Origin: Deltaproteobacteria bacterium
Lineage (GTDB): Bacteria > Bdellovibrionota > FAC87 > UBA2466
Assembly: GCA_043776735.1 (NCBI GenBank)
Contig: JAYVQZ010000008.1
Location: 1 to 40,634 of the forward strand
Direction of reading: 5' to 3'
Length of the DNA: 40,634 nucleotides
A program made the translations under genes and the position numbers. How positions within the stretch are numbered: the stretch's first letter is position 1; the number at the start of each line of letters is the position of its first letter. The notes below the pieces were generated by a model, which was not told where the DNA came from, searched no databases, and worked only from the letters and a program-made list of their open reading frames with translations. Below, in pieces: positions 1-40,634 of the stretch.

Positions 1-1
1 C

Positions 2-1246
2 GTCTATTTTTGGTTTTCTTCCTACGTAATCTTACCCTTGGAACAGCTTTCTCTTAGCGCTCAAAATGGATTGCCGGTGGGCCCCAATCAGTTGGTGCGC
101 TGGATGCCCAGAGAGCTTAGGGATATTGCCACTTCGCTAGCCAAAGTGTGGTCGGATTTCAGAGAGCAGTCCCAGCAAGCGGCTCAGGGAAAGATCGCAG
201 CCCAGGTGGCTCATGACATTCGGTCTCCTTTAATGGCACTTAACGTGGTGATGAAGAGTAATTTGGAACGGCTGCCCGCGCAGCACCGTTCTCTTATCAG
301 TTCGGCGATTCAGAGGATTCAGGACATTGCCAACGACTTGGTGCGCCAGCACCAATCGGAGCCCGAGAACAAAAAGGAATTGTCCTGCGAGTCCCGGGGA
401 AAGCATCTTCTTGCCTTGTTGGTGACCAAGTTAGTGAGTGAGAAGCGAAGTGAGTACGCGGATCTGCCAGAAGTTGAAATTATCTGGCGTCCTGATGAGG
501 CTTATGGGGTCTTTGTCGCTGTGGAGCCTTCCCTTTTTGCCAGAGCCCTATCAAACGTCATCAACAATGCTGTTGAAGGGCTGATCGAAGGAAAAGGGCA
601 CGTAAAGATTACCGCTGAGCTAACCCCTGATTTCTGTCGAATTTTGATTAAAGATGATGGGGTCGGCATTCCAGCTGATGTGTTGTCAAAGTTGGCCATG
701 TGGGGTGTGACCCATGGAAAACAGTTGGGAACAGGGATTGGTTTGCATCAAGTGCGGGCTGCCCTAGAAAGCTGGGGCGGTACCCTTTCTATTTCCTCAA
801 AAGTGGGTAAGGGAACTACCGTCGAGCTTAAACTACCGCGTGCCGCGCCCCCAGCGTGGTTTGTTCCCGCGTTGATGTTAGATGAGCAAACGCATTTGGT
901 ATTGCTCGATGACGATCGTACCGTGCATCAGACTTGGATCCAGAGATTGCACGGTCTTGGACGAGACACGTCGGGTATCACCCTTCACTCTACTTTTTCT
1001 GCCAACGAGTTTGTGGAATGCATGGTGAAACTAAAAGACGAAAAAGTTTTTTATCTTTGTGATTACGAGTTACGGGGTCAGCAGGAGACAGGGCTGGATC
1101 TTATTATCCGCGGCGACTTGCAAAGAAATAGCATTCTTGTAACCAGCCATTGCGAAGAAAAAAGTATTTTGGAGCAGTGTGAGCGGGCGGGAGTTCGGCT
1201 GTTGCCTAAAGAGCTAGCTCCGTACATTCCCGTGATTGTGAATTAG
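2..1246 (+). CDS. Hybrid sensor histidine kinase (HisKA + HATPase_c + C-terminal receiver), 5'-truncated by the window edge
   Basis: The frame is open from nt 2, with a hydrophobic VYFWFSSYVILP stretch before the listed TTG at 38. H-box AHDIRSPLMAL. N-box NVINNAVEG. G-boxes DDGVGIP and GTGIGLHQV. The C-terminus has LVLLDDD...LCDYEL...LVTSH...LLPKE, which fits the REC D/D/T/K pattern. Paralogue of 7526-9247. Confidence 0.85.
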   Translation, partial: VYFWFSSYVILPLEQLSLSAQNGLPVGPNQLVRWMPRELRDIATSLAKVWSDFREQSQQAAQGKIAAQVAHDIRSPLMALNVVMKSNLERLPAQHRSLISSAIQRIQDIANDLVRQHQSEPENKKELSCESRGKHLLALLVTKLVSEKRSEYADLPEVEIIWRPDEAYGVFVAVEPSLFARALSNVINNAVEGLIEGKGHVKITAELTPDFCRILIKDDGVGIPADVLSKLAMWGVTHGKQLGTGIGLHQVRAALESWGGTLSISSKVGKGTTVELKLPRAAPPAWFVPALMLDEQTHLVLLDDDRTVHQTWIQRLHGLGRDTSGITLHSTFSANEFVECMVKLKDEKVFYLCDYELRGQQETGLDLIIRGDLQRNSILVTSHCEEKSILEQCERAGVRLLPKELAPYIPVIVN

Positions 1247-1255
1247 GAGAGTGAG

Positions 1256-1633
1256 ATGTCTTTGGAATTAGAGCGTTTGCCGGGCACCTATGCGGTTTGC
1301 CAGCTGCCACGCAGTGGTCCATTGCCGTCGTTAAAACCGGACCAAAATCTGTACGCCGTTTTAGTGGCCAAAGACGAAATCACTGTGGTTTGTGAGGAGT
1401 CTCTTGCCCCCGAAGGATCCAAAATACAACCCGGATGGGCCTGCCTGAAACTAAAGGGCCCTTTCCCTTTTGAGCTCACCGGAATTCTCCTCGCGGTGCT
1501 ATCGCCACTGGCCAGCGTGGGAGTGGGTATTTTTGCGCTCTCCACCTTTAATACCGACTACGTTCTGGTTTCAAAAGACAGTATCGAACTCACAATCCGT
1601 ACGCTCAGGGAGGCGGGGCATGTCGTTAATTAA
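1256..1633 (+). CDS. ACT-domain protein (ACT_7/CASTOR-like small regulatory domain)
   Basis: The start LERLPGTYAVCQLP and the end GIFALSTFNTDYVLV resemble stand-alone ACT_7 proteins. AGGAG lies 6 nt before the ATG. Confidence 0.6.
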   Translation: MSLELERLPGTYAVCQLPRSGPLPSLKPDQNLYAVLVAKDEITVVCEESLAPEGSKIQPGWACLKLKGPFPFELTGILLAVLSPLASVGVGIFALSTFNTDYVLVSKDSIELTIRTLREAGHVVN

Positions 1634-1705
1634 GTTCCCGTTTTTAAAGCCAGCGGGCGTTGTCGGGTCCCCTGGCATTACTCTTGCTCATCCCACCGCT
1701 CGGGA

Positions 1706-2152
1706 ATGGGACGTATGAATCAAACAAAAATAATCTGGATTCTAGCCGGTCTCGCGCTTTGGGGTTCTCAGGCTCAGGCCTGGTTAGGCCCATTTATGGA
1801 AGAGCCGGGCCCTGCTGTTGTTGAGAGAAGTATCGTTGCCCAATGCGGGCCCCGAACCACCCAGATTGCCATGAGAGCGGTCTTTCAATTCAAATCAAAT
1901 TGGGGGCAAGAAGGAAAGGAAGCGGTAGACGAAGTGGCTTTGTCTTCTATGGACGGAGACGGTCCGGTTCTTAGAATGTTGTCTAAACGTCTTGCCGAAC
2001 ATCTTAAGAAGAAAAAAAATAAAGTTCTCAATGTCGTCTGGATAGAATCCGGCCACTCCGTGATGAATCACAGTCAGCCCACCAGCCTTGATCCTTGCTT
2101 AATCGATGGCAAACCAATCAAGTATTGGTTCACTCAAGAAAAGGGTGCTTAA
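1706..2152 (+). CDS. Secreted hypothetical protein
   Basis: N-terminal signal peptide IIWILAGLALWGSQAQA. No recognisable domain. The start could be the Met at 1715. Confidence 0.5.
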   Translation: MGRMNQTKIIWILAGLALWGSQAQAWLGPFMEEPGPAVVERSIVAQCGPRTTQIAMRAVFQFKSNWGQEGKEAVDEVALSSMDGDGPVLRMLSKRLAEHLKKKKNKVLNVVWIESGHSVMNHSQPTSLDPCLIDGKPIKYWFTQEKGA

Positions 2153-2156
2153 GACT

Positions 2157-2936
2157 ATGGGTCTTTTTGATTTTCTAAAAAAGAAGGATCCCGCATATCA
2201 GCCGGTAAATCGTTTGGAGACTTTGTTCCAGGCTAGTTTTCACGATGAATTGGAGCGCTCCAAATTTCTCAATGCCATTTTTCATTTCGATTTGTTTGTC
2301 TTTGGTAGCAGCTCGCTAAACGCCGATGGCAGTAAAACGGTACAGCTTCTCAAGGTGGAGGCCGAGCCCGGAGTGCTCGCCGTTCCCTGTTACACTTCCG
2401 TAGACGCCATGGCGTGGTACCTAGCTCATACCAGGCAGCCAGCCCAAAACTATTTGGGCATGTCGGCCCTTGTTTTTCTTCAGGGGCTTGAAAATGGTGT
2501 GGGAATGTATCTCAATTTTGGTCACGTGTATTTAAAGTATTTTACCCCAGTCGAGCTCAGTGAAATGCTCAACGGCCCCAAGCTTGATGCTTTTACGATT
2601 CCTACGGGCCAGGCCATTCGTATCGGCCAACCTGCCAAGCCTCCCGTCGCATTGATCGATCTTGTCACGCGCTACACGGCCACACAGAGTTATGTGCAGG
2701 ATATTTATTTTGGCGCAATGGAATCGGGCACCCCCCCAAGTATGAGCTACCTATTTCTTTTAGATTTTGTAGAAGGCACCACAGCCAAAAAACAGGAAGA
2801 GATCATCGCAGAACTCGGCCAAGGAATCCGCCAGATCCCCACGGATCTCCCGATCGACATTTCCCCTCGCCTCCCCAACGGATCTTTTGAAGGCGCCATA
2901 ACCGCCGGCACACTAGTAAGCCTCCCCCACCCTTAA
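2157..2936 (+). CDS. SseB-family-like protein
   Basis: I prefer the internal ATG at 2157 (MGLFDFLKKKD), which sits just after the upstream stop at 2150-2152. The pattern LFVFG...LAVPCYTSVDAMAWY, with a C-terminal IRIGQPAKPPVALIDL...YLFLLDF, resembles the SseB N- and C-domains. Confidence 0.5.
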   Translation: MGLFDFLKKKDPAYQPVNRLETLFQASFHDELERSKFLNAIFHFDLFVFGSSSLNADGSKTVQLLKVEAEPGVLAVPCYTSVDAMAWYLAHTRQPAQNYLGMSALVFLQGLENGVGMYLNFGHVYLKYFTPVELSEMLNGPKLDAFTIPTGQAIRIGQPAKPPVALIDLVTRYTATQSYVQDIYFGAMESGTPPSMSYLFLLDFVEGTTAKKQEEIIAELGQGIRQIPTDLPIDISPRLPNGSFEGAITAGTLVSLPHP

Positions 2937-2960
2937 AGGTGTCAGTCACTTTTACATGAC

Positions 2961-3078
2961 CTCTCAAGGCCGCGAGGCCTGGCGGTCTCAACTGTTTAAA
3001 TTAACTGGGGCGTATTAAAAATGGTCTTGCGACTGTCATTGCGGGAGATACAGGGACTGGTTCTGCAAGGCAGTCTTG
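2961..3078 (+). repeat. Left copy of a duplicated segment flanking the RelBE cassette (hairpin element plus a relic of the 3' end of the 3724-4488 gene)
   Basis: 2961-3030 matches 3651-3720 at roughly 80% by eye. 3032-3078 matches 3857-3903 at 44 of 47 positions. About 134 nt present in the right copy are missing from the left copy. Confidence 0.8.
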
Positions 3079-3147
3079 GTACGTTCGGTAGGTTCCCACT
3101 TGACCAAGGTGTTACTTAGGTGTTACACTTTTACTCGAGGTTCAATT

Positions 3148-3372
3148 ATGCCGACCGCCAAGAAAAGAATTAACCTTACTCTTGAAAATGAACTCTATCG
3201 CTCCTTGGAGCGGCTCTCCAAAAAAGAGCACAAATCCCTTTCCAGCGTGAGCTTGAGGCTTATTGAGAAAGCGATTGAGTTGGAGGAGGATCTGTATTTT
3301 TCTACTGAGGCCGACAAGAGGTTAGAGAAAAAGGAAAAACGGATTTCTCATTCCGACGCCTGGAAAGAGTGA
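3148..3372 (+). CDS. relB: Ribbon-helix-helix (RelB/CopG-type) antitoxin
   Basis: MPTAKKRINLTLENELYRSLERLSKKEHKSLSSV has the typical RHH beta-strand plus helix pattern. GAGG lies 8 nt before the ATG at 3148. The stop overlaps the toxin start. Confidence 0.75.
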   Translation: MPTAKKRINLTLENELYRSLERLSKKEHKSLSSVSLRLIEKAIELEEDLYFSTEADKRLEKKEKRISHSDAWKE

Positions 3373-3626
3373 TGTACAAAATCGAGTACCTCCAAAGCGT
3401 TGCTCGGGATGATATTCCCAAGATATCCCCACCTGATCGAAAGCGCATAAAGAAGGCCATCGAGAATAAGCTTGTTACCAACCCGATCGAACTGGGGAAA
3501 CCGCTCCAATACAGCCTCAAAGGTTGCCGTCGATTGCGCGTTGGCGATTACCGCGTTGTTTACCAGATTGAACGAAACGTTGTGCTCATTGTGAAGATTG
3601 GGCACCGCCGGGAAGTCTACGAATAA
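3372..3626 (+). CDS. relE: RelE/StbE-family type II toxin
   Basis: The pattern KKAIENKL...GKPL...LKGCRRLRVGDYRVVYQIE...VLIVKIGHRREVY is a classic RelE/ParE-superfamily pattern. The ATG at 3372 shares one nt with the antitoxin TGA. The ORF track starts at GTG 3369. Confidence 0.85.
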   Translation: MYKIEYLQSVARDDIPKISPPDRKRIKKAIENKLVTNPIELGKPLQYSLKGCRRLRVGDYRVVYQIERNVVLIVKIGHRREVYE

Positions 3627-3650
3627 TGGGACGACGGCCGGTAAAAACGA

Positions 3651-3722
3651 TCTCTCAGGCCGCCAGGCCTGGGAGTCTCAACCATTTAAATTAACTCGGG
3701 CGTAATAAAAAAGGCCTTACGC
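3651..3722 (+). repeat. Right copy of the duplicated segment, containing a hairpin repeat element
   Basis: CTCTCAGGCC-GCCA-GGCCTGGGAG forms a 10-bp stem with one G-U pair. It is followed by TCTCAACCATTTAAATTAAC. It lies 25 nt after the relE stop and also just 3' of the minus-strand gene ending at 3724. Confidence 0.75.
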
Positions 3723-3723
3723 C

Positions 3724-4488
3724 TTACTTACGATTTCCAGAGATCTGAACCACTTTCGGATCATAGTTCTCATGCGCCGCTTTTTGCACATTACTACCAC
3801 CCGCCCCCGGCGCGACCGTGCGGTCTTTGCTGGCGGCGAGGGCTTTGGCTTCGGAAACTGTCATTGCTGGAGATACAGGGACTGGGTTTGCAAGGCAGTC
3901 TTGTGGGGGCGGACAAAGATCGAACCCGCCCTTGACTTGCTCCGCTTTGCAGACGGCAAGAAAGCTCCCTTTTAATAATGCGGGCATTTTACAGCCGGCC
4001 ACGGGACTGGCACAAAGAGCATCGTAGGATTTTGGTTTCTTAGGATCTTGTCTGTAAACTATGTATGGTACTTCTTCAATTTGTCTGCATTGTTCGCCAA
4101 ACATTTGAATGTTCTCAGGTTGTGCCCTCTCTGAGGTGAATCTGCCCTGGCCATAAAATAATTCTTCAGGCGTGTAAGTTTTTTTATGCTCGATACAATC
4201 CTTCAGATCCATGCAATTGTCTCTTGTGAGTTTGCATATTGTGGTAACTCGTTTGCGCATTGTCGCTCCAATTTTCAAGCACGAAACTTTATAAACACAC
4301 AATGGGGCGAAAACGTCGGTGGAGCCGTCTGCGGCCTCCGTCATTTTGAGGGTCTTCTCGGTCGTGCAGTTCCATTCTTTTGATTTGCTCAGTTCTTCGA
4401 GAGTCTCACTCTCGGCTTCATTAGCAAAAGCGTGTGGGCCAATTAAAAGAAGTACCAACGTTACGAAAAATTTCAGAGACAATTCCAT
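3724..4488 (-). CDS. Secreted cysteine-rich hypothetical protein
   Basis: Signal peptide FFVTLVLLLIGPHAFA. There are more than 14 Cys spread through the mature part. No recognisable domain. Confidence 0.6.
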   Translation of the reverse strand: MELSLKFFVTLVLLLIGPHAFANEAESETLEELSKSKEWNCTTEKTLKMTEAADGSTDVFAPLCVYKVSCLKIGATMRKRVTTICKLTRDNCMDLKDCIEHKKTYTPEELFYGQGRFTSERAQPENIQMFGEQCRQIEEVPYIVYRQDPKKPKSYDALCASPVAGCKMPALLKGSFLAVCKAEQVKGGFDLCPPPQDCLANPVPVSPAMTVSEAKALAASKDRTVAPGAGGSNVQKAAHENYDPKVVQISGNRK

Positions 4489-4695
4489 CAGTTCTAATCC
4501 CGTTAAAATTCATCCAAGGTACTAGGAACGAGGCTGCATATTAGCTGAATTCTACGAGAAGCCCGAAGTAAATAATGCAACGCGTAAAGATTTGATTAAC
4601 TTCCCACGTGCCTAAATAGTCGATAGCGAAACAGTGGTTAAATCAAGTAGTTAACGGCGTTGGCTGCGGGCTATTCTAATCGTATACAAACTTAG

Positions 4696-4724
4696 TTGAC
4701 TGATTGGTGGCATTATCGCATAAA
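4696..4724 (+). promoter_or_regulatory. Candidate sigma70-type promoter for the 4778-6121 gene
   Basis: TTGACT (4696-4701), a 17-nt spacer, then CATAAA (4719-4724). Confidence 0.3.
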
Positions 4725-4777
4725 TACAGGTGCTTGGGTCAGGCCTGCCTGGTCTTATTGTTGCAAGAAATCATAGA

Positions 4778-6121
4778 ATGGTGCAGCAACGAGCTTTCAG
4801 TCGCGTAGGGCTGGTTTTTATTCTCTCGTCGGCGTTTATTCCTTTCACGTCGCACTCGGATCAGGCGGCCATTAAAGGGAATGCCGGTCCTACGACTGCC
4901 GTTAACACAGACAAGACTGGCCCACCAACAGCTAAGTCTGCAGCCCCGCCCGTCAATCAGCCACCCCCAGCCCAGCAATCCCCTCAGGCCGGCCAATTCG
5001 CTGGGTCAGTTCCGACACAAGCCGTCGCCGCAACCCAAGCAATCGCCAACCCCTTAGATATGGGTGCGCGAGCTAATTTGAACCAAGCCACCACCAACGC
5101 CTTATTATTAAATAGGCGCCTCGACGACCTAGTTTCGTCTGGGAAATATAGCGACAAGGGCCTTGCGGAATTTCGAGAGGCTCTAGCCATCAAGACCCTG
5201 CAACCTCTCCAAGATTTAAACAAAAAGGACGATCCTAAGCCTTCAGAGAATAAGGATGTCCCTTCAAATAAACCGTCGTCCCAAATCTCAGTTTCTCAAC
5301 AACAGATTAATTCTAATGGCACGGTACCGGCTGTTGTCCCTGCCGTGGCCCCTAAGGTGGTACCCACCACAACCGAAATCGCTTTTTCCGGCACCTCTAA
5401 GGAGGCCGCCAGTTTTGTAAAAGAGAGAGTCCTTGAAGATCTTAAAAAATCTCAGTTAGTCACGCCAAGCACTCTTCAAAATTCCAATAACGCATTACCA
5501 TTAGATGGAAATTCAAACAGCACCACGGCCATTTTAAAGAAGTTAGACGACACAAAAACGCCAAGTATCGACGTCTCTCCTACTAAGGATAATACCCAAA
5601 CCAGAGATCTAGTTGGCGGAACCACATTCAGTCCCTCGTTGTCCAATCACGAAGGATCTTTATCCACTTCAGCTGCGGATAACGTGAGTGAAGCAACGAA
5701 AGAAAAAATTAAAACGGCAGCAAAAGACTACCTAGAAAAGCTCGCCAAAGCTCCAGATTCCAAGAGCCCAAAAGACCGCGCTCTTCAGCAGGCCATTCGC
5801 ACGGCTTTGACCGATGAGAACGTCTATGACGGACTTCTCAATGAAATCACAGCGGCCTTTCAGGGAGAAATCCCCCGCATTACTAGTTTTGTTCCAAACA
5901 TGGGCAAACAACAGCCGTTTGCTCCCGATCAAATACTTAGTGCCAGAGGACCTGCTAGCCTTGATGTGATGTCCGACGCTGCCGAGGGTGAATCAAACAG
6001 CCCCTCGCTAGCAAACATTTCGTTCGCCAACAGCAAGATCCCGGTTCTTGCCGTCTTGTCTCTACTACTGGGAGCCCTGGTCTTCTGGTCCACCCAATCC
6101 AACCCCAAAAAACCCCGCTAA
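4778..6121 (+). CDS. Low-complexity Pro/Ser/Thr/Gln-rich secreted protein with a C-terminal membrane anchor
   Basis: The ATG at 4778 gives the signal-like start MVQQRAFSRVGLVFILSSAFIPF. There are long PPxxQ, ST-rich and K-rich tracts. The C-terminus is IPVLAVLSLLLGALVFW followed by KKPR. Confidence 0.55.
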   Translation: MVQQRAFSRVGLVFILSSAFIPFTSHSDQAAIKGNAGPTTAVNTDKTGPPTAKSAAPPVNQPPPAQQSPQAGQFAGSVPTQAVAATQAIANPLDMGARANLNQATTNALLLNRRLDDLVSSGKYSDKGLAEFREALAIKTLQPLQDLNKKDDPKPSENKDVPSNKPSSQISVSQQQINSNGTVPAVVPAVAPKVVPTTTEIAFSGTSKEAASFVKERVLEDLKKSQLVTPSTLQNSNNALPLDGNSNSTTAILKKLDDTKTPSIDVSPTKDNTQTRDLVGGTTFSPSLSNHEGSLSTSAADNVSEATKEKIKTAAKDYLEKLAKAPDSKSPKDRALQQAIRTALTDENVYDGLLNEITAAFQGEIPRITSFVPNMGKQQPFAPDQILSARGPASLDVMSDAAEGESNSPSLANISFANSKIPVLAVLSLLLGALVFWSTQSNPKKPR

Positions 6122-6335
6122 ACCTTCTCAAAGGTATCTCGTCACTTTGCGAATTCCAAAAATTGAAATCCAACAGCTTTCTTTGCTTACGCCCCCCACT
6201 AGGTTGTGACAATGCGAGCCTCACTCGCAATTGTCGCGATTTGAGTTAACTCACTTAGCGCTTTGCGCGAATGATTATTCCAAAAACTCTTAAATATTGA
6301 TTTTGTACTCCTAAAAAGAGTACGCTGAGGTAGGA

Positions 6336-6623
6336 GTGGGAGAGGTTTCCCGTGTTGTATGGCGAAATTCCGTGGCAAAGCAATTGGAGCGTTTGCCAGC
6401 AAATATTGCGAGAAAGTTCTATGCGGGGGTAACCGCTATAAATCTTATCGGTCTCAGGCGAGTTCGGGCCAGCCCCGGTTTTCATGACGAACCGTTAAAG
6501 GGCCGTCGTGCTGGGCAACGCTCAGTCCGCCTGAGTGGTGGTTATCGGGCGACTTATGAAGAACGGTTTGGCGGTATGATCGAATTTATTGAGGTCGTGG
6601 AGGTTACTCTGCATGAGTATTAA
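6336..6623 (+). CDS. higB: HigB-like RelE/ParE-family toxin, encoded upstream of its antitoxin
   Basis: The pattern LKGRRAGQRSVRLSGGYRATYEE...IEFIEVVEVTLHEY is a RelE/ParE-type C-terminal pattern. GTG start preceded by GAGGTAGGAG. The gene overlaps the downstream HTH gene. Confidence 0.7.
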   Translation: MGEVSRVVWRNSVAKQLERLPANIARKFYAGVTAINLIGLRRVRASPGFHDEPLKGRRAGQRSVRLSGGYRATYEERFGGMIEFIEVVEVTLHEY

Positions 6624-6924
6624 AAAGTGGAATGATGTTGGCGATTTGGAAAAGCGTTTTGGGCGAATGACCGTGGGGATGTTCGTAAAAGCATTTAGGG
6701 AGAGCGAAGGGTTGTCCCAATCCGAATACGCCCGAAAAGTTGGTCTTTCTCGGGCCAACCTCTGCGACCTAGAAAAGGGACGCAAACTAATCAGCCCTGA
6801 GCGTGCTGCAAAGCTGTCAAAAAAACTTGGGGTCCCCGAAAAGGTCTTAATTCAGTTAGCCATCCAGGACAGTCTTCACGCAGCAAGGCTGAAATACACG
6901 GTGGAACTTAAAGCAGCGTCGTAA
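6613..6924 (+). CDS. higA: XRE-family HTH antitoxin (HigA-like)
   Basis: The ATG at 6613 gives MSIKKW. HTH_3 pattern: LSQSEYARKVGLSRANLCDLEKGRKLISPERAAKLSKKLGV. The toxin-first gene order is typical of HigBA. Confidence 0.75.
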   Translation: MSIKKWNDVGDLEKRFGRMTVGMFVKAFRESEGLSQSEYARKVGLSRANLCDLEKGRKLISPERAAKLSKKLGVPEKVLIQLAIQDSLHAARLKYTVELKAAS

Positions 6925-7137
6925 CGCCCTTTCATGTATAACTTGTACCTACTAGTTAGTGGGTGGCAGAAATCCGTTACCCGCAAAATTACTACCCCCT
7001 AACGACTCAGCCCTACAGTTCATATCCTCGATAGCGCCTTTTTGCGGGATTTCTAACGGATTTCAAATTTATTTATTACGGCGCGTTGGGCTTGGGTTAT
7101 AGAGGGGGAACTGGCTGATGAATAGGAGTAATGAGTC

Positions 7138-7416
7138 ATGGGGAAGCTGATATTTAAAGACGATTTCCTAACCCCCGCCAACGTGCGACAGGAGCTTGCC
7201 TCCCTTGCCTCTGGCTTGTTCACCGCAATTGATGCGCTTCGAACCATTCCCAGGGATACGACAGCAGCCTTTTCCCTTTTGGACGGCACCGCTGAGAAGC
7301 TCAAAGGAATGTTGCTTGAGTTAGATAATTTCCAAGCGAATAAAGACAAGGTCGACAAAGATTTACTTTCCCTCTCCACAAAAAATTCAGCTGACACGGT
7401 AGAGACAAATAGCTAA
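7138..7416 (+). CDS. Small hypothetical protein (predicted helical)
   Basis: AGGAG lies 9 nt upstream of the ATG. No recognisable domain. The antisense ORF 7053-7397 has no comparable RBS. Confidence 0.4.
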   Translation: MGKLIFKDDFLTPANVRQELASLASGLFTAIDALRTIPRDTTAAFSLLDGTAEKLKGMLLELDNFQANKDKVDKDLLSLSTKNSADTVETNS

Positions 7417-7525
7417 GCAGTGCAATTGGTGAGCAACGTCCTTGGATAAGTGTGTCGGGCTGAGAAAATGAGAATTGCAGCCAAAACGTAGGAAGAGGTT
7501 TTTTCCAAAAAGCCGGGGGCGATTG

Positions 7526-9247
7526 TTAAGTCCGTAGGCCGACCGTTTCAATAGGCACAAAACCAGCCATAGCTTTTGGAAGTAGGCCGATGCCCAGGCG
7601 GCAGCACTCCGATAAAATCGTTGGGGCCTCATGATTACCGGTGACGAGAATGCTACTACCAACCAAGTTGAGGTCGGTGATAGCAGTAAGACCGTTTTCT
7701 GAGGTGCCTGCAAAGTGATGGTCGATTAGATACGTAGATTGTTTCGCGTGGCTTTCGCCCCCCACATAACTTCGAAGTTCACCGAGGGACGAAAGATGTA
7801 CTTCCTTGATATTTGTGCCCTGATTGGAAATCTCTTTAAATCGCTCGTGCCATATCTGATGGACGGAAACATCATCGTCTACAACGACAATGGTTTGACC
7901 TTCTTCGACTACGATCTCACGTACAAACCACTCTGGAGGATGCGCTTCGGGAATTACCAACCGTACTTTCGTTCCCTTTCCGTCGGAAGACTCAATTTCA
8001 AGATGGCCACCCCAAGACTCAATCGTCGTCTTAGCGTGAAATAGGCCAAGGCCAGTTCCGTCAATCTTTTCGAAAGTGGCCCCTCGACTGCCGAGCTTAG
8101 GCACGTGCTCATCGGCGATTCCTATTCCCGTATCACTAACTTCAACGATCACAGAGTCAGCGCTTCTACGAGCTGAAACAATGATGGTGCCTGCCTCAGG
8201 AATGGCGTCGACCGAGTTATTAATCAGGTTCGATAATAAACGCGCGAACTCAACTGGCTGAAGCTCAGCGAATAGACCGTACGAGGTAACGCCACGTTGG
8301 AGGCGGATCTCAAGGCCAGGGCGACCTTGGAACGTGACTATTTTTTCCGAAACAATATTTTCAAGAAAGGTAGCTACCAGTTGAACGCTTAGGGGCTCAG
8401 AACTCTCGATCAAATCACTATCTCTTGCGATGAGGTCTCTCTGTCGCTCCATTAGGCTGTTGGCAATATCGTTCACTCTGGCCACGGCACTCCGAGCAAG
8501 GCGTTGACTGGCTTCAGGGAGCTGGGAAATGTCTTCCAGAACAACGCTAAGGGCCATTAGAGGAGCCCTGATGTCGTGGGCTACTTGGGTTGCCATTTGT
8601 CCTATCGCTACGGACTTTGCAGACTCTATTTCTTTTAGACGCGCATTTGTTAGTTCATCTGTCAGGTTACGAATCCCGGTCAGCAAGCCGAACAGCCCTT
8701 TTGAGGAGCCCGCTTGGACACCCGCATTTTTAAAAAAATTACTTAGCGCCTCAAAGGAGGAACGCTCGAGCACCGAAATAAGCCGGAACGAAAAGAGGGA
8801 AGCCAAAAGGTAAAGGAGTCCCAGGAACAAAAAGAAACCAATCGGTGATTCATAGGGGCGGCACATCTCAATAACAAGCTTCACCGGCTTTGCTTCACGG
8901 AAGAGTTCTATTTGGCCCGAACTGCAGTGTGAGCTGGCTGCTTTTTTTCCCGATTCAAAATGATTTTCTGGACTAGTAATTTGCACAAATAGCTCAGAGA
9001 ATGCGCGTCCAATCCCTTCAACAAAAGACCTGTAATCTCCACGAGACAGATCGGAAAGGCGCGACCTGGTGAGCGTGTCCCTTTGCGAGTTAATCAACTT
9101 TTGATTCTCAGCGCCGCTAAACCGAACCACCGCAAACCCTGTAGCCAGGAGTACGGAGAAGGTGACCACATTGAAAATCAGCCATGCTCTCTTGGGCGGA
9201 ATAATCCGCATGGGGCTTCTTACGGCAGTCTTTTCAAGCAGATTCAT
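7526..9247 (-). CDS. Membrane-bound hybrid sensor histidine kinase (2 TM + HisKA + HATPase_c + receiver)
   Basis: TM helices AWLIFNVVTFSVLLATGFAVV and FFLFLGLLYLLASLFSF. H-box AHDIRAPLMAL. NLINNSVDA. DTGIGI. GTGLGLFHA. C-terminal VVVDDD...YLIDHHF...LVTGNHE...LLPKA receiver pattern. Confidence 0.9.
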   Translation of the reverse strand: MNLLEKTAVRSPMRIIPPKRAWLIFNVVTFSVLLATGFAVVRFSGAENQKLINSQRDTLTRSRLSDLSRGDYRSFVEGIGRAFSELFVQITSPENHFESGKKAASSHCSSGQIELFREAKPVKLVIEMCRPYESPIGFFLFLGLLYLLASLFSFRLISVLERSSFEALSNFFKNAGVQAGSSKGLFGLLTGIRNLTDELTNARLKEIESAKSVAIGQMATQVAHDIRAPLMALSVVLEDISQLPEASQRLARSAVARVNDIANSLMERQRDLIARDSDLIESSEPLSVQLVATFLENIVSEKIVTFQGRPGLEIRLQRGVTSYGLFAELQPVEFARLLSNLINNSVDAIPEAGTIIVSARRSADSVIVEVSDTGIGIADEHVPKLGSRGATFEKIDGTGLGLFHAKTTIESWGGHLEIESSDGKGTKVRLVIPEAHPPEWFVREIVVEEGQTIVVVDDDVSVHQIWHERFKEISNQGTNIKEVHLSSLGELRSYVGGESHAKQSTYLIDHHFAGTSENGLTAITDLNLVGSSILVTGNHEAPTILSECCRLGIGLLPKAMAGFVPIETVGLRT

Positions 9248-9399
9248 TGTTATGCGAAATAGCGAAATACTGAAGTTTAATCAATTATATTAAAAGTTTA
9301 GTTGTCGACCCTGTATAACCACTGGGAAGAATTGACATTATGCGTTATTAAAATCACATGGCTGTTTCTGCAATTATGCGAACGTACTGACAGGAAAAT

Positions 9400-10878
9400 A
9401 TGAGTCAATTCTGTAAGCGCTTGTTAGTTCTTCTTCTTTTTATCGGAGTATTTGAATGCGTAGGGAACTCGCCGAAAGATTCCAAAATATTGCGATGCGT
9501 ATTTCCGTTTAAGCATCTCAAAAAAGATCCAACATTAATTGATCCGGCAAATACGGTTAGTATTTATGAATACTATCTCTTGGAAAATCTGGGAGTTGGT
9601 TTAATCCGAGATGATGTCTCCGATCCGCGAGGATACAAGGGGGTCCTCTCTAGCCATTGGGAACAAGTTAGCCCCACCCATTGGTCTTTCACTTTGCGGG
9701 AGGGGATTAAATGGAGCGATGGAACTGACATTACCCCGCACGAAGTGGTGGAACGGTTTCAGACTCTAAAGACAACTAAAAGCCGTCATCTTCTTAATTT
9801 ATCTAGGTTGAAAAAGGTTGAGTTTGATCCGAAATCGAATTCGGTGAATTTCTATTTTAGGGAAAGTACCAACGATAGTTTTCTTCACGAACTGAGCTTG
9901 GCTGACGCCGTTTTGGTGAGCCCCCGTAACCTGACGCAGGATTGGAAGGTGACGTCTGGACCTTACTTCGTATCTAAATACATAACCGACGCAAAAACTC
10001 TGGAACTTACCGCAAACTCATTTAGCCCGCTGGCCTCAGCCGAGAGTCCAGGAAAAGTGTTGTTGTTCGATTTGCCCGAAAGTTCAACCTCTGAACTTTT
10101 TAAGACTATTGACGCAGATATTTACTCAATTGCGGTTTTGCCCTTCTCAAAGGAGCGTAAAGATCTAATTGCTCGGGCGCCCAGCCACACTTTTGGTCAA
10201 CCCACCCTAATATATTATTGGGAATTTAATCCTGAAAATCCGTTGACCAAGGATTTAAGTGCGCGCAAGGAGCTTGCCAGTTTAACCGCAGAAGTTTTTA
10301 AGAGCTTTTCCGTTGGGAAAGATGTCGCCTATTATTCGCAGTTAGTCTCTAAAGGGTACTCGGGAGTTCTAGACAGTTTTGAAGTTAAAGGGACGGATAC
10401 AAATCGCCTCCAGGGTCAGGAAATTCTCTTACGGTTTCGCCCCCCGTTCAAATACCTAACAACGGAAATCGAAGAGTTAAAAGCTGCGGCAGTCAAACGC
10501 GGGATTAAGCTTGTGGTGGCTTTTGATGCGTTCACGCCGGAAGAGAAGGCCGATACAAGAGAGTTTGCGCGGCTGCAGGGGTTCAAAGGAAATCAGAAGG
10601 ACTCGGTAGGAAGCTGGAGTTTTCTTTTTAGTGGTAAAGGAGCGCTAAGTCCTTTCAAGGAACCGTCTGAGAAGTATTTAAACGAAGTCTTAGACTCCGT
10701 TGCCGATGCGCAAAAGTCCCAGGCGCTGCTAAAACTCCATCGTTTTGTTTTGGAAAATGCATTCGTCGTGCCGTTTCTCGTACAGACCGAACACATCATG
10801 ACCAGCAAGCGTATCAATCTAACTCGCTGGAATCCATTCGACCTACGTCTCCGTTTTTATGACGTTGCCTGGCAGTGA
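9400..10878 (+). CDS. Family-5 (peptide/nickel/opine type) ABC substrate-binding protein homologue
   Basis: Signal peptide LLVLLLFIGVFEC. SBP_bac_5 hallmarks: SSHWEQVSPTHWSFTLREGIKWSDGTDITPHEVVERF and VTSGPYFVSKY. No permease or ATPase genes lie adjacent. Confidence 0.7.
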   Translation: MSQFCKRLLVLLLFIGVFECVGNSPKDSKILRCVFPFKHLKKDPTLIDPANTVSIYEYYLLENLGVGLIRDDVSDPRGYKGVLSSHWEQVSPTHWSFTLREGIKWSDGTDITPHEVVERFQTLKTTKSRHLLNLSRLKKVEFDPKSNSVNFYFRESTNDSFLHELSLADAVLVSPRNLTQDWKVTSGPYFVSKYITDAKTLELTANSFSPLASAESPGKVLLFDLPESSTSELFKTIDADIYSIAVLPFSKERKDLIARAPSHTFGQPTLIYYWEFNPENPLTKDLSARKELASLTAEVFKSFSVGKDVAYYSQLVSKGYSGVLDSFEVKGTDTNRLQGQEILLRFRPPFKYLTTEIEELKAAAVKRGIKLVVAFDAFTPEEKADTREFARLQGFKGNQKDSVGSWSFLFSGKGALSPFKEPSEKYLNEVLDSVADAQKSQALLKLHRFVLENAFVVPFLVQTEHIMTSKRINLTRWNPFDLRLRFYDVAWQ

Positions 10879-11553
10879 ATGAGCCTCGAAACAAAAAGCT
10901 GGCGGCCGACTCTACGTCTCTTTGCTAAGCAAGAAACCGAGTTTAAAGACCCGGATGGGAAAAACGCTTCTATACGATGGACGTTCGATTGCGAAAAAAT
11001 GCCGTTTTTTCTGAAACGGGTGCAGTGCACGATGTCAGGGTTCGGGCTAAAATCCGTCGGATTCTCTGCGGATTTCACGTTCATAAATGCCTCTCGCAAA
11101 GCGCTCGCCGAAGCGTGGGAACGTCTTTGGTATGAGCGAGTAAAATCAAAACAGATCGAGCTGCCGTTTCCTGTTTTATCTTCGAATGGTTTTGCTGCCG
11201 GACCATCGATGGAAATGGCTCGCGAATGGTCGAGAGGAGAGCTTATTGAACGAGCATTAGTACTTCATTGTTGGCATGAAATGAGCGGTTGGAAGTCTTT
11301 ACTCGCAAAACAGCCAGAAGTTTGGCTTTTCAAAAAATACCTGGCGCGGGACGGATGGAGTCTAAAGCTGTTTCAGCTAGGTGAGACTGAAAAGGGAAGC
11401 TCCCTAGCCGGGTTGGCTCAGCACGAGACAAAAGGATCTGTATTTGATTCCGTATACGCGCCACCGAATTCTTGCTCGGTGAGGAGCCTGCTTATTTCCT
11501 TGTTAAGAATGATCACGCAACCTACGGATTCACTGATATTACTTCCGGCATGA
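10879..11553 (+). CDS. Compact YcaO-superfamily protein, ending at an in-frame TGA (see extension 11554-11799)
   Basis: GFSADFTFINASRKALAEAWER matches the G..x..A..A..EA.ER pattern. SSNGFAAGPSMEMAREWSRGELIERALVLHCW matches the sNG.AaG...eA....E.iER....W pattern. The ATG abuts the SBP stop (TGAATG). Confidence 0.6.
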   Translation: MSLETKSWRPTLRLFAKQETEFKDPDGKNASIRWTFDCEKMPFFLKRVQCTMSGFGLKSVGFSADFTFINASRKALAEAWERLWYERVKSKQIELPFPVLSSNGFAAGPSMEMAREWSRGELIERALVLHCWHEMSGWKSLLAKQPEVWLFKKYLARDGWSLKLFQLGETEKGSSLAGLAQHETKGSVFDSVYAPPNSCSVRSLLISLLRMITQPTDSLILLPA

Positions 11554-11799
11554 GGCAGCCCAAAGGACCACGCGAGATTTTATCGTAATCCGAATAAGAA
11601 CGGAGCATTCGACTTTCTAGCGAATGCAGCCTTCCCAGCGAGCGCATTAGTCAGTCCGGAGCGTTTACTGACCGTAGAGCTTGCACAGCCAGGAGTTTTC
11701 CCCGCAGTCTGCGTCTCACATCATCCAGATTGGCCAGCCCTGGAGTGGGGTTTGAAATCGGTTTCTGGAAAGAACCCGTTCCCCCACCCCATTGCTTAA
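11554..11799 (+). other. Stop-free in-frame continuation of the YcaO-like frame (81 sense codons), ending ...GKNPFPHPIA
   Basis: Read by hand from TGA 11551-11553: GSPKDHARFYRNPNKNGAFDFL...HHPDWPALEWGLKSVSGKNPFPHPIA, stop TAA at 11797-11799. It is absent from the ORF track because it has no start codon. Confidence 0.55.
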
Positions 11800-11842
11800 C
11801 AAAAAGGTAGCAGGCCAGCTCAATTTCAACGGTTGAGATTGC

Positions 11843-11864
11843 CACCAGCCTTTTGGGGCTGGTG
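11843..11864 (+). terminator. Hairpin downstream of the extended YcaO-like frame
   Basis: CACCAGCC-TTTTGG-GGCTGGTG forms an 8-bp perfect stem. There is no strong T-tract after it. Confidence 0.3.
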
Positions 11865-12114
11865 ACAAATCATTTACCTCGGGAGTGTGGTTATTTTCGG
11901 CAGCTTTGGGGTGCCTAGAATCAGTGCAGCTGTTAATAAATTTTGACAGGGGCATGGCTGTGCACAGGCAGAATACACCTCTAAATATTCGTAATTGCAT
12001 GGTTTAATCAAATATCGGAAATGGGGGTTTGGCACCGACTTTGCAGACTACCTAAGTATTAATTTCATCGACACACAACCTTTAGTCAGCCTCTCCGGCA
12101 CCCCAGAACCCCGA

Positions 12115-12813
12115 TTGAAACCGCATTTTACTTTGCGGGCATTGAGCGTTGGTTTTTGGCTCACCTTAATCGTGGCGGTTGTCGGCTGTGGATCCAAACA
12201 CAATACCTGGCCAGCCCATGTGGCCTCAATTTCCGGATTTTCCGATGCCGAACGCCTGCAAATAATGGCCGCGGTGAACCAGATGAACGACGCCGCGGAT
12301 CAGCCTCTTCTTATTCTAGACAACTCAGCTCCCGCAAACGCCTATACGATTACCATCCAAAAGCATGAGGCATGGACCGATTCCAAAGTGGGCCTCTCCC
12401 ACCGAAGTGAAGAAAATTGCGCGATTGAAATCTCTAGCGAGCTTTTTGAATCCCATTTAGCAGGCTTTTTAGATACGACAGTGCGCCACGAATTTGGGCA
12501 TTGCACTGGTCTGGGTCACAGTTCAGAAAAAGGGGCCTTGATGTTTGCCACCTCGGTAGCCTTCGATGCCTACAGCGATTCTGCCCTAGACGAATTTTTC
12601 GCCGATATGCAAAAATCCGTGGCTCCCGCATACCGCGGCGAAGGAAATGCTCCGGCAACAACCACCGCCACCTCTGATCTCCAAAAAACGACCGATACCA
12701 CCACCACTCCGCCATCCGATAAGCCTCCCGTGTCCCCCTCTCCCCAAGGGGACGGTTCCCATGACCACCGCTCCCACGGCCGCGGCTCCCACGAGCATCA
12801 TCATCACCATTAA
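12115..12813 (+). CDS. Metzincin-type zinc metalloprotease lipoprotein with a Thr/Pro linker and a His-rich C-terminal tail
   Basis: HEFGHCTGLGH matches HExxHxxGxxH, with a downstream ALMF as a possible Met-turn. The in-frame TTG at 12115 gives KPHFTLRALSVGFWLTLIVAVVGC, a lipobox-type signal. The ORF track starts at ATG 11995. The tail is HDHRSHGRGSHEHHHHH. Confidence 0.7.
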   Translation: MKPHFTLRALSVGFWLTLIVAVVGCGSKHNTWPAHVASISGFSDAERLQIMAAVNQMNDAADQPLLILDNSAPANAYTITIQKHEAWTDSKVGLSHRSEENCAIEISSELFESHLAGFLDTTVRHEFGHCTGLGHSSEKGALMFATSVAFDAYSDSALDEFFADMQKSVAPAYRGEGNAPATTTATSDLQKTTDTTTTPPSDKPPVSPSPQGDGSHDHRSHGRGSHEHHHHH

Positions 12814-12968
12814 TTTAAAGCCGTTCACAGCGAAGAGAGACCCCCCCAAAAAAGTCCTAAAAATGATCCCTTTTTTGAATTGGGCATCCTCTTTGCAATG
12901 GGGTTTCTAGGTAAGGCTGGAACAGGGGGGAATAACAATGCTACAAACTCCACAGGTGAGAAGACAAA

Positions 12969-13877
12969 ATGAGTGATTCCCTGGTCTCCAATACAATAAA
13001 TCCGCTCAAACAGGCCCTAGCGCTAAAACCGATATTCCCCGGGGGAATTCGGCGGGTTTGCTACCCCACGGCAACGATCGATCTTAAAGGCGAAGTGGCC
13101 CGTCACCTCACTACGCGCGGGGTGACCGATCAACCGCTGCCTTTAGAGACCCTTCAGCTACGAGTTAGCGCAGAAAATCAAATTCCTAAGGACGGCCCCC
13201 TTAGTCCCATTTCCTTGCAGCTTGAATTTACCGAACCCGGCGTCCAAAAGGCTTACCGCAAACTCGTGGGTTACTTAGCCCAAGAGGTTCTCGGATTTGA
13301 CGTCGTTTTTGAACGCAGCCCTTTTCTTCGCTTTCACTTTCCCGCCCGCCTGCCCGACAAATACCGCTCGACCGGGGGGGTAATCCTGGCTCATCATAGC
13401 GATACCTTATTGGGAGACTACTTTGAGCAGATCAACTGCTGGCTCCCCTTAAGCACCTGCGCGGGAACCCGCTCCTTGCAAATAGCCTCCTTCGACGACA
13501 GCATCGGCATTCTCACCGAGTTTGGCCGAGGTCTCGACTTCGATCTTTCCCGCTTCGCCCAGGCCAGACAGCCCTTTTATGATCGGCTTTATTCCGACGA
13601 TGCTTTTCAACAACGGGTTCTGCAAGCTTGCCACCCCTTGGAGACCCAATACGGAGAGGTTGTCCTCTTTGACCCTCGTACCATCCACGCCACGGCCGAA
13701 AACTTAGACACCCAAACCCGGGTGAGCATCGACTTTCGTTTGATCCCTCTCACCGCCTACAATGAGATCATGGAACGGTTTCGTAGCGAAGGAAAAACAC
13801 CGGTGGAGTTTGAAGGGCAGTCGCTGGCACGCGGAGGGTACTTCGATGTGAAGACCGCCTTTGAGGCCCTGGAGTGA
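12969..13877 (+). CDS. Fe(II)/2-oxoglutarate-dependent oxygenase (PhyH-like fold)
   Basis: HHSD provides an HxD motif, with a distal His in DPRTIHATAEN and an Arg in TRVSIDFR. This spacing fits the 2OG-oxygenase facial triad plus the 2OG-binding Arg. Confidence 0.55.
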   Translation: MSDSLVSNTINPLKQALALKPIFPGGIRRVCYPTATIDLKGEVARHLTTRGVTDQPLPLETLQLRVSAENQIPKDGPLSPISLQLEFTEPGVQKAYRKLVGYLAQEVLGFDVVFERSPFLRFHFPARLPDKYRSTGGVILAHHSDTLLGDYFEQINCWLPLSTCAGTRSLQIASFDDSIGILTEFGRGLDFDLSRFAQARQPFYDRLYSDDAFQQRVLQACHPLETQYGEVVLFDPRTIHATAENLDTQTRVSIDFRLIPLTAYNEIMERFRSEGKTPVEFEGQSLARGGYFDVKTAFEALE

Positions 13878-16800
13878 ATCTTTCCCGGTTTCTCAGTAAC
13901 CTTTTTGTCTCCTGGATAAGGCCCCTTCTTACGGCAGGATCCCAACGAAAGCTGACCCTTGCGGATTTTCCCGTTGAGCTTGGCAAAGAGTCCGTCAATC
14001 GCTGCGCTGACGAATTGGTCCGCGCGCTGGAGGCGACGCCAAACGACCCTCTTTCTAAAACGCTTGGGAAAGTCTACCGGGGAATCCTCAGTGGGGCACT
14101 GTTACTAGGGTTGCTTCATGCGGTAACAAGCCTTGCGCTTCCCTTTTTACTTCAAGCGTTCCTCAATGACCTGAGCACTTCGGTAGCCCCACTTTCCCAA
14201 AAAATCTTGCTAGCCCTCTCCCTTTTTTCCATGAGCCTTCTCTCCTGGTTGCTCATCCAGCACTGCTTTTTTGTGGGCGGTAGACTGGCCCTTCGCGTTC
14301 GAGCAGGCCTTGTCAATGCCATCTATAAAAAGCTATTGGGAAGCTCACCGGCAAACGACGATTCCTCCTCTGCCTACTTCAACTTGATCGCACGAGATGC
14401 CCTTAAGGTGGGCTCAGCCGGACAGATGTTGGTACTCACCGTGATGTCGCTCGTGCTTATCGTTGGCGGTGTGCTTCTGCTCTATCAAATTGTAGGAGTT
14501 TCTAGCCTTGCTGGGTTTTTGGTCTTAGTCCTATTGGCCCCTCTCTACCGGAAGCAGGCGCGGGCGATGGAGGCTACGACCGGCGATCTGTTTCATATCT
14601 CCGATCGTCGAGTGGGGTTTCTCTCCGTCGTCTTTCAAGGGATTCGGGCAATTAAATTGGCCGGCGTTGAATCCATCCTTGGAGATCAGGCCCGAAAGAT
14701 CCGAGCCCAAGAGTTAGTAAAACTAAACCGTATTGCCATTCAAACCGCGTTCTTAAACCTTCTGTTTCAAAGCAGCCCCATCGCGGTGGCTTTAGTCACT
14801 TTCACTACGGCAGCCTTGTTGGGTCGGCAGCTTGGACTGCCGGAGGTTTTGTCCGCCCTTGCCACGTTTGCCATCCTGCGAGCCCCTCTGCTGCACCTTC
14901 CCAATCTCATCGTCGCTCTTTTAGAAGGACGAGTTTCTCTTAATCGAATTGAGTTGGCTCTGCGCGGACAAGAGCGGCTTCCTGTGACGGCTGGGACAGC
15001 GCCCCTGGGATCGGTTTCTTTAAAAGCCGCGACATTTAGTTGGAAAACTCAAGGCAAAGCGGTCCTTTCTGAAATCTCGTTAGAGATTACGCCTGGCGAG
15101 TTGGTGGCTGTTTTAGGGCCGGCCGGCAGTGGCAAAAGTTCCCTGCTCCATGCCCTCCTTGGTGAAATGGGCGTTCAAGAGGGAGAGGCCGCCCTATCGG
15201 GCGAAGTCTCCTACTCCTCCCAACAGCCGTGGATGGTCAATTCGACAGTAAAAGAGAATATCGTTTTTGGAGCGGAGTGGAATTCTGCCCGCTACAGCGA
15301 GGTAATCTCAGTCACAGGCCTTGAGCGCGACTTGGCTCAGTGGGCTTCGGGCGACGCTACGGAAGCTGGGGAAAACGGCCTGGCCCTTTCCGGAGGTCAA
15401 CGCCAGCGCATTGCCTTAGCCAGAGCCCTTTATCGAAACGCCGATCTCTGCCTCCTCGATGATCCGTTTAGCTCCCTCGATAACCGGACGGCCACCCACT
15501 GTTTTGAAAAGGGAGTGCTGGGATTTCTTAAAGGGGCCACACGAATCCTGGTCACCCACCGGCATGATTTTGCCCAGCAGGCCGACGTGGTTTTGTGGAT
15601 TAAAAATGGCCGTATCGTTCGCAGCCTAAGAGGTCAGCAGATTAAAAAGCTTCACGAAATTCCTGCAGAAGTTGCCCCTGAGCCAACTCGGGCGTTAGAG
15701 CGGGCGCCTGCCAGAGGCATGATCACGGCAGAAGCCGATGCGGAGGGCTCGGTCCCCTTGGATCGTTACCGCCAGTACGGCGCAATGCTCGGAAGTTCTT
15801 TAGTCTTAGCCTTAATCCTTGGGATCTTTTTGCTACGGGAAGTTTTTAACGTGGGGGCCGATACCTGGATCTCCTATACGACGGCACGTGCTGGGATCAC
15901 GCCCACAATCATTTTAAGTGGGTTTGCACTCTTGGGCCTGCTGACCTCGGTGGCCACTTACGTGCGATCGCGCATGGTCATGGCAAAAACGGTAGTCGCT
16001 GCAGGGACCCTTCACGAGGGCATGCTCAGCGGGGTTTTAAATTCACCATTCTCTTTTTTTGAGGCCAATCCCTTAGGCCGGCTGCTCAATCGTTTTGGAA
16101 AAGACCAGGCAGCAATCGATCTCGAGGTCGGCACAAAAACCCTAGAGTGCCTCAATGTGATCTTTCTCTTAGGCTCAAGCCTTATCCTAATCGTGGTGGC
16201 CACGCCCGTGGCTGTGTTGGTGATGTTTCCTCTGGGGGTGGTCTATTACCGTTTGCAACTCTTTTTTAGAGCCACATCACGCCAGATAAATCGAATGGAA
16301 GCGCTTTCCCAATCCCCGCTTTTCGCCCACGTTTCAGAAACTCAAGGAGGACTGACGACGATTCGGGCGATGAGGCAGCAGGATCGGTTTCGGCAGGGAT
16401 TGAGCGAGCGGCTTGAGATCAACCAACGAATTCTAATCGCCCGCTTGGCCGCCGATCGTTGGCTCAGCATTCACCTAGACTCTTTGGGGGCGCTTTTGGT
16501 GGGCATCACCGCCGTATTAGCTGCCTGCTTTAGCGATGCCATTGGTTGGGAGCTAGCGGGACTCTCTGTCACCCATGCGCTTGCCGTGACGGTGACTTTT
16601 GCCAGAGCAGTCCACACCTTTGCCGAACTCGAATGTGGCATGAACTCCGTAGAGCGGGTGCAAGAGTATGCAGGACTGCCGGGGGAAGGGTTCAAGGGAA
16701 ATGGCCAGCCCGCCTCTCCTCCAGTTCAGTGGCCTGACGCAGGAAGAGTGGAAATTAAAGACTTGGAACTGCGGTACCGCCCCGATCTCGAGCCCTCGTT

Positions 16801-17449
16801 GAAAGACATTTCCTTCACCATCGGCGCAGGTGAAAAACTCGGCGTGATTGGTCGCACCGGCTCGGGCAAGAGCAGTTTGTTATTGGCCATTTTCCGGCTG
16901 GTGGAACCCACCGGCGGTAACGTTTTTATCGATGGCATCGACGTAAAAACTTTGCCTTTGGCGGTGCTTAGATCCCGTCTAGCCATTCTGCCGCAGGAGC
17001 CCGTTCTGTTTCCGGGTCCTCTGCGCAGTAGTCTAGATCTCAAAAATGAGTATTCCGATAGCGAGATTTGGAAGGCCCTTAATGCGGTTCAAATGAAAGA
17101 GGCGGTAGAGTCATTGCCCGGCGGCCTGAGTTTGGAACTTCAGCCCGATCTGTTTAGCCTGGGGCAGCGACAACTACTCTGTCTGGCTAGGGTCATTCTA
17201 CGAAAGCCCAAAATTCTTTTTCTTGATGAGGCCACCGCTAATCTCGACCCCACCGCCGATAAACTGGTGCAGGATGCCGTGGAGCGCGAGTTTGCTCACT
17301 CTACCGTCATTACCATTGCCCATCGCCTACAGACCCTCTCACGCGCCCATCGGATCGTAGTCATGCAGGATGGCCGAGTGGCTGAAATCGGGACGCCTAC
17401 TGAGCTCTCTCAAAAATATCCTGAGTTGCAACGGGGAGGTGCGGCATGA
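13874..17449 (+). CDS. Full-length (TMD-NBD-TMD-NBD) ABC transporter of the ABCC/MRP type
   Basis: N-terminus FLSNLFVSWIRPLLTAGSQRKLTLADF. NBD1: GPAGSGKSS, LSGGQRQRIALARALY and LCLLDDPFSSLD, with Asp in place of the catalytic Glu. NBD2: GRTGSGKSS, FSLGQRQLLCLARVILRKPKILFLDEATANLD. The start overlaps the upstream stop by 4 nt. Confidence 0.9.
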   Translation: MNLSRFLSNLFVSWIRPLLTAGSQRKLTLADFPVELGKESVNRCADELVRALEATPNDPLSKTLGKVYRGILSGALLLGLLHAVTSLALPFLLQAFLNDLSTSVAPLSQKILLALSLFSMSLLSWLLIQHCFFVGGRLALRVRAGLVNAIYKKLLGSSPANDDSSSAYFNLIARDALKVGSAGQMLVLTVMSLVLIVGGVLLLYQIVGVSSLAGFLVLVLLAPLYRKQARAMEATTGDLFHISDRRVGFLSVVFQGIRAIKLAGVESILGDQARKIRAQELVKLNRIAIQTAFLNLLFQSSPIAVALVTFTTAALLGRQLGLPEVLSALATFAILRAPLLHLPNLIVALLEGRVSLNRIELALRGQERLPVTAGTAPLGSVSLKAATFSWKTQGKAVLSEISLEITPGELVAVLGPAGSGKSSLLHALLGEMGVQEGEAALSGEVSYSSQQPWMVNSTVKENIVFGAEWNSARYSEVISVTGLERDLAQWASGDATEAGENGLALSGGQRQRIALARALYRNADLCLLDDPFSSLDNRTATHCFEKGVLGFLKGATRILVTHRHDFAQQADVVLWIKNGRIVRSLRGQQIKKLHEIPAEVAPEPTRALERAPARGMITAEADAEGSVPLDRYRQYGAMLGSSLVLALILGIFLLREVFNVGADTWISYTTARAGITPTIILSGFALLGLLTSVATYVRSRMVMAKTVVAAGTLHEGMLSGVLNSPFSFFEANPLGRLLNRFGKDQAAIDLEVGTKTLECLNVIFLLGSSLILIVVATPVAVLVMFPLGVVYYRLQLFFRATSRQINRMEALSQSPLFAHVSETQGGLTTIRAMRQQDRFRQGLSERLEINQRILIARLAADRWLSIHLDSLGALLVGITAVLAACFSDAIGWELAGLSVTHALAVTVTFARAVHTFAELECGMNSVERVQEYAGLPGEGFKGNGQPASPPVQWPDAGRVEIKDLELRYRPDLEPSLKDISFTIGAGEKLGVIGRTGSGKSSLLLAIFRLVEPTGGNVFIDGIDVKTLPLAVLRSRLAILPQEPVLFPGPLRSSLDLKNEYSDSEIWKALNAVQMKEAVESLPGGLSLELQPDLFSLGQRQLLCLARVILRKPKILFLDEATANLDPTADKLVQDAVEREFAHSTVITIAHRLQTLSRAHRIVVMQDGRVAEIGTPTELSQKYPELQRGGAA

Positions 17450-18435
17450 GCGCGACTCTCCTAGAATCCCCCCTCGCTTGCGAGGCCTTTGGACAACTTT
17501 TTCGAAAGCTTTACGGGGTGTCCGGGTCCATTCTGCCCTTGGGGCAGTTGCTTCACTGGCGCAACCGTCTGGGGATAGCCACCCCTGAACTAGATGCTAT
17601 TCCCACTTTTGTCTTTGGCGGATACTTTTATGGCTTTTCCTCCCCAGTGCCCGAGCAGGCCGAGCTAAGCGAAGTGTCCCGTTTGGTGCTTGGCAAAACC
17701 GCAGGCCAAATTTTGGTTCCCTGCGTACGCGAAGGGGTGAACGTAGACGCCTTAGTCGCAGAGGGTTTTCAAAAACTACCCTGGTTTGTGGAGTCTGTTT
17801 TTGAGATCGATAAGGGCGTAGAAGCTGATTTGGCCTCTCGAGTCTCTCGAAATCAAAGGCGCGATATCCTACGTTTAACTCGTCGTTCGGAAGAGCAGTT
17901 TGAACTTCAACTTTTCGAAGGAGAGGCCCTACGCCAAAACCCCTGGGTATTTGCCAAGGCGGCAGAACTCCACGCCCACAATCTGACCAAGTACAGCCAC
18001 GCCCTTAACTTCTATAGCCAAGAGATCCTCACTCTTCTCCTCCATTCGGGGTTAGCCGAACACCTGCTGATTGCGTTGCGAAAAGACAAGAATGGAGAAT
18101 TTGTCCAGGCCTCTGTTAATTTTATCGATCGCCCACGTAAACAGCTCTTTCTCATGGTGCAGGGGATCAACCGCGATCTCGTTCCCCCAGGACAAAACCT
18201 CTACCTAGCTGAGACCTATCAGCTTTATCAGTTTGCTCAAAAGCAGGGGATCCAAGAGGTCTACTTGGGGCGGGGAGGCCAAGAGGCCAAACAGCGAATG
18301 GGCGCCAATCGTTTTCATCTTTTGAATTTATGGATTAAAAGTCAAGGGCAGGCAGCTAGCGAATTTGCCGCCATTGTCGAAAAATCTCAGTCGGTGCTGG
18401 CAACGCTTCCGCCAGACCTAAGGAGCCAAGAATGA
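17446..18435 (+). CDS. GNAT-fold transferase (FemAB / BioF2-like, Acetyltransf_6-type)
   Basis: The pattern SRNQRRDILRLTRRSEEQF...FIDRPRKQLFLMVQGINRD...YLGRGGQEAKQRMGA resembles the Acetyltransf_6/FemAB-like family. It has 4-nt overlaps with both neighbours. Confidence 0.45.
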   Translation: MSATLLESPLACEAFGQLFRKLYGVSGSILPLGQLLHWRNRLGIATPELDAIPTFVFGGYFYGFSSPVPEQAELSEVSRLVLGKTAGQILVPCVREGVNVDALVAEGFQKLPWFVESVFEIDKGVEADLASRVSRNQRRDILRLTRRSEEQFELQLFEGEALRQNPWVFAKAAELHAHNLTKYSHALNFYSQEILTLLLHSGLAEHLLIALRKDKNGEFVQASVNFIDRPRKQLFLMVQGINRDLVPPGQNLYLAETYQLYQFAQKQGIQEVYLGRGGQEAKQRMGANRFHLLNLWIKSQGQAASEFAAIVEKSQSVLATLPPDLRSQE

Positions 18436-18770
18436 GCCTTCCGCATATTTTGATGATCGGTGCCTACGATGACTACATGGGAGCCTTTGGATCTCTGGGC
18501 ATTCGCCTCACGCTCTTTCAGAAAGAGGATTCCCTCACCCCTTTGCAAACGGCCACAGCAGAGAAGGTTTTCACCCTTAATTATGAAAATGTTGAGGAGT
18601 GCCTTCGGTTTGCCATCGCCCGCCATGAAACGGCGCCGTTCGATGGCGTAGTTTCTTTTACAGAGTATGGCCTTGAGGCGGCAGCCCGGATTCAAAACGT
18701 ACTGCGCGTTCGGGAAAACCCATGGCTCCGGTTAAAGCCACTCGCGATAAAACGGAAATGCGACGGCTGA
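18432..18770 (+). CDS. Pre-ATP-grasp N-terminal domain, probably the 5' part of a frameshifted ATP-grasp ligase gene
   Basis: ILMIGAYDD...VVSFTEYGLEAAARIQNVLRVRENP looks like the Rossmann-like N-domain of an ATP-grasp enzyme. Meaningful similarity ends at about 18720, where the frame of 18722-19633 takes over. Confidence 0.5.
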   Translation: MSLPHILMIGAYDDYMGAFGSLGIRLTLFQKEDSLTPLQTATAEKVFTLNYENVEECLRFAIARHETAPFDGVVSFTEYGLEAAARIQNVLRVRENPWLRLKPLAIKRKCDG

Positions 18771-19633
18771 TTTCTCACCTCGACGTGGGAAGGGCCGAGT
18801 TTATGCTCTGTTCTCATTTTGAAGACCTCGCGGCGTTCTGGCACAAGTTGAATGGACCGCTTATTCTAAAGCCCGCCAAAGGATCGGGAAGCGAAGGGGT
18901 GTCACTCATCCGGCGAACGGAAGAGCTTGCTAAGGCCTGGGTTCGCAGCACAGCGCCTAAGGTAATGCCGCTTATTGCCGAGGAGTATTTCGACGGGCCG
19001 GAGTTTAGCGTTGAGTCGCTCACCGTGGACGGCACGCATGAGATTCTTGCGGTCACTCAAAAAATCACCACGGGAGAATTAGGCTTTGTTGAGACCGGAC
19101 ATCAAATGCCGGCGCCGATATCAAAAGCCGTCTTCCAACAAATGGCCACTTCGGTTACGCAGTTTTTACAAGCCGTTGGGCATGCCGTTGGTCCGGCACA
19201 CACCGAGCTTCGCCTTACTGCAAAAGGACCCCGAATTATTGAAAGCAATACCCGACCAGGCGGCGATTTTATTTGGCAGATGGTTGAACTGGTCTGCGGG
19301 GTGGATCTCGTAGCGGCCACACTCGCGGATTTAGCTCACGTCCCCCAGCCAAAGAGAAAGCCCGTGGCCCCGGCGGCAGCGGTTCGGTTTTTTGCCTACG
19401 CCAATGGGCGAGTCACCCATTTAGACCAAACAGAAAAAGCCGCAGAGCTTCCCGGCATCGTTCGTTTTCATTGCAGCCTCGCCGTCGGCGCAGAGCTGGG
19501 CCCGCTGAGATCCTCAGACGATCGCCAAGGATTCGTGGTGGCGATCGGGGAAAGTCTGGCTCAGGCTATGGAGCGGGCTGACAATGCTATCGCCGCGGTC
19601 CGCCTCGAGCTTGCTCCCCAGACAGCCCAGTAA
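18722..19633 (+). CDS. ATP-grasp ligase core (L-amino-acid-ligase-like)
   Basis: ATRDKTEMRRLI, LILKPAKGSGSEGV, IAEEYFDGPEFSVE, HTELRLTAKGPRIIESNTRPGGDFIWQMVELVCGVDL. Confidence 0.75.
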   Translation: MAPVKATRDKTEMRRLISHLDVGRAEFMLCSHFEDLAAFWHKLNGPLILKPAKGSGSEGVSLIRRTEELAKAWVRSTAPKVMPLIAEEYFDGPEFSVESLTVDGTHEILAVTQKITTGELGFVETGHQMPAPISKAVFQQMATSVTQFLQAVGHAVGPAHTELRLTAKGPRIIESNTRPGGDFIWQMVELVCGVDLVAATLADLAHVPQPKRKPVAPAAAVRFFAYANGRVTHLDQTEKAAELPGIVRFHCSLAVGAELGPLRSSDDRQGFVVAIGESLAQAMERADNAIAAVRLELAPQTAQ

Positions 19634-20662
19634 GCGATTATTGCAGGCTTTAGTGCCCACCGAAATGCGCAGGGAATTGGGCAGGGCAAATGAGCTATCA
19701 GCCACAAGAATTCCACCCTCCAAAAGAGCGTTGTAGGCCTTGCGCCCATTTTCAAACTGAACCAATAAAAAATTGGAGTCGCTAGGCAATACGCGAATCA
19801 CTCCTGGCAATTGCTCTAGGCCAAGCGACAATCGATTGCGCTCTTTTACCAGGCACTCCACCTGTTCTTTCATCATGGAGGCGTTGGACAGCTTCACCGC
19901 CACGGCATGTTGTGCCGCCTGATGAAACGCAAAGAGGGGCTGCAACCGCTGGACGGTATCGATCACCTTCGCGTTAGCTAGCAGGACACCAGCGCGTAGG
20001 CCGGCTAGCCCCCAGGCCTTGGAGAAGGTTCTTACCACCACAAGGTTAGCGTACTGGCGAAGCAACGATAGGCTTGAGGCCTTCTGAGAAAATTCGATAT
20101 AGGCTTCGTCAACGACGACTAGGCCGGGCGCTTTGGCGAGCAGCGTTTCTACTTGAGAGATCGAGATCGAAGTCCCCATCGGGTTGTTGGGAATGCACAA
20201 GAAGATGAGTTTTGCCCCAGTAGCCACAAGATCATCGGTACTGGTGATATCAAACTCTGTTCCCTGCAAAGGCACTTCACGAACCTCTACCCCGTGCGAT
20301 CTTGCGCAGTGGGCGTAGAAGGGAAATGTGGGGCTTGCAATAGCAATGCTGTCTTTTCCCGGCTCGCAGAAGGCTCGGATCATTAACTCCAAGGCGGCAA
20401 TGGAACCCGGAGTAAAAAGCACCTCCTGGGGACCCGCCAAGTTTAAGTAACAGGCCAGTTGCTCTTGCAGCCTCACGGGAGCCGGATTGGGGTACTCGCT
20501 ATAAACGCCACCATACGGATTGGTATTGGAGTCGAGCCGAATCAGATCTTTCTTATAAAGCGCGGCCCTACGAATTGGATCGAGTATGGGGAGAGTTTTT
20601 ACACATTCCCGAGCCAGAGGGTGAAGGGTTTCTCCTGCAGGAGGTTGAAGCACAACGCTCAT
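19514..20662 (-). CDS. HisC-like class II PLP-dependent aminotransferase
   Basis: LDSNTNPYG. The PLP-lysine motif is VVRTFSKAWGLAGLRAG. SLRISVGT. I prefer the ATG at 20662 (MSVVLQPP), which overlaps the upstream stop by 4 nt. The 3' end overlaps the convergent ATP-grasp gene by 120 nt. Confidence 0.8.
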   Translation of the reverse strand: MSVVLQPPAGETLHPLARECVKTLPILDPIRRAALYKKDLIRLDSNTNPYGGVYSEYPNPAPVRLQEQLACYLNLAGPQEVLFTPGSIAALELMIRAFCEPGKDSIAIASPTFPFYAHCARSHGVEVREVPLQGTEFDITSTDDLVATGAKLIFLCIPNNPMGTSISISQVETLLAKAPGLVVVDEAYIEFSQKASSLSLLRQYANLVVVRTFSKAWGLAGLRAGVLLANAKVIDTVQRLQPLFAFHQAAQHAVAVKLSNASMMKEQVECLVKERNRLSLGLEQLPGVIRVLPSDSNFLLVQFENGRKAYNALLEGGILVADSSFALPNSLRISVGTKACNNRLLGCLGSKLEADRGDSIVSPLHSLSQTFPDRHHESLAIV

Positions 20663-21744
20663 AAATAGTTTCCTTTCGTCTGATCTGAGGTGACCGCAAT
20701 TTCGGCCATTCGGGCGCAAAGCGTATTCATCATATCCCAGCCCTGTTTTTGGACCGTCTCAAGCCGCGTCAGGGAATGGGGATCTAGGTTTGTCAGTAGT
20801 GAGATTCCCATGGTCTCGTGAATCTGATCTCCGTCGTGATGAGTGGCAAAATGGTCGGTCTCTCTGAATTTCGACATGATGGGATGGGCAACGATGTGAA
20901 AAACCGTAGCCGCTGCCTCCAGTACCAAGTGCACTAGGACCAGCTTTTCGGCATTGTCGAGAGTGAGCATTTTCCAGGCAAACCAGCTGGAGGTGGCCTC
21001 TAAAATGGGGTCCCAAACCTTCAACAGGCCCTCGCCCCGATCGCTTGCGAGATTTTCGTTATGCCCAAACTCCTCTTTGAGGTGGTCTTGAAAAATGCCA
21101 GAGTATCTAGGGTCCTCGCAAAAGGCGGAACGGGCAAGCACGGCCCGCTGAAAGAAGTTGGACCACACCTGAATGGTATCAAGCAAGCGGCCTCGCTGAA
21201 TGGGATCATTGACTGCATCCCCAGTAACAAAATTGAAGATGAGATTGTTTTTGTAGGCTTCTCGGTAGATCCGGTTTTTTTCCAGAAGTACAGCCAGCGG
21301 ATCTTTGGCCACTTCAAAGCTCACCCGCGCTTTGTTGCTGTTTTCGTAAAGGCCGTGTCCTTCAAATTGAATGGAAAGGGCCCAGAAGCCTTCTGGCCCT
21401 CCGGTAAATCCATGGTAGGTGTCGCTGTCGACCAGAACTAGGTCGCCTTCTTTAAAAGTAAACTCCGCAGCGCCGTTGGCTTTCCCTGTTCCCTTGGCCA
21501 CGACAATAAAACTCTTTGTGGGATGAATGTGAGTGGCTAAGGATTGGCCATTTTCTAAATGAACCCAGGCCAAAGAAAGGCGCGCAGACTCCGGAATAAA
21601 GGCTGCCACCAGAGGGTGCTTGCGAAAGTCTTTTAGTTGGCCAAGCGAGTGTTCCACGCCGTCCTGAACCACGGAGCGGAGCGTGGGGAGCTCCTCTCGC
21701 GTGATCAGGCGCATCTCACCCTTGGGTAGTGGTGCTAATTTCAT
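20659..21744 (-). CDS. Fusion of an N-terminal cupin and a C-terminal heme-oxygenase-like diiron oxidase/oxygenase (HDO) domain
   Basis: Cupin: GQSLATHIHPTKSFIVVAKGTG and GDLVLVDSDTYHGF, a 3-His type. HDO-like: FQDHLKEEFGH, LVLEAAATVFHIVAH, and ATHHDGDQIHE, which contains H-x3-D-x2-H. Confidence 0.6.
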   Translation of the reverse strand: MKLAPLPKGEMRLITREELPTLRSVVQDGVEHSLGQLKDFRKHPLVAAFIPESARLSLAWVHLENGQSLATHIHPTKSFIVVAKGTGKANGAAEFTFKEGDLVLVDSDTYHGFTGGPEGFWALSIQFEGHGLYENSNKARVSFEVAKDPLAVLLEKNRIYREAYKNNLIFNFVTGDAVNDPIQRGRLLDTIQVWSNFFQRAVLARSAFCEDPRYSGIFQDHLKEEFGHNENLASDRGEGLLKVWDPILEATSSWFAWKMLTLDNAEKLVLVHLVLEAAATVFHIVAHPIMSKFRETDHFATHHDGDQIHETMGISLLTNLDPHSLTRLETVQKQGWDMMNTLCARMAEIAVTSDQTKGNYL

Positions 21745-22406
21745 AAATTTCCTTTTCCATTTCGTTCAATTGACCAATGAATTTCAGAAACCCGCGCCAC
21801 CAGGCAGTCGTCTAGACCCACCTGGTGGCAATAACTTTGCACTTCGTTCACCGTCAGCGCGGCCCTTAGGGATTGGGCAAAAAGCTGACGTTGGTAGCTG
21901 CTGTTTCCTACGGTGTACTTGTCTACGAGAGATTGCCACTCGCTCTCGGAATCTGGCCGCACCAGATCCTTGATCAAAATTGCCGCCCTGGTTTGGGCAA
22001 GACGGGCCAGTTGAATGAAGAACGAGATCGTGTCCGGGATGTGGTGGACGATGCTGTTGGAAAGGATCAGATCGTAGTCCTTTCGGCAGAGAATCCGACT
22101 CTTGACGTTTTCATAGACGAGAGTGATCTGACGCCCTAAACCCGCGGCGGTGACTTTTTTAGTCGCCAACGCAAGCATCTGACTAGAAAGATCTACCGCC
22201 GTAATCTGTAGTCCCGGTATCTTAGTGGCTAACCGGAGAGGAATGTCTGCAGTGCCCGTTCCTAAGTCGATGGCTGAGTTGGCAACTGGCGCCAATGCTA
22301 CGGCTCTCAGGGCAAACTGTTCATTGACCGCACTATTGTCGATGCTGTCGTATTCGATGGCGTCCTCTGCGGTATCCATGACTTCGGGCTCTAGAACTCG
22401 AATCAC
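21741..22406 (-). CDS. Class I SAM-dependent methyltransferase
   Basis: Motif I is AIDLGTGTADIPLRL. Post-I is ITAVDLS. LILSNSIVHH. It has 4-nt overlaps with both neighbours. Confidence 0.8.
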   Translation of the reverse strand: MIRVLEPEVMDTAEDAIEYDSIDNSAVNEQFALRAVALAPVANSAIDLGTGTADIPLRLATKIPGLQITAVDLSSQMLALATKKVTAAGLGRQITLVYENVKSRILCRKDYDLILSNSIVHHIPDTISFFIQLARLAQTRAAILIKDLVRPDSESEWQSLVDKYTVGNSSYQRQLFAQSLRAALTVNEVQSYCHQVGLDDCLVARVSEIHWSIERNGKGNL

Positions 22407-23272
22407 TGTTGTCTCCCCTGGTGTTGAAGCTCCACTAAGTCGGTAATCGCCTGGTCCACTTGTTCCAGATTGTTTACGACAAAGAGCTGTTCTTGATGAC
22501 GAGAGATATGAAAACTCTGTTTGAGCACTTCGCTTAGAGAAAATGGCTTAATCACCGTGTTGCCAGCGATCAAAGACGCCCCTTCTCTAGGGGAGGAGAG
22601 CAGGCCTGCCCCCCAAATGCGGTAGTCTTCTACGGTACCCACCAACCCAAACTCCACCGTCCAAAAATAGAGCCGTTCTAAAAGAGTCTGTTCGCTAGGG
22701 CTCCTCTCCAAAGACGCCACAGCCCCGGCTACCCGTTGTTCGGCCTGGGCTTTGTCGACTGGAGAACTCTTTTCCTGGGCATTGAGTTGGGAGAGCGCGA
22801 CATTAGCGTCATAGAGGGCCACGTCCTCGGCGGTGGACCTGGTTTGTAAGCCCAGTTCCGCAAAGCGTTTAATCAAAGAGCGGTACTCGTTGCTAAACAT
22901 CAAAGGAAGGTGGCCTATCAGATCGTGAATGCGATCGGGAACGGGCGAGTGACAAACATCTTTGGCAGCACGGACATTGTGGGCCAGAGGAAATATCTGC
23001 TGGCTCTGCATTGAATGATAGTTCCCATAGGGGACGTACCCTTCTACAAACTTAGCGCTCCAGCCAAACGATTGGAGTCGCTCTTCAACATGATTTCTGT
23101 CAGGCAATCGGTTCGGGTCAAATTCACATTGTTCCATGCCTGCCAGATAGCGAGGATCTAGCTGATGAGAAACTTGAGAAACAAAAGAGGAATGAGCTCT
23201 TTTAAATTGGGACCAAACAAGGTCACACTCTGAAGCAAAGGCTATATTTGAAATTTCGAACATTTCGGCCAC
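22403..23272 (-). CDS. phhA: Pterin-dependent aromatic amino acid hydroxylase (phenylalanine-4-hydroxylase family)
   Basis: PDRIHDLIGHLPLMFSNEYRSLIKRFAELG contains H-x4-H. LYFWTVEFGLV supplies the Glu ligand. The start may be the ATG at 23263, with GGAG 8 nt upstream. Confidence 0.85.
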   Translation of the reverse strand: MAEMFEISNIAFASECDLVWSQFKRAHSSFVSQVSHQLDPRYLAGMEQCEFDPNRLPDRNHVEERLQSFGWSAKFVEGYVPYGNYHSMQSQQIFPLAHNVRAAKDVCHSPVPDRIHDLIGHLPLMFSNEYRSLIKRFAELGLQTRSTAEDVALYDANVALSQLNAQEKSSPVDKAQAEQRVAGAVASLERSPSEQTLLERLYFWTVEFGLVGTVEDYRIWGAGLLSSPREGASLIAGNTVIKPFSLSEVLKQSFHISRHQEQLFVVNNLEQVDQAITDLVELQHQGRQQ

Positions 23273-23377
23273 TCCCCACTTCCCCTAACTACTGCCTTAG
23301 CAAGAAGTATGCTCAGGCAAAAAAAATGTTTTTGCCGACCGGGATCGGAAAAAATGGCCCCAGTGGTAGCAAGAAAC

Positions 23378-24382
23378 TCAGGCACGTTGAGCCACAATGA
23401 CACTGAACCCCGAAGGCAGTTCCAGCACCTGGGTTAGGCAAAGGCCGGTCTCCTTAAATAAGTTTCTGTATTCGGATTCGGTTCGCTCCCTGCCGCCTGT
23501 CATTACGAGCATCGTCATATCGACGAGCTTGCTCCAGTGAGGACCTGGTGAAACGGGGATAATCCGCTCGACAACTAGTACTTTCCCGTGGGGAGGAAGG
23601 GCCTCCGCACATCGAGTAAGAATAGCGCGGGCCTGTTGATCATCGCAGACGTGGATCACGCTCTTCATTAGATAGAGGTCGAACCATTTGGGAATGGAAA
23701 CCGTGGCGTCGCCTTCAATGACATTGATACGATCTTCAAGGCGATGGCTTGCTATCACCGCTCTTGCTCCTTTAACGGAGACGGGCAGATCGAAGAGTGT
23801 TGCTTGAAGTTCAGGGTTCTTTTCCAAAAGCTTACAGAGAAAAATCCCGTGCCCGCCGCCCACATCCATAAGGGTAGTTGCCTCGGAAAGATCAAAGGCC
23901 TCAGCCATCTCTTGTGCGGTGGTCAAGGTGATCTCTTCCCAACCGTTATGGAACCTAGAACCCGTCTCCGGATGGTCGGCAAAGTATTCAAAGAGAGGCT
24001 TTCCAAATACGTGGTCAAAGGCGGGCCTCCCTGTCTGAAGGCTATAAAGGAGATCTCCCCACGCCTGGTAGGTCTCTCCTCCGGAAAACATAGAAACCTC
24101 TTGCACCAGAGTTTGGGGATGGTCGCTGCGAAGATACTGGCCACCTTCCGATAGCCGATATAGGCCTGAAGTCTCTTGTTCGACGGCACCGAAGGAGGCC
24201 AGAAATGTGAGTAACCGTCTAAGAGCGCCAAGGTCCAATTTCAAAATGTGCGCTAAGTCTTCAGCAGAATGACCTTCGTGGGCAAGCTGGTCTGCCAGAC
24301 CCACTCTTACCGTGGCAAAGAGCGCGCAAGAATAGTAGTAGCCGTGAGCCAGCTCCCGAAGTTGCTGTCTAGAGTTCGCCAT
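23378..24382 (-). CDS. Class I O-methyltransferase (Methyltransf_2, ASMT/COMT-like, with an N-terminal dimerisation/winged-helix domain)
   Basis: The SAM motif is LMDVGGGHGIFL. DLPVSV. IEGDATVSIP. YLMKSVIHVCDD. KVLVVERI. Confidence 0.8.
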   Translation of the reverse strand: MANSRQQLRELAHGYYYSCALFATVRVGLADQLAHEGHSAEDLAHILKLDLGALRRLLTFLASFGAVEQETSGLYRLSEGGQYLRSDHPQTLVQEVSMFSGGETYQAWGDLLYSLQTGRPAFDHVFGKPLFEYFADHPETGSRFHNGWEEITLTTAQEMAEAFDLSEATTLMDVGGGHGIFLCKLLEKNPELQATLFDLPVSVKGARAVIASHRLEDRINVIEGDATVSIPKWFDLYLMKSVIHVCDDQQARAILTRCAEALPPHGKVLVVERIIPVSPGPHWSKLVDMTMLVMTGGRERTESEYRNLFKETGLCLTQVLELPSGFSVIVAQRA

Positions 24383-24509
24383 TTATATCACTCCAAAAAA
24401 AAGAGTAGCCATCTGGGAAGCGCTTTAGCATTTTACGTGCCGCGCCACATCAAGGCATGGCGACCAGACGCCGGGCATAAGGGCTCGCAAAGGCGCAAAG
24501 GTATCGCAA

Positions 24510-24629
24510 AGGTATGGCGTCACTTTGCGAAATCTCGCAGGCAGGCATACGAAAGATCGCAGGGAAATTGGGTCAGATTGGACAGAGAAGTTTGTGGGGG
24601 GGGGGGCTTCGCAAAGTGACGCCATACCT
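24510..24629. repeat. 22-bp perfect inverted repeat enclosing a 76-nt spacer that contains an 11-G homopolymer
   Basis: AGGTATGGCGTCACTTTGCGAA at 24510-24531 is the exact reverse complement of 24608-24629. The G11 run is at 24596-24606. The spacer carries the direct repeats CGAAATCTCGCAGG and CGAAAGATCGCAGG. Confidence 0.85.
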
Positions 24630-24676
24630 ATGGGGAAACTAGGCTTCCGCAATGGGGGAGGATTTGGTCCAAAGGG

Positions 24677-25189
24677 CTATTTGGTTGTTAAGGTCTCGTC
24701 GTAGACGTCAGGATTTATCGGGGGGATTTGATAGCTGATCTTTTTTATTTCGTTGGGGCGTTCGGGAATAATAGCCAAGTAGGTCTCTTTTTCATTGGTC
24801 GGAACCCACAAGTAGTTTTCTGAAAGTTTGTATCGCTGTAGCGGGTTGCTGGCGCCTAAATACCGACCAGGGAGTACGGTGCCCTTATAGATCAGCTCAA
24901 GGGGCTTTGGTAATGGCCCGTGAAACGTAGAGAGCGAGTAAACCCAGGCTTTAGCCCCGCGATGATAAATGCCGTAGACCCGGCTTGGTAAAAAAGTTCC
25001 GTTGGTCTTGCTTAAATTTCCTTGGCCCTGACTGAGTTCCAAAAGCATTGGGGCCGGTGCCTCACTATCGGGGGTGAGCTGAAAGGGTGCCGAGAGACGG
25101 TTTTTTATAAACGAAGGCGTCTCGTCGGCAAAAACTGGGGTTAGAAAAAGGCTCGCCAGCAATGGGAATGCAATCGAGAAAAATTTCAC
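24677..25189 (-). CDS. Secreted hypothetical protein (tandem paralogue A)
   Basis: Signal peptide FSIAFPLLASLFLTPVFA. It shares TVLPGRYLGASNPLQRYKLSENYLWVPT with the neighbouring gene. Confidence 0.6.
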   Translation of the reverse strand: MKFFSIAFPLLASLFLTPVFADETPSFIKNRLSAPFQLTPDSEAPAPMLLELSQGQGNLSKTNGTFLPSRVYGIYHRGAKAWVYSLSTFHGPLPKPLELIYKGTVLPGRYLGASNPLQRYKLSENYLWVPTNEKETYLAIIPERPNEIKKISYQIPPINPDVYDETLTTK

Positions 25190-25734
25190 TTTGTCCCCTT
25201 GGGATTGGATGCCGTTTTTGGCATCGGGTCAAAGTCCACGTACTTTGCCAGTGGTGGCGTGCTGTCCACCCAGAATTCATAATGCTCTTTTTTAAACGTG
25301 GGCGTCCACAGCCGGTCTCGACCGAGAAAATAATTTTGAAAGGGGTTTTTAGCACCCAAGAAGGACCCGGGCAAAACGGTGGCCGCTCGCAAATATTCCA
25401 TGGGGTTCGTCTTGAGCTTTCCGTAACTATCGGTGACCACCTGATACCAACGATTCTCACGAGGTAAAAAGTAAAGGTAAACGCGGTTGGCGCGGAGTGA
25501 GCTTAAATTTATCGGTAGAGCATTTTTTCGCTGTTCGTAAATTTCTCGCTGCCGGTCGGCTTCCATCAAAAGTAGGATGGGTTTTTCTTCATACCGCTGC
25601 AACCGCTTGGGAACGTAATCGGGTTTTACCAATGGAGAGATGGGAGTCGGCGAAGGAGATTGAGTGGGAAGGATCGCCAGCGCAGAAAGGCTGACACTCC
25701 CGATAATCCCCAGGATTTTTTGCTTCATTTTCAT
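25186..25734 (-). CDS. Secreted hypothetical protein (tandem paralogue B)
   Basis: Signal peptide ILGIIGSVSLSALAIL. It carries TVLPGSFLGAKNPFQNYFLGRDRLWTPT. It overlaps paralogue A by 4 nt. Confidence 0.6.
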   Translation of the reverse strand: MKMKQKILGIIGSVSLSALAILPTQSPSPTPISPLVKPDYVPKRLQRYEEKPILLLMEADRQREIYEQRKNALPINLSSLRANRVYLYFLPRENRWYQVVTDSYGKLKTNPMEYLRAATVLPGSFLGAKNPFQNYFLGRDRLWTPTFKKEHYEFWVDSTPPLAKYVDFDPMPKTASNPKGTK

Positions 25735-25789
25735 CCAGTTTTATTGGAGCACCACCCGGGTGCCCTTTGCCCTACTTGGGCCCGGTGCA

Positions 25790-26293
25790 TCACCCTGGCT
25801 GCTGTTTACTAGGCTTTCCCAGCTCCGTGCCATCGTTCAAAAGAATTGAGGGCACCGCGCCCGTGGCCAAATTGGCTAGGTCGGATTTAAGAAGTGGACT
25901 TCCGTCCGCTTTCTGCGGATTATTTTTGGGGTTTCCATTCGGAAGGGTTAGCTGAGAAACAACATTGGTGCCGTTATCGACGTTGGTCTGCATTAGGCCG
26001 TCTTTGCCGCCTGCACTTACGCCGAATTTAAATTCTTGGGAAGTAACGGGCGTCGGCGGCACGTCTATCCCTTTTCCCCCAACATCAACTTTTTTGGGGT
26101 TTAAATTTAGCGGATCGCTTTTTCCGACCCGAACTACCGGTGTTTTATCCCCTTCGGCATTGTCATTAACGAGGTCTCCGGGATCTACAAATTTAATTTC
26201 CGGATCTTTGATTACGCTTTGGTGGGCTGGTTTTTGTTTATCAGCGGCCGAAGTCAATGAGCTCACCAGCAAAAGGATAATTAGTCGTGTCAT
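25790..26293 (-). CDS. Secreted hypothetical protein
   Basis: Signal peptide LIILLLVSSLTSAA. The mature part is rich in Gly, Pro, Asn and Lys. No recognisable domain. Confidence 0.5.
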   Translation of the reverse strand: MTRLIILLLVSSLTSAADKQKPAHQSVIKDPEIKFVDPGDLVNDNAEGDKTPVVRVGKSDPLNLNPKKVDVGGKGIDVPPTPVTSQEFKFGVSAGGKDGLMQTNVDNGTNVVSQLTLPNGNPKNNPQKADGSPLLKSDLANLATGAVPSILLNDGTELGKPSKQQPG

Positions 26294-26297
26294 CTCT

Positions 26298-26870
26298 CTA
26301 TTGTACGGTGCCTTTGGTCAGGTCGTCGAGCTTCTGAATTAATCTAATAATACTAGTGTCTTGGCAGAGGACCCGGGCCTCATCCAAAGTGAACCACTTC
26401 AAGTCGATCGACTCTTCAGACACCACTATCTTCTCAGGCTCTTGGGCTACCACGACGTAGCGCACATCATAGTGCCAGTGGCCGGGTTCTTTGCCTGCAG
26501 GTATCCAGTGAGAATCCAGGTCGAAGATTGGGCGATCGTCGCCTTCTACCCAAGAGAAGATCTTCACGTTGGTTAGGCCCGATTCTTCCTCCGTCTCGCG
26601 CAGTGCAGTTTCCGCCATATCAAAACTGCCGTCCGCATGGCCTCCAAGCTGGAGCCACTTATTGAGCTTTTTGTGGTGAGTCAAAAGCACTTTGGAAAAA
26701 TCGGGAGTGACCACCAGGGCGGAACTGGTCAGGTGCGCGGGGAAACAGTCACGCTCGGCACAACGTGGCTCCGCACTCACTAAAGCACGAAAGCTTTCCA
26801 CCATCTCTGGCTCGCCCCAGTGGGCGCTGTAGTTTTTTAAAAGGGGCACGAGGTTTTCACGCGGCATCAT
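26298..26870 (-). CDS. NUDIX hydrolase
   Basis: The Nudix box is GGHADGSFDMAETALRETEEESGL. I prefer the ATG at 26870 (MMPREN), because the longer listed start would run through a terminator hairpin. Confidence 0.8.
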   Translation of the reverse strand: MMPRENLVPLLKNYSAHWGEPEMVESFRALVSAEPRCAERDCFPAHLTSSALVVTPDFSKVLLTHHKKLNKWLQLGGHADGSFDMAETALRETEEESGLTNVKIFSWVEGDDRPIFDLDSHWIPAGKEPGHWHYDVRYVVVAQEPEKIVVSEESIDLKWFTLDEARVLCQDTSIIRLIQKLDDLTKGTVQ

Positions 26871-26897
26871 TCCTAGGAGGTAACACAGATAGGGGCC

Positions 26898-26941
26898 AAA
26901 AAAAAAGCGGATTGCCCCCGGCCTTCGGTCGGGCAATCCGC
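26898..26941 (-). terminator. Rho-independent terminator for the thiolase/GT operon
   Basis: Read on the minus strand, GCGGATTGCCC...GGGCAATCCGC forms an 11-bp stem followed by T9. On the plus strand this is the A-run at 26898-26906. Confidence 0.75.
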
Positions 26942-26992
26942 TTTGGGGCCGCAGCAAATGGCGAAATCAAAAAACAGGCTGCGCTATTAAAG

Positions 26993-27078
26993 GGTTGAGA
27001 CTCCCGGGCTTGCGGCCCGAGAGATCTGGGCGCAAAAATCGTGCGGCTGAGACTTTCGGGTTTGTGGCCCAAGAGATC
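26993..27078 (-). repeat. Two tandem copies of the 3'-UTR hairpin repeat element
   Basis: Read on the minus strand: GATCTCTTGGGCCACAAACCCGAAAGTCTCAGCC (27078-27045) and GATCTCTCGGGCCGCAAGCCCGGGAGTCTCAACC (27026-26993). They begin 19 nt after the GT stop. Confidence 0.7.
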
Positions 27079-27096
27079 ATAGTTCTCGGAGTAAGA

Positions 27097-28203
27097 TTAT
27101 CGCAGGGTTGGGGACGATAAGGGTAACCCCATAGCGTTACTGCCACCCGACGTTGCTGTTTTTCCGAGAAGGCGGCTTAGGATCTTTTGGCCATTCTTAC
27201 GGCACTGAAAGCGGCGCAGTTGTAGCCAGCGCTCAGCCTGACTTTCAAGAATCGCAGTGATCACTTTGTCGTCAAGAAGCGCCTGGCGAATAATTTCGGA
27301 AACCCGATGAGGTTTTTTTGTTAGCAGCCCAACACCTGCTCCGCCCATAGTCTCAGTCACTGCGGTCTTCCGAAGGGCGAATACGGGAACTCCGAAGCGA
27401 ATCGCCTCTACCAAAGGAATGCCAAAACCCTCATGCTGACTCAAACAAATGAAGGCATCGCTCTGAAGGTAGACTTTTTCTAATTCGATCTGCTCAACTT
27501 TGGTTCTAAATTCGACAGCAGAACTCAGACCCAACGCTTTGACCAAGCTGCGAACATACCGCCCGTAAAGGGGATCCTCAGATCCCACAAGAGTAAGTCG
27601 GAAGTCCAACGCGGAATCTTCGCGCAGATAGAACAGAATCTTCACCAGCTCCGCTTGCGCCTTATGAGGAGTGATTCGACCTACAAAAAGAAGCCTCTTT
27701 GTGGTGGTGGCAGGCTTTCTAAAGAGGGCCGGGCCTTCGGCCGAAGTCAGATCTAAAAGAGGGAGCAAGTGGACTGGACCTAACCCATGGTCTTCAATCT
27801 CAAACGCATTGAACTGAGAGTCTGCATAGACCGCCTGCACTTTGCCTTGATACTGACGTAGTTGCTGACGACCTAAGTTCGCCATCTTTGCCATAAAGGC
27901 ATCGTGACCAAAATATTTGGCTGGCGTGATGTTGTGATACACGAGCGACTTTTTGCACGGGAGTTTTAGCACCGATTCCAATTGAGGATTGCCCTGGGAA
28001 TGGTGAATTAAGAGAACTTCCGTTGGTAAAAAATCATGAGTGCACGGATCGTTTACTACGAGTTCTGCCCCTTTTCGATCATGGGCAAAGATCTCCCCTC
28101 CAATACCAATTTCTTTCAGCCAGGCTTGAATGCTGATCATGTGCGAAGTCACAGCATCAAAGGGCCGGGCGCAGGCGTGGTATTGGTGGATGACTTTTTT
28201 CAA
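27097..28203 (-). CDS. GT4-family glycosyltransferase (Glycos_transf_1)
   Basis: RLLFVGRITPHKAQ and SQHEGFGIPLVEAIRFGVPVFA match the E-x7-E region. I prefer the TTG at 28203, which gives MKKVIHQYH with GGAG 7 nt upstream. The listed GTG at 28269 is the alternative. Confidence 0.8.
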   Translation of the reverse strand: MKKVIHQYHACARPFDAVTSHMISIQAWLKEIGIGGEIFAHDRKGAELVVNDPCTHDFLPTEVLLIHHSQGNPQLESVLKLPCKKSLVYHNITPAKYFGHDAFMAKMANLGRQQLRQYQGKVQAVYADSQFNAFEIEDHGLGPVHLLPLLDLTSAEGPALFRKPATTTKRLLFVGRITPHKAQAELVKILFYLREDSALDFRLTLVGSEDPLYGRYVRSLVKALGLSSAVEFRTKVEQIELEKVYLQSDAFICLSQHEGFGIPLVEAIRFGVPVFALRKTAVTETMGGAGVGLLTKKPHRVSEIIRQALLDDKVITAILESQAERWLQLRRFQCRKNGQKILSRLLGKTATSGGSNAMGLPLSSPTLR

Positions 28204-28505
28204 TTCCGGCTCCGATTCATGGCGGTAAGCCGAAGGGATCGTAGCTGTCTCGTGCCCCAACGCAACCACTCCACGACCTGGGGAACTCCGCGGATGGGGC
28301 CGTGCTCAAAGTGGCGTAAGAGAAAAGCTAGGAGGGACGCTTCGGGAATGCCCAAATCCGTATTGCGTTCGCCAAGACGGTGAAGCCACAACTGCGACAG
28401 GTAAGGAACCCGTTCTTTTTTTGCCCCGATCGCTTTTCGCACTCTTGAGCGAAGGGCCGTCTCAAGGCCGGAATCTCCACCTAATATGAAGTCCTGCTTT
28501 TTCAA
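28200..28505 (-). CDS. Small hypothetical protein, apparently translationally coupled on both sides
   Basis: Its TTG start overlaps the thiolase TGA (TTGA), and its TGA overlaps the proposed GT TTG start (TTGA). No recognisable domain. Confidence 0.4.
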   Translation of the reverse strand: MKKQDFILGGDSGLETALRSRVRKAIGAKKERVPYLSQLWLHRLGERNTDLGIPEASLLAFLLRHFEHGPIRGVPQVVEWLRWGTRQLRSLRLTAMNRSRN

Positions 28506-29680
28506 GAAAGGTTTTCCACCAACACGGCCGAGGCTTCGCCGCCACCGATGCAGATGGCTGCCACTCCATAACCTTTTTTCTCGGCGCGCAGAGCGTGGAG
28601 TAGGGTGATCAAAATTCTTGCGCCGCTGGCGCCAATGGGATGGCCCAATGCCACAGATCCGCCGCGGACATTTACCTTGGATTCGCTGAGACCCAATTCT
28701 TTCATGCAGGCTAAGGCAACAACACTGAAAGCCTCATTGATTTCAAAAAGGTCCACTTTTTCGACGGAGAATCCTGTGACTTCCATCAGTTTGCGAACCG
28801 CGCCCACCGGAGCGGTAGTGAACCATTCGGGCGCTTGAGCAAAACTCACTTGGCCTAGGATTCTTGCCATCGGCACTAAGCCTTTTTTCTTGGCCCAATT
28901 TTCATTGGCAATGACTAAGGCCGCACCGCCATCATTGAGCGAGCTAGCATTTGCCGCCGTCACGGTTCCCGCTTTTTGAAACGCGGGGCGAAGTTCGGGG
29001 AATTTATCAATCTTCCCTTTGCCGGGCTCTTCGTCGGTATCTACGACAACCGTTCCTTTTTTAGTGATGATCTCAACGCCAACAATCTCTTCTTCAAACT
29101 TTCCACTAGCGATGGAATTCATCGCCCGTTGGTAACTTTGGGCGGCAAACCGATCCTGCTCTTCACGCGAGTAAGATCCGTCTTTAGCGCAAAGCTCGGC
29201 ACAATCTCCCATATGCTGGTTGTTGTAGACGTCCCAAAGGCCGTCTTGAATCACACTGTCGATTACTTTTTGGTGGCCCAAACGGTAACCTTCCCGAGCG
29301 CCTTCCAAAAGAAACGGGGCCCGGCTCATGCTTTCCATGCCACCGGCAACCATCACCTGGCTATCTCCACAACGGATGGCCTGATCGGCCAGCATCACGG
29401 CTTTTAGTCCACTCCCGCAAACGCGGTGGACGGTCGTGGCTCGGACGGATTGAGGAAGTCCTGAAAAAATAGTGGCTTGGCGTGCGGGGGCTTGGCCCAG
29501 GCCGGCTTGAAGCACACAGCCCATCACGACCTCTTCTACGTCGGCGGGGGTGATCTTGGCCCGTTCTACCGCGGCTTTAATGGCGGCAGCGCCTAATTTA
29601 GGGGAGGGGACGTCCTTTAAAGCGCCTAAAAAAGCCCCAATGGGAGTGCGAACGGCTGAGAGAATCACGCTCTTTTCCAA
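28502..29680 (-). CDS. Acetyl-CoA C-acetyltransferase (thiolase II)
   Basis: VHRVCGSGLKAV holds the active Cys. NVRGGSVALGHPIGASGARIL. GVAAICIGGGEASAV. Confidence 0.95.
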   Translation of the reverse strand: MEKSVILSAVRTPIGAFLGALKDVPSPKLGAAAIKAAVERAKITPADVEEVVMGCVLQAGLGQAPARQATIFSGLPQSVRATTVHRVCGSGLKAVMLADQAIRCGDSQVMVAGGMESMSRAPFLLEGAREGYRLGHQKVIDSVIQDGLWDVYNNQHMGDCAELCAKDGSYSREEQDRFAAQSYQRAMNSIASGKFEEEIVGVEIITKKGTVVVDTDEEPGKGKIDKFPELRPAFQKAGTVTAANASSLNDGGAALVIANENWAKKKGLVPMARILGQVSFAQAPEWFTTAPVGAVRKLMEVTGFSVEKVDLFEINEAFSVVALACMKELGLSESKVNVRGGSVALGHPIGASGARILITLLHALRAEKKGYGVAAICIGGGEASAVLVENLS

Positions 29681-29774
29681 GGAAACCTCCTAAAACGTAA
29701 AAACAAAACCTAAGCTGCCCTAAGTTCACTAGGCAAGTCACTTAACGTAATTACGGGCTCTCTCCTAGGGGTTT

Positions 29775-29824
29775 TAGAAATAGAAAACCGGAGAGAAGGA
29801 GGGGTAAGTTCCTTATCTCCGGTT
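29775..29824 (-). terminator. Rho-independent terminator for the 29848-30417 gene
   Basis: Read on the minus strand, AACCGGAGA...TCTCCGGTT forms a 9-bp stem followed by TTTCTATTTCT. Confidence 0.55.
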
Positions 29825-29847
29825 AGCTTGGTTTCGTCGGTCAGGAG

Positions 29848-30417
29848 TTACTTGGTTTTGAACTTCATCATCAACTCATAGCCATCTACCGTGCTTACGT
29901 TTGGCTGGGATACATTCGAATTCGGGTCATAGGCCGCTGGTGTTGTCAGCGGGCTGATCTCTTTATTGTAGTTTTGGTTCGTGCAATTGAAGGCGTGAAG
30001 TCTTCGGACCACTAGCTTTGACCCTTTGGGTACGTAGACCCGAGCTCCGTCAAAGGCACCATAGGTGATGGTTTGAGCATTGATGTCATTACCACTCTCC
30101 GTGCTTCCTTGGAGCACGTAGTCAGTTAAGGAACTTTCTAATTTTAACGCCTTAATCAGCTTAAGCAGCTTAGTGGAGTTGTCCAAACCAAATTGGATGT
30201 CCCAGCGTACGCATTTTGCTCCTGTTTTCCTGCCCCACACGACGTCAACCATATCTCCGTCAGTGCCGTCACCGGCACCCAATCTCATCGCTTCGGTAAC
30301 CGGTCCTAAAGCCGTTAAAGCTCGATCGGCCTGTGAAAGGGGGATGGCAGTGTGCTGGGTGCCACAGCCAGCGAGTGCGAGTGCGAAAAACATTCCTAAC
30401 CAAACTGCGTTGTCCAT
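29848..30417 (-). CDS. Hypothetical lipoprotein
   Basis: Lipobox: MFFALALAGCGT. No recognisable domain. Confidence 0.6.
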   Translation of the reverse strand: MDNAVWLGMFFALALAGCGTQHTAIPLSQADRALTALGPVTEAMRLGAGDGTDGDMVDVVWGRKTGAKCVRWDIQFGLDNSTKLLKLIKALKLESSLTDYVLQGSTESGNDINAQTITYGAFDGARVYVPKGSKLVVRRLHAFNCTNQNYNKEISPLTTPAAYDPNSNVSQPNVSTVDGYELMMKFKTK

Positions 30418-30700
30418 TTGAGAACTCCTTGTTGTGCCTTTACGGCTTGTTTGGGTGGTTGCCTATCTCTGTATTCTGCGTGAATTCATCAGGGGGCTGA
30501 ACTCATATAATTTGCGTGATCGGCCACGGCTGAACAGTATAATTGTTAAGTAAATACAGATACTTATAATTGACACTCAAAAGGGCGCCGTGAGCCGTTT
30601 TCTGGGCATTGGCCGGTAGTTTAGGGCGAAACAGAAGACGGCCCACTGTCACGAGTTTCTGATGCCATCAGGCGCCCCCTCCGCTAGACTCCCTCGTCAA

Positions 30701-33178
30701 ATGATGAACGAAAAATACGATCCTCAACCGATTGAGGGCAAATGGCAGAAGACCTGGGATGACGTTCAAGCTTTTAAGGCCAGGGACGAAGATCCTCGTC
30801 CCAAGTTTTATTGCCTCTGCATGTTCCCCTATCCCAGTGGAGCCATCCACATGGGGCACATCCGTAACTATTCCATTGGCGATTTGGTTAGCCGTTTCAA
30901 GAGAATGAAGGGCTTTAATGTTTTGCAGCCCATGGGCTGGGACGCCTTTGGATTGCCGGCCGAAAATGCCGCCATCCAGCGCGGCATTCATCCAAAGACC
31001 TGGACGCTTCAGAACATTTCCCAAATGAAGGCCGAATTTAAACGGATTGGTATCTCTTACGATTGGGATCGGGAACTGGCCACCTGCCTTCCCGATTATT
31101 ACAAATGGGAGCAGATGCTTTTTGGCCGCTTCTATGAAGAGGGATTGGCCTACAAAAAAACTGGCCAAGTCAATTGGTGTGAGTCGTGCCAGACGGTTTT
31201 AGCTAATGAGCAGGTTCAAGATGGCAAGTGCTGGCGTTGCGATAACTTGGTGTTGCTTAAAGATCTTTCGCAATGGTACCTGCGCATCACGGAATACTCC
31301 GACCAGTTACTCTCTGGCCACGAACAACTAAAGGGCGGCTGGCCCGATCGTGTGCTCGACATGCAAAAATACTGGATCGGCGAGAGTCAGGGCGCACGAG
31401 TTCGGTTTGCTGTTGAGAATGCCTCCGACGAAATAGAAGTCTTCACGACCCGTCCCGACACCGTGTTTGGCGTAACGTTTGTGACGATTGCTGCCCAACA
31501 TCCGTTGGCAGAAAAGCTTTGTTCCAAAGAGACGACGGCAACTCTGATGAAATTTCGTCAATCGGCCAAAAAAGCGGCTATTGATGAAGTTCCAGAGAAG
31601 AACGGTTTTCCTACGGGAAGCTTTGCCGTGCACCCATTAACTGGCGAGAAAGTACCCGTGTGGGTGGGTGACTTTGTGGTGATGGATTACGGCACGGGTG
31701 CGGTAATGGCTGTGCCGGCTCATGACGAACGCGATTTTGAATTTGCTCACAAATACAATTTGCCCATCAAAGTGGTGATTGAGAAAAAAGACGAGCCTGC
31801 CGAGTTGCCACTTAAGGCCGCCTACACGGAGGGCGGTGTGTTGTTGGACAGCGCTCAGTTTTCTGGCATGGACAACGAAGCGGCTAAAAAAAGCATTGCC
31901 ACAGAACTAGAAAAAATAGGCAGAGGGAAAGCGACGATCCAATACCGTTTGCGGGATTGGGGCATCAGCCGCCAGCGTTATTGGGGCACGCCAGTTCCTA
32001 TCATCTATTGCAAAGACTGCGGTCCGATAGCCGTTCCCCTCAAAGATCTGCCAGTCACTTTGCCAGATGACATTGATTTTCTCGGCGTGAAGGGAAATCC
32101 GCTAGAGACCCATCCCACGTACAAACATGCTCCGTGTCCGAAATGCCAAAAACCGGGGACGAGAGAGACCGACACCATGGACACTTTCATGGAGTCGTCT
32201 TGGTACTACGCTCGCTTTACCAGCCCCAAGTGCGATACTGGCCCCTTTGAAAAAAAGGCCGCCGACAAGTGGCTACCCGTAGATTGTTACATCGGCGGGG
32301 TGGAGCACGCGTGCATGCATCTACTTTATTCCCGCTTCTTCCATAAGGTGTTGCGCGATTGGGGCTACGTTTCTGGCGATGAACCGTTCACCAAATTGCT
32401 CACTCAAGGAATGGTGATCAAGGACGGCGCCAAGATGTCCAAGTCAAAAGGCAACGTGGTGACACCGGCTAGCATCATCGACAAGTACGGGGCGGACACT
32501 GCCCGGCTTTTTAGCCTTTTTGCGGCCCCTCCTGAAAAAGATCTGGATTGGAATGAAAAGGGAGTGGAAGGTTGCTTCCGGTTTGTAAATCGAGTGTGGC
32601 GTCTGTTCTACCAATTCCGAGAGGTTATTGCCCAGGCGCGTCCGGAACCAGGAGACGATCTCACCGATGAACTTTTGGTGATCCGCCGAAAAACTCATTG
32701 GATGATCCAGAAGATGACCGAGGATGTGGATTCGCACAAATACAACACTGCAATCTCGGCAGCGATGGAGCTGGTCAACGAGTTCTACTCGCTCATGGAC
32801 AAACAACCCAAGGCCTTTGAAACTGAAAGCGCAAAGTCCGTGGTTTCGGAGAGTTTGAACGGTTTGGTTCTTTGTTTGGCCCCTTTTACCCCCCACCTTT
32901 GTGAGGAGTTGTGGCAGGCGATGGGGAACCAGTCTTTAATTTCTCAAGCGGCTTGGCCAGGCTTTAAAGCCGAGCTATTGGTAGGAGAGTCCTTTCTATT
33001 GGTGGTTCAAGTGAACGGAAAGGTGAGAGAAAAAATTGCGGTGGCTAAGGGGACGACCAAAGACCAGATTGAAAAGATGGTTAAAGCGTTACCGAAAGTA
33101 ATGCAGCACACCGAAGGAAAGACGTTAAAGCAGTTTGTTTATGTACCGGAGCGCTTGGCAAATATTGTTGTGGTTTAG
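30701..33178 (+). CDS. leuS: Leucyl-tRNA synthetase
   Basis: PYPSGAIHMGHIRNY is the HIGH motif and GAKMSKSKGN is the KMSKS motif. The CP1 and leucine-specific regions are recognisable. The start is at MMNEKYDPQPIEGKWQ. Confidence 0.97.
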   Translation: MMNEKYDPQPIEGKWQKTWDDVQAFKARDEDPRPKFYCLCMFPYPSGAIHMGHIRNYSIGDLVSRFKRMKGFNVLQPMGWDAFGLPAENAAIQRGIHPKTWTLQNISQMKAEFKRIGISYDWDRELATCLPDYYKWEQMLFGRFYEEGLAYKKTGQVNWCESCQTVLANEQVQDGKCWRCDNLVLLKDLSQWYLRITEYSDQLLSGHEQLKGGWPDRVLDMQKYWIGESQGARVRFAVENASDEIEVFTTRPDTVFGVTFVTIAAQHPLAEKLCSKETTATLMKFRQSAKKAAIDEVPEKNGFPTGSFAVHPLTGEKVPVWVGDFVVMDYGTGAVMAVPAHDERDFEFAHKYNLPIKVVIEKKDEPAELPLKAAYTEGGVLLDSAQFSGMDNEAAKKSIATELEKIGRGKATIQYRLRDWGISRQRYWGTPVPIIYCKDCGPIAVPLKDLPVTLPDDIDFLGVKGNPLETHPTYKHAPCPKCQKPGTRETDTMDTFMESSWYYARFTSPKCDTGPFEKKAADKWLPVDCYIGGVEHACMHLLYSRFFHKVLRDWGYVSGDEPFTKLLTQGMVIKDGAKMSKSKGNVVTPASIIDKYGADTARLFSLFAAPPEKDLDWNEKGVEGCFRFVNRVWRLFYQFREVIAQARPEPGDDLTDELLVIRRKTHWMIQKMTEDVDSHKYNTAISAAMELVNEFYSLMDKQPKAFETESAKSVVSESLNGLVLCLAPFTPHLCEELWQAMGNQSLISQAAWPGFKAELLVGESFLLVVQVNGKVREKIAVAKGTTKDQIEKMVKALPKVMQHTEGKTLKQFVYVPERLANIVVV

Positions 33179-33731
33179 CGGGCTTTTGCTGTTGTCCGGT
33201 TGCGGCTACAGCTTGAGCCATCGGCTTAAGACCTCTTTTGTGTCCCCGCGTGGGCTTTTTGTCCCTATGTTTGATAACAAAACAGAGGAGACGGGCGCGG
33301 AACGTATTTTTACCAACGCGTTGATTCGCGAGCTAGAGAGTCACGGTAATTTGGTAATAGCCCATTCTGGTGAGGACGCTCTTGAACTGCGGGGAATTAT
33401 CACCGGAGTCAGTTACGCCCCCAGTGCCTTTTCTGATTATGGGTTTCGTGGACTGCAGTCCTATCGCCGTATGCCTGTGGAACTTGGTCTGAATGTTTCC
33501 CTACAATTGACGTTGGTAGATCCTAGAAATCAGCGAGTGCTATGGTCCAATTCCTTTAGCGGATTTCGTCGGGTGGAAGCTCCTCAAAATCGCACCTATG
33601 ACTTTGAAGCGCCCAGCTCATTAGGGCTTTTTACTCAGAGCTTAGTGGAGGCTCGGTATCAGGATGTGGCGCGAGATATAATGCGCGACATTTACGACGA
33701 CATGGTCGACTTTTTTCCTGCAAAACAATGA
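33141..33731 (+). CDS. lptE: LptE-like LPS-assembly lipoprotein
   Basis: Lipobox LLLLSGCGYS. The size and the position between leuS and holA match the conserved leuS-lptE-holA synteny. Confidence 0.65.
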   Translation: MYRSAWQILLWFSGLLLLSGCGYSLSHRLKTSFVSPRGLFVPMFDNKTEETGAERIFTNALIRELESHGNLVIAHSGEDALELRGIITGVSYAPSAFSDYGFRGLQSYRRMPVELGLNVSLQLTLVDPRNQRVLWSNSFSGFRRVEAPQNRTYDFEAPSSLGLFTQSLVEARYQDVARDIMRDIYDDMVDFFPAKQ

Positions 33732-34726
33732 CCACCGCTGGCGACATTTTTAAGGAATTAGACTCTGGAAAGTTCCGACCGGTTTATTTGATCGTGGGCG
33801 ATGAACCGTTTCAAGCCACTGAAATCTTAGGGCGCTTCAAAGCGTTTTTCTCTAAGACTAAAGAGAGTGACGATTTTTTAATTGAGACCTGGGACGGGGA
33901 GGGGATGGCCTTTGACGATTTCCGCACTTCACTCGAAGAGCTGCCAGGCCTTTTTTCTCAAGGGGCCCAGACCCGCTATATTGTCTGCTACCGCTTTGAA
34001 CGCCTTGCCATCTCTTTGCAGGAAAAGCTAGAAGACTATTTTAAAAATCCTAATCCCGATGTCTGTCTGGTTTTGTGGGCAACTAAAGCGGACAAGCGCA
34101 AAAGCTGGGTCAAAGCGATCGAAGCCAATGGGGCCCTTCTTGTTGTCGAAGAACCAAAGTTTCGTGACTGGGCCAAGTGGCGTGGCTACATGGAAAAGAA
34201 AATCGGAAAGCGCCTGGGAGCCGGGGCGTGGGAACGCGCGCTGGAAGAGGCCTCTCACACGCTCAGCCTTGTCGCCGCTGATCTAGAGCGCTTAGCCACC
34301 TATGTGGGAGACCGTCTGGAAATTACCGATGCGGACGTGAAACAGTTTTCTTGTTCAGGTGGCATGACCGATCTGTTTACCTTCATCGATGATGTCGCCC
34401 AGAGGAAAAAAGAGACGTCGTTCTTACGCTTTCATGCGTTGATCCGTTCCGGAGAGGCAGAGCTAAAACTACTTTCGTTATTGGTTCGGCAGTTTCGTCT
34501 GATGGATCGGCTCAGCAGTCTGATGGAGCAGAAGGTTGCAGAAAGTCAGTGGGCCTCTGAGCTGGGCGTTCCCCCTTTTGCCCTTTCCAAGTTTAAGTTG
34601 GCATTAGCTCGGCAGAACCAACCGCCAGAAGTGGCGCTGCGCCTTATCTCTGAGACCGACTATCTTGTAAAAACCGGAAAGGCGTCGCTTTTTGACGCGT
34701 TTCTTGTCCCGTATTTTTCCGCTTAA
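33728..34726 (+). CDS. holA: DNA polymerase III delta subunit
   Basis: The N-terminus is typical of delta: FRPVYLIVGDEPFQ. The size and synteny fit. It overlaps lptE by 4 nt. Confidence 0.8.
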   Translation: MTTAGDIFKELDSGKFRPVYLIVGDEPFQATEILGRFKAFFSKTKESDDFLIETWDGEGMAFDDFRTSLEELPGLFSQGAQTRYIVCYRFERLAISLQEKLEDYFKNPNPDVCLVLWATKADKRKSWVKAIEANGALLVVEEPKFRDWAKWRGYMEKKIGKRLGAGAWERALEEASHTLSLVAADLERLATYVGDRLEITDADVKQFSCSGGMTDLFTFIDDVAQRKKETSFLRFHALIRSGEAELKLLSLLVRQFRLMDRLSSLMEQKVAESQWASELGVPPFALSKFKLALARQNQPPEVALRLISETDYLVKTGKASLFDAFLVPYFSA

Positions 34727-34825
34727 CCTACCCAGGATAAACGCAAAGCATCAAAAAAATCGGATTGCTTAAAATTATGAGGTGGAGACTACCGGACCTT
34801 CGTTCCGAGAGATCGCCGCAACTAT

Positions 34826-34860
34826 GATCTCTCAGACCTAAAGGCCTGCGAGTCTGAACC
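34826..34860 (+). repeat. Degenerate copy of the 3'-UTR hairpin repeat element
   Basis: GATCTCTCAGACCTAAAGGCCTGCGAGTCTGAACC lies 100 nt after the holA stop. It is preceded by CCGAGAGATCGCCGCAACTAT, compared with CCGAGAACTAT in the 27078 copy. Confidence 0.6.
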
Positions 34861-34947
34861 CTGTCACCTAGCCGCAACAACGTCGAGTTCAGTGCGTAAG
34901 CGGCAGAAGGGCGCAATAATTTATTACCCAATTTCATAAGCCTAGTT

Positions 34948-36063
34948 ATGATTACCTCGATGCGCCTCTATCGAATCTCCCTATTTGCTCTGATACCCTT
35001 TCTTACTACGTGTTCGTTAGAGACTTTTCCCCATGAGCTGAAAATTCGAATGGCCTACTCGCCCCAAACGGCTTTGGGAGTGACCGGTTCTCGCTCGCTG
35101 GTTCTTGCTGACATGAACTGCTTTGCTTTTGTCTTTAAGAAAACTGGTTCTGACGAAGTTACCGATACTATGACGGCCGGACTCTCCCATCAGTGTCTAG
35201 GCATTGAAGGAACTGTCTCGACTCTTGTAGATCTAAATACGGCTCAGGCCGGGGTTACGGTAACCCTGGCTCCAGGCACTTATTCTGGTGAGGTTTTTGG
35301 TTTTTTTAACAACAGCGGAAATTGCTCTGGAAAAACACTCGCTCAAGTTTTTGAAAGGGTTCCCAACGTTTTTTCCATAGGGACATTCCCCGCGACTGAT
35401 TTAAAAGCGGGCAGCGAAGTGACTATTACCTCGAATTATAGTTCTGGGACCACTGCAGATAAAGTAATCTCCTGCCCGCCGCTGTCGGGTTCTGCTATTC
35501 TGCCCGCGGTGGACAATGCCTATGTTGGAGTCATGCCGACCGCGTCCTTTTTTAGCCTGGATTGGGCAGTCACCTCGGGCACTACTGTTCCGCCCCACTG
35601 GCAAGCTTATAACGCCATACCCCTTTCCCTCTCAAATCTCTTTCCCTATACGCAAGGGTATACCGGGGGGGCAAACCCTTATCATACCAAGCTCTCAGTG
35701 TTCTATTACTACCCCTACAATAATTCCTACAACACGGTAAAAATTGTGGCAGTAGGTGGTGCTGGTTTTGTGCCTACCAACGCCAATTGCACTGGAGGTT
35801 CGGTTTCTCCGACTGCCTTTGAGATGGCCTTTTGGACGGGGGGGGCGCCCATAGGGCAATGGCGGCACGGCCGGACTATCGGCAATGGAGATAGTACTTT
35901 TCTACAATATGCAGACGAGCCGGTTTCTAGTTACGTTGGTAATTATTCAGCCCACGGGAATCGGCCGCAGATTGAGGTTGCCATCGCCACGCAGGCCTAC
36001 GGCGACGCGAGTCAGTGCGCTAGGTTTGATCTTTCTCAATTTCGATTAGAGGTGAGTCCGTAA
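34948..36063 (+). CDS. Secreted, possibly lipid-anchored, hypothetical protein. Its N-terminal domain is paralogous to that of 38401-40044.
   Basis: Signal peptide ending LTTCSLETF. The first ~170 aa align with the Kelch protein: NCFAFVF vs NCFLVVF, HQCLGIEG vs HSCLHLAG, NTAQAGVTV vs STAQTGITA, GNCSGKTLAQVF vs GDCSGKTIKELF, and ISCPP vs PLCPP. Confidence 0.6.
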   Translation: MITSMRLYRISLFALIPFLTTCSLETFPHELKIRMAYSPQTALGVTGSRSLVLADMNCFAFVFKKTGSDEVTDTMTAGLSHQCLGIEGTVSTLVDLNTAQAGVTVTLAPGTYSGEVFGFFNNSGNCSGKTLAQVFERVPNVFSIGTFPATDLKAGSEVTITSNYSSGTTADKVISCPPLSGSAILPAVDNAYVGVMPTASFFSLDWAVTSGTTVPPHWQAYNAIPLSLSNLFPYTQGYTGGANPYHTKLSVFYYYPYNNSYNTVKIVAVGGAGFVPTNANCTGGSVSPTAFEMAFWTGGAPIGQWRHGRTIGNGDSTFLQYADEPVSSYVGNYSAHGNRPQIEVAIATQAYGDASQCARFDLSQFRLEVSP

Positions 36064-36226
36064 CCGTTTTGGGAAGGAAAGCGCTCTCCAAACGCGCGCT
36101 CGGCCTCTCGATTTCAATTGCGATACTCGCCGTCACCCCTCCTCGATTTAGCTATCGCAGCAATGAGCGATACTAATTATCCCAATCCTGGCATCCGGCC
36201 TAAGATTCTAAAACAGGAGGAAACTT

Positions 36227-36484
36227 ATGAAGATTGAAAAGTTATTTCAGGTATTGGTGGTAGGCGGAGCTCTAATGGGCGGACAGGCCATTTCATTAGC
36301 TGATTCGCAGGTCACATCAACAAGCTCGACCAAAAACACATCTCAAAAAGAGGTTGCTGGTGGGGAACTTCTGCCGATCTTTTGCACCTCGGTGGCGGAA
36401 TGTCCGAAGGACGCCACGGGACATCCCAAGGTAAAAGAAGGATTTGAATGCTGCTGGGGAACTAGCTGTGAAAAACTCCCCTAA
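36227..36484 (+). CDS. Small secreted Cys-containing protein
   Basis: AGGAGG lies 6 nt upstream of the ATG. Signal peptide VLVVGGALMGGQAISLA. The C-terminus is CTSVAECPKDATGHPKVKEGFECCWGTSC. Confidence 0.5.
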   Translation: MKIEKLFQVLVVGGALMGGQAISLADSQVTSTSSTKNTSQKEVAGGELLPIFCTSVAECPKDATGHPKVKEGFECCWGTSCEKLP

Positions 36485-36494
36485 TTCCACTCAA

Positions 36495-37229
36495 ATGGTC
36501 GGGGAGGGAAGGTTCCTCCCCGGTACTCTTCCGATTTCACCACCCCTTTCCAAGGTCGCCAGAGTATGGGCCTATCGAAAACGGGTGGAACATGAGGCTG
36601 CGGATCAGTTTGAAAGGCTTGCGGCCGGGTTAAGTGAACTCGGAGCGGATACCAAACTCATCAGGCTTGCCAAACTTTCTGCCGAAGACGAAAAGCGCCA
36701 TGCCATTTTGTGCCGTAAAATCATCGATCAAACCGATGCTCAAGTGATAGGCAAGGCGCCTCAGTTGGGGATGTCGCTGGGTCCAGAACACTGGGAGTTA
36801 CGCCAACGAATATTATATGCCTGTGTGTCTTTATCGTGTGTCACAGAAACCCTAAGCACCGCCTTATTGATTGAAATGAAAAAACAGGCGGGACCTCTCA
36901 CCGTAAGGGAAACGGTCCATTCGATCTTGGAGGATGAGATCACCCATAGTCGAATCGGGTGGGCGCAGCTAGCCACCGAAGCTAATTACTGCGATGTGAG
37001 TTGGTTGTCCCCTTTTATTCCTGGGATGATTCGTGATGCCATAATGGCTGAACCACTTCCCCGGGTTGTCCAAGGCGCCGAGTCTTTGAACGACAACGAA
37101 TGGCTCAGCGAGTGGGGGATTCTCCCCGAGGCCAAAGCAACAGCTATTATGCTATCAGCGATAAATGGAGTCGTCTTACCTGGACTTAAGGCATTTGGAA
37201 TTAACCCGCCTTCGAATCCGCCAATTTAA
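36495..37229 (+). CDS. Ferritin-like (four-helix diiron carboxylate) domain protein
   Basis: There are two E...ExxH pairs: VEHEAADQFE with AEDEKRHAI, and VTETLSTALLIE with LEDEITHSRI. I prefer the ATG at 36495, just after the upstream stop. Confidence 0.55.
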   Translation: MVGEGRFLPGTLPISPPLSKVARVWAYRKRVEHEAADQFERLAAGLSELGADTKLIRLAKLSAEDEKRHAILCRKIIDQTDAQVIGKAPQLGMSLGPEHWELRQRILYACVSLSCVTETLSTALLIEMKKQAGPLTVRETVHSILEDEITHSRIGWAQLATEANYCDVSWLSPFIPGMIRDAIMAEPLPRVVQGAESLNDNEWLSEWGILPEAKATAIMLSAINGVVLPGLKAFGINPPSNPPI

Positions 37230-37488
37230 ATCCACCTTTTGTTCTGTTAGGTAGCGAGCGCTAGAGTCTCAAAATTTAACTCTAGGGCAGATAAGGCATC
37301 GATCAAGAAAATGCCCAGCGTTACTTTCTGGGCCCGATCCCATAACATGAAGTTAGTCCCCATTTTTTTTAAGATTATCGCAATGTGCCACTTAGATACC
37401 AAATGAAGTTCTGAGGTGCACTGCAGCATTCGGTTTTTAAGGGGACGTTGTGGCCGATGAATGGGGTTAATTGTTCCGTGCTTAGCGG

Positions 37489-38247
37489 ATGGGGAGATTT
37501 CGAGTGAAAGTGAAAACCAACGGTCAGCAAGACCAAATCGAGCGCCTCTTTCTACGTGGGCCGCAACCGCGATTATCGGAATTGTGCCGAGCCTTTAAAA
37601 TGTTTGTCGAGATTCTGCGAGGTTTTCGAATCCTCCATTTTATCGGCCCGTGCGTCACTGTCTTTGGTTCCGCCCGTTTTCGAGAAGATCACCCCTTTTA
37701 CGAATTAGGCAGAAGTGTTGGAGCTGAGTTGGCCAGATCGGGGTTTACCGTGATTACCGGGGGAGGGCCCGGCATAATGGAAGCTGCCAATCGTGGGGCC
37801 AAAGAAAGTGGGGGGCGTTCCGTAGGTTGTAATATTCTGCTTCCCGCCGAACAAGAACCCAATTCCTATTTGGATTTATGGGTGGATTTTAAATATTTTT
37901 TTGTACGAAAGTTGATGCTGGCGAAATACTCCTACGCCTTTATTACTTTGCCAGGCGGGTTCGGTACAATGGATGAAATCTTTGAGGTCGCCACCCTAGT
38001 GCAGACGGGTAAGATCAAAGACTTTCCCATTGTTCTGATGGGAGTGGACTATTGGCAGCCGCTAATCGATTTTTTGAAAAACACAATGGTAGCTCGCGGC
38101 ACTATCGATCTCGCCGACCTGGAAAAAATAATCGTCAGCGATTCTCCAGCTGAGGTTGTGCGGCAAATTCGAGAGACGGCACTTTCCCGATTTGGCCTAA
38201 GTTATGGTCCGATGCCTAAACGGAAATGGTATCTCTTAGAGAGTTAA
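37489..38247 (+). CDS. LOG-family / TIGR00730 Rossmann-fold nucleotide-binding protein
   Basis: VTVFGSAR, ITGGGPGIMEAANRGA and LPGGFGTMDEIFE are the hallmark motifs. Confidence 0.85.
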   Translation: MGRFRVKVKTNGQQDQIERLFLRGPQPRLSELCRAFKMFVEILRGFRILHFIGPCVTVFGSARFREDHPFYELGRSVGAELARSGFTVITGGGPGIMEAANRGAKESGGRSVGCNILLPAEQEPNSYLDLWVDFKYFFVRKLMLAKYSYAFITLPGGFGTMDEIFEVATLVQTGKIKDFPIVLMGVDYWQPLIDFLKNTMVARGTIDLADLEKIIVSDSPAEVVRQIRETALSRFGLSYGPMPKRKWYLLES

Positions 38248-38400
38248 TCGTGTTGGTCGATTCCCACAGCTCTCGTATTTGGATTCTCCTTTTCCTTGCC
38301 GTGGCCCTTACTGCCACGGTGCTTCGCCGCTGAAAAAAAATGATGCGACAAGATAGTCTGGAAGTCGTTCTCCTTGAGGCCCGTGATACGATAGGTCTCA

Positions 38401-40044
38401 ATGCTGCGTCGATTATTCATTTTCCTAATCAGTGGCCTCCTTTTGGCTCTGTGCACTTGTTCCTTGCAAACCTTTCATCCGCAACTTTCTGTCAGTGTTT
38501 CCGTCTCTGAGGATCAGCCGCAGAACGCTCGCTCAAACCCGTCTCTAAGCCATCTAAATTGTTTTCTTGTGGTGTTTGGCGGCAATAATTTTGATGATTT
38601 TTCAAATGCGGATACCGGAACTCGTTCCCACAGTTGCCTCCATTTGGCCGGGAAGCCCAGTGAATTGGTCAGTCTTTCGACTGCACAAACGGGAATCACC
38701 GCGAGTATCCCCTCTGGCCGCTATTCCATCGAAGTCTTGGGATTGACCGCGTTAAACGGAGATTGTTCGGGAAAGACGATTAAGGAACTCTTTGCTGGTG
38801 AGATTCCCTCGCTGTTTTCCGTCGCTAATCAAAGCGATGTTCAAATCAATTCCGGTGCCCAAATCAATCTAACTTCAACGTTCAGTGCGGCATCGCCCAA
38901 TTTAGTTCCTCTATGCCCACCGCCTCCAGCCAATACCTGGTTGGCGACCTCGGTTGGGGCGAATGCGCTGACTATAAGGCAGTGGCACTCCGCTGTGTGG
39001 ACTGGTTTAAGCATGATCCTCTGGGGTGGCTGCGATAACGCCGCAGGGGGCTGCGGCACCAATTATTATAATAACGGCGTGCAATACAACCAAGTCAATG
39101 ATTCCTGGACACCGGTCTCGACGGGAATCAATGTGCCGAGTGTACGGGGTGGACACACCGCAATTTGGACCGGTTCGAAGATGATTGTCTGGGGTGGCGT
39201 TGGGCCTACGGCGTCTGTTCCCCTTAATACTGGTGGCCAATACGATCCCATTTCGAACTCATGGACAACAACTTCGGCAGGGAGCAACGTCCCTCCCGGA
39301 CGGACGGAACACACCGCCGTGTGGACTGGGTCGAAAATGATCGTGTGGGGGGGAATTAACGGAAATTTTTCTGCCTTAAGTAGCGGCGGCCAATACGATC
39401 CCGTCGCTAATACGTGGACGACAACTTCGGTCGGGACCAACCTACCTAATGCGCGAATGCAACACACTGCAGTTTGGACTGGGTCGAAGATGGTTGTCTG
39501 GGGTGGCTGTTTTGATAATGCCTGCAGTTCGAAATATAATTCGGGTGGCAGGTACGATCCAGACAATGATACCTGGTTGGCAACCTCGGTGGGAACCAAC
39601 GTACCCAGTGCGCGGGGCCGACACACCAGCGTTTGGACCGGTTCGAAAATGATCGAATGGGGTGGTTTTGATGGGAGTGGTTTGGGACTGACCAACACCG
39701 GGGGCCAGTATGATCCCGATGCAGATTCATGGACCGCCACTTCGTTTGCACCAAACGTTCCAGGCCCGCGGCAACTTCACTCCGCAATTTGGACGGGCCT
39801 AAAAATGATTATTTGGGGAGGTTGTAATCCTACTTTTGGTGGGGGCACGTGCTTTGCGCTTAATACTGGCGGTCAATACGATCCGCTTTTAGATTCTTGG
39901 ACTCCTACCTCGTTAGGAACGAATGTGCCACCTGGTCGTTTTTCTCTCTCTGTTATTTGGACTGGTTTAAAAATGATTGTATGGGGAGGCACCGAAGGCA
40001 ATACCGGGCTTAACGTGAATACCGGTGGCGTCTATACCCCGTGA
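38401..40044 (+). CDS. Secreted protein with an N-terminal domain shared with 34948-36063 and a C-terminal 7-bladed Kelch-like beta-propeller
   Basis: There are seven units of about 48-52 aa with the pattern H(T/S)A(V/I)WTG(S/L)KMI(V/I)WGG...NTGGQYDP..(D/N)(S/T)WT.TS.G.NVP..R. The signal peptide ends LCTCSLQTF. Confidence 0.8.
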   Translation: MLRRLFIFLISGLLLALCTCSLQTFHPQLSVSVSVSEDQPQNARSNPSLSHLNCFLVVFGGNNFDDFSNADTGTRSHSCLHLAGKPSELVSLSTAQTGITASIPSGRYSIEVLGLTALNGDCSGKTIKELFAGEIPSLFSVANQSDVQINSGAQINLTSTFSAASPNLVPLCPPPPANTWLATSVGANALTIRQWHSAVWTGLSMILWGGCDNAAGGCGTNYYNNGVQYNQVNDSWTPVSTGINVPSVRGGHTAIWTGSKMIVWGGVGPTASVPLNTGGQYDPISNSWTTTSAGSNVPPGRTEHTAVWTGSKMIVWGGINGNFSALSSGGQYDPVANTWTTTSVGTNLPNARMQHTAVWTGSKMVVWGGCFDNACSSKYNSGGRYDPDNDTWLATSVGTNVPSARGRHTSVWTGSKMIEWGGFDGSGLGLTNTGGQYDPDADSWTATSFAPNVPGPRQLHSAIWTGLKMIIWGGCNPTFGGGTCFALNTGGQYDPLLDSWTPTSLGTNVPPGRFSLSVIWTGLKMIVWGGTEGNTGLNVNTGGVYTP

Positions 40045-40131
40045 AAAAGGCGTCGTTGCTGACTTCCAAGGCAATGATCTTGGCGTTTCCCGATCGATGT
40101 CACTCAAGGTAGCGGCAAACCCAATGCCGAG

Positions 40132-40539
40132 TTAAAATAACAAACGTCCCCATTTTATTTTTTTGGGTCTAAGCAATAAACTATCTACGATTGCTATCAA
40201 CGCAACCCCCGCTAAATAAAAGACAATGTTATAAACATCAAAAGTGGTTCCCAATAACCAGTGACAGGGCAATTTGCCGCGAAGCTGATAGGGGATTGCT
40301 GTCAGCTTGAACAATTCTATTCCCACACAAAAGAAAAAAGCCAAAGTCATGGAATCGGGAATGGGCCGTCGTCTCAACGTAAGCACAATCATTAAGTACG
40401 CTGCCACGGCGTAAAGGATGTCCCCTAGTTGCTTATTCCAGAAGTGAGAACTTGTGCGATAGGTTCGCGACATCACTCCAACAGCAACAGTGGCCAGTAG
40501 GACGAGTAGAATTCTATTCATTGCCAAATCATACGCCAC
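40132..40539 (-). CDS. DUF2809-like integral membrane protein
   Basis: Four predicted TM helices. The pattern SR.Y...F....GD.LYA...YL ... IE ... LLG..F...D...Y..G matches my recollection of DUF2809. Confidence 0.5.
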   Translation of the reverse strand: MAYDLAMNRILLVLLATVAVGVMSRTYRTSSHFWNKQLGDILYAVAAYLMIVLTLRRRPIPDSMTLAFFFCVGIELFKLTAIPYQLRGKLPCHWLLGTTFDVYNIVFYLAGVALIAIVDSLLLRPKKIKWGRLLF

Positions 40540-40634
40540 CGGTCCCTTTGGGTTTTCTCCAAGTCGGGATTATCACTGTAAGGGGCAGTGTCCCAATTCC
40601 TGGGCTATAATCTTTTTATGCTTAAGAAACTACC

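Follow-up and report, generated by a model that had tools for sequence, protein, structure and literature searches.

A convergent nine-gene locus with a cupin-diiron oxidase fusion is a candidate NRPS- and PKS-independent cluster for a small exported peptide

Clusters in which a haem-oxygenase-like diiron oxidase (HDO) accompanies an L-amino-acid ligase are an established route to peptide antimetabolites, and at least 25 types of cluster that pair an HDO with an ATP-grasp enzyme have been counted (PMC13185094). The mangotoxin mbo cluster combines the HDO MboA with a reductase, two ligases and a deiminase, and a March 2026 review of HDOs gives SznF as the only characterised HDO that bears a cupin domain. 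Here we describe a locus in a 40,634-nt stretch of DNA from a deltaproteobacterial assembly (contig JAYVQZ010000008.1; henceforth the window) that differs in composition from both the mbo and the fuscazine clusters, and whose signature enzyme is an N-terminal cupin fused to a C-terminal HDO; the domain order of SznF is the opposite, and the two proteins share no significant sequence similarity. Full-text literature searches, which covered few subscription journals, turned up no published account of a pathway that uses this set of genes or an HDO with an N-terminal cupin, in agreement with the initial annotation, which had not recognised the combination. As had also been noted, the cluster holds no NRPS or PKS, and we consider it, with a probability of roughly 0.6, to make a small exported peptide built on an oxidatively tailored aromatic amino acid.

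Direct reading of the open reading frames gives nine genes (Table 1), also the number listed in the initial annotation, which nonetheless spoke of a ten-gene neighbourhood, in two convergent operons that run from 12969 to 19633 on the plus strand and from 24382 to 19514 on the minus strand. The 4-nt start/stop overlaps claimed at six junctions are all present, as GTGA at 13874 and ATGA at 17446 and 18432 in the plus operon and as GTGA at 22403-22406 and ATGA at 21741-21744 and 20659-20662 in the minus operon, with a purine-rich Shine-Dalgarno-like stretch upstream at each; the 105-nt gap between the O-methyltransferase and pterin hydroxylase genes is likewise found in this layout. The overlap at 20659-20662 requires the aminotransferase to start at the ATG at 20662, the same start as in the independent gene call on a near-identical contig (L001, see below). 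The 3' ends of the operons overlap by 120 nt (19514-19633), so that the aminotransferase and ligase genes collide, and no terminator was found between the two. The GC content of the cluster (0.532) is above that of both flanks (0.485 and 0.505), which fits a mobile accessory locus.

Table 1. Genes of the two convergent operons, in order along the window
Gene product	Length	Coordinates	Strand	Basis or domains
Fe(II)/2-oxoglutarate oxygenase-like protein, first plus-operon gene	302 aa	12969..13877	+	profiles, conserved motif
Fused ABC exporter, ABCC/MRP-like, TMD-NBD-TMD-NBD	1191 aa	13874..17449	+	profile search
Tandem-GNAT, Fem/MprF-like transferase	329 aa	17446..18435	+	predicted fold
L-amino-acid ligase (ATP-grasp), interrupted		18432..19633	+	ATPgrasp_N, ATP-grasp_4, LAL_C2
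PLP aminotransferase class I/II, HisC-like, last minus-operon gene	382 aa	19514..20662	-	PF00155
N-terminal 3-His cupin fused to C-terminal HDO		20659..21744	-	profile, fold, conserved ligands
Small class I SAM-dependent methyltransferase	221 aa	21741..22406	-	Methyltransf_25/31/12/11, E about 1e-11
Pterin-dependent aromatic amino acid hydroxylase	289 aa (286 aa in L001 call)	22403..23272	-	PF00351
PF00891 small-molecule O-methyltransferase, first minus-operon gene	334 aa	23378..24382	-	Methyltransf_2 + Dimerisation domain

Every enzyme class named in the initial annotation was backed by profile, motif and fold searches, some by fold or motif only. For the ligase, the class and the overlap at 18432 stood, but in the window the gene is not one open reading frame, since a frameshift splits it into 18432-18770, which carries ATPgrasp_N, and 18722-19633, which carries ATP-grasp_4 and LAL_C2. 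The cause is the loss of 1 nt, near 18719, from a G/T/C homopolymer tract (about 18716-18725). The window has GGGTTTTCCC there; L001, a metagenome contig from an independent run (Logan SRR22198270) with 99.98% identity to the window across 9,726 nt, has GGGGTTTCCCC and carries an intact 400-aa ligase. The frameshift is either a homopolymer sequencing error in the window or a truncation of the pathway in this strain. The closest solved structures are the L-amino-acid ligases BL00235 (3vot, E 4.5e-23), 4wd3 and BacD.

In the signature enzyme the cupin domain spans about residues 10-130 (Cupin_2, 30.0 bits against a cut-off of 27.2) and the HDO domain about residues 149-351. The AF2 model has a pLDDT of 91, and its C-terminal domain matches the folds of CtCADD (8va9, TMt 0.76), 3dde and 1rcw. 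Across 23 homologs the cupin domain keeps H74 without exception and H72 and H111 in at least 90%; in the HDO domain H221, E225, H228, E276, H302 and D306 never vary, and H309 reaches at least 90% conservation. The window protein itself falls below detection by Pfam PF14518, which some of its homologs match, and the HDO assignment therefore rests on fold, ligand motif and those matches. The initial annotation had counted three classes of oxygen-activating metalloenzyme; the classes are supported, but the fusion brings a fourth O2-activating site, giving Fe/2OG, pterin-Fe, 3-His cupin and diiron centres. The family is small (279 representatives of 50% identity clusters at E<=1e-30, among 1.84 billion), its database names are generic ('cupin domain-containing protein', 'hypothetical protein'), and the reaction of this two-metal-centre oxidase is undescribed in the literature that we found.

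Among the other minus-strand products, the pterin hydroxylase scores 84.6 bits with PF00351 (cut-off 22.7) and E 3e-60 with NF010657, has phenylalanine-4-hydroxylase 7vgm as its closest structure (E 7e-39) and shows the H-x4-H and TVEFG iron-ligand motifs; its position beside an aminotransferase also resembles Phe/Tyr catabolism. The aminotransferase matches PF00155 (E 3e-53) and comes just below the TIGR01141 hisC cut-off (274.1 against 276.55 bits). The PF00891 protein matches Methyltransf_2 (E 2e-46) and the Dimerisation domain, and its closest structures are 6c5b (E 8e-60), DtpM, CalO6, CalO1 and MmcR, all of which we take to be phenol O-methyltransferases. Homologs of the 221-aa methyltransferase (39-44% identity) accompany the pterin hydroxylase in Sorangium, Coxiellaceae and Kofleriaceae; locus L089 has a methyltransferase of 218 aa, a possible further homolog.

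On the plus strand, the Fe/2OG protein gave a weak PhyH match (18.3 bits, under the cut-off of 22), TIGR04324 at E 6e-13 and no sequence relative in a PDB search. H143-x-D145, H240 and R251-x-S253 are kept in at least 11 of 12 aligned cluster-linked homologs, and the alignment identifies H143-x-D145 and H240 as the predicted facial triad and R251 as the predicted 2OG-binding arginine. The exporter contains two ABC_membrane and two ABC_tran stretches, and its top NCBIfam model is TIGR00957 MRP (E 1.8e-227, below the equivalog cut-off); its putative role is product export and self-protection. The Fem-like transferase had no Pfam, NCBIfam or PDB sequence match at standard thresholds, although PF13480 appears sub-threshold in 6 of 10 homologs; database names for homologs are 'BioF2-like acetyltransferase' or 'CelD/BcsL'. 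The best Foldseek matches of its AF2 model (pLDDT 88, pTM 0.87), at TM only about 0.5-0.57, are FemX (1ne9, E 9e-10), the aa-PG synthase domains of MprF, and Sba18/Sbb17, which are aa-tRNA-dependent peptide synthases. Acetyl-CoA-dependent tandem GNATs, such as VipF and 2wpw of the clavulanate pathway, match too. The enzyme is probably an aminoacyl-tRNA-dependent amide-bond former.

The gene adjacency is not chance, since these families are found with one another in phyla that are far apart: co-conservation was seen in Sorangium, Coxiellaceae, cyanobacteria, Kofleriaceae, Pseudomonas and Rhodococcus. The commonest partner of the cupin-HDO gene is the Fem-like gene (28 loci); its other partners include the ligase (23), the PF00891 gene (22), a fused ABC gene, about 1120-1250 aa long (22, with only 21-24% identity for the Pseudomonas and Rhodococcus versions), and the Fe/2OG gene (12); the aminotransferase gene adjoins it in L008, L009, L010, L011, L012, L043, L068, L072, L088 and L089. 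All nine families lie inside about 13 kb in Sorangium sp. So ce381, and one strand of a Coxiellaceae MAG (L011) carries a colinear run of hydroxylase, cupin-HDO, aminotransferase, methyltransferase, 2OG, ABCC, Fem-like and ligase genes. In three cyanobacteria the cupin-HDO and aminotransferase genes are accompanied by halogenase-like, VioC-like and O-methyltransferase genes, to which some add Fem-like, ATP-grasp, ligase, 2OG or ABCC genes. In Pseudomonas, Rhodococcus, Mycobacterium and Streptomyces the core is cupin-HDO, Fem-like enzyme, ligase, fused ABC exporter and aminotransferase, with or without Fe/2OG; the Rhodococcus and Mycobacterium loci also include a TDO-like gene and an O-methyltransferase. 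A minimal set of six genes (ligase, cupin-HDO, ABC, Fem-like, 2OG and a BCAT-like class IV aminotransferase) occurs in seven Pseudomonas species. It includes neither an aromatic hydroxylase nor a methyltransferase, so an aromatic substrate is not a requirement for the conserved core. When the cupin-HDO proteins are grouped by sequence, the groups correspond exactly to gene-context classes, which argues for functional coupling. Another cupin-HDO clade, catabolic-looking, adjoins Rieske oxygenase, CoA-transferase, TauD and MFS genes. The earlier proposal that an aromatic amino acid is hydroxylated and O-methylated was strengthened, since the ring hydroxylase is swapped non-orthologously between lineages (pterin, VioC-like flavin (FAD) or TDO-like haem) and most, though not all, relatives keep a PF00891 methyltransferase. 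Precedent pairs are a TDO homolog with an O-methyltransferase, giving 4-methoxy-Trp, and a Trp hydroxylase with a hydroxyindole O-methyltransferase, giving 5-methoxy-Trp (PMC6920865).

Computation establishes the coupled convergent operons, the nine enzyme classes and the cross-phylum co-conservation. That the locus is a new member of a characterised, named pathway is unlikely: it has relatives in genera that have been studied closely (Pseudomonas, Rhodococcus, Sorangium, Nostoc), and a catalogue from the Chang laboratory lists at least 25 HDO and ATP-grasp cluster types, but the literature searches, in a library with few subscription journals, the different mbo and fuscazine compositions, the sole standing of SznF and the generic family names all speak against it. 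Chance adjacency, or a decaying, non-functional remnant, is the least probable reading, since the frameshifted ligase and the colliding, terminator-free operons that would suggest it are set against six start/stop overlaps, otherwise intact genes, the intact ligase of L001 and the conservation across phyla.

It is also improbable that the minus operon is a cassette for a beta-methyl or otherwise C-methylated aromatic amino acid, for which MarG/MarI/MarH and StnQ1/StnK3 of beta-methyltryptophan biosynthesis are the model. Here the aminotransferase would give an arylpyruvate, a methyltransferase would C-methylate it, the cupin would act as epimerase or isomerase before re-amination, and the HDO would oxidise later. 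The aminotransferase, cupin-containing and SAM methyltransferase genes are indeed consecutive with 4-nt overlaps, and there are weak matches of the PF00891 protein to the 2-ketoarginine C-methyltransferase model TIGR04543 (E 2e-8) and of the aminotransferase to a beta-methylarginine aminotransferase model. However, the PF00891 protein is far nearer 6c5b, DtpM and CalO6 (E 1e-55 to 1e-60), the presumed phenol O-methyltransferases, the 221-aa methyltransferase is missing from Pseudomonas, Rhodococcus and cyanobacterial versions that retain cupin-HDO and aminotransferase, and the conserved 3-His site with its obligatory diiron-domain fusion suggests redox chemistry rather than epimerisation. Very unlikely is a phhA/phhC-type catabolic or detoxification locus beside unrelated transport genes, with hydroxylase, aromatic aminotransferase and a ring-cleaving cupin dioxygenase. 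Pterin hydroxylase and aminotransferase are the classical Phe-degradation pair, cupins include ring-cleaving dioxygenases, and the Rieske-associated clade has catabolic-looking neighbours, but profile searches found no pterin-recycling, HPPD or fumarylacetoacetate-type gene in the cluster; two methyltransferases, ligase, Fem-like transferase and an exporter (not an importer) are co-conserved across phyla, and many relatives dispense with the hydroxylase yet keep ligase, Fem-like enzyme and exporter.

For the peptide cluster that we favour, enzyme families and synteny suggest a course from hydroxylation to amide-bond formation. The pterin hydroxylase would add a ring hydroxyl to its aromatic amino acid substrate (tryptophan is the favoured guess, with Phe or Tyr possible), and the PF00891 enzyme, the 221-aa methyltransferase or both would methylate the hydroxylated residue. 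The cupin-HDO had been proposed to oxidise a separate second building block, which was not supported; its more likely substrate is the amino/keto-acid skeleton on which the aminotransferase works, because its gene is translationally coupled to, and in this clade always beside, that of the aminotransferase. The two would form a coupled pair working on the amino or 2-oxo-acid form of the hydroxylated skeleton, in which, by analogy with SznF, the diiron HDO centre and the 3-His mononuclear cupin centre may perform two consecutive O2-dependent steps on one substrate and generate a non-proteinogenic 'warhead' residue, with further C-H oxidation possibly contributed by the Fe/2OG oxygenase. The ATP-dependent ligase and the Fem-like enzyme, probably aminoacyl-tRNA-dependent, would each form one amide bond to give a di- or tripeptide, and the fused ABCC-type transporter would export this product and shield the producer, which would make it comparable to the Trojan-horse peptide antimetabolites bacilysin, rhizocticin, tabtoxin and mangotoxin.

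Direct reading of the gene junctions, together with an open reading frame (ORF) map, confirmed that the cluster is built as two convergent operons with 4-nt start/stop overlaps, and a purine-rich Shine-Dalgarno-like stretch precedes every downstream start. The initial annotation had referred to a 10-gene neighbourhood, but the count is nine. The 3' ends of the ligase and aminotransferase genes share 120 nt (19514-19633) where the operons converge, and since a terminator scan revealed no terminator-like site between the two operons, their transcripts would be mutually antisense. The ~34 C-terminal residues of the aminotransferase fall outside its HisC-like domain. Promoter and terminator scans within the cluster gave nothing beyond shuffled expectation, and Rfam and tRNA scans of the window returned no matches.

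Genes of the two convergent operons, with their positions in the window
Gene product	Position (nt)	Strand	Basis	Junction
Fe/2OG oxygenase-like	12969-13877	+	ORF map	
Fused ABC exporter, 1191 aa	13874-17449	+	ORF map	GTGA overlap at start
Fem-like tandem GNAT, 329 aa	17446-18435	+	ORF map	ATGA overlap at start
L-amino-acid ligase (two fragments)	18432-18770 and 18722-19633	+	ORF map	ATGA overlap at start
PF00891 O-methyltransferase	24382-23378	-	ORF map	105-nt gap to next gene
Pterin-dependent aromatic amino acid hydroxylase	23272-22403	-	ORF map	
Small class I SAM methyltransferase, 221 aa	22406-21741	-	ORF map	GTGA overlap with hydroxylase gene
Cupin-HDO, 361 aa	21744-20659	-	ORF map	ATGA overlap with 221-aa methyltransferase gene
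HisC-like aminotransferase	20662-19514	-	ORF map	ATGA overlap with cupin-HDO gene

We kept the original cluster boundaries because tblastn found no flanking gene of the window in any related locus; on this ground we excluded from the cluster the gene for SBP_bac_5, the fragment resembling YcaO, the M10-like lipoprotein gene and several small ORFs at 24677-26293. The GC content of the cluster (0.532 across 12969-24382) differs from that of the left (0.485) and right (0.505) flanks, and this contrast, together with a patchy spread across phyla, suggests that the cluster was acquired by horizontal transfer. The leucyl-tRNA synthetase (LeuRS) of the window is 64-69% identical to its best database matches, which come from metagenome-assembled genomes (MAGs), 'Deltaproteobacteria bacterium' MAGs among them, and no database protein exceeds 69%; the host belongs to an uncultured lineage that is deltaproteobacteria-like.

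The flanks hold several further features. A 25-nt inverted repeat (24507-24531 and 24608-24632; 96% complementary, with arms 76 nt apart) is located 125-250 nt upstream of the start of the O-methyltransferase gene, would fold as RNA at -49.6 kcal/mol (z = -8.0) and is flanked by repeated CCTTTGCGA-like motifs, and a third copy of its 21-nt arm, with two mismatches, occurs at 6133-6153, right after the ORF at 4730-6121. No such repeat copies are expected by chance, and the inverted repeat could be a regulator-binding palindrome or a REP/MITE-like element. At 11995-12813 (+) lies a gene for a predicted lipoprotein-like matrixin (M10) metalloprotease with a Thr/Pro-rich linker and a His-rich C-terminal tail (…SHDHRSHGRGSHEHHHHH), which is not kept beside related clusters. 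Further to the left, the stop of the SBP_bac_5 solute-binding ORF (9400-10878, +) is contiguous with the start of a 224-aa ORF (10879-11553, +) that matches YcaO only weakly, below threshold (E 3.6e-5), and may represent either part of a YcaO protein or a divergent relative. The gene at 38401-40044 (+) encodes a 547-aa Kelch-repeat beta-propeller protein with strong matches to eukaryote-type Kelch/attractin profiles, which is unusual in bacteria and typical of host-associated or predatory lineages.

The ligase exceeds the cut-offs of PF18130 (ATPgrasp_N), PF13535 (ATP-grasp_4) and PF18603 (LAL_C2), and its closest solved structures are BL00235 (3vot, E 4.5e-23), followed by 4wd3 and BacD. In the window, however, its ORF is not intact: compared with L001, a near-identical short-read contig from Logan (SRR22198270), it lacks 1 nt at ~18719 and is split there. 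The two sequences are 99.98% identical across 9.7 kb and differ solely in a G/T/C homopolymer tract (GGGGTTTCCCC versus GGGTTTTCCC; at 18716-18725 of the window), where the frameshift comprises the deletion and one substitution. Because L001 carries an unbroken 400-aa ligase ORF, the frameshift is either an assembly error or a very recent inactivating lesion.

The enzyme classes proposed from sequence by the initial annotation all stand, three of them by motif, fold or homolog evidence and six by clear Pfam or NCBIfam assignments (exporter, ligase, aminotransferase, small methyltransferase, pterin hydroxylase and PF00891 O-methyltransferase). The exporter is a single 1191-aa chain in TMD-NBD-TMD-NBD order, with two ABC_membrane and two ABC_tran stretches; its best model is MRP/ABCC, yet it scores under the equivalog cut-off (758 against 1470). 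The aminotransferase, a PLP class I/II enzyme, narrowly misses the equivalog cut-off of TIGR01141 hisC (274.1 against 276.55 bits) and is therefore best called HisC-like rather than HisC proper, and its context indicates a secondary-metabolic role. The pterin hydroxylase scores 84.6 bits against PF00351 (cut-off 22.7), matches structure 7vgm (E 7e-39) and contains the 2-His-1-Glu iron motifs HDLIGH (H-x4-H) and TVEFG. The pterin hydroxylases of the cluster have F or L within the motif Y-[F/L]-W-T/S-V/I-E-F-G, at a position that we take to be Trp326 of human PAH and Phe in TPH. The structures closest to the PF00891 protein are 6c5b, DtpM, CalO6, CalO1 and MmcR, all presumably phenol O-methyltransferases; with 6c5b, DtpM and CalO6 as its nearest neighbours, a role as keto-acid C-methyltransferase of the MppJ/MrsA type is unlikely. 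The Fe/2OG protein falls under the curated cut-offs (PhyH, 18.3 against 22; TIGR04324, 48.9 against 150), and its H143-x-D145, H240 and R251-x-S253 residues, kept in at least 11 of 12 cluster-linked homologs, are the predicted facial triad and 2OG-binding Arg.

The 329-aa protein has no family or PDB match by sequence in Pfam (E<=0.01), NCBIfam or the PDB: it matches neither PF02388 (FemAB) nor PF13480 at family level (E 0.11 for the latter), and PF13480 is sub-threshold in six of ten homologs (best E 6e-4, under the gathering score). Its AlphaFold model (pLDDT 88) is a tandem GNAT fold, whose best Foldseek matches were FemX (E 9e-10), domains of MprF (TM 0.54-0.57) and Sba18/Sbb17 (TM 0.50/0.57). 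The fold is thus common to FemX, the MprF aa-PG synthase domain and Sba18-Sbb17, at an identity of 10-17% and a TM of about 0.5-0.57. Sba18/Sbb17 are aminoacyl-tRNA-dependent peptide synthases that form amide bonds in secondary metabolites, and we propose the same putative role for the 329-aa protein on the strength of the modelled fold.

The cupin-HDO protein combines a Cupin_2 domain (residues ~10-130), which scores over threshold, with a helical C-terminal domain (residues ~149-351). The AF2 model (pLDDT 91) and Foldseek place the latter in the haem-oxygenase-like all-alpha helical bundle fold, with CtCADD (8va9; TMt 0.76 over 213 columns) as best match and 3dde and 1rcw also found. Across 23 aligned homologs, all of which keep the cupin-then-HDO order, H221, E225, H228, E276, H302 and D306 are invariant and H309 is conserved in at least 90%, so that the spacing of the putative metal ligands (E-x2-H ... 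E ... H-x3-D-x2-H) is that of the canonical 3-His/3-carboxylate set given in the HDO review. In the cupin domain of the same homologs, H74 is invariant, H72 and H111 are conserved in at least 90%, and Ser or Thr replaces the customary Glu of cupin motif 1, the register of this 3-His site being taken from an alignment with DddK. The window protein has no match to PF14518 (Haem_oxygenas_2) at E<=0.01; precomputed matches exist for several homologs and for stand-alone relatives, and fused relatives score E 2e-5 to 2e-4, under the gathering score. Three oxygen-activating metalloenzymes had been claimed for the cluster, and their classes hold, but the cupin-HDO protein has two sites, which brings the predicted number of O2-activating metal sites to four.

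An exhaustive HMMER search of 1.84 billion representatives recovered no more than 603 proteins with E<=1e-3 as the limit, and no more than 279 with E<=1e-30; the cupin-HDO family is small and sharply delimited. It comprises ~280 clusters at 50% identity, carries generic names in the databases and ranges over Pseudomonas, Rhodococcus, Mycobacterium, Nocardia, Photorhabdus, Legionella, cyanobacteria, myxobacteria and predatory or intracellular bacteria. Two other HDO arrangements were seen. A ~500-aa form in Bdellovibrionota, which are predatory bacteria, has two cupin domains before the HDO domain and no conserved neighbours (L007, L048, L059, L066, L071, L073, L076 and L080; Halobacteriovorax marinus SJ BMS_0808 is included). 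A stand-alone HDO domain (~215 aa) lies directly 3' of a styrene/indole-monooxygenase-like flavoprotein gene in loci L081, L083, L084 and L087, from the intracellular bacteria Rickettsiella, Wolbachia of Folsomia and Aquirickettsiella, and the two are fused in some metagenome proteins (633-644 aa; P0347 and P0367); this is a different, equally uncharacterised HDO partnership.

To compare the cluster with its relatives, we gathered more than 80 loci, drawing on look-ups of exact proteins, a single scan across the species representatives of GTDB and two metagenome contigs, and analysed them by tblastn with the window proteins and all-against-all clustering of neighbouring ORFs. The gene families recur together in Sorangium, Coxiellaceae, cyanobacteria, Pseudomonas and Rhodococcus, and their adjacency in the window is thus meaningful. 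Sorangium sp. So ce381 has all nine families inside ~13 kb, and a Coxiellaceae MAG carries, colinear on one strand, genes for the hydroxylase, cupin-HDO, aminotransferase, 221-aa methyltransferase, 2OG enzyme, ABCC exporter, Fem-like protein and ligase (L011). Subsets of the window-type genes occur in a Kofleriaceae locus (L009) and in metagenome contig L089. Aphanothece, Roholtiella, Nostoc and metagenome contig L088 share cupin-HDO, aminotransferase, VioC-like FAD hydroxylase and O-methyltransferase genes, some with ATP-grasp, ligase, 2OG or ABCC genes; the Fem-like gene is missing only from the truncated Roholtiella locus, and the three cyanobacteria among them have a halogenase-like gene (PF04820, Trp_halogenase family). 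In seven Pseudomonas species we find a minimal operon of six genes, which encode the ligase, cupin-HDO, fused ABC, Fem-like and 2OG proteins and a BCAT-like aminotransferase of class IV, and Rhodococcus and Mycobacterium loci have this core minus the 2OG gene, with a TDO-like haem protein, an O-methyltransferase and a second ATP-grasp-like gene as extras. By tblastn, a related set is also present in one Streptomyces locus. In the complete genome of Sorangium sp. So ce381 (L003, 11062-12204) the aminotransferase beside cupin-HDO is called at 285 aa with its start 280 nt downstream, unlike on a second contig, L004, where a gene begins in the usual 4-nt overlap; the short L003 form may reflect a frameshift or a miscalled start.

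A cupin-HDO ORF was called in 71 loci, and its partners there were Fem-like (28), class IV aminotransferase (24), ligase (23), fused ABC (22), PF00891 methyltransferase (22), 2OG (12) and HisC-like aminotransferase (10). Average-linkage clustering of the cupin-HDO sequences gave groups that correspond exactly to the context classes: the window protein clusters with the Coxiellaceae and cyanobacterial proteins, and Pseudomonas with Rhodococcus and Mycobacterium. Nocardia forms a group of its own, with Fem-like, class IV aminotransferase, styrene-monooxygenase-like and BBE oxidase neighbours, an alphaproteobacterial group is accompanied by an AMP-ligase-like gene, and Bdellovibrionota contain double-cupin orphans. 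The group from Photorhabdus (L028, L033, L039), Chromobacterium (L024, L032) and Stellaceae (L014, L021, L027) has a conserved set of Rieske oxygenase (alpha and small subunits), family III CoA-transferase, MFS transporter and TauD-type oxygenase genes, and looks catabolic or part of a different pathway.

Among known systems, SznF and its homologs, such as the enzymes of the chalkophomycin pathway, likewise join a haem-oxygenase-like diiron domain and a mononuclear 3-His cupin site in one chain, and the window family has a cupin site of this type. SznF acts on a free amino acid, its two metal centres carrying out consecutive O2-dependent steps (March 2026 HDO review). However, its HDO domain is central and its cupin C-terminal, whereas the window family has the cupin at the N-terminus and lacks the extra N-terminal domain; searched against the PDB sequences, the family profile found nothing but small cupins, SznF appearing only at E about 4.5-5 over 30 residues at the H-x3-D-x2-H helix with no stretch that passes alone, and the best 50 Foldseek matches listed included no SznF two-domain match. 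Its context also differs from the aminotransferase, ligase, Fem-like and ABCC neighbours of the window. With reversed domain order and no significant sequence similarity, the window family is like SznF in architecture and is not a member of the SznF family. CtCADD, the best structural match of the C-terminal domain, shares the canonical 3-His/3-carboxylate pattern; CADD acts self-sacrificially in folate synthesis, which is at odds with the window context, and CtCADD, UndA and AetD are all single-domain proteins with no significant sequence similarity to the window protein. AetD is reported to act on halogenated tryptophan in cyanobacteria, an example of an HDO with such a substrate. Two other leads were discarded: the cupin of the tRNA-deacylase/fuscazine system belongs to an unrelated hydrazine synthetase, and the 'Metal-coordination mining' Nature paper concerns Fe/2OG halogenases.

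In gene logic, the cluster resembles two NRPS-independent systems that use an HDO to tailor an amino acid or peptide and ATP-grasp ligases to form the amides, and whose product is a small antimetabolite peptide. The beta-ethynylserine bes cluster encodes the HDO BesC, the Fe/2OG enzymes BesD/E, the PLP enzyme BesB and the ATP-grasp enzyme BesA. The mangotoxin mbo cluster encodes a stand-alone HDO (MboA), a reductase, two L-amino-acid ligases (MboC/MboD) and a deiminase, and its authors counted at least 25 further HDO and ATP-grasp cluster types (PMC13185094). Neither system has a cupin fusion, Fem-like enzyme, aromatic hydroxylase, methyltransferases or fused ABCC exporter, and their substrates are aliphatic or basic amino acids; mbo, moreover, requires the dedicated reductase MboB, which the window cluster lacks, and the stand-alone MboA, its reductase partner and the deiminase (PMC13185094) set the two gene sets apart. 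The ligases of bacilysin (BacD), rhizocticin (RizA) and tabtoxin (TabS) biosynthesis share the structural family (ATPgrasp_N, ATP-grasp_4, LAL_C2), but serve other warhead pathways, none with a cupin-HDO or Fem-like enzyme. We consider it improbable that the cluster has already been characterised in existing work: a full-text literature search, with subscription journals largely outside it, returned nothing about an HDO with an N-terminal cupin or about this combination of genes. We rate ligase-based, HDO-containing peptide clusters as the known part, and the uncharacterised cupin-HDO architecture with its Fem-like partner as the new.

The initial annotation had proposed an uncharacterised cluster for a modified aromatic amino acid or dipeptide-like product; the cluster's reality, its enzyme classes and this general logic are supported, and the cluster indeed has no NRPS or PKS. 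Because it combines two different amide-bond formers and an exporter without NRPS or PKS, it points to an NRPS-independent small peptide, likely a peptide antimetabolite of the Trojan-horse type. From the observed operon structure, enzyme families and co-conservation, we infer the following steps. The aminotransferase and cupin-HDO would share one amino-acid skeleton in its amino and 2-oxo-acid forms, on which the diiron site and the 3-His iron site would catalyse successive oxidations, after the model of the two centres of SznF, and the Fe/2OG enzyme would add one further C-H oxidation. The ATP-grasp ligase and the Fem-like enzyme would form the amide bonds, and the ABCC transporter would export the product. 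A shared substrate is proposed because the cupin-HDO and aminotransferase genes always adjoin within the window's clade, with a 4-nt overlap in the loci where coordinates were checked (the window, L088 and L089), and the earlier idea that cupin-HDO oxidises a separate second building block is less likely.

Ring tailoring of an aromatic substrate is supported by the gene comparison, because the hydroxylase is replaced non-orthologously (by lineage, the role falls to a hydroxylase of the pterin or VioC-like flavin type or to a haem protein resembling TDO) and most relatives retain the O-methyltransferase. The FAD monooxygenase fits the model of VioC best, an enzyme that hydroxylates the indole ring, and there is no kynurenine 3-monooxygenase model among the matches listed; a kynurenine-pathway reading was therefore rejected. 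The VioC-like, TDO-like and PF04820 halogenase-like replacements point to an indole substrate, and with these and the F or L in the hydroxylase motif taken together, tryptophan is weakly favoured. Known pairs likewise place a hydroxylase and an O-methyltransferase on a free aromatic amino acid (OhmK/OhmJ; Arg5/Arg4; Trp hydroxylase/hydroxyindole O-methyltransferase): a TDO homolog with an O-methyltransferase yields 4-methoxy-Trp, and Trp hydroxylase with hydroxyindole O-methyltransferase yields 5-methoxy-Trp (PMC6920865). The Rhodococcus variants have exactly the TDO-like and O-methyltransferase pair, and the window has a pterin hydroxylase and O-methyltransferase; however, the known pairs supply NRPS assembly lines, which the window cluster lacks. 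The minimal clusters of Pseudomonas carry a BCAT-like aminotransferase and lack genes for ring tailoring, so an aromatic substrate is not intrinsic to the conserved core chemistry, and our confidence in the substrate call is lower for this.

HDOs are a young superfamily with only about a dozen characterised members, and almost every one of these performs chemistry unprecedented for diiron enzymes, such as nitrile, alkyne, azetidine or N-nitrosourea formation (HDO reviews). With a probability of roughly 0.4, we propose that the N-terminal-cupin/C-terminal-HDO proteins form a distinct family that carries out a two-metallocentre transformation of amino or 2-oxo acids outside the dozen-odd known HDO reactions, and that, with the Fem-like transferase, ligase and ABCC exporter, they define a widespread class, as yet unnamed, of peptide natural products made independently of both ribosome and NRPS. 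Trojan-horse peptide antimetabolites have a record as antibiotics and herbicides, and this cluster escapes genome mining centred on NRPS and PKS. The six-gene Pseudomonas and the Sorangium versions sit in cultured strains, so that direct expression is feasible as a route to both the product and the new reaction, and the lineage-swapped hydroxylases beside the assembly module offer a clear genetic handle. The locus ties a compact, uncharacterised HDO subfamily, whose members carry a 3-His cupin in the same chain, to a conserved module for assembly and export.

Follow-up and report, generated by a model that had tools for sequence, protein, structure and literature searches.

Export is driven by a degenerate ATP site paired with a consensus one in the bacterial ABC exporters TM287/288, BmrCD, LmrCD and the fused Rv0194, as it is in ABCC proteins; these exporters are ABCB-like and are not known to have a lasso motif. 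The ABCC proteins themselves (MRP1, CFTR, SUR) are of central importance in medicine and, in the literature that we searched, are treated as a eukaryotic invention. In the published view, it was on the eukaryotic stem that the complete ABCC structure evolved, and prokaryotes hold half-size relatives only (Xiong et al. 2015, PMC4649718). No paper describing bacterial full-length ABCC proteins was found in the literature searched, although such papers may exist elsewhere. Here, we describe a gene in a 40,634-nucleotide stretch of a Deltaproteobacteria bacterium genome (the window; contig JAYVQZ010000008.1) that, with a probability of roughly 0.75, encodes a functional bacterial short ABCC protein from an old bacterial clan, most likely serving as the exporter of the product of the biosynthetic cluster around it.

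The only long frame at the locus (13874–17449, forward strand) runs from a GTG start at 13874 to a TGA stop at 17447–17449 and is intact, encoding 1191 amino acids. Pfam places two ABC_membrane (PF00664) and two ABC_tran (PF00005) domains in it which, together with the AF2 model (pLDDT 86.9, pTM 0.80), give the order TMD-NBD-TMD-NBD with ABC_membrane-type 6+6 helices, confirming the single 1191-residue polypeptide of this topology that had been proposed from the DNA letters in an initial annotation. All of the following elements lie on the forward strand. An N-terminal L0/lasso-like region (residues 1–60; 13874–14053), located by structural and sequence alignment, is helical in the model at residues 6–10, 13–24 and 41–54. 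It is followed by TMD1 (residues ~61–363; 14054–14962; Pfam ABC_membrane and the AF2 model), with six long helices at 69–101, 107–156, 165–207, 210–255, 266–315 and 322–363, and by NBD1 (residues ~379–590; 15008–15643), the donor of the degenerate site, located by Pfam and its motifs. A short linker of ~38 residues (591–628; 15644–15757), disordered in the model with pLDDT <50 at residues 593–614, leads to TMD2 (residues ~629–933; 15758–16672; Pfam and the AF2 model), which carries the ABCC-typical motifs FFEANPLGRLLNRFGKD and SQSPLFAHVSE. NBD2 (residues ~957–1185; 16742–17428; Pfam and motif location), the consensus catalytic domain, completes the protein. According to the model and the structural alignments, TMD0 is absent and the sequence begins at the lasso, which makes the protein a "short" ABCC.

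Profile, sequence and structure comparisons all place the protein with the MRPs. The MRP model TIGR00957 reaches 758 bits and MsbA 345 bits, MsbA-type models thus attaining less than half of the MRP score, and the best phmmer matches in the PDB are ABCC2/MRP1 (E ~1e-208; 4e-208 for ABCC2). With values such as these for ABCC2 and TIGR00957, the ABCC resemblance is not a matter of chance. The top 50 Foldseek matches are eukaryotic ABCC proteins without exception (50/50, TM up to 0.90), and VIA-align to solved ABCC structures gives Z values of 40–47 over residues 1–1190. The score of 758 bits misses the curated equivalog cut-off of TIGR00957 (1470 bits), so the protein does not count as an animal MRP1 orthologue; identity as a long ABCC or MRP1 orthologue was rejected on this score and on the absence of TMD0. 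In half-protein trees, among them LG+F+G4 runs with ultrafast bootstrap on subsets of sequences, N-halves cluster with ABCC N-halves and C-halves with ABCC C-halves (support 100 for each), bacterial and eukaryotic rows together, and bacterial half-transporter outgroups split from both ABCC halves on branches of ~1.7–1.8 substitutions per site (support 100). Judged from its sequence, the gene product is a genuine MRP/ABCC-type full-length exporter in its short form, the assignment as a full transporter of this type in the initial annotation being upheld by TIGR00957, the PDB matches, the half-protein trees and the family hallmarks described below.

The motifs of the two NBDs form an asymmetric pair. 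In NBD1, Walker A (GPAGSGKS at 415), Q450, the signature LSGGQRQ (505) and H562 are accompanied by the Walker B motif LCLLDDPFSSLD (525–536), in which Asp529-Asp530 (codons at 15458–15463, located by motif) puts Asp at the usual position of the catalytic Glu. NBD2 has Walker A GRTGSGKS (993), Q1041, a degenerate signature FSLGQRQ (1094), H1150 and the Walker B motif ILFLDEATANLD (1114–1125) with Asp1118-Glu1119. The reading of a degenerate Walker B in NBD1 (Asp530) and a canonical NBD2 (Asp1118-Glu1119) was therefore correct, and the NBD1 degeneracy is conserved in relatives: of 201 examined, 188 have D at the catalytic-Glu position of NBD1 (9 have S and 4 have E), the NBD2 catalytic Glu is kept in 200/201 and the third residue of the NBD2 signature is non-Gly in 200/201. 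LLDDPLSAVD and DEATASVD occur in all 19 phylum-level homologues (19/19). The spacing from the Walker A Lys to the Q-loop Gln is 29 in NBD1 versus 42 in NBD2, identical to that in the ABCC2, YCF1 and plant ABCC3 rows, and the resulting NBD1, shorter by 13 residues, is a family hallmark of MRPs. At the N-terminus, where an ABCC-like sequence had also been claimed, NLSRFLSNLFVSWIRPLLTAGSQRKLTLADF aligns to ABCC2 residues 197–226, a short stretch that alone has no significant score; the structural alignments, which begin at MRP1 residue 210, SUR1 219, Ycf1 212 and MRP4 13, identify it as a lasso-like region. The asymmetric NBDs, put forward as the hallmark of MRP, CFTR and SUR proteins, are present here, but the trait alone is not eukaryote-specific, as bacterial heterodimeric exporters such as TM287/288 likewise carry one degenerate site.

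On the origin of the gene, the initial annotation had suggested acquisition from a eukaryote, and a recent transfer of this kind would account for two observations: every solved-structure match and most database matches are eukaryotic ABCCs, and the gene was found in none of the 33 same-family and none of the 3 same-genus genomes searched. Such a transfer is nevertheless very improbable. The nearest relatives are bacterial proteins of ~1250 amino acids, at 36–43% identity (Sorangium, Fluviispira, a cyanobacterium and MAGs), against 30–38% for eukaryotes, and bacteria and eukaryotes are separated by one split with support of 100 in a 50-row tree and 99 in a 269-row tree, in which the bacterial clan holds no named eukaryote and the short ABCCs of oomycetes, amoebozoans and red algae all fall outside it. 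Introns are absent, and the comparison of GC and codon usage that had been called for finds the gene host-like (GC z +2.0, GC3 z +1.5, codon-usage distance in the 10th percentile), in an evidently bacterial setting with leuS-lptE-holA on the same contig and contig GC equal to genome GC. Homologues occur in 47/400 other genomes of the window's phylum, including 35/53 genomes of one of its families, and a phylum-wide bacterial subclade has 30–33% identity to the 1191-residue protein. Separately, a profile scan of genome contigs with full-length alignment returned candidates that were rejected as ordinary ABC exporters (24–41% identity), with generic Walker and signature patterns only. By these sequence comparisons, the protein is a member of an old clan made up solely of bacterial ABCC-like proteins of ~1200–1260 amino acids and not of any eukaryotic lineage. 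The refuting condition named in the initial annotation thus applies only by half: the clade is one of fused bacterial exporters, yet it has a specific affinity to eukaryotic ABCC, its halves grouping with the ABCC halves at 100 relative to the half-transporters.

Two histories may link the clan as a whole to the eukaryotic family. A single ancient eukaryote-to-bacterium transfer may have seeded the whole bacterial clan, with later spread among bacteria, leaving the gene only remotely eukaryote-derived. This doubtful but possible history agrees with the C-half tree, where the outgroup joins within the eukaryotic C-halves and the bacteria fall into a single clan (99), with the midpoint-rooted full-length tree (50 rows), where bacteria adjoin ABCC10/MRP7 (support 90), and with the distribution of the family, universal in eukaryotes and patchy in bacteria: homologues were found in 0/251 genomes from the phylum to which a Polyangiales MAG belongs (presumably Myxococcota) and in 0/251 from that of a Nostoc genome (presumably Cyanobacteria). 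However, the supports for root positions within eukaryotes in the C-half tree are only 19–50, and in the N-half trees eukaryotes are monophyletic (98) and the root falls on a bacterial branch. We tentatively raise the converse, that the eukaryotic ABCC family could have sprung from the bacterial short-ABCC clan and not the clan from the family; the N-half trees root accordingly, and the C-half tree speaks neither for nor against. If the clan were the source, the heterofusion of diverged half-transporters, the lasso and the pair of degenerate and consensus ATP sites would all be inventions of bacterial lineages (Bdellovibrio-, Oligoflexia- or myxobacteria-type) that reached the eukaryotic stem before LECA by transfer, which would contradict Xiong et al. 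2015 (PMC4649718). A word-limited search for unfused N-half relatives found no pre-fusion intermediates and only four half-size fragments, two of them partial fungal entries. In either case, a coherent bacterial clan makes the direction of ABCC origin, from bacteria into eukaryotes or the reverse, a testable question.

The gene is embedded in an operon of biosynthetic character. Upstream, the stop of a 2OG-Fe(II)/PhyH-like oxygenase gene (12969–13877, forward strand; profile matches) overlaps the ABCC start by 4 nt (GTGA, 13874–13877), and downstream the ABCC stop overlaps by 4 nt (ATGA, 17446–17449) the start of a gene of 329 amino acids with no Pfam family (17446–18435, forward strand), the conserved partner of a cupin-diiron oxidase gene in related clusters; both overlaps are as the initial annotation had given them. 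Next comes an ATP-grasp L-amino-acid-ligase-like gene (18432–19633, forward strand; profile matches) in two ORFs in different frames, and because this ligase is apparently frame-split, the cluster may not be fully functional. A convergent operon on the reverse strand (19514–24382; profile matches) encodes an aminotransferase, the cupin-diiron oxidase, a methyltransferase, an aromatic amino acid hydroxylase and an O-methyltransferase. The overlaps on both flanks of the ABCC gene speak in favor of co-transcription with the biosynthetic genes; a promoter and terminator scan of 12700–19900 gave nothing above shuffled expectation.

Translational coupling within a biosynthetic operon makes an exporter of the cluster product the most likely role of the pump. 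Family identity, architecture, motifs, clan membership and operon coupling are established by the analyses above; the direction of transport, the substrate and the link to the product we infer. By analogy with the ABCC family, two ATP would be bound at the NBD1/NBD2 interface. Site 1, formed by the Walker A and B motifs of NBD1 (Asp530 for Glu) and the degenerate FSLGQ of NBD2, would hold ATP and barely hydrolyze it; site 2, formed by the Walker A and B motifs of NBD2 (Glu1119) and the canonical LSGGQ of NBD1, would hydrolyze ATP and reset the pump. The ATP cycle would then drive an inward-to-outward switch that expels the substrate from the cytoplasm or inner leaflet. The product is predicted to be a small molecule made from a modified aromatic amino acid (a peptide or signal), and its export may also protect the producer. 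The gene marks a likely export step of an uncharacterized cluster building an aromatic-amino-acid-derived product.

The comparison with other genomes qualifies this assignment. The homologous core of cupin-diiron oxidase and 329-residue protein is present in three same-family genomes (G005, G021 and G024), where the scanned genes include neither an ABCC-like gene nor any ABC exporter. When metagenomes were scanned with a TMD2 segment specific to ABCC, the matches listed were for the most part eukaryote-like or fragmentary loci; homologues of the cluster genes were near none of the 80 ABCC-like loci examined, and a metagenome scan with the 329-residue neighbor gave no matches. Conserved co-occurrence of exporter and cluster was therefore not found in these three genomes or at the 80 metagenomic loci. 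The earlier proposal of an exporter or self-resistance pump for the cluster is reasonable from the operon coupling, but the gene is not conserved with the core cluster elsewhere; its absence from the 33 same-family genomes, three of which have the core, points to an accessory recruit, and it looks like an addition to this version of the cluster. The core clusters that do without the gene would suit a general detoxification or housekeeping efflux pump that lies in the operon by chance and is not tied specifically to the product. Such a role is also suggested by the housekeeping genes, for example cysS and leuA, that adjoin some bacterial ABCC-like genes, and by the presence of homologues in about two thirds of one family of the phylum, suggestive of a core function there. 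Yet we consider it rather unlikely, given the 4-nt overlaps with both biosynthetic neighbors, the slightly raised GC common to the ABCC gene and the cluster genes, and the absence of the gene from genomes of the genus and family that lack this expanded cluster. At one metagenome locus, ketosynthase, methyltransferase, glycosyltransferase and UbiA genes surround a bacterial ABCC-like gene. That the protein is a SUR- or CFTR-like regulator or channel is scarcely credible: it aligns structurally with SUR1/SUR2 as well as with pumps (Z 44–45), but it has no TMD0 for partner binding and, with so short a linker, no R-domain, it retains an intact consensus ATP site, and its gene has no channel partner gene nearby. 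This compact TMD0-less bacterial homologue with lasso and asymmetric ATP sites could offer a readily expressed system in which to study how ABCC proteins work.

Among known proteins, the bacterial ABCC-like proteins (Sorangium WP_272094182, Fluviispira WP_186646180, Roholtiella sp. LEGE 12411 and Bdellovibrio-type genomes of the window's phylum) have the same motifs, fall in the same clan in all of the trees and are of the same length class (1165–1286 amino acids); their genomic contexts differ, only some lying in biosynthetic operons, and none has been characterized. The long ABCCs (MRP1/ABCC1, ABCC2, ABCC3, Ycf1 and SUR1/2) give the top sequence scores (E 1e-208 to 1e-167) and the top Z values (40–47) and have the core and lasso in common with the protein described here, but possess an extra TMD0 of ~200 residues, the alignments starting at their residues 195–220. 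The short eukaryotic proteins ABCC4/MRP4 and ABCC5/MRP5 match it in the arrangement lasso-TMD1-NBD1-TMD2-NBD2 without TMD0, and likewise in the asymmetric ATP sites and the NBD1 shorter by 13 residues. The AF2 model superimposes on bovine MRP4 (8sx7) with a TM of 0.88 and an rmsd of 3.9, and human MRP4 (8i4a, 8iz8 and 8iz9) gives Z values of 42.7–43.1, with the alignment running from MRP4 residue 13. Relative to MRP4 and MRP5, however, the identity is only ~31%, the linker is much shorter, and the protein is encoded in a bacterial host, by a gene in an operon, and is set apart by the trees in a distinct bacterial clan.

The reading frame at 13874–17449 (+) is the sole long frame there and gives an uninterrupted translation of 1191 residues (P0001, the ABCC-type protein), with two ABC_membrane and two ABC_tran Pfam domains. 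The motifs quoted in the initial annotation are all present at the expected positions: in NBD1, Walker A lies at residue 415, the signature LSGGQRQ at residue 505 and Walker B (LCLLDDPFSSLD) at residues 525–536, with Asp530 in the usual position of the catalytic Glu; in NBD2, Walker A lies at residue 993, the signature FSLGQRQ at residue 1094 and Walker B (ILFLDEATANLD) at residues 1114–1125. Asp530 and the NBD2 FSLGQ motif form one composite ATP site, which is degenerate, and NBD2 Glu1119 and the NBD1 LSGGQ motif form the other, which is canonical; this pairing is the ABCC arrangement. The Walker A Lys and the Q-loop Gln are separated by 29 residues in NBD1 versus 42 in NBD2, and the same 13-residue difference, a further hallmark of the ABCC family, occurs in the alignment rows for ABCC2, YCF1 and plant ABCC3. 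The degeneracy of NBD1 is conserved in relatives: among the 201 relatives with both NBDs recognisable, the catalytic-Glu position of NBD1 is D in 188, S in nine and E in four, the NBD2 position is E in 200, and the third residue of the NBD2 signature is other than Gly in 200.

The 4-nt overlaps with both flanking genes are real (GTGA, shared by the upstream oxygenase gene's stop codon and the GTG start, and ATGA, shared by the stop codon of the ABCC gene and the ATG of the next gene), and the presence of leuS-lptE-holA identifies a genuine Gram-negative bacterial contig. The plus-strand operon runs from a 2OG/PhyH-like oxygenase through the ABCC to a 329-aa protein that matches no Pfam family and a gene resembling ATP-grasp L-amino-acid ligases, and it faces a convergent operon encoding an aminotransferase, a cupin-diiron oxidase, a methyltransferase, an aromatic amino acid hydroxylase and an O-methyltransferase. 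The ATP-grasp gene is present as two overlapping ORFs in differing frames, 18432–18770 (ATPgrasp_N) and 18722–19633 (ATP-grasp_4 and LAL_C2); the split comes either from a frameshift or from a mistake in the assembly, which matters for whether the cluster is functional. A second protein with "eukaryote-flavoured" domains is encoded on the contig at 38401–40044 (547 aa, a Kelch-repeat beta-propeller matching KLHDC2/KLHL20 and Attractin/LZTR1-type Pfam models).

Word-indexed and exhaustive representative searches gave concordant relatives. The closest proteins (1165–1286 aa, 36–43% identity, 800–1030 bits) include those of Sorangium spp. (complete 13-Mb genomes), Fluviispira spp., a Roholtiella cyanobacterium and "Pseudomonadota" MAGs, some already tagged "subfamily C (CFTR/MRP)" in the database, and eukaryotic ABCCs rank behind them (30–38% identity, ≤690 bits). 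Three double-length proteins among the best-scoring representatives, P0122 (2602 aa), P0127 (2478 aa) and P0123 (1917 aa), each with two tandem ABCC units, probably result from tandem ABCC genes of eukaryotes having been joined into one gene model. The gene is the single ABCC-like gene of its own MAG (4.1 Mb, 90.5% complete, 5.85% contamination), and no similar gene was found in the three same-genus and 33 same-family genomes searched. Elsewhere in the phylum, 47 of 400 genomes carry a 1200–1260-aa homologue at 30–33% identity, clustered in two families (35/53 and 7/100 genomes), and all 19 homologues extracted have LLDDPLSAVD in NBD1 and DEATASVD in NBD2; one genome of the phylum, G072, has two paralogues (G072:C1:1229909–1233508 and 1766399–1769596). 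As no match at E 1e-100 or better was found among 251 genomes sampled from the phylum of a Polyangiales MAG or 251 from that of a Nostoc genome, the family is sporadic beyond the window's phylum.

In a full-length tree of 50 rows (24 bacterial, 26 eukaryotic; PMSF C20, SH-aLRT), a single branch with support of 100 splits bacteria from eukaryotes, and P0001 lies within a bacterial subclade of eight rows (100) whose other members come from Roholtiella, Sorangium and metagenomes. A 269-row FastTree of all suitable proteins from two P0001 homologue searches, including oomycete, amoebozoan and red-algal short ABCCs, likewise placed the 44 bacterial rows in one clan (99) with no named eukaryote inside. 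For rooting, the proteins were cut into N- and C-halves and bacterial half-transporters were added. Each set of halves forms a 100-supported group mixing bacterial and eukaryotic rows; the fusion and the NBD asymmetry are therefore older than the split of the bacterial and eukaryotic branches. By the initial annotation, its proposal would fail if the protein fell in a broadly distributed bacterial clade of fused exporters with no affinity to eukaryotic ABCCs; the bacterial clan stands, and the lack of affinity does not, since each half groups with the matching half of eukaryotic ABCCs. Three clans are seen, namely P0001's clade, the eukaryotes and a Bdellovibrio-type clade (ABCC-like proteins from across the window's phylum), and the N-half and C-half roots differ. 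The N-half trees have monophyletic eukaryotes (98) and a root attached to the Bdellovibrio-type clade (UFBoot 100), rendering the bacteria paraphyletic; this position is possibly due to long-branch attraction of that clade to the outgroup. The C-half tree has one bacterial clan (99) and a root among the eukaryotes, with low supports (19–50).

Compared with 1323 long ORFs of the genome, the gene has a GC content of 0.543 (z +2.0), a GC3 of 0.571 (z +1.5) and a codon-usage distance at the 10th percentile, and its mildly raised GC is common to the neighbouring cluster genes. The composition thus carries no sign of recent foreign origin, eukaryotic still less. The suggested acquisition from a eukaryote is therefore unsupported: the nearest relatives are bacterial, the bacterial clan holds no named eukaryotes and the composition is host-like. 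The cluster region as a whole (12000–20000) has a GC content of 0.52–0.56, mildly above that of the remaining window sequence and of the genome (0.50). With a GC content of 0.452 (z −2.5), the SBP_bac_5 gene immediately upstream is poor in GC.

The natural reading is that P0001 is a candidate exporter of the cluster product. Exporter and cluster are not conserved together, however: three same-family genomes carry a homologous core of the cupin-oxidase and 329-aa genes (two add the aminotransferase, and one of these the O-methyltransferase too), and the ABCC-like gene is absent from all three. In two of them (6454–11451 of locus L193 on G024:C1 and 9139–13939 of locus L194 on G021:C3) the core pair is directly followed by a periplasmic binding protein (Peripla_BP_6) and a histidine kinase, which hints that the pair makes a sensed signal molecule. 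In the window, a hybrid histidine kinase gene (7526–9247) and an orphan SBP_bac_5 gene (9400–10878) lie nearby. Homologues of the window's cluster genes were found near none of 80 metagenomic ABCC-like loci. At one of these, L103 (3958–15217 of contig Ga0214923_10002458), a gene for a 1249-aa ABCC-like protein sits in a tight co-directional operon with ketosynthase, methyltransferase, glycosyltransferase and UbiA (prenyltransferase) genes; this operon further holds an ABC-2 transporter pair and SCO1/SenC. Other metagenomic ABCC-like genes adjoin cysS or leuA. Recruitment of ABCC-like genes into biosynthetic operons is thus recurrent, yet not the rule.

The full ABCC structure has been dated to before LECA and derived from the fusion of two diverged half-transporters, with only half-size prokaryotic relatives mentioned (Xiong et al. 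2015, PMC4649718); no paper describing full-length ABCCs from bacteria turned up in the literature searched. The ABCC assignment of P0001 is supported by comparisons with known proteins. The best NCBIfam model is TIGR00957 (MRP) at 758 bits, below its curated cut-off of 1470, compared with 490 for CFTR and 345 for MsbA. Eukaryotic ABCCs fill the entire top 60 of PDB sequences, led by ABCC2 (E 4e-208) and then MRP1, ABCC3, plant ABCCs, MRP4, SUR, Ycf1, MRP5 and CFTR. An AlphaFold2 model built from 42 aligned sequences has good confidence (pLDDT 86.9, pTM 0.80). It begins with three short helices and contains long membrane helices in a 6+6 arrangement, both NBDs and a linker that is disordered at residues 593–614. 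Only ABCCs appear among the model's top 50 Foldseek matches (TM up to 0.90), with an rmsd of 3.9 Å to MRP4 (8sx7). VIA-align covered residues 1–1190 (Z 40–47), starting at residue 210 of MRP1, 219 of SUR1, 212 of Ycf1, 195 of ABCC2 and 13 of MRP4, that is, in the L0/lasso region immediately past TMD0; P0001 is therefore a "short" ABCC without TMD0.

Follow-up and report, generated by a model that had tools for sequence, protein, structure and literature searches.

The fusion gene and its cluster

The window analysed here is a 40,634-nucleotide stretch of a Deltaproteobacteria bacterium genome (contig JAYVQZ010000008.1), and at 20659..21744 on its minus strand lies one intact, ATG-initiated open reading frame that encodes a 361-aa protein. 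Homologues fall into 99 clusters at 90% identity, the full-length ones reaching E-values of 1e-124, which argues that the frame is not a chance one. The sequence-only reading had proposed a fusion of a cupin to a heme-oxygenase-like diiron oxidase (HDO), in the order opposite to that of SznF, and this assignment holds: the single ORF carries an above-threshold Cupin_2 domain followed by a heme-oxygenase-like C-domain, and the full-length AlphaFold2 model (mean pLDDT 92.6) folds aa 11-126 into a beta-barrel and aa 149-351 into seven helices. The gene encodes an uncharacterised enzyme in which a cupin barrel, predicted to hold a single metal, stands in front of a heme-oxygenase-like oxidase domain predicted to hold two irons. 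Each motif on which that reading relied is present. In the cupin, THIHP supplies H72 and H74 and DTYHGF supplies H111; in the C-terminal half, LKEEFGH supplies E225 and H228, LEAAATVFH supplies E276, and HHDGDQIH contains H302-x3-D306-x2-H309. Within LEAAATVFH the conserved residue is E276, while the trailing H283 shows no conservation.

The fusion is tightly packed between its minus-strand neighbours. The TGA of a class I SAM methyltransferase (21741..22406, minus strand; 221 aa; Methyltransf_25/31/12/11) overlaps the fusion's ATG by 4 nt (ATGA), as had been noted from the letters, and another 4-nt overlap (22403-22406) couples the methyltransferase to a homologue of pterin-dependent aromatic amino acid hydroxylases (22403..23272, minus strand; 289 aa) that matches Biopterin_H at E 9e-24 and scores 204.7 bits with the NCBIfam aromatic amino acid hydroxylase model, below that model's cut-off. 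A family-2 O-methyltransferase of 334 aa (23378..24382, minus strand; Methyltransf_2 at E 2e-46 plus a Dimerisation domain) follows. On the other side, the likely ATG of a HisC-like class I/II PLP aminotransferase (19514..20662, minus strand; Aminotran_1_2 at E 3e-53; 274 bits with the hisC model against a cut-off of 276.55) lies at 20662 and overlaps the fusion's stop codon by 4 nt.

The plus strand carries the remaining genes of the cluster. The ATP-grasp genes reported nearby resolve into an L-amino-acid ligase at 18432..19633 (plus strand; ATPgrasp_N, ATP-grasp_4, LAL_C2), whose gene is split into two ORFs by one frameshift near 18713-18722, where a tblastn alignment with the Sorangium orthologue switches frame. 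Next to it, at 17446..18435 (plus strand), is a 329-aa protein without family assignment, which returned no match in Pfam, NCBIfam or PDB sequence and profile searches. It is probably a GNAT/Fem-like acyltransferase, its fold being hinted at only by source-given names ('BioF2-like acetyltransferase domain', 'CelD/BcsL family acetyltransferase'), and its orthologues in Sorangium and Aphanothece clusters are 42-47% identical. The adjoining full-length, two-half ABC transporter (13874..17449, plus strand; 1191 aa) is a probable exporter, an assignment taken from the domains of its orthologues, which in three related loci (L001, L003 and L008) measure 1218-1250 aa and carry ABC_membrane and ABC_tran. 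A 302-aa PhyH-like protein, a putative Fe/2-oxoglutarate oxygenase (12969..13877, plus strand; weak PhyH match, E 0.003), is 46% identical to a Sorangium cluster protein. The window's cluster contains no MboB-like reductase gene and no arginine-related or nitrogen-donor genes.

Predicted metal sites of the two domains

The cupin barrel (aa 11-126; 21367..21714, minus strand) matches Pfam Cupin_2 over aa 60-113 at 30.0 bits, above the GA cut-off of 27.2, and its PDB profile matches comprise DddK, TM1459 and HNL-type cupins, with DddK and others at E 1e-5. H72, H74 and H111 are kept in 83-89% of 144 members, and the complete triad is found in 61 of the 63 cupin-HDO ORFs from related genome loci. 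The position of the canonical cupin Glu, aa 77, is a Lys in this protein and varies across relatives, which makes the site a 3-His one. Among metagenomic members that carry a cupin, about 11-17% lack one of the three histidines, and of the 150 top-ranking representatives at 50% identity 46 have no cupin at all, suggesting that this domain may be accessory rather than catalytic. Several specific roles for the cupin were considered and set aside. A link to hydroxynitrile lyases stays speculation, since the resemblance to GtHNL is at the generic cupin level and the NCBIfam mandelonitrile-lyase model gives 18.8 bits (E 0.001) where its cut-off is 140 bits. An epimerase role in a MarG/MarI/MarH-like beta-methyl amino acid cassette found no support: neither MarH nor StnK3 is among the 57 PDB profile matches, the O-methyltransferase resembles the keto-acid C-methyltransferase model only through generic SAM-domain similarity, and the cupin retains its 3-His metal site. 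A tRNA-deacylase paper (PMC13149037) deals with hydrazine-synthetase cupins, which are unrelated to this one.

The C-terminal domain (aa 149-351; 20692..21300, minus strand) was also modelled alone with AlphaFold2 (pLDDT 89.4), and this model has a heme-oxygenase-like fold closest to the metal-binding CADD. Foldseek placed CADD (8va9_A) best, at TM 0.74/0.77 and an rmsd of 2.9 Å over 213 columns, with AetD at TM 0.70-0.72 and UndA at 0.70; the probability was 1.00 for CADD, AetD, UndA and 3dde (TM 0.68-0.77), and the similarity to TenA was lower than that to CADD or AetD (TM 0.57-0.67). The E-values, between 4e-4 and 1e-2, were modest, and structures of TenA and PqqC ranked in among the HDOs, so the fold alone is no proof of a diiron site. 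At the sequence level, the PDB was searched with the protein itself, with a full-length profile and with a C-domain profile; only cupins were significant, no HDO reached a significant E-value, and the window's own C-domain had no Pfam match even at E<=1. PF14518, the HDO family of SznF and RohS, was matched by 25 of 26 C-domain sequences (all of the stand-alone relatives with 38-49% identity; best E 6e-08), and none of the 26 matched the TENA_THI-4 or PqqC families. The UniProt relative A0A0F4QEA0 carries IPR016084 at residues 158-368. A published structural screen includes a stand-alone relative that is 46% identical to the window's C-domain, A0A0C2I6D6, and scores it as matching five or more ligand positions in each of the 7 reference HDOs, with a mean of 5.86 positions at 1.78 Å.

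The putative diiron ligands E225, H228, E276, H302, D306 and H309 are conserved at 98-100% across 231 aligned relatives (228/230, 228/230, 229/229, 226/228, 224/228 and 225/228, respectively). Two further histidines, the invariant H221 and the nearly invariant H272, each sit one helical turn before a ligand carboxylate. Of the 63 cupin-HDO ORFs from related genome loci, 52 show the full HEH-H-E-HDH pattern, six more deviate at H272 only, and the remaining five are truncated or misaligned. When 60 family C-domains were aligned with AetD and MboA (MAFFT L-INS-i), the ligands proposed in the sequence-only reading fell on experimentally defined ones: all six crystallographic ligands of MboA (E86/H89/E143/H172/D176/H181) and five of six in AetD (D76/H79/H172/E176/H179, with AetD E140 one column off), an alignment that is fragile at 10-16% identity. 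Because hhalign in global mode gave meaningless end-to-end alignments with these two proteins, its local results were used, in which HLKEEFGH is paired with AetD HTQEDAKH (E 0.002) and with MboA YLYDEFGH.

Recurrence of the fusion and its partners

Among the 150 best cluster representatives at 50% identity, 85 have the cupin-HDO architecture, as do most of the 74 related loci from bacterial species genomes, a recurrence that argues against mis-assembly. The two domains are thus one gene, the proposed ligands align, and no C-domain sequence matched a TenA or PqqC family. The family profile finds 325 representatives in the whole library, and set against the more than 10,000 members reported for the HDO superfamily this marks the cupin-HDO family as a separate clade, of which cupin-HDO is the dominant architecture. 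Elsewhere in the same clade, the HDO domain is fused to, or lies beside, StyA-like indole/styrene monooxygenases. The suggestion that the architecture is new is correct among characterised enzymes, our literature searches for a characterised HDO with an N-terminal cupin having found none, but UniProt/InterPro and a 2026 HDO survey already contain it, without a function.

The commonest neighbour of the fusion is the 329-aa GNAT-like protein, found in 30 of 75 loci; the loci also carry homologues of the ATP-grasp ligase (27/75), the ABC transporter (22/75; median gap 84 nt where present), the O-methyltransferase (17/75) and the PhyH-like protein (11/75); either the GNAT-like protein or the ligase is found in 34/75. 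An aminotransferase lies within 10 kb in 34 of 75 loci, and the HisC-like one directly adjoins the fusion in all nine loci of the window's subclade, at a median gap of 27 nt (compare L085 and L086). Enzymes of aromatic type (O-methyltransferase, TDO-like, Rieske or StyA-like) are found in 35 of 75, and in cyanobacterial loci the fusion sits beside a Trp halogenase and a flavin monooxygenase. The class I methyltransferase, which the sequence-only reading had likened to the substrate-methylating neighbour of SznF, is not a conserved partner: its homologues were found in only five related loci, all of the window's subclade (L001, L012, L008, which is the same record as L014, and L085), and the window and L012 are the sole cases in which it lies directly against the fusion. 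The pterin-dependent hydroxylase is also present in L001, L008, L012 and L085. Carriers of the fusion include Pseudomonas, Rhodococcus, Nocardia, Streptomyces, myxobacteria and cyanobacteria.

The repeated company of aminotransferases, aromatic hydroxylases or Trp halogenases, TDO-like and StyA-like enzymes and O-methyltransferases points to an aromatic amino acid substrate, and the cluster, which is widely conserved, probably makes a small peptide in which such an amino acid, in modified form, is a building block. The six-gene locus of the Pseudomonas type was also considered as a mangotoxin (mbo) operon and rejected, because MboA is a stand-alone protein that lacks a cupin and is accompanied by a reductase partner, two ligases and a deiminase.

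Proposed function and relation to known systems

We propose, with a probability of roughly 60%, that the gene encodes a bifunctional, probably three-iron oxidase for a modified aromatic amino acid, closest in its working to AetD and SktA. The C-domain would bind a dinuclear iron site with ligands from three core helices, E225 and H228 from one, E276 from the next and H302/D306/H309 from a third, and would activate O2, as other HDOs do, via a peroxo-diferric intermediate. H221 and H272 are probably second-sphere or base residues, given their position one helical turn from ligand carboxylates. By analogy with AetD and SktA, the substrate would be an alpha-amino acid whose amine and carboxylate chelate one of the irons, and the oxidation would fall on its backbone, as N-oxygenation and/or as oxidative C-C fragmentation or decarboxylation. 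The cupin's 3-His triad would hold a mononuclear metal and most likely catalyse a second reaction, with either the labile product of the HDO domain or the precursor of that product as substrate, following a logic known from SznF but reached by an independent fusion. Read from the neighbourhood, the pathway could begin with ring hydroxylation of Phe, Tyr or Trp by the pterin-dependent enzyme, a role that a flavin monooxygenase or Trp halogenase may take in relatives. Methylation of the aromatic amino acid would follow, and then processing by the fusion together with the translationally coupled PLP aminotransferase, which may interconvert carbonyl and amine just before or after the fusion's step. 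The ATP-grasp ligase and the GNAT-like protein would then join on other amino acids or acyl groups, and the ABC transporter would export the product. The frameshift in the window's ligase gene tells against this scheme.

A bolder version of this proposal, which we hold only tentatively, is that the three-metal, bifunctional enzyme carries out a two-step oxidation of its modified aromatic amino acid that has not been seen in HDOs, for example diiron backbone fragmentation or N-oxidation followed by a cupin-catalysed rearrangement or cleavage. In addition, the fusion would serve as signature enzyme for an undescribed, widespread class of small-peptide natural products made with the family-less GNAT-like transferase and ATP-grasp ligases.

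Three other explanations of the locus were weighed. That the family is primarily catabolic or detoxifying, oxidising an aromatic or indolic compound during degradation with its place in the window's cluster being secondary, is unlikely. About ten loci (Photorhabdus, Chromobacterium, Stellaceae and Sedimenticolaceae) do have a catabolic-looking context, in which the gene lies beside Rieske alpha and beta subunits, a family III CoA-transferase, TauD and an MFS transporter, and about a third of the genome loci (25/74) have none of the biosynthetic partners listed above; against this, in the window and its nearest relatives the gene is translationally coupled within an operon that also encodes methyltransferases, ligases and an exporter and whose conservation spans Myxococcota, cyanobacteria and Coxiellaceae, and ATP-grasp and GNAT-like genes are also found at Pseudomonas, Rhodococcus and Nocardia loci. 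Still less probable is that the C-domain is no O2-activating diiron enzyme, being instead a TenA/PqqC-like metal-free domain, a mononuclear one or a self-sacrificing Mn/Fe enzyme of the CADD type, or that the cupin is the sole catalyst. TenA and PqqC score almost as well as HDOs in Foldseek, CADD gives the best TM, the window's C-domain lacks a Pfam match, and mononuclear enzymes with the HDO fold exist, such as FlcD and HamA. This explanation must contend with six canonical ligand positions that are nearly invariant and align with crystallographic diiron ligands, with 26 C-domain sequences that match neither TENA_THI-4 nor PqqC, with a published screen that scores the 46%-identical relative as a full ligand match, and with the existence of cupin-free, stand-alone versions of the domain.

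We consider least probable a domain-swapped analogue of SznF, in which N-methylation of a guanidino or amino substrate would precede N-hydroxylation by the HDO domain and a cupin rearrangement to an N-nitroso or N-N product. Its appeal lies in the shared pair of domain types with a 3-His cupin, in the methyltransferase translationally coupled upstream, in the ATP-grasp ligases nearby as in the szn cluster (the positive control of the HDO survey for HDOs with ATP-grasp ligases) and in the frequency of N-oxygenation in HDO chemistry. In a PDB search with the full-length profile, however, the only trace of SznF is an E~3 match across some 30 residues (profile positions 290-321); SznF is not matched by the C-domain profile, and it is missing from the top 50 Foldseek matches of both models. 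Further, the methyltransferase was found only in the window's subclade, the conserved partners are aromatic-ring enzymes and aminotransferases rather than arginine-related or nitrogen-donor genes, and the first ligand helix has the AetD-like H-x3-[DE]-x2-H. What stands of the analogy with SznF is thus the combination of the two domain types; neither domain is specifically SznF-like, and the methylated arginine and the N-N or N-nitroso chemistry that it had implied are not borne out.

Characterised HDOs number only about a dozen, and nearly every one has revealed new oxidative chemistry, such as nitrile, alkyne, azetidine, N-nitroso and olefin formation. In the present family cupin and HDO have been joined a second time, independently, with both predicted metal sites intact, and its independent origin, its dominance in its clade and its conserved cluster in culturable genera make it a testable entry to a new reaction and metabolite family. 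The cluster is a good genome-mining lead for amino-acid-derived metabolites, and its ~330-aa partner protein without a family deserves study in its own right. No concept is overturned, the fold and the cofactor type both being known already.

Among known systems, SznF is the only characterised HDO that has a cupin domain. Like the fusion it unites a dimetal heme-oxygenase-like domain and a cupin on one chain, has ATP-grasp ligases in its cluster and follows a logic of two oxidative steps on one polypeptide, and its cupin site is likewise 3-His. The order is HDO and then C-terminal cupin in SznF, against cupin (aa 11-126) and then HDO (aa 149-351) here; the shortest SznF PDB chain has 471 aa against 361; and the fusion's gene context points to aromatic amino acids, not to methylarginine. 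The first-helix ligands of SznF are E215...H225, unlike the fusion's motif, and its ligand set is 3-His/4-carboxylate with an extra Glu from an auxiliary helix. The absence of both significant sequence similarity and a top-50 structural match indicates that the two fusions arose independently.

AetD and SktA are cyanobacterial, tryptophan-processing HDOs and the closest guides to function. AetD shares with the C-domain the heme-oxygenase-like fold at 15-16% identity, one of the highest values in the set of matches, and H-x3-[D/E]-x2-H on both the first and the last ligand helix (H72/D76/H79 and H172/E176/H179 against H221/E225/H228 and H302/D306/H309), although its sequence similarity is weak (hhalign probability 14%, first 80 residues only). 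In the skt cluster SktA is accompanied by a Trp halogenase and a flavin monooxygenase, an arrangement shared by the fusion's cyanobacterial relatives. Both are stand-alone proteins of ~240 aa without a cupin and, unlike the fusion, lack coupled aminotransferase, ligase or exporter genes. MboA, the mangotoxin acetylenase, has a near-identical ligand motif (DEFGHDE against EEFGHNE) and, like the fusion, belongs to a small-peptide cluster with ATP-grasp ligases; it differs in acting on a tripeptide, needing the reductase MboB and lacking a cupin, and its proposed base Y82 is replaced by the invariant H221. Members of the fusion family are present in the sequence set of a survey of HDOs co-localised with ATP-grasp ligases.

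CADD/CT610, a self-sacrificing Fe/Mn p-aminobenzoate synthase, superposes best on the C-domain, yet at 10-11% identity; it stands alone and consumes its own Tyr and Lys, whereas the fusion's context shows nothing of folate synthesis. The C-C-cleaving desaturases and lyases UndA and BesC have the same fold as the C-domain, and the UndA ligand pattern is E-x2-H ... E ... H-x3-D-x2-H. Their substrates, of the carboxylate or amino-acid type, bind to Fe1; they have no detectable sequence similarity to the fusion, lack a cupin and belong to different clusters.

Fusion gene, operon and surrounding genes

The 361-residue fusion of a cupin with a heme-oxygenase-like diiron oxidase (HDO) is encoded by a single unbroken ORF with an ATG start at 20659..21744 (-). 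Every motif quoted in the sequence-only reading was found in this ORF, with THIHP (H72 and H74) and DTYHGF (H111) in the cupin and LKEEFGH (E225 and H228), LEAAATVFH (E276) and HHDGDQIH (H302-x3-D306-x2-H309) in the C-terminal domain. Pfam Cupin_2 covers residues 60-113 at 30.0 bits (cut-off 27.2). The class I methyltransferase gene at 21741..22406 (-) does overlap the fusion's start by 4 nt as had been described, its TGA stop sharing ATGA with the fusion's ATG. Upstream, a gene for a pterin-dependent hydroxylase is likewise joined to the methyltransferase by a 4-nt overlap, and downstream the fusion's stop again overlaps the most likely ATG of an aminotransferase gene (20662) by 4 nt. With these successive overlaps, the genes for hydroxylase, methyltransferase, fusion and aminotransferase make up one translationally coupled operon.

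The ATP-grasp gene noted nearby lies at 18432-19633 on the opposite strand (+). It encodes an L-amino-acid ligase and carries one frameshift near 18713-18722 that leaves two overlapping ORFs, with residues 1-95 and 93-371 of the Sorangium orthologue matching it in separate frames; the break adjoins short homopolymer runs (GGGAAAACCC) and is thus either a sequencing error or a genuine pseudogene. The 329-residue protein at 17446-18435 (+) is 42-47% identical to its orthologues in the clusters of Sorangium and Aphanothece and has no sequence match in Pfam, NCBIfam or the PDB, and the names given to its relatives ('BioF2-like acetyltransferase domain', 'CelD/BcsL acetyltransferase') suggest a GNAT/Fem-like transferase. 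The gene at 12969-13877 (+), which overlaps the start of the ABC transporter by 4 nt, encodes a 302-residue protein that shows no more than a weak PhyH/2OG-Fe(II) oxygenase signal (E 0.003) but shares 46% identity with the Sorangium cluster protein; a Fe/2-oxoglutarate oxygenase that has diverged and acts in the fusion's pathway is its probable identity. Just upstream of the cluster are a 224-residue ORF at 10879-11553 (+), whose YcaO match stays below the gathering threshold (23.7 bits; threshold 25.7), and a 272-residue ORF at 11995-12813 (+) matching matrixin-type metallopeptidases. The G+C content of the window is about 51%.

Predicted metal sites of the two domains

The full-length AlphaFold2 model (mean pLDDT 92.6) has a beta-barrel (residues 11-126) followed, after a linker, by seven helices (residues 149-351). 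When the C-terminal domain was modelled separately (pLDDT 89.4), its structural matches were all heme-oxygenase-like, led by CADD (8va9_A; TM 0.74/0.77, rmsd 2.9 A over 213 columns) and including AetD (TM 0.70-0.72), UndA (0.70), PqqC (0.69) and TenA proteins (0.57-0.67). Because PqqC and TenA match alongside the HDOs, the fold alone cannot tell an HDO from the metal-free enzymes, and the ligands must decide.

Among 231 aligned relatives, all six predicted ligands are nearly invariant (E225 and H228 each in 228/230, E276 in 229/229, H302 in 226/228, D306 in 224/228 and H309 in 225/228), and H221 (227/229) and H272 (194/228) are also conserved near them. We aligned 60 family C-domains by MAFFT L-INS-i with the sequences of MboA and AetD, taken from the papers' supplements, whose crystallographic ligands are E86, H89, E143, H172, D176 and H181 in MboA and D76, H79, E140, H172, E176 and H179 in AetD. 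The window residues fall on six of six MboA ligand columns and on five of six for AetD, with AetD E140 one column off. Independently, local hhalign pairs HLKEEFGH with HTQEDAKH of AetD (E 0.002) and with YLYDEFGH of MboA. A 2026 survey scored AlphaFold models against seven reference HDOs, and in it A0A0C2I6D6, a stand-alone clade member with 46% identity to the window C-domain, matched at least five ligand positions in 7/7 references (average 5.86 positions, 1.78 A). The survey's sequence file also holds A0A0F4QEA0, a true cupin-HDO with 38% identity to the window protein and IPR016084 at residues 158-368. PF14518, the family of SznF and RohS, was matched by 25 of 26 C-domain sequences (best E 6e-08), the window's own C-domain being too divergent to match, and none of the 26 matched a TenA or PqqC family. 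On balance, the assignment of a predicted diiron site to this domain is well supported. The alignment further places H221 on MboA Y82, the proposed base for desaturation according to that paper's SI legend, and on AetD H72, which makes H221 a candidate catalytic residue.

In the cupin, H72, H74 and H111 are kept in 83-89% of 144 cupin-bearing members and are present in 61/63 cupin-HDO ORFs from related genome loci, whereas the canonical cupin glutamate position (residue 77, Lys in the window protein) varies, which makes the site a predicted 3-His triad. Such triads occur in O2-using cupins. Among solved structures the nearest are small metal cupins of a generic kind (DddK, TM1459, a bacterial hydroxynitrile lyase and SbzM), which point to no specific function. 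Taking both domains, we estimate a probability of about 0.85 that the fusion is truly an enzyme made of a cupin and a dimetal HDO.

Architectures and gene neighbourhoods of the clade

A word-indexed search returned homologues in 99 clusters (E down to 1e-124), mostly of 340-390 residues and spanning 92-97% of the fusion. An exhaustive HMM search of 1.8 billion 50%-identity cluster representatives with the C-domain profile delineated a compact clade (325 at E<=1e-3, 166 at E<=1e-30). Local HMMs assigned architectures to the best 150 of these 325 representatives: 85 are cupin-HDO, 4 cupin-cupin-HDO, 46 stand-alone HDO with a further 10 fragments and 2 HDO-HDO or tandem cupin-HDO, and 3 join this HDO domain to a StyA-like flavin monooxygenase. 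When one genome was scanned for each bacterial species, 74 related loci emerged, with carriers including Nocardia, Rhodococcus, Pseudomonas, Photorhabdus, Chromobacterium, Legionella longbeachae, Streptomyces, Nostoc, Aphanothece, Kofleriaceae, Coxiellaceae and Bdellovibrionia. An N-terminal cupin followed by an HDO is the main architecture of the clade, and with this spread across species the joining of the two domains is no assembly artefact. The window's organism is outside the scanned set, where the best match was 54% (Kofleriaceae); the nearest cupin-HDO relatives are metagenomic, at 52-57% identity.

In the StyA-like proteins (cluster representatives P0101, of 644 residues, P0105 and P0119) the HDO follows an N-terminal domain of about 410 residues, which Pfam supports as a styrene/indole-monooxygenase-like flavoprotein (Smoa_sbd) in one of the three, P0101. 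An HDO is also encoded beside, or fused to, such a flavoprotein at L006 5527-7390 and in Nocardia loci (e.g. L078 13404-14957), and this flavoprotein is a second recurrent partner of the HDO domain. Separately, Halobacteriovorax marinus BMS_0808 (L005 10001-11497) is a version of about 500 residues with two N-terminal cupin domains, a type shared by other Bdellovibrionia (L051, L061, L066, L069 and L071); these carry Gln in place of H272, and their genes stand alone without the usual cluster partners.

ORFs were called and clustered in the 74 loci plus the window. The commonest neighbour, found across phyla, was a 330-residue protein without family assignment (30/75 loci), to which the window's 329-residue protein belongs, followed by ATP-grasp ligases (27), a class IV aminotransferase (24), a two-half ABC transporter (22), a family-2 O-methyltransferase (17), a Trp-dioxygenase-like protein (12), a PhyH-like oxygenase (11), a HisC-like aminotransferase and a Rieske oxygenase alpha subunit (10 each) and a StyA-like monooxygenase (7). 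Throughout the window's subclade the HisC-like aminotransferase adjoins the fusion (median gap 27 nt, either gene order), and every locus holds an aromatic-ring tailoring gene of some kind: a pterin-dependent hydroxylase in the window, Sorangium, Coxiellaceae, Kofleriaceae and L085, flavin monooxygenases instead in L010 and L086, and a Trp halogenase with a flavin monooxygenase in Aphanothece. Indole/styrene-type monooxygenases again accompany the stand-alone and StyA-fused versions. A separate context marks six loci from Photorhabdus, Chromobacterium and Sedimenticolaceae (L031, L035, L036, L042, L053 and L082): some 1-5 kb downstream from the match they encode Rieske oxygenase alpha and beta-like subunits together with a TauD-family oxygenase, a family III CoA-transferase and an MFS transporter. 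This set looks catabolic, or else like part of a pathway other than the window's.

Proposed working and relation to known enzymes

Two domains, a conserved metal site in each and a conserved operon form the observed basis for a proposed working. The HDO domain would bind two Fe(II) and activate O2; with an alpha-amino acid chelating one iron, it would oxidize that substrate's backbone in the way AetD does. The 3-His metal centre of the cupin may act on a labile intermediate in a neighbouring step, and the coupled aminotransferase may provide or take away a carbonyl or amine. The substrate would be an aromatic amino acid that has been hydroxylated, methylated or halogenated; derivation from an aromatic amino acid is somewhat favoured. 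The ligase and GNAT-like protein could then assemble a small peptide or acyl conjugate for export by the ABC transporter. An O2-dependent N-oxygenating or fragmenting enzyme, as suggested from the sequence, may be the right general description, but any single specific reaction is unlikely to be the right one.

That the C-terminal domain is not diiron is very improbable given the conservation and alignment of the ligands. A catabolic role for the family suits the Rieske, CoA-transferase, TauD and MFS genes of the Photorhabdus and Chromobacterium loci; it is at odds with the window operon, however, and we consider it rather improbable. The sequence-only reading had proposed a methylarginine analogy with SznF, and although its observation of a cupin and an HDO in reverse order holds, SznF-like N-nitrosation fails on both homology and partner conservation and is highly improbable. 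The methyltransferase recurs only within the window's subclade, in L001, L008 (one record with L014), L012 and L085. Only two cases, the window and the Kofleriaceae contig L012, have it directly beside the fusion.

Neither the fold nor the cofactor type is new, nor is the idea of pairing a cupin with an HDO. The cupin-HDO family is already present in UniProt/InterPro and in the survey data set, but we found no functional study of it in the literature. The fusion represents an uncharacterized clade of HDOs that has a domain architecture and a conserved gene cluster of its own, and is a well-defined lead for genome mining and enzymology rather than a surprise. Among known systems, the tryptophan-processing HDO SktA is surrounded by a Trp halogenase and a flavin monooxygenase, as is the Aphanothece fusion. 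According to a 2026 review, SznF is the sole characterized HDO with a cupin, which is C-terminal, whereas in the window protein the cupin comes first. Similarity to SznF was not significant in PDB profile searches (E~3), and SznF was not among the top 50 structural matches of either the full-length or the C-domain model. The fusion is an independent joining of the same two domain types and not a permuted SznF.
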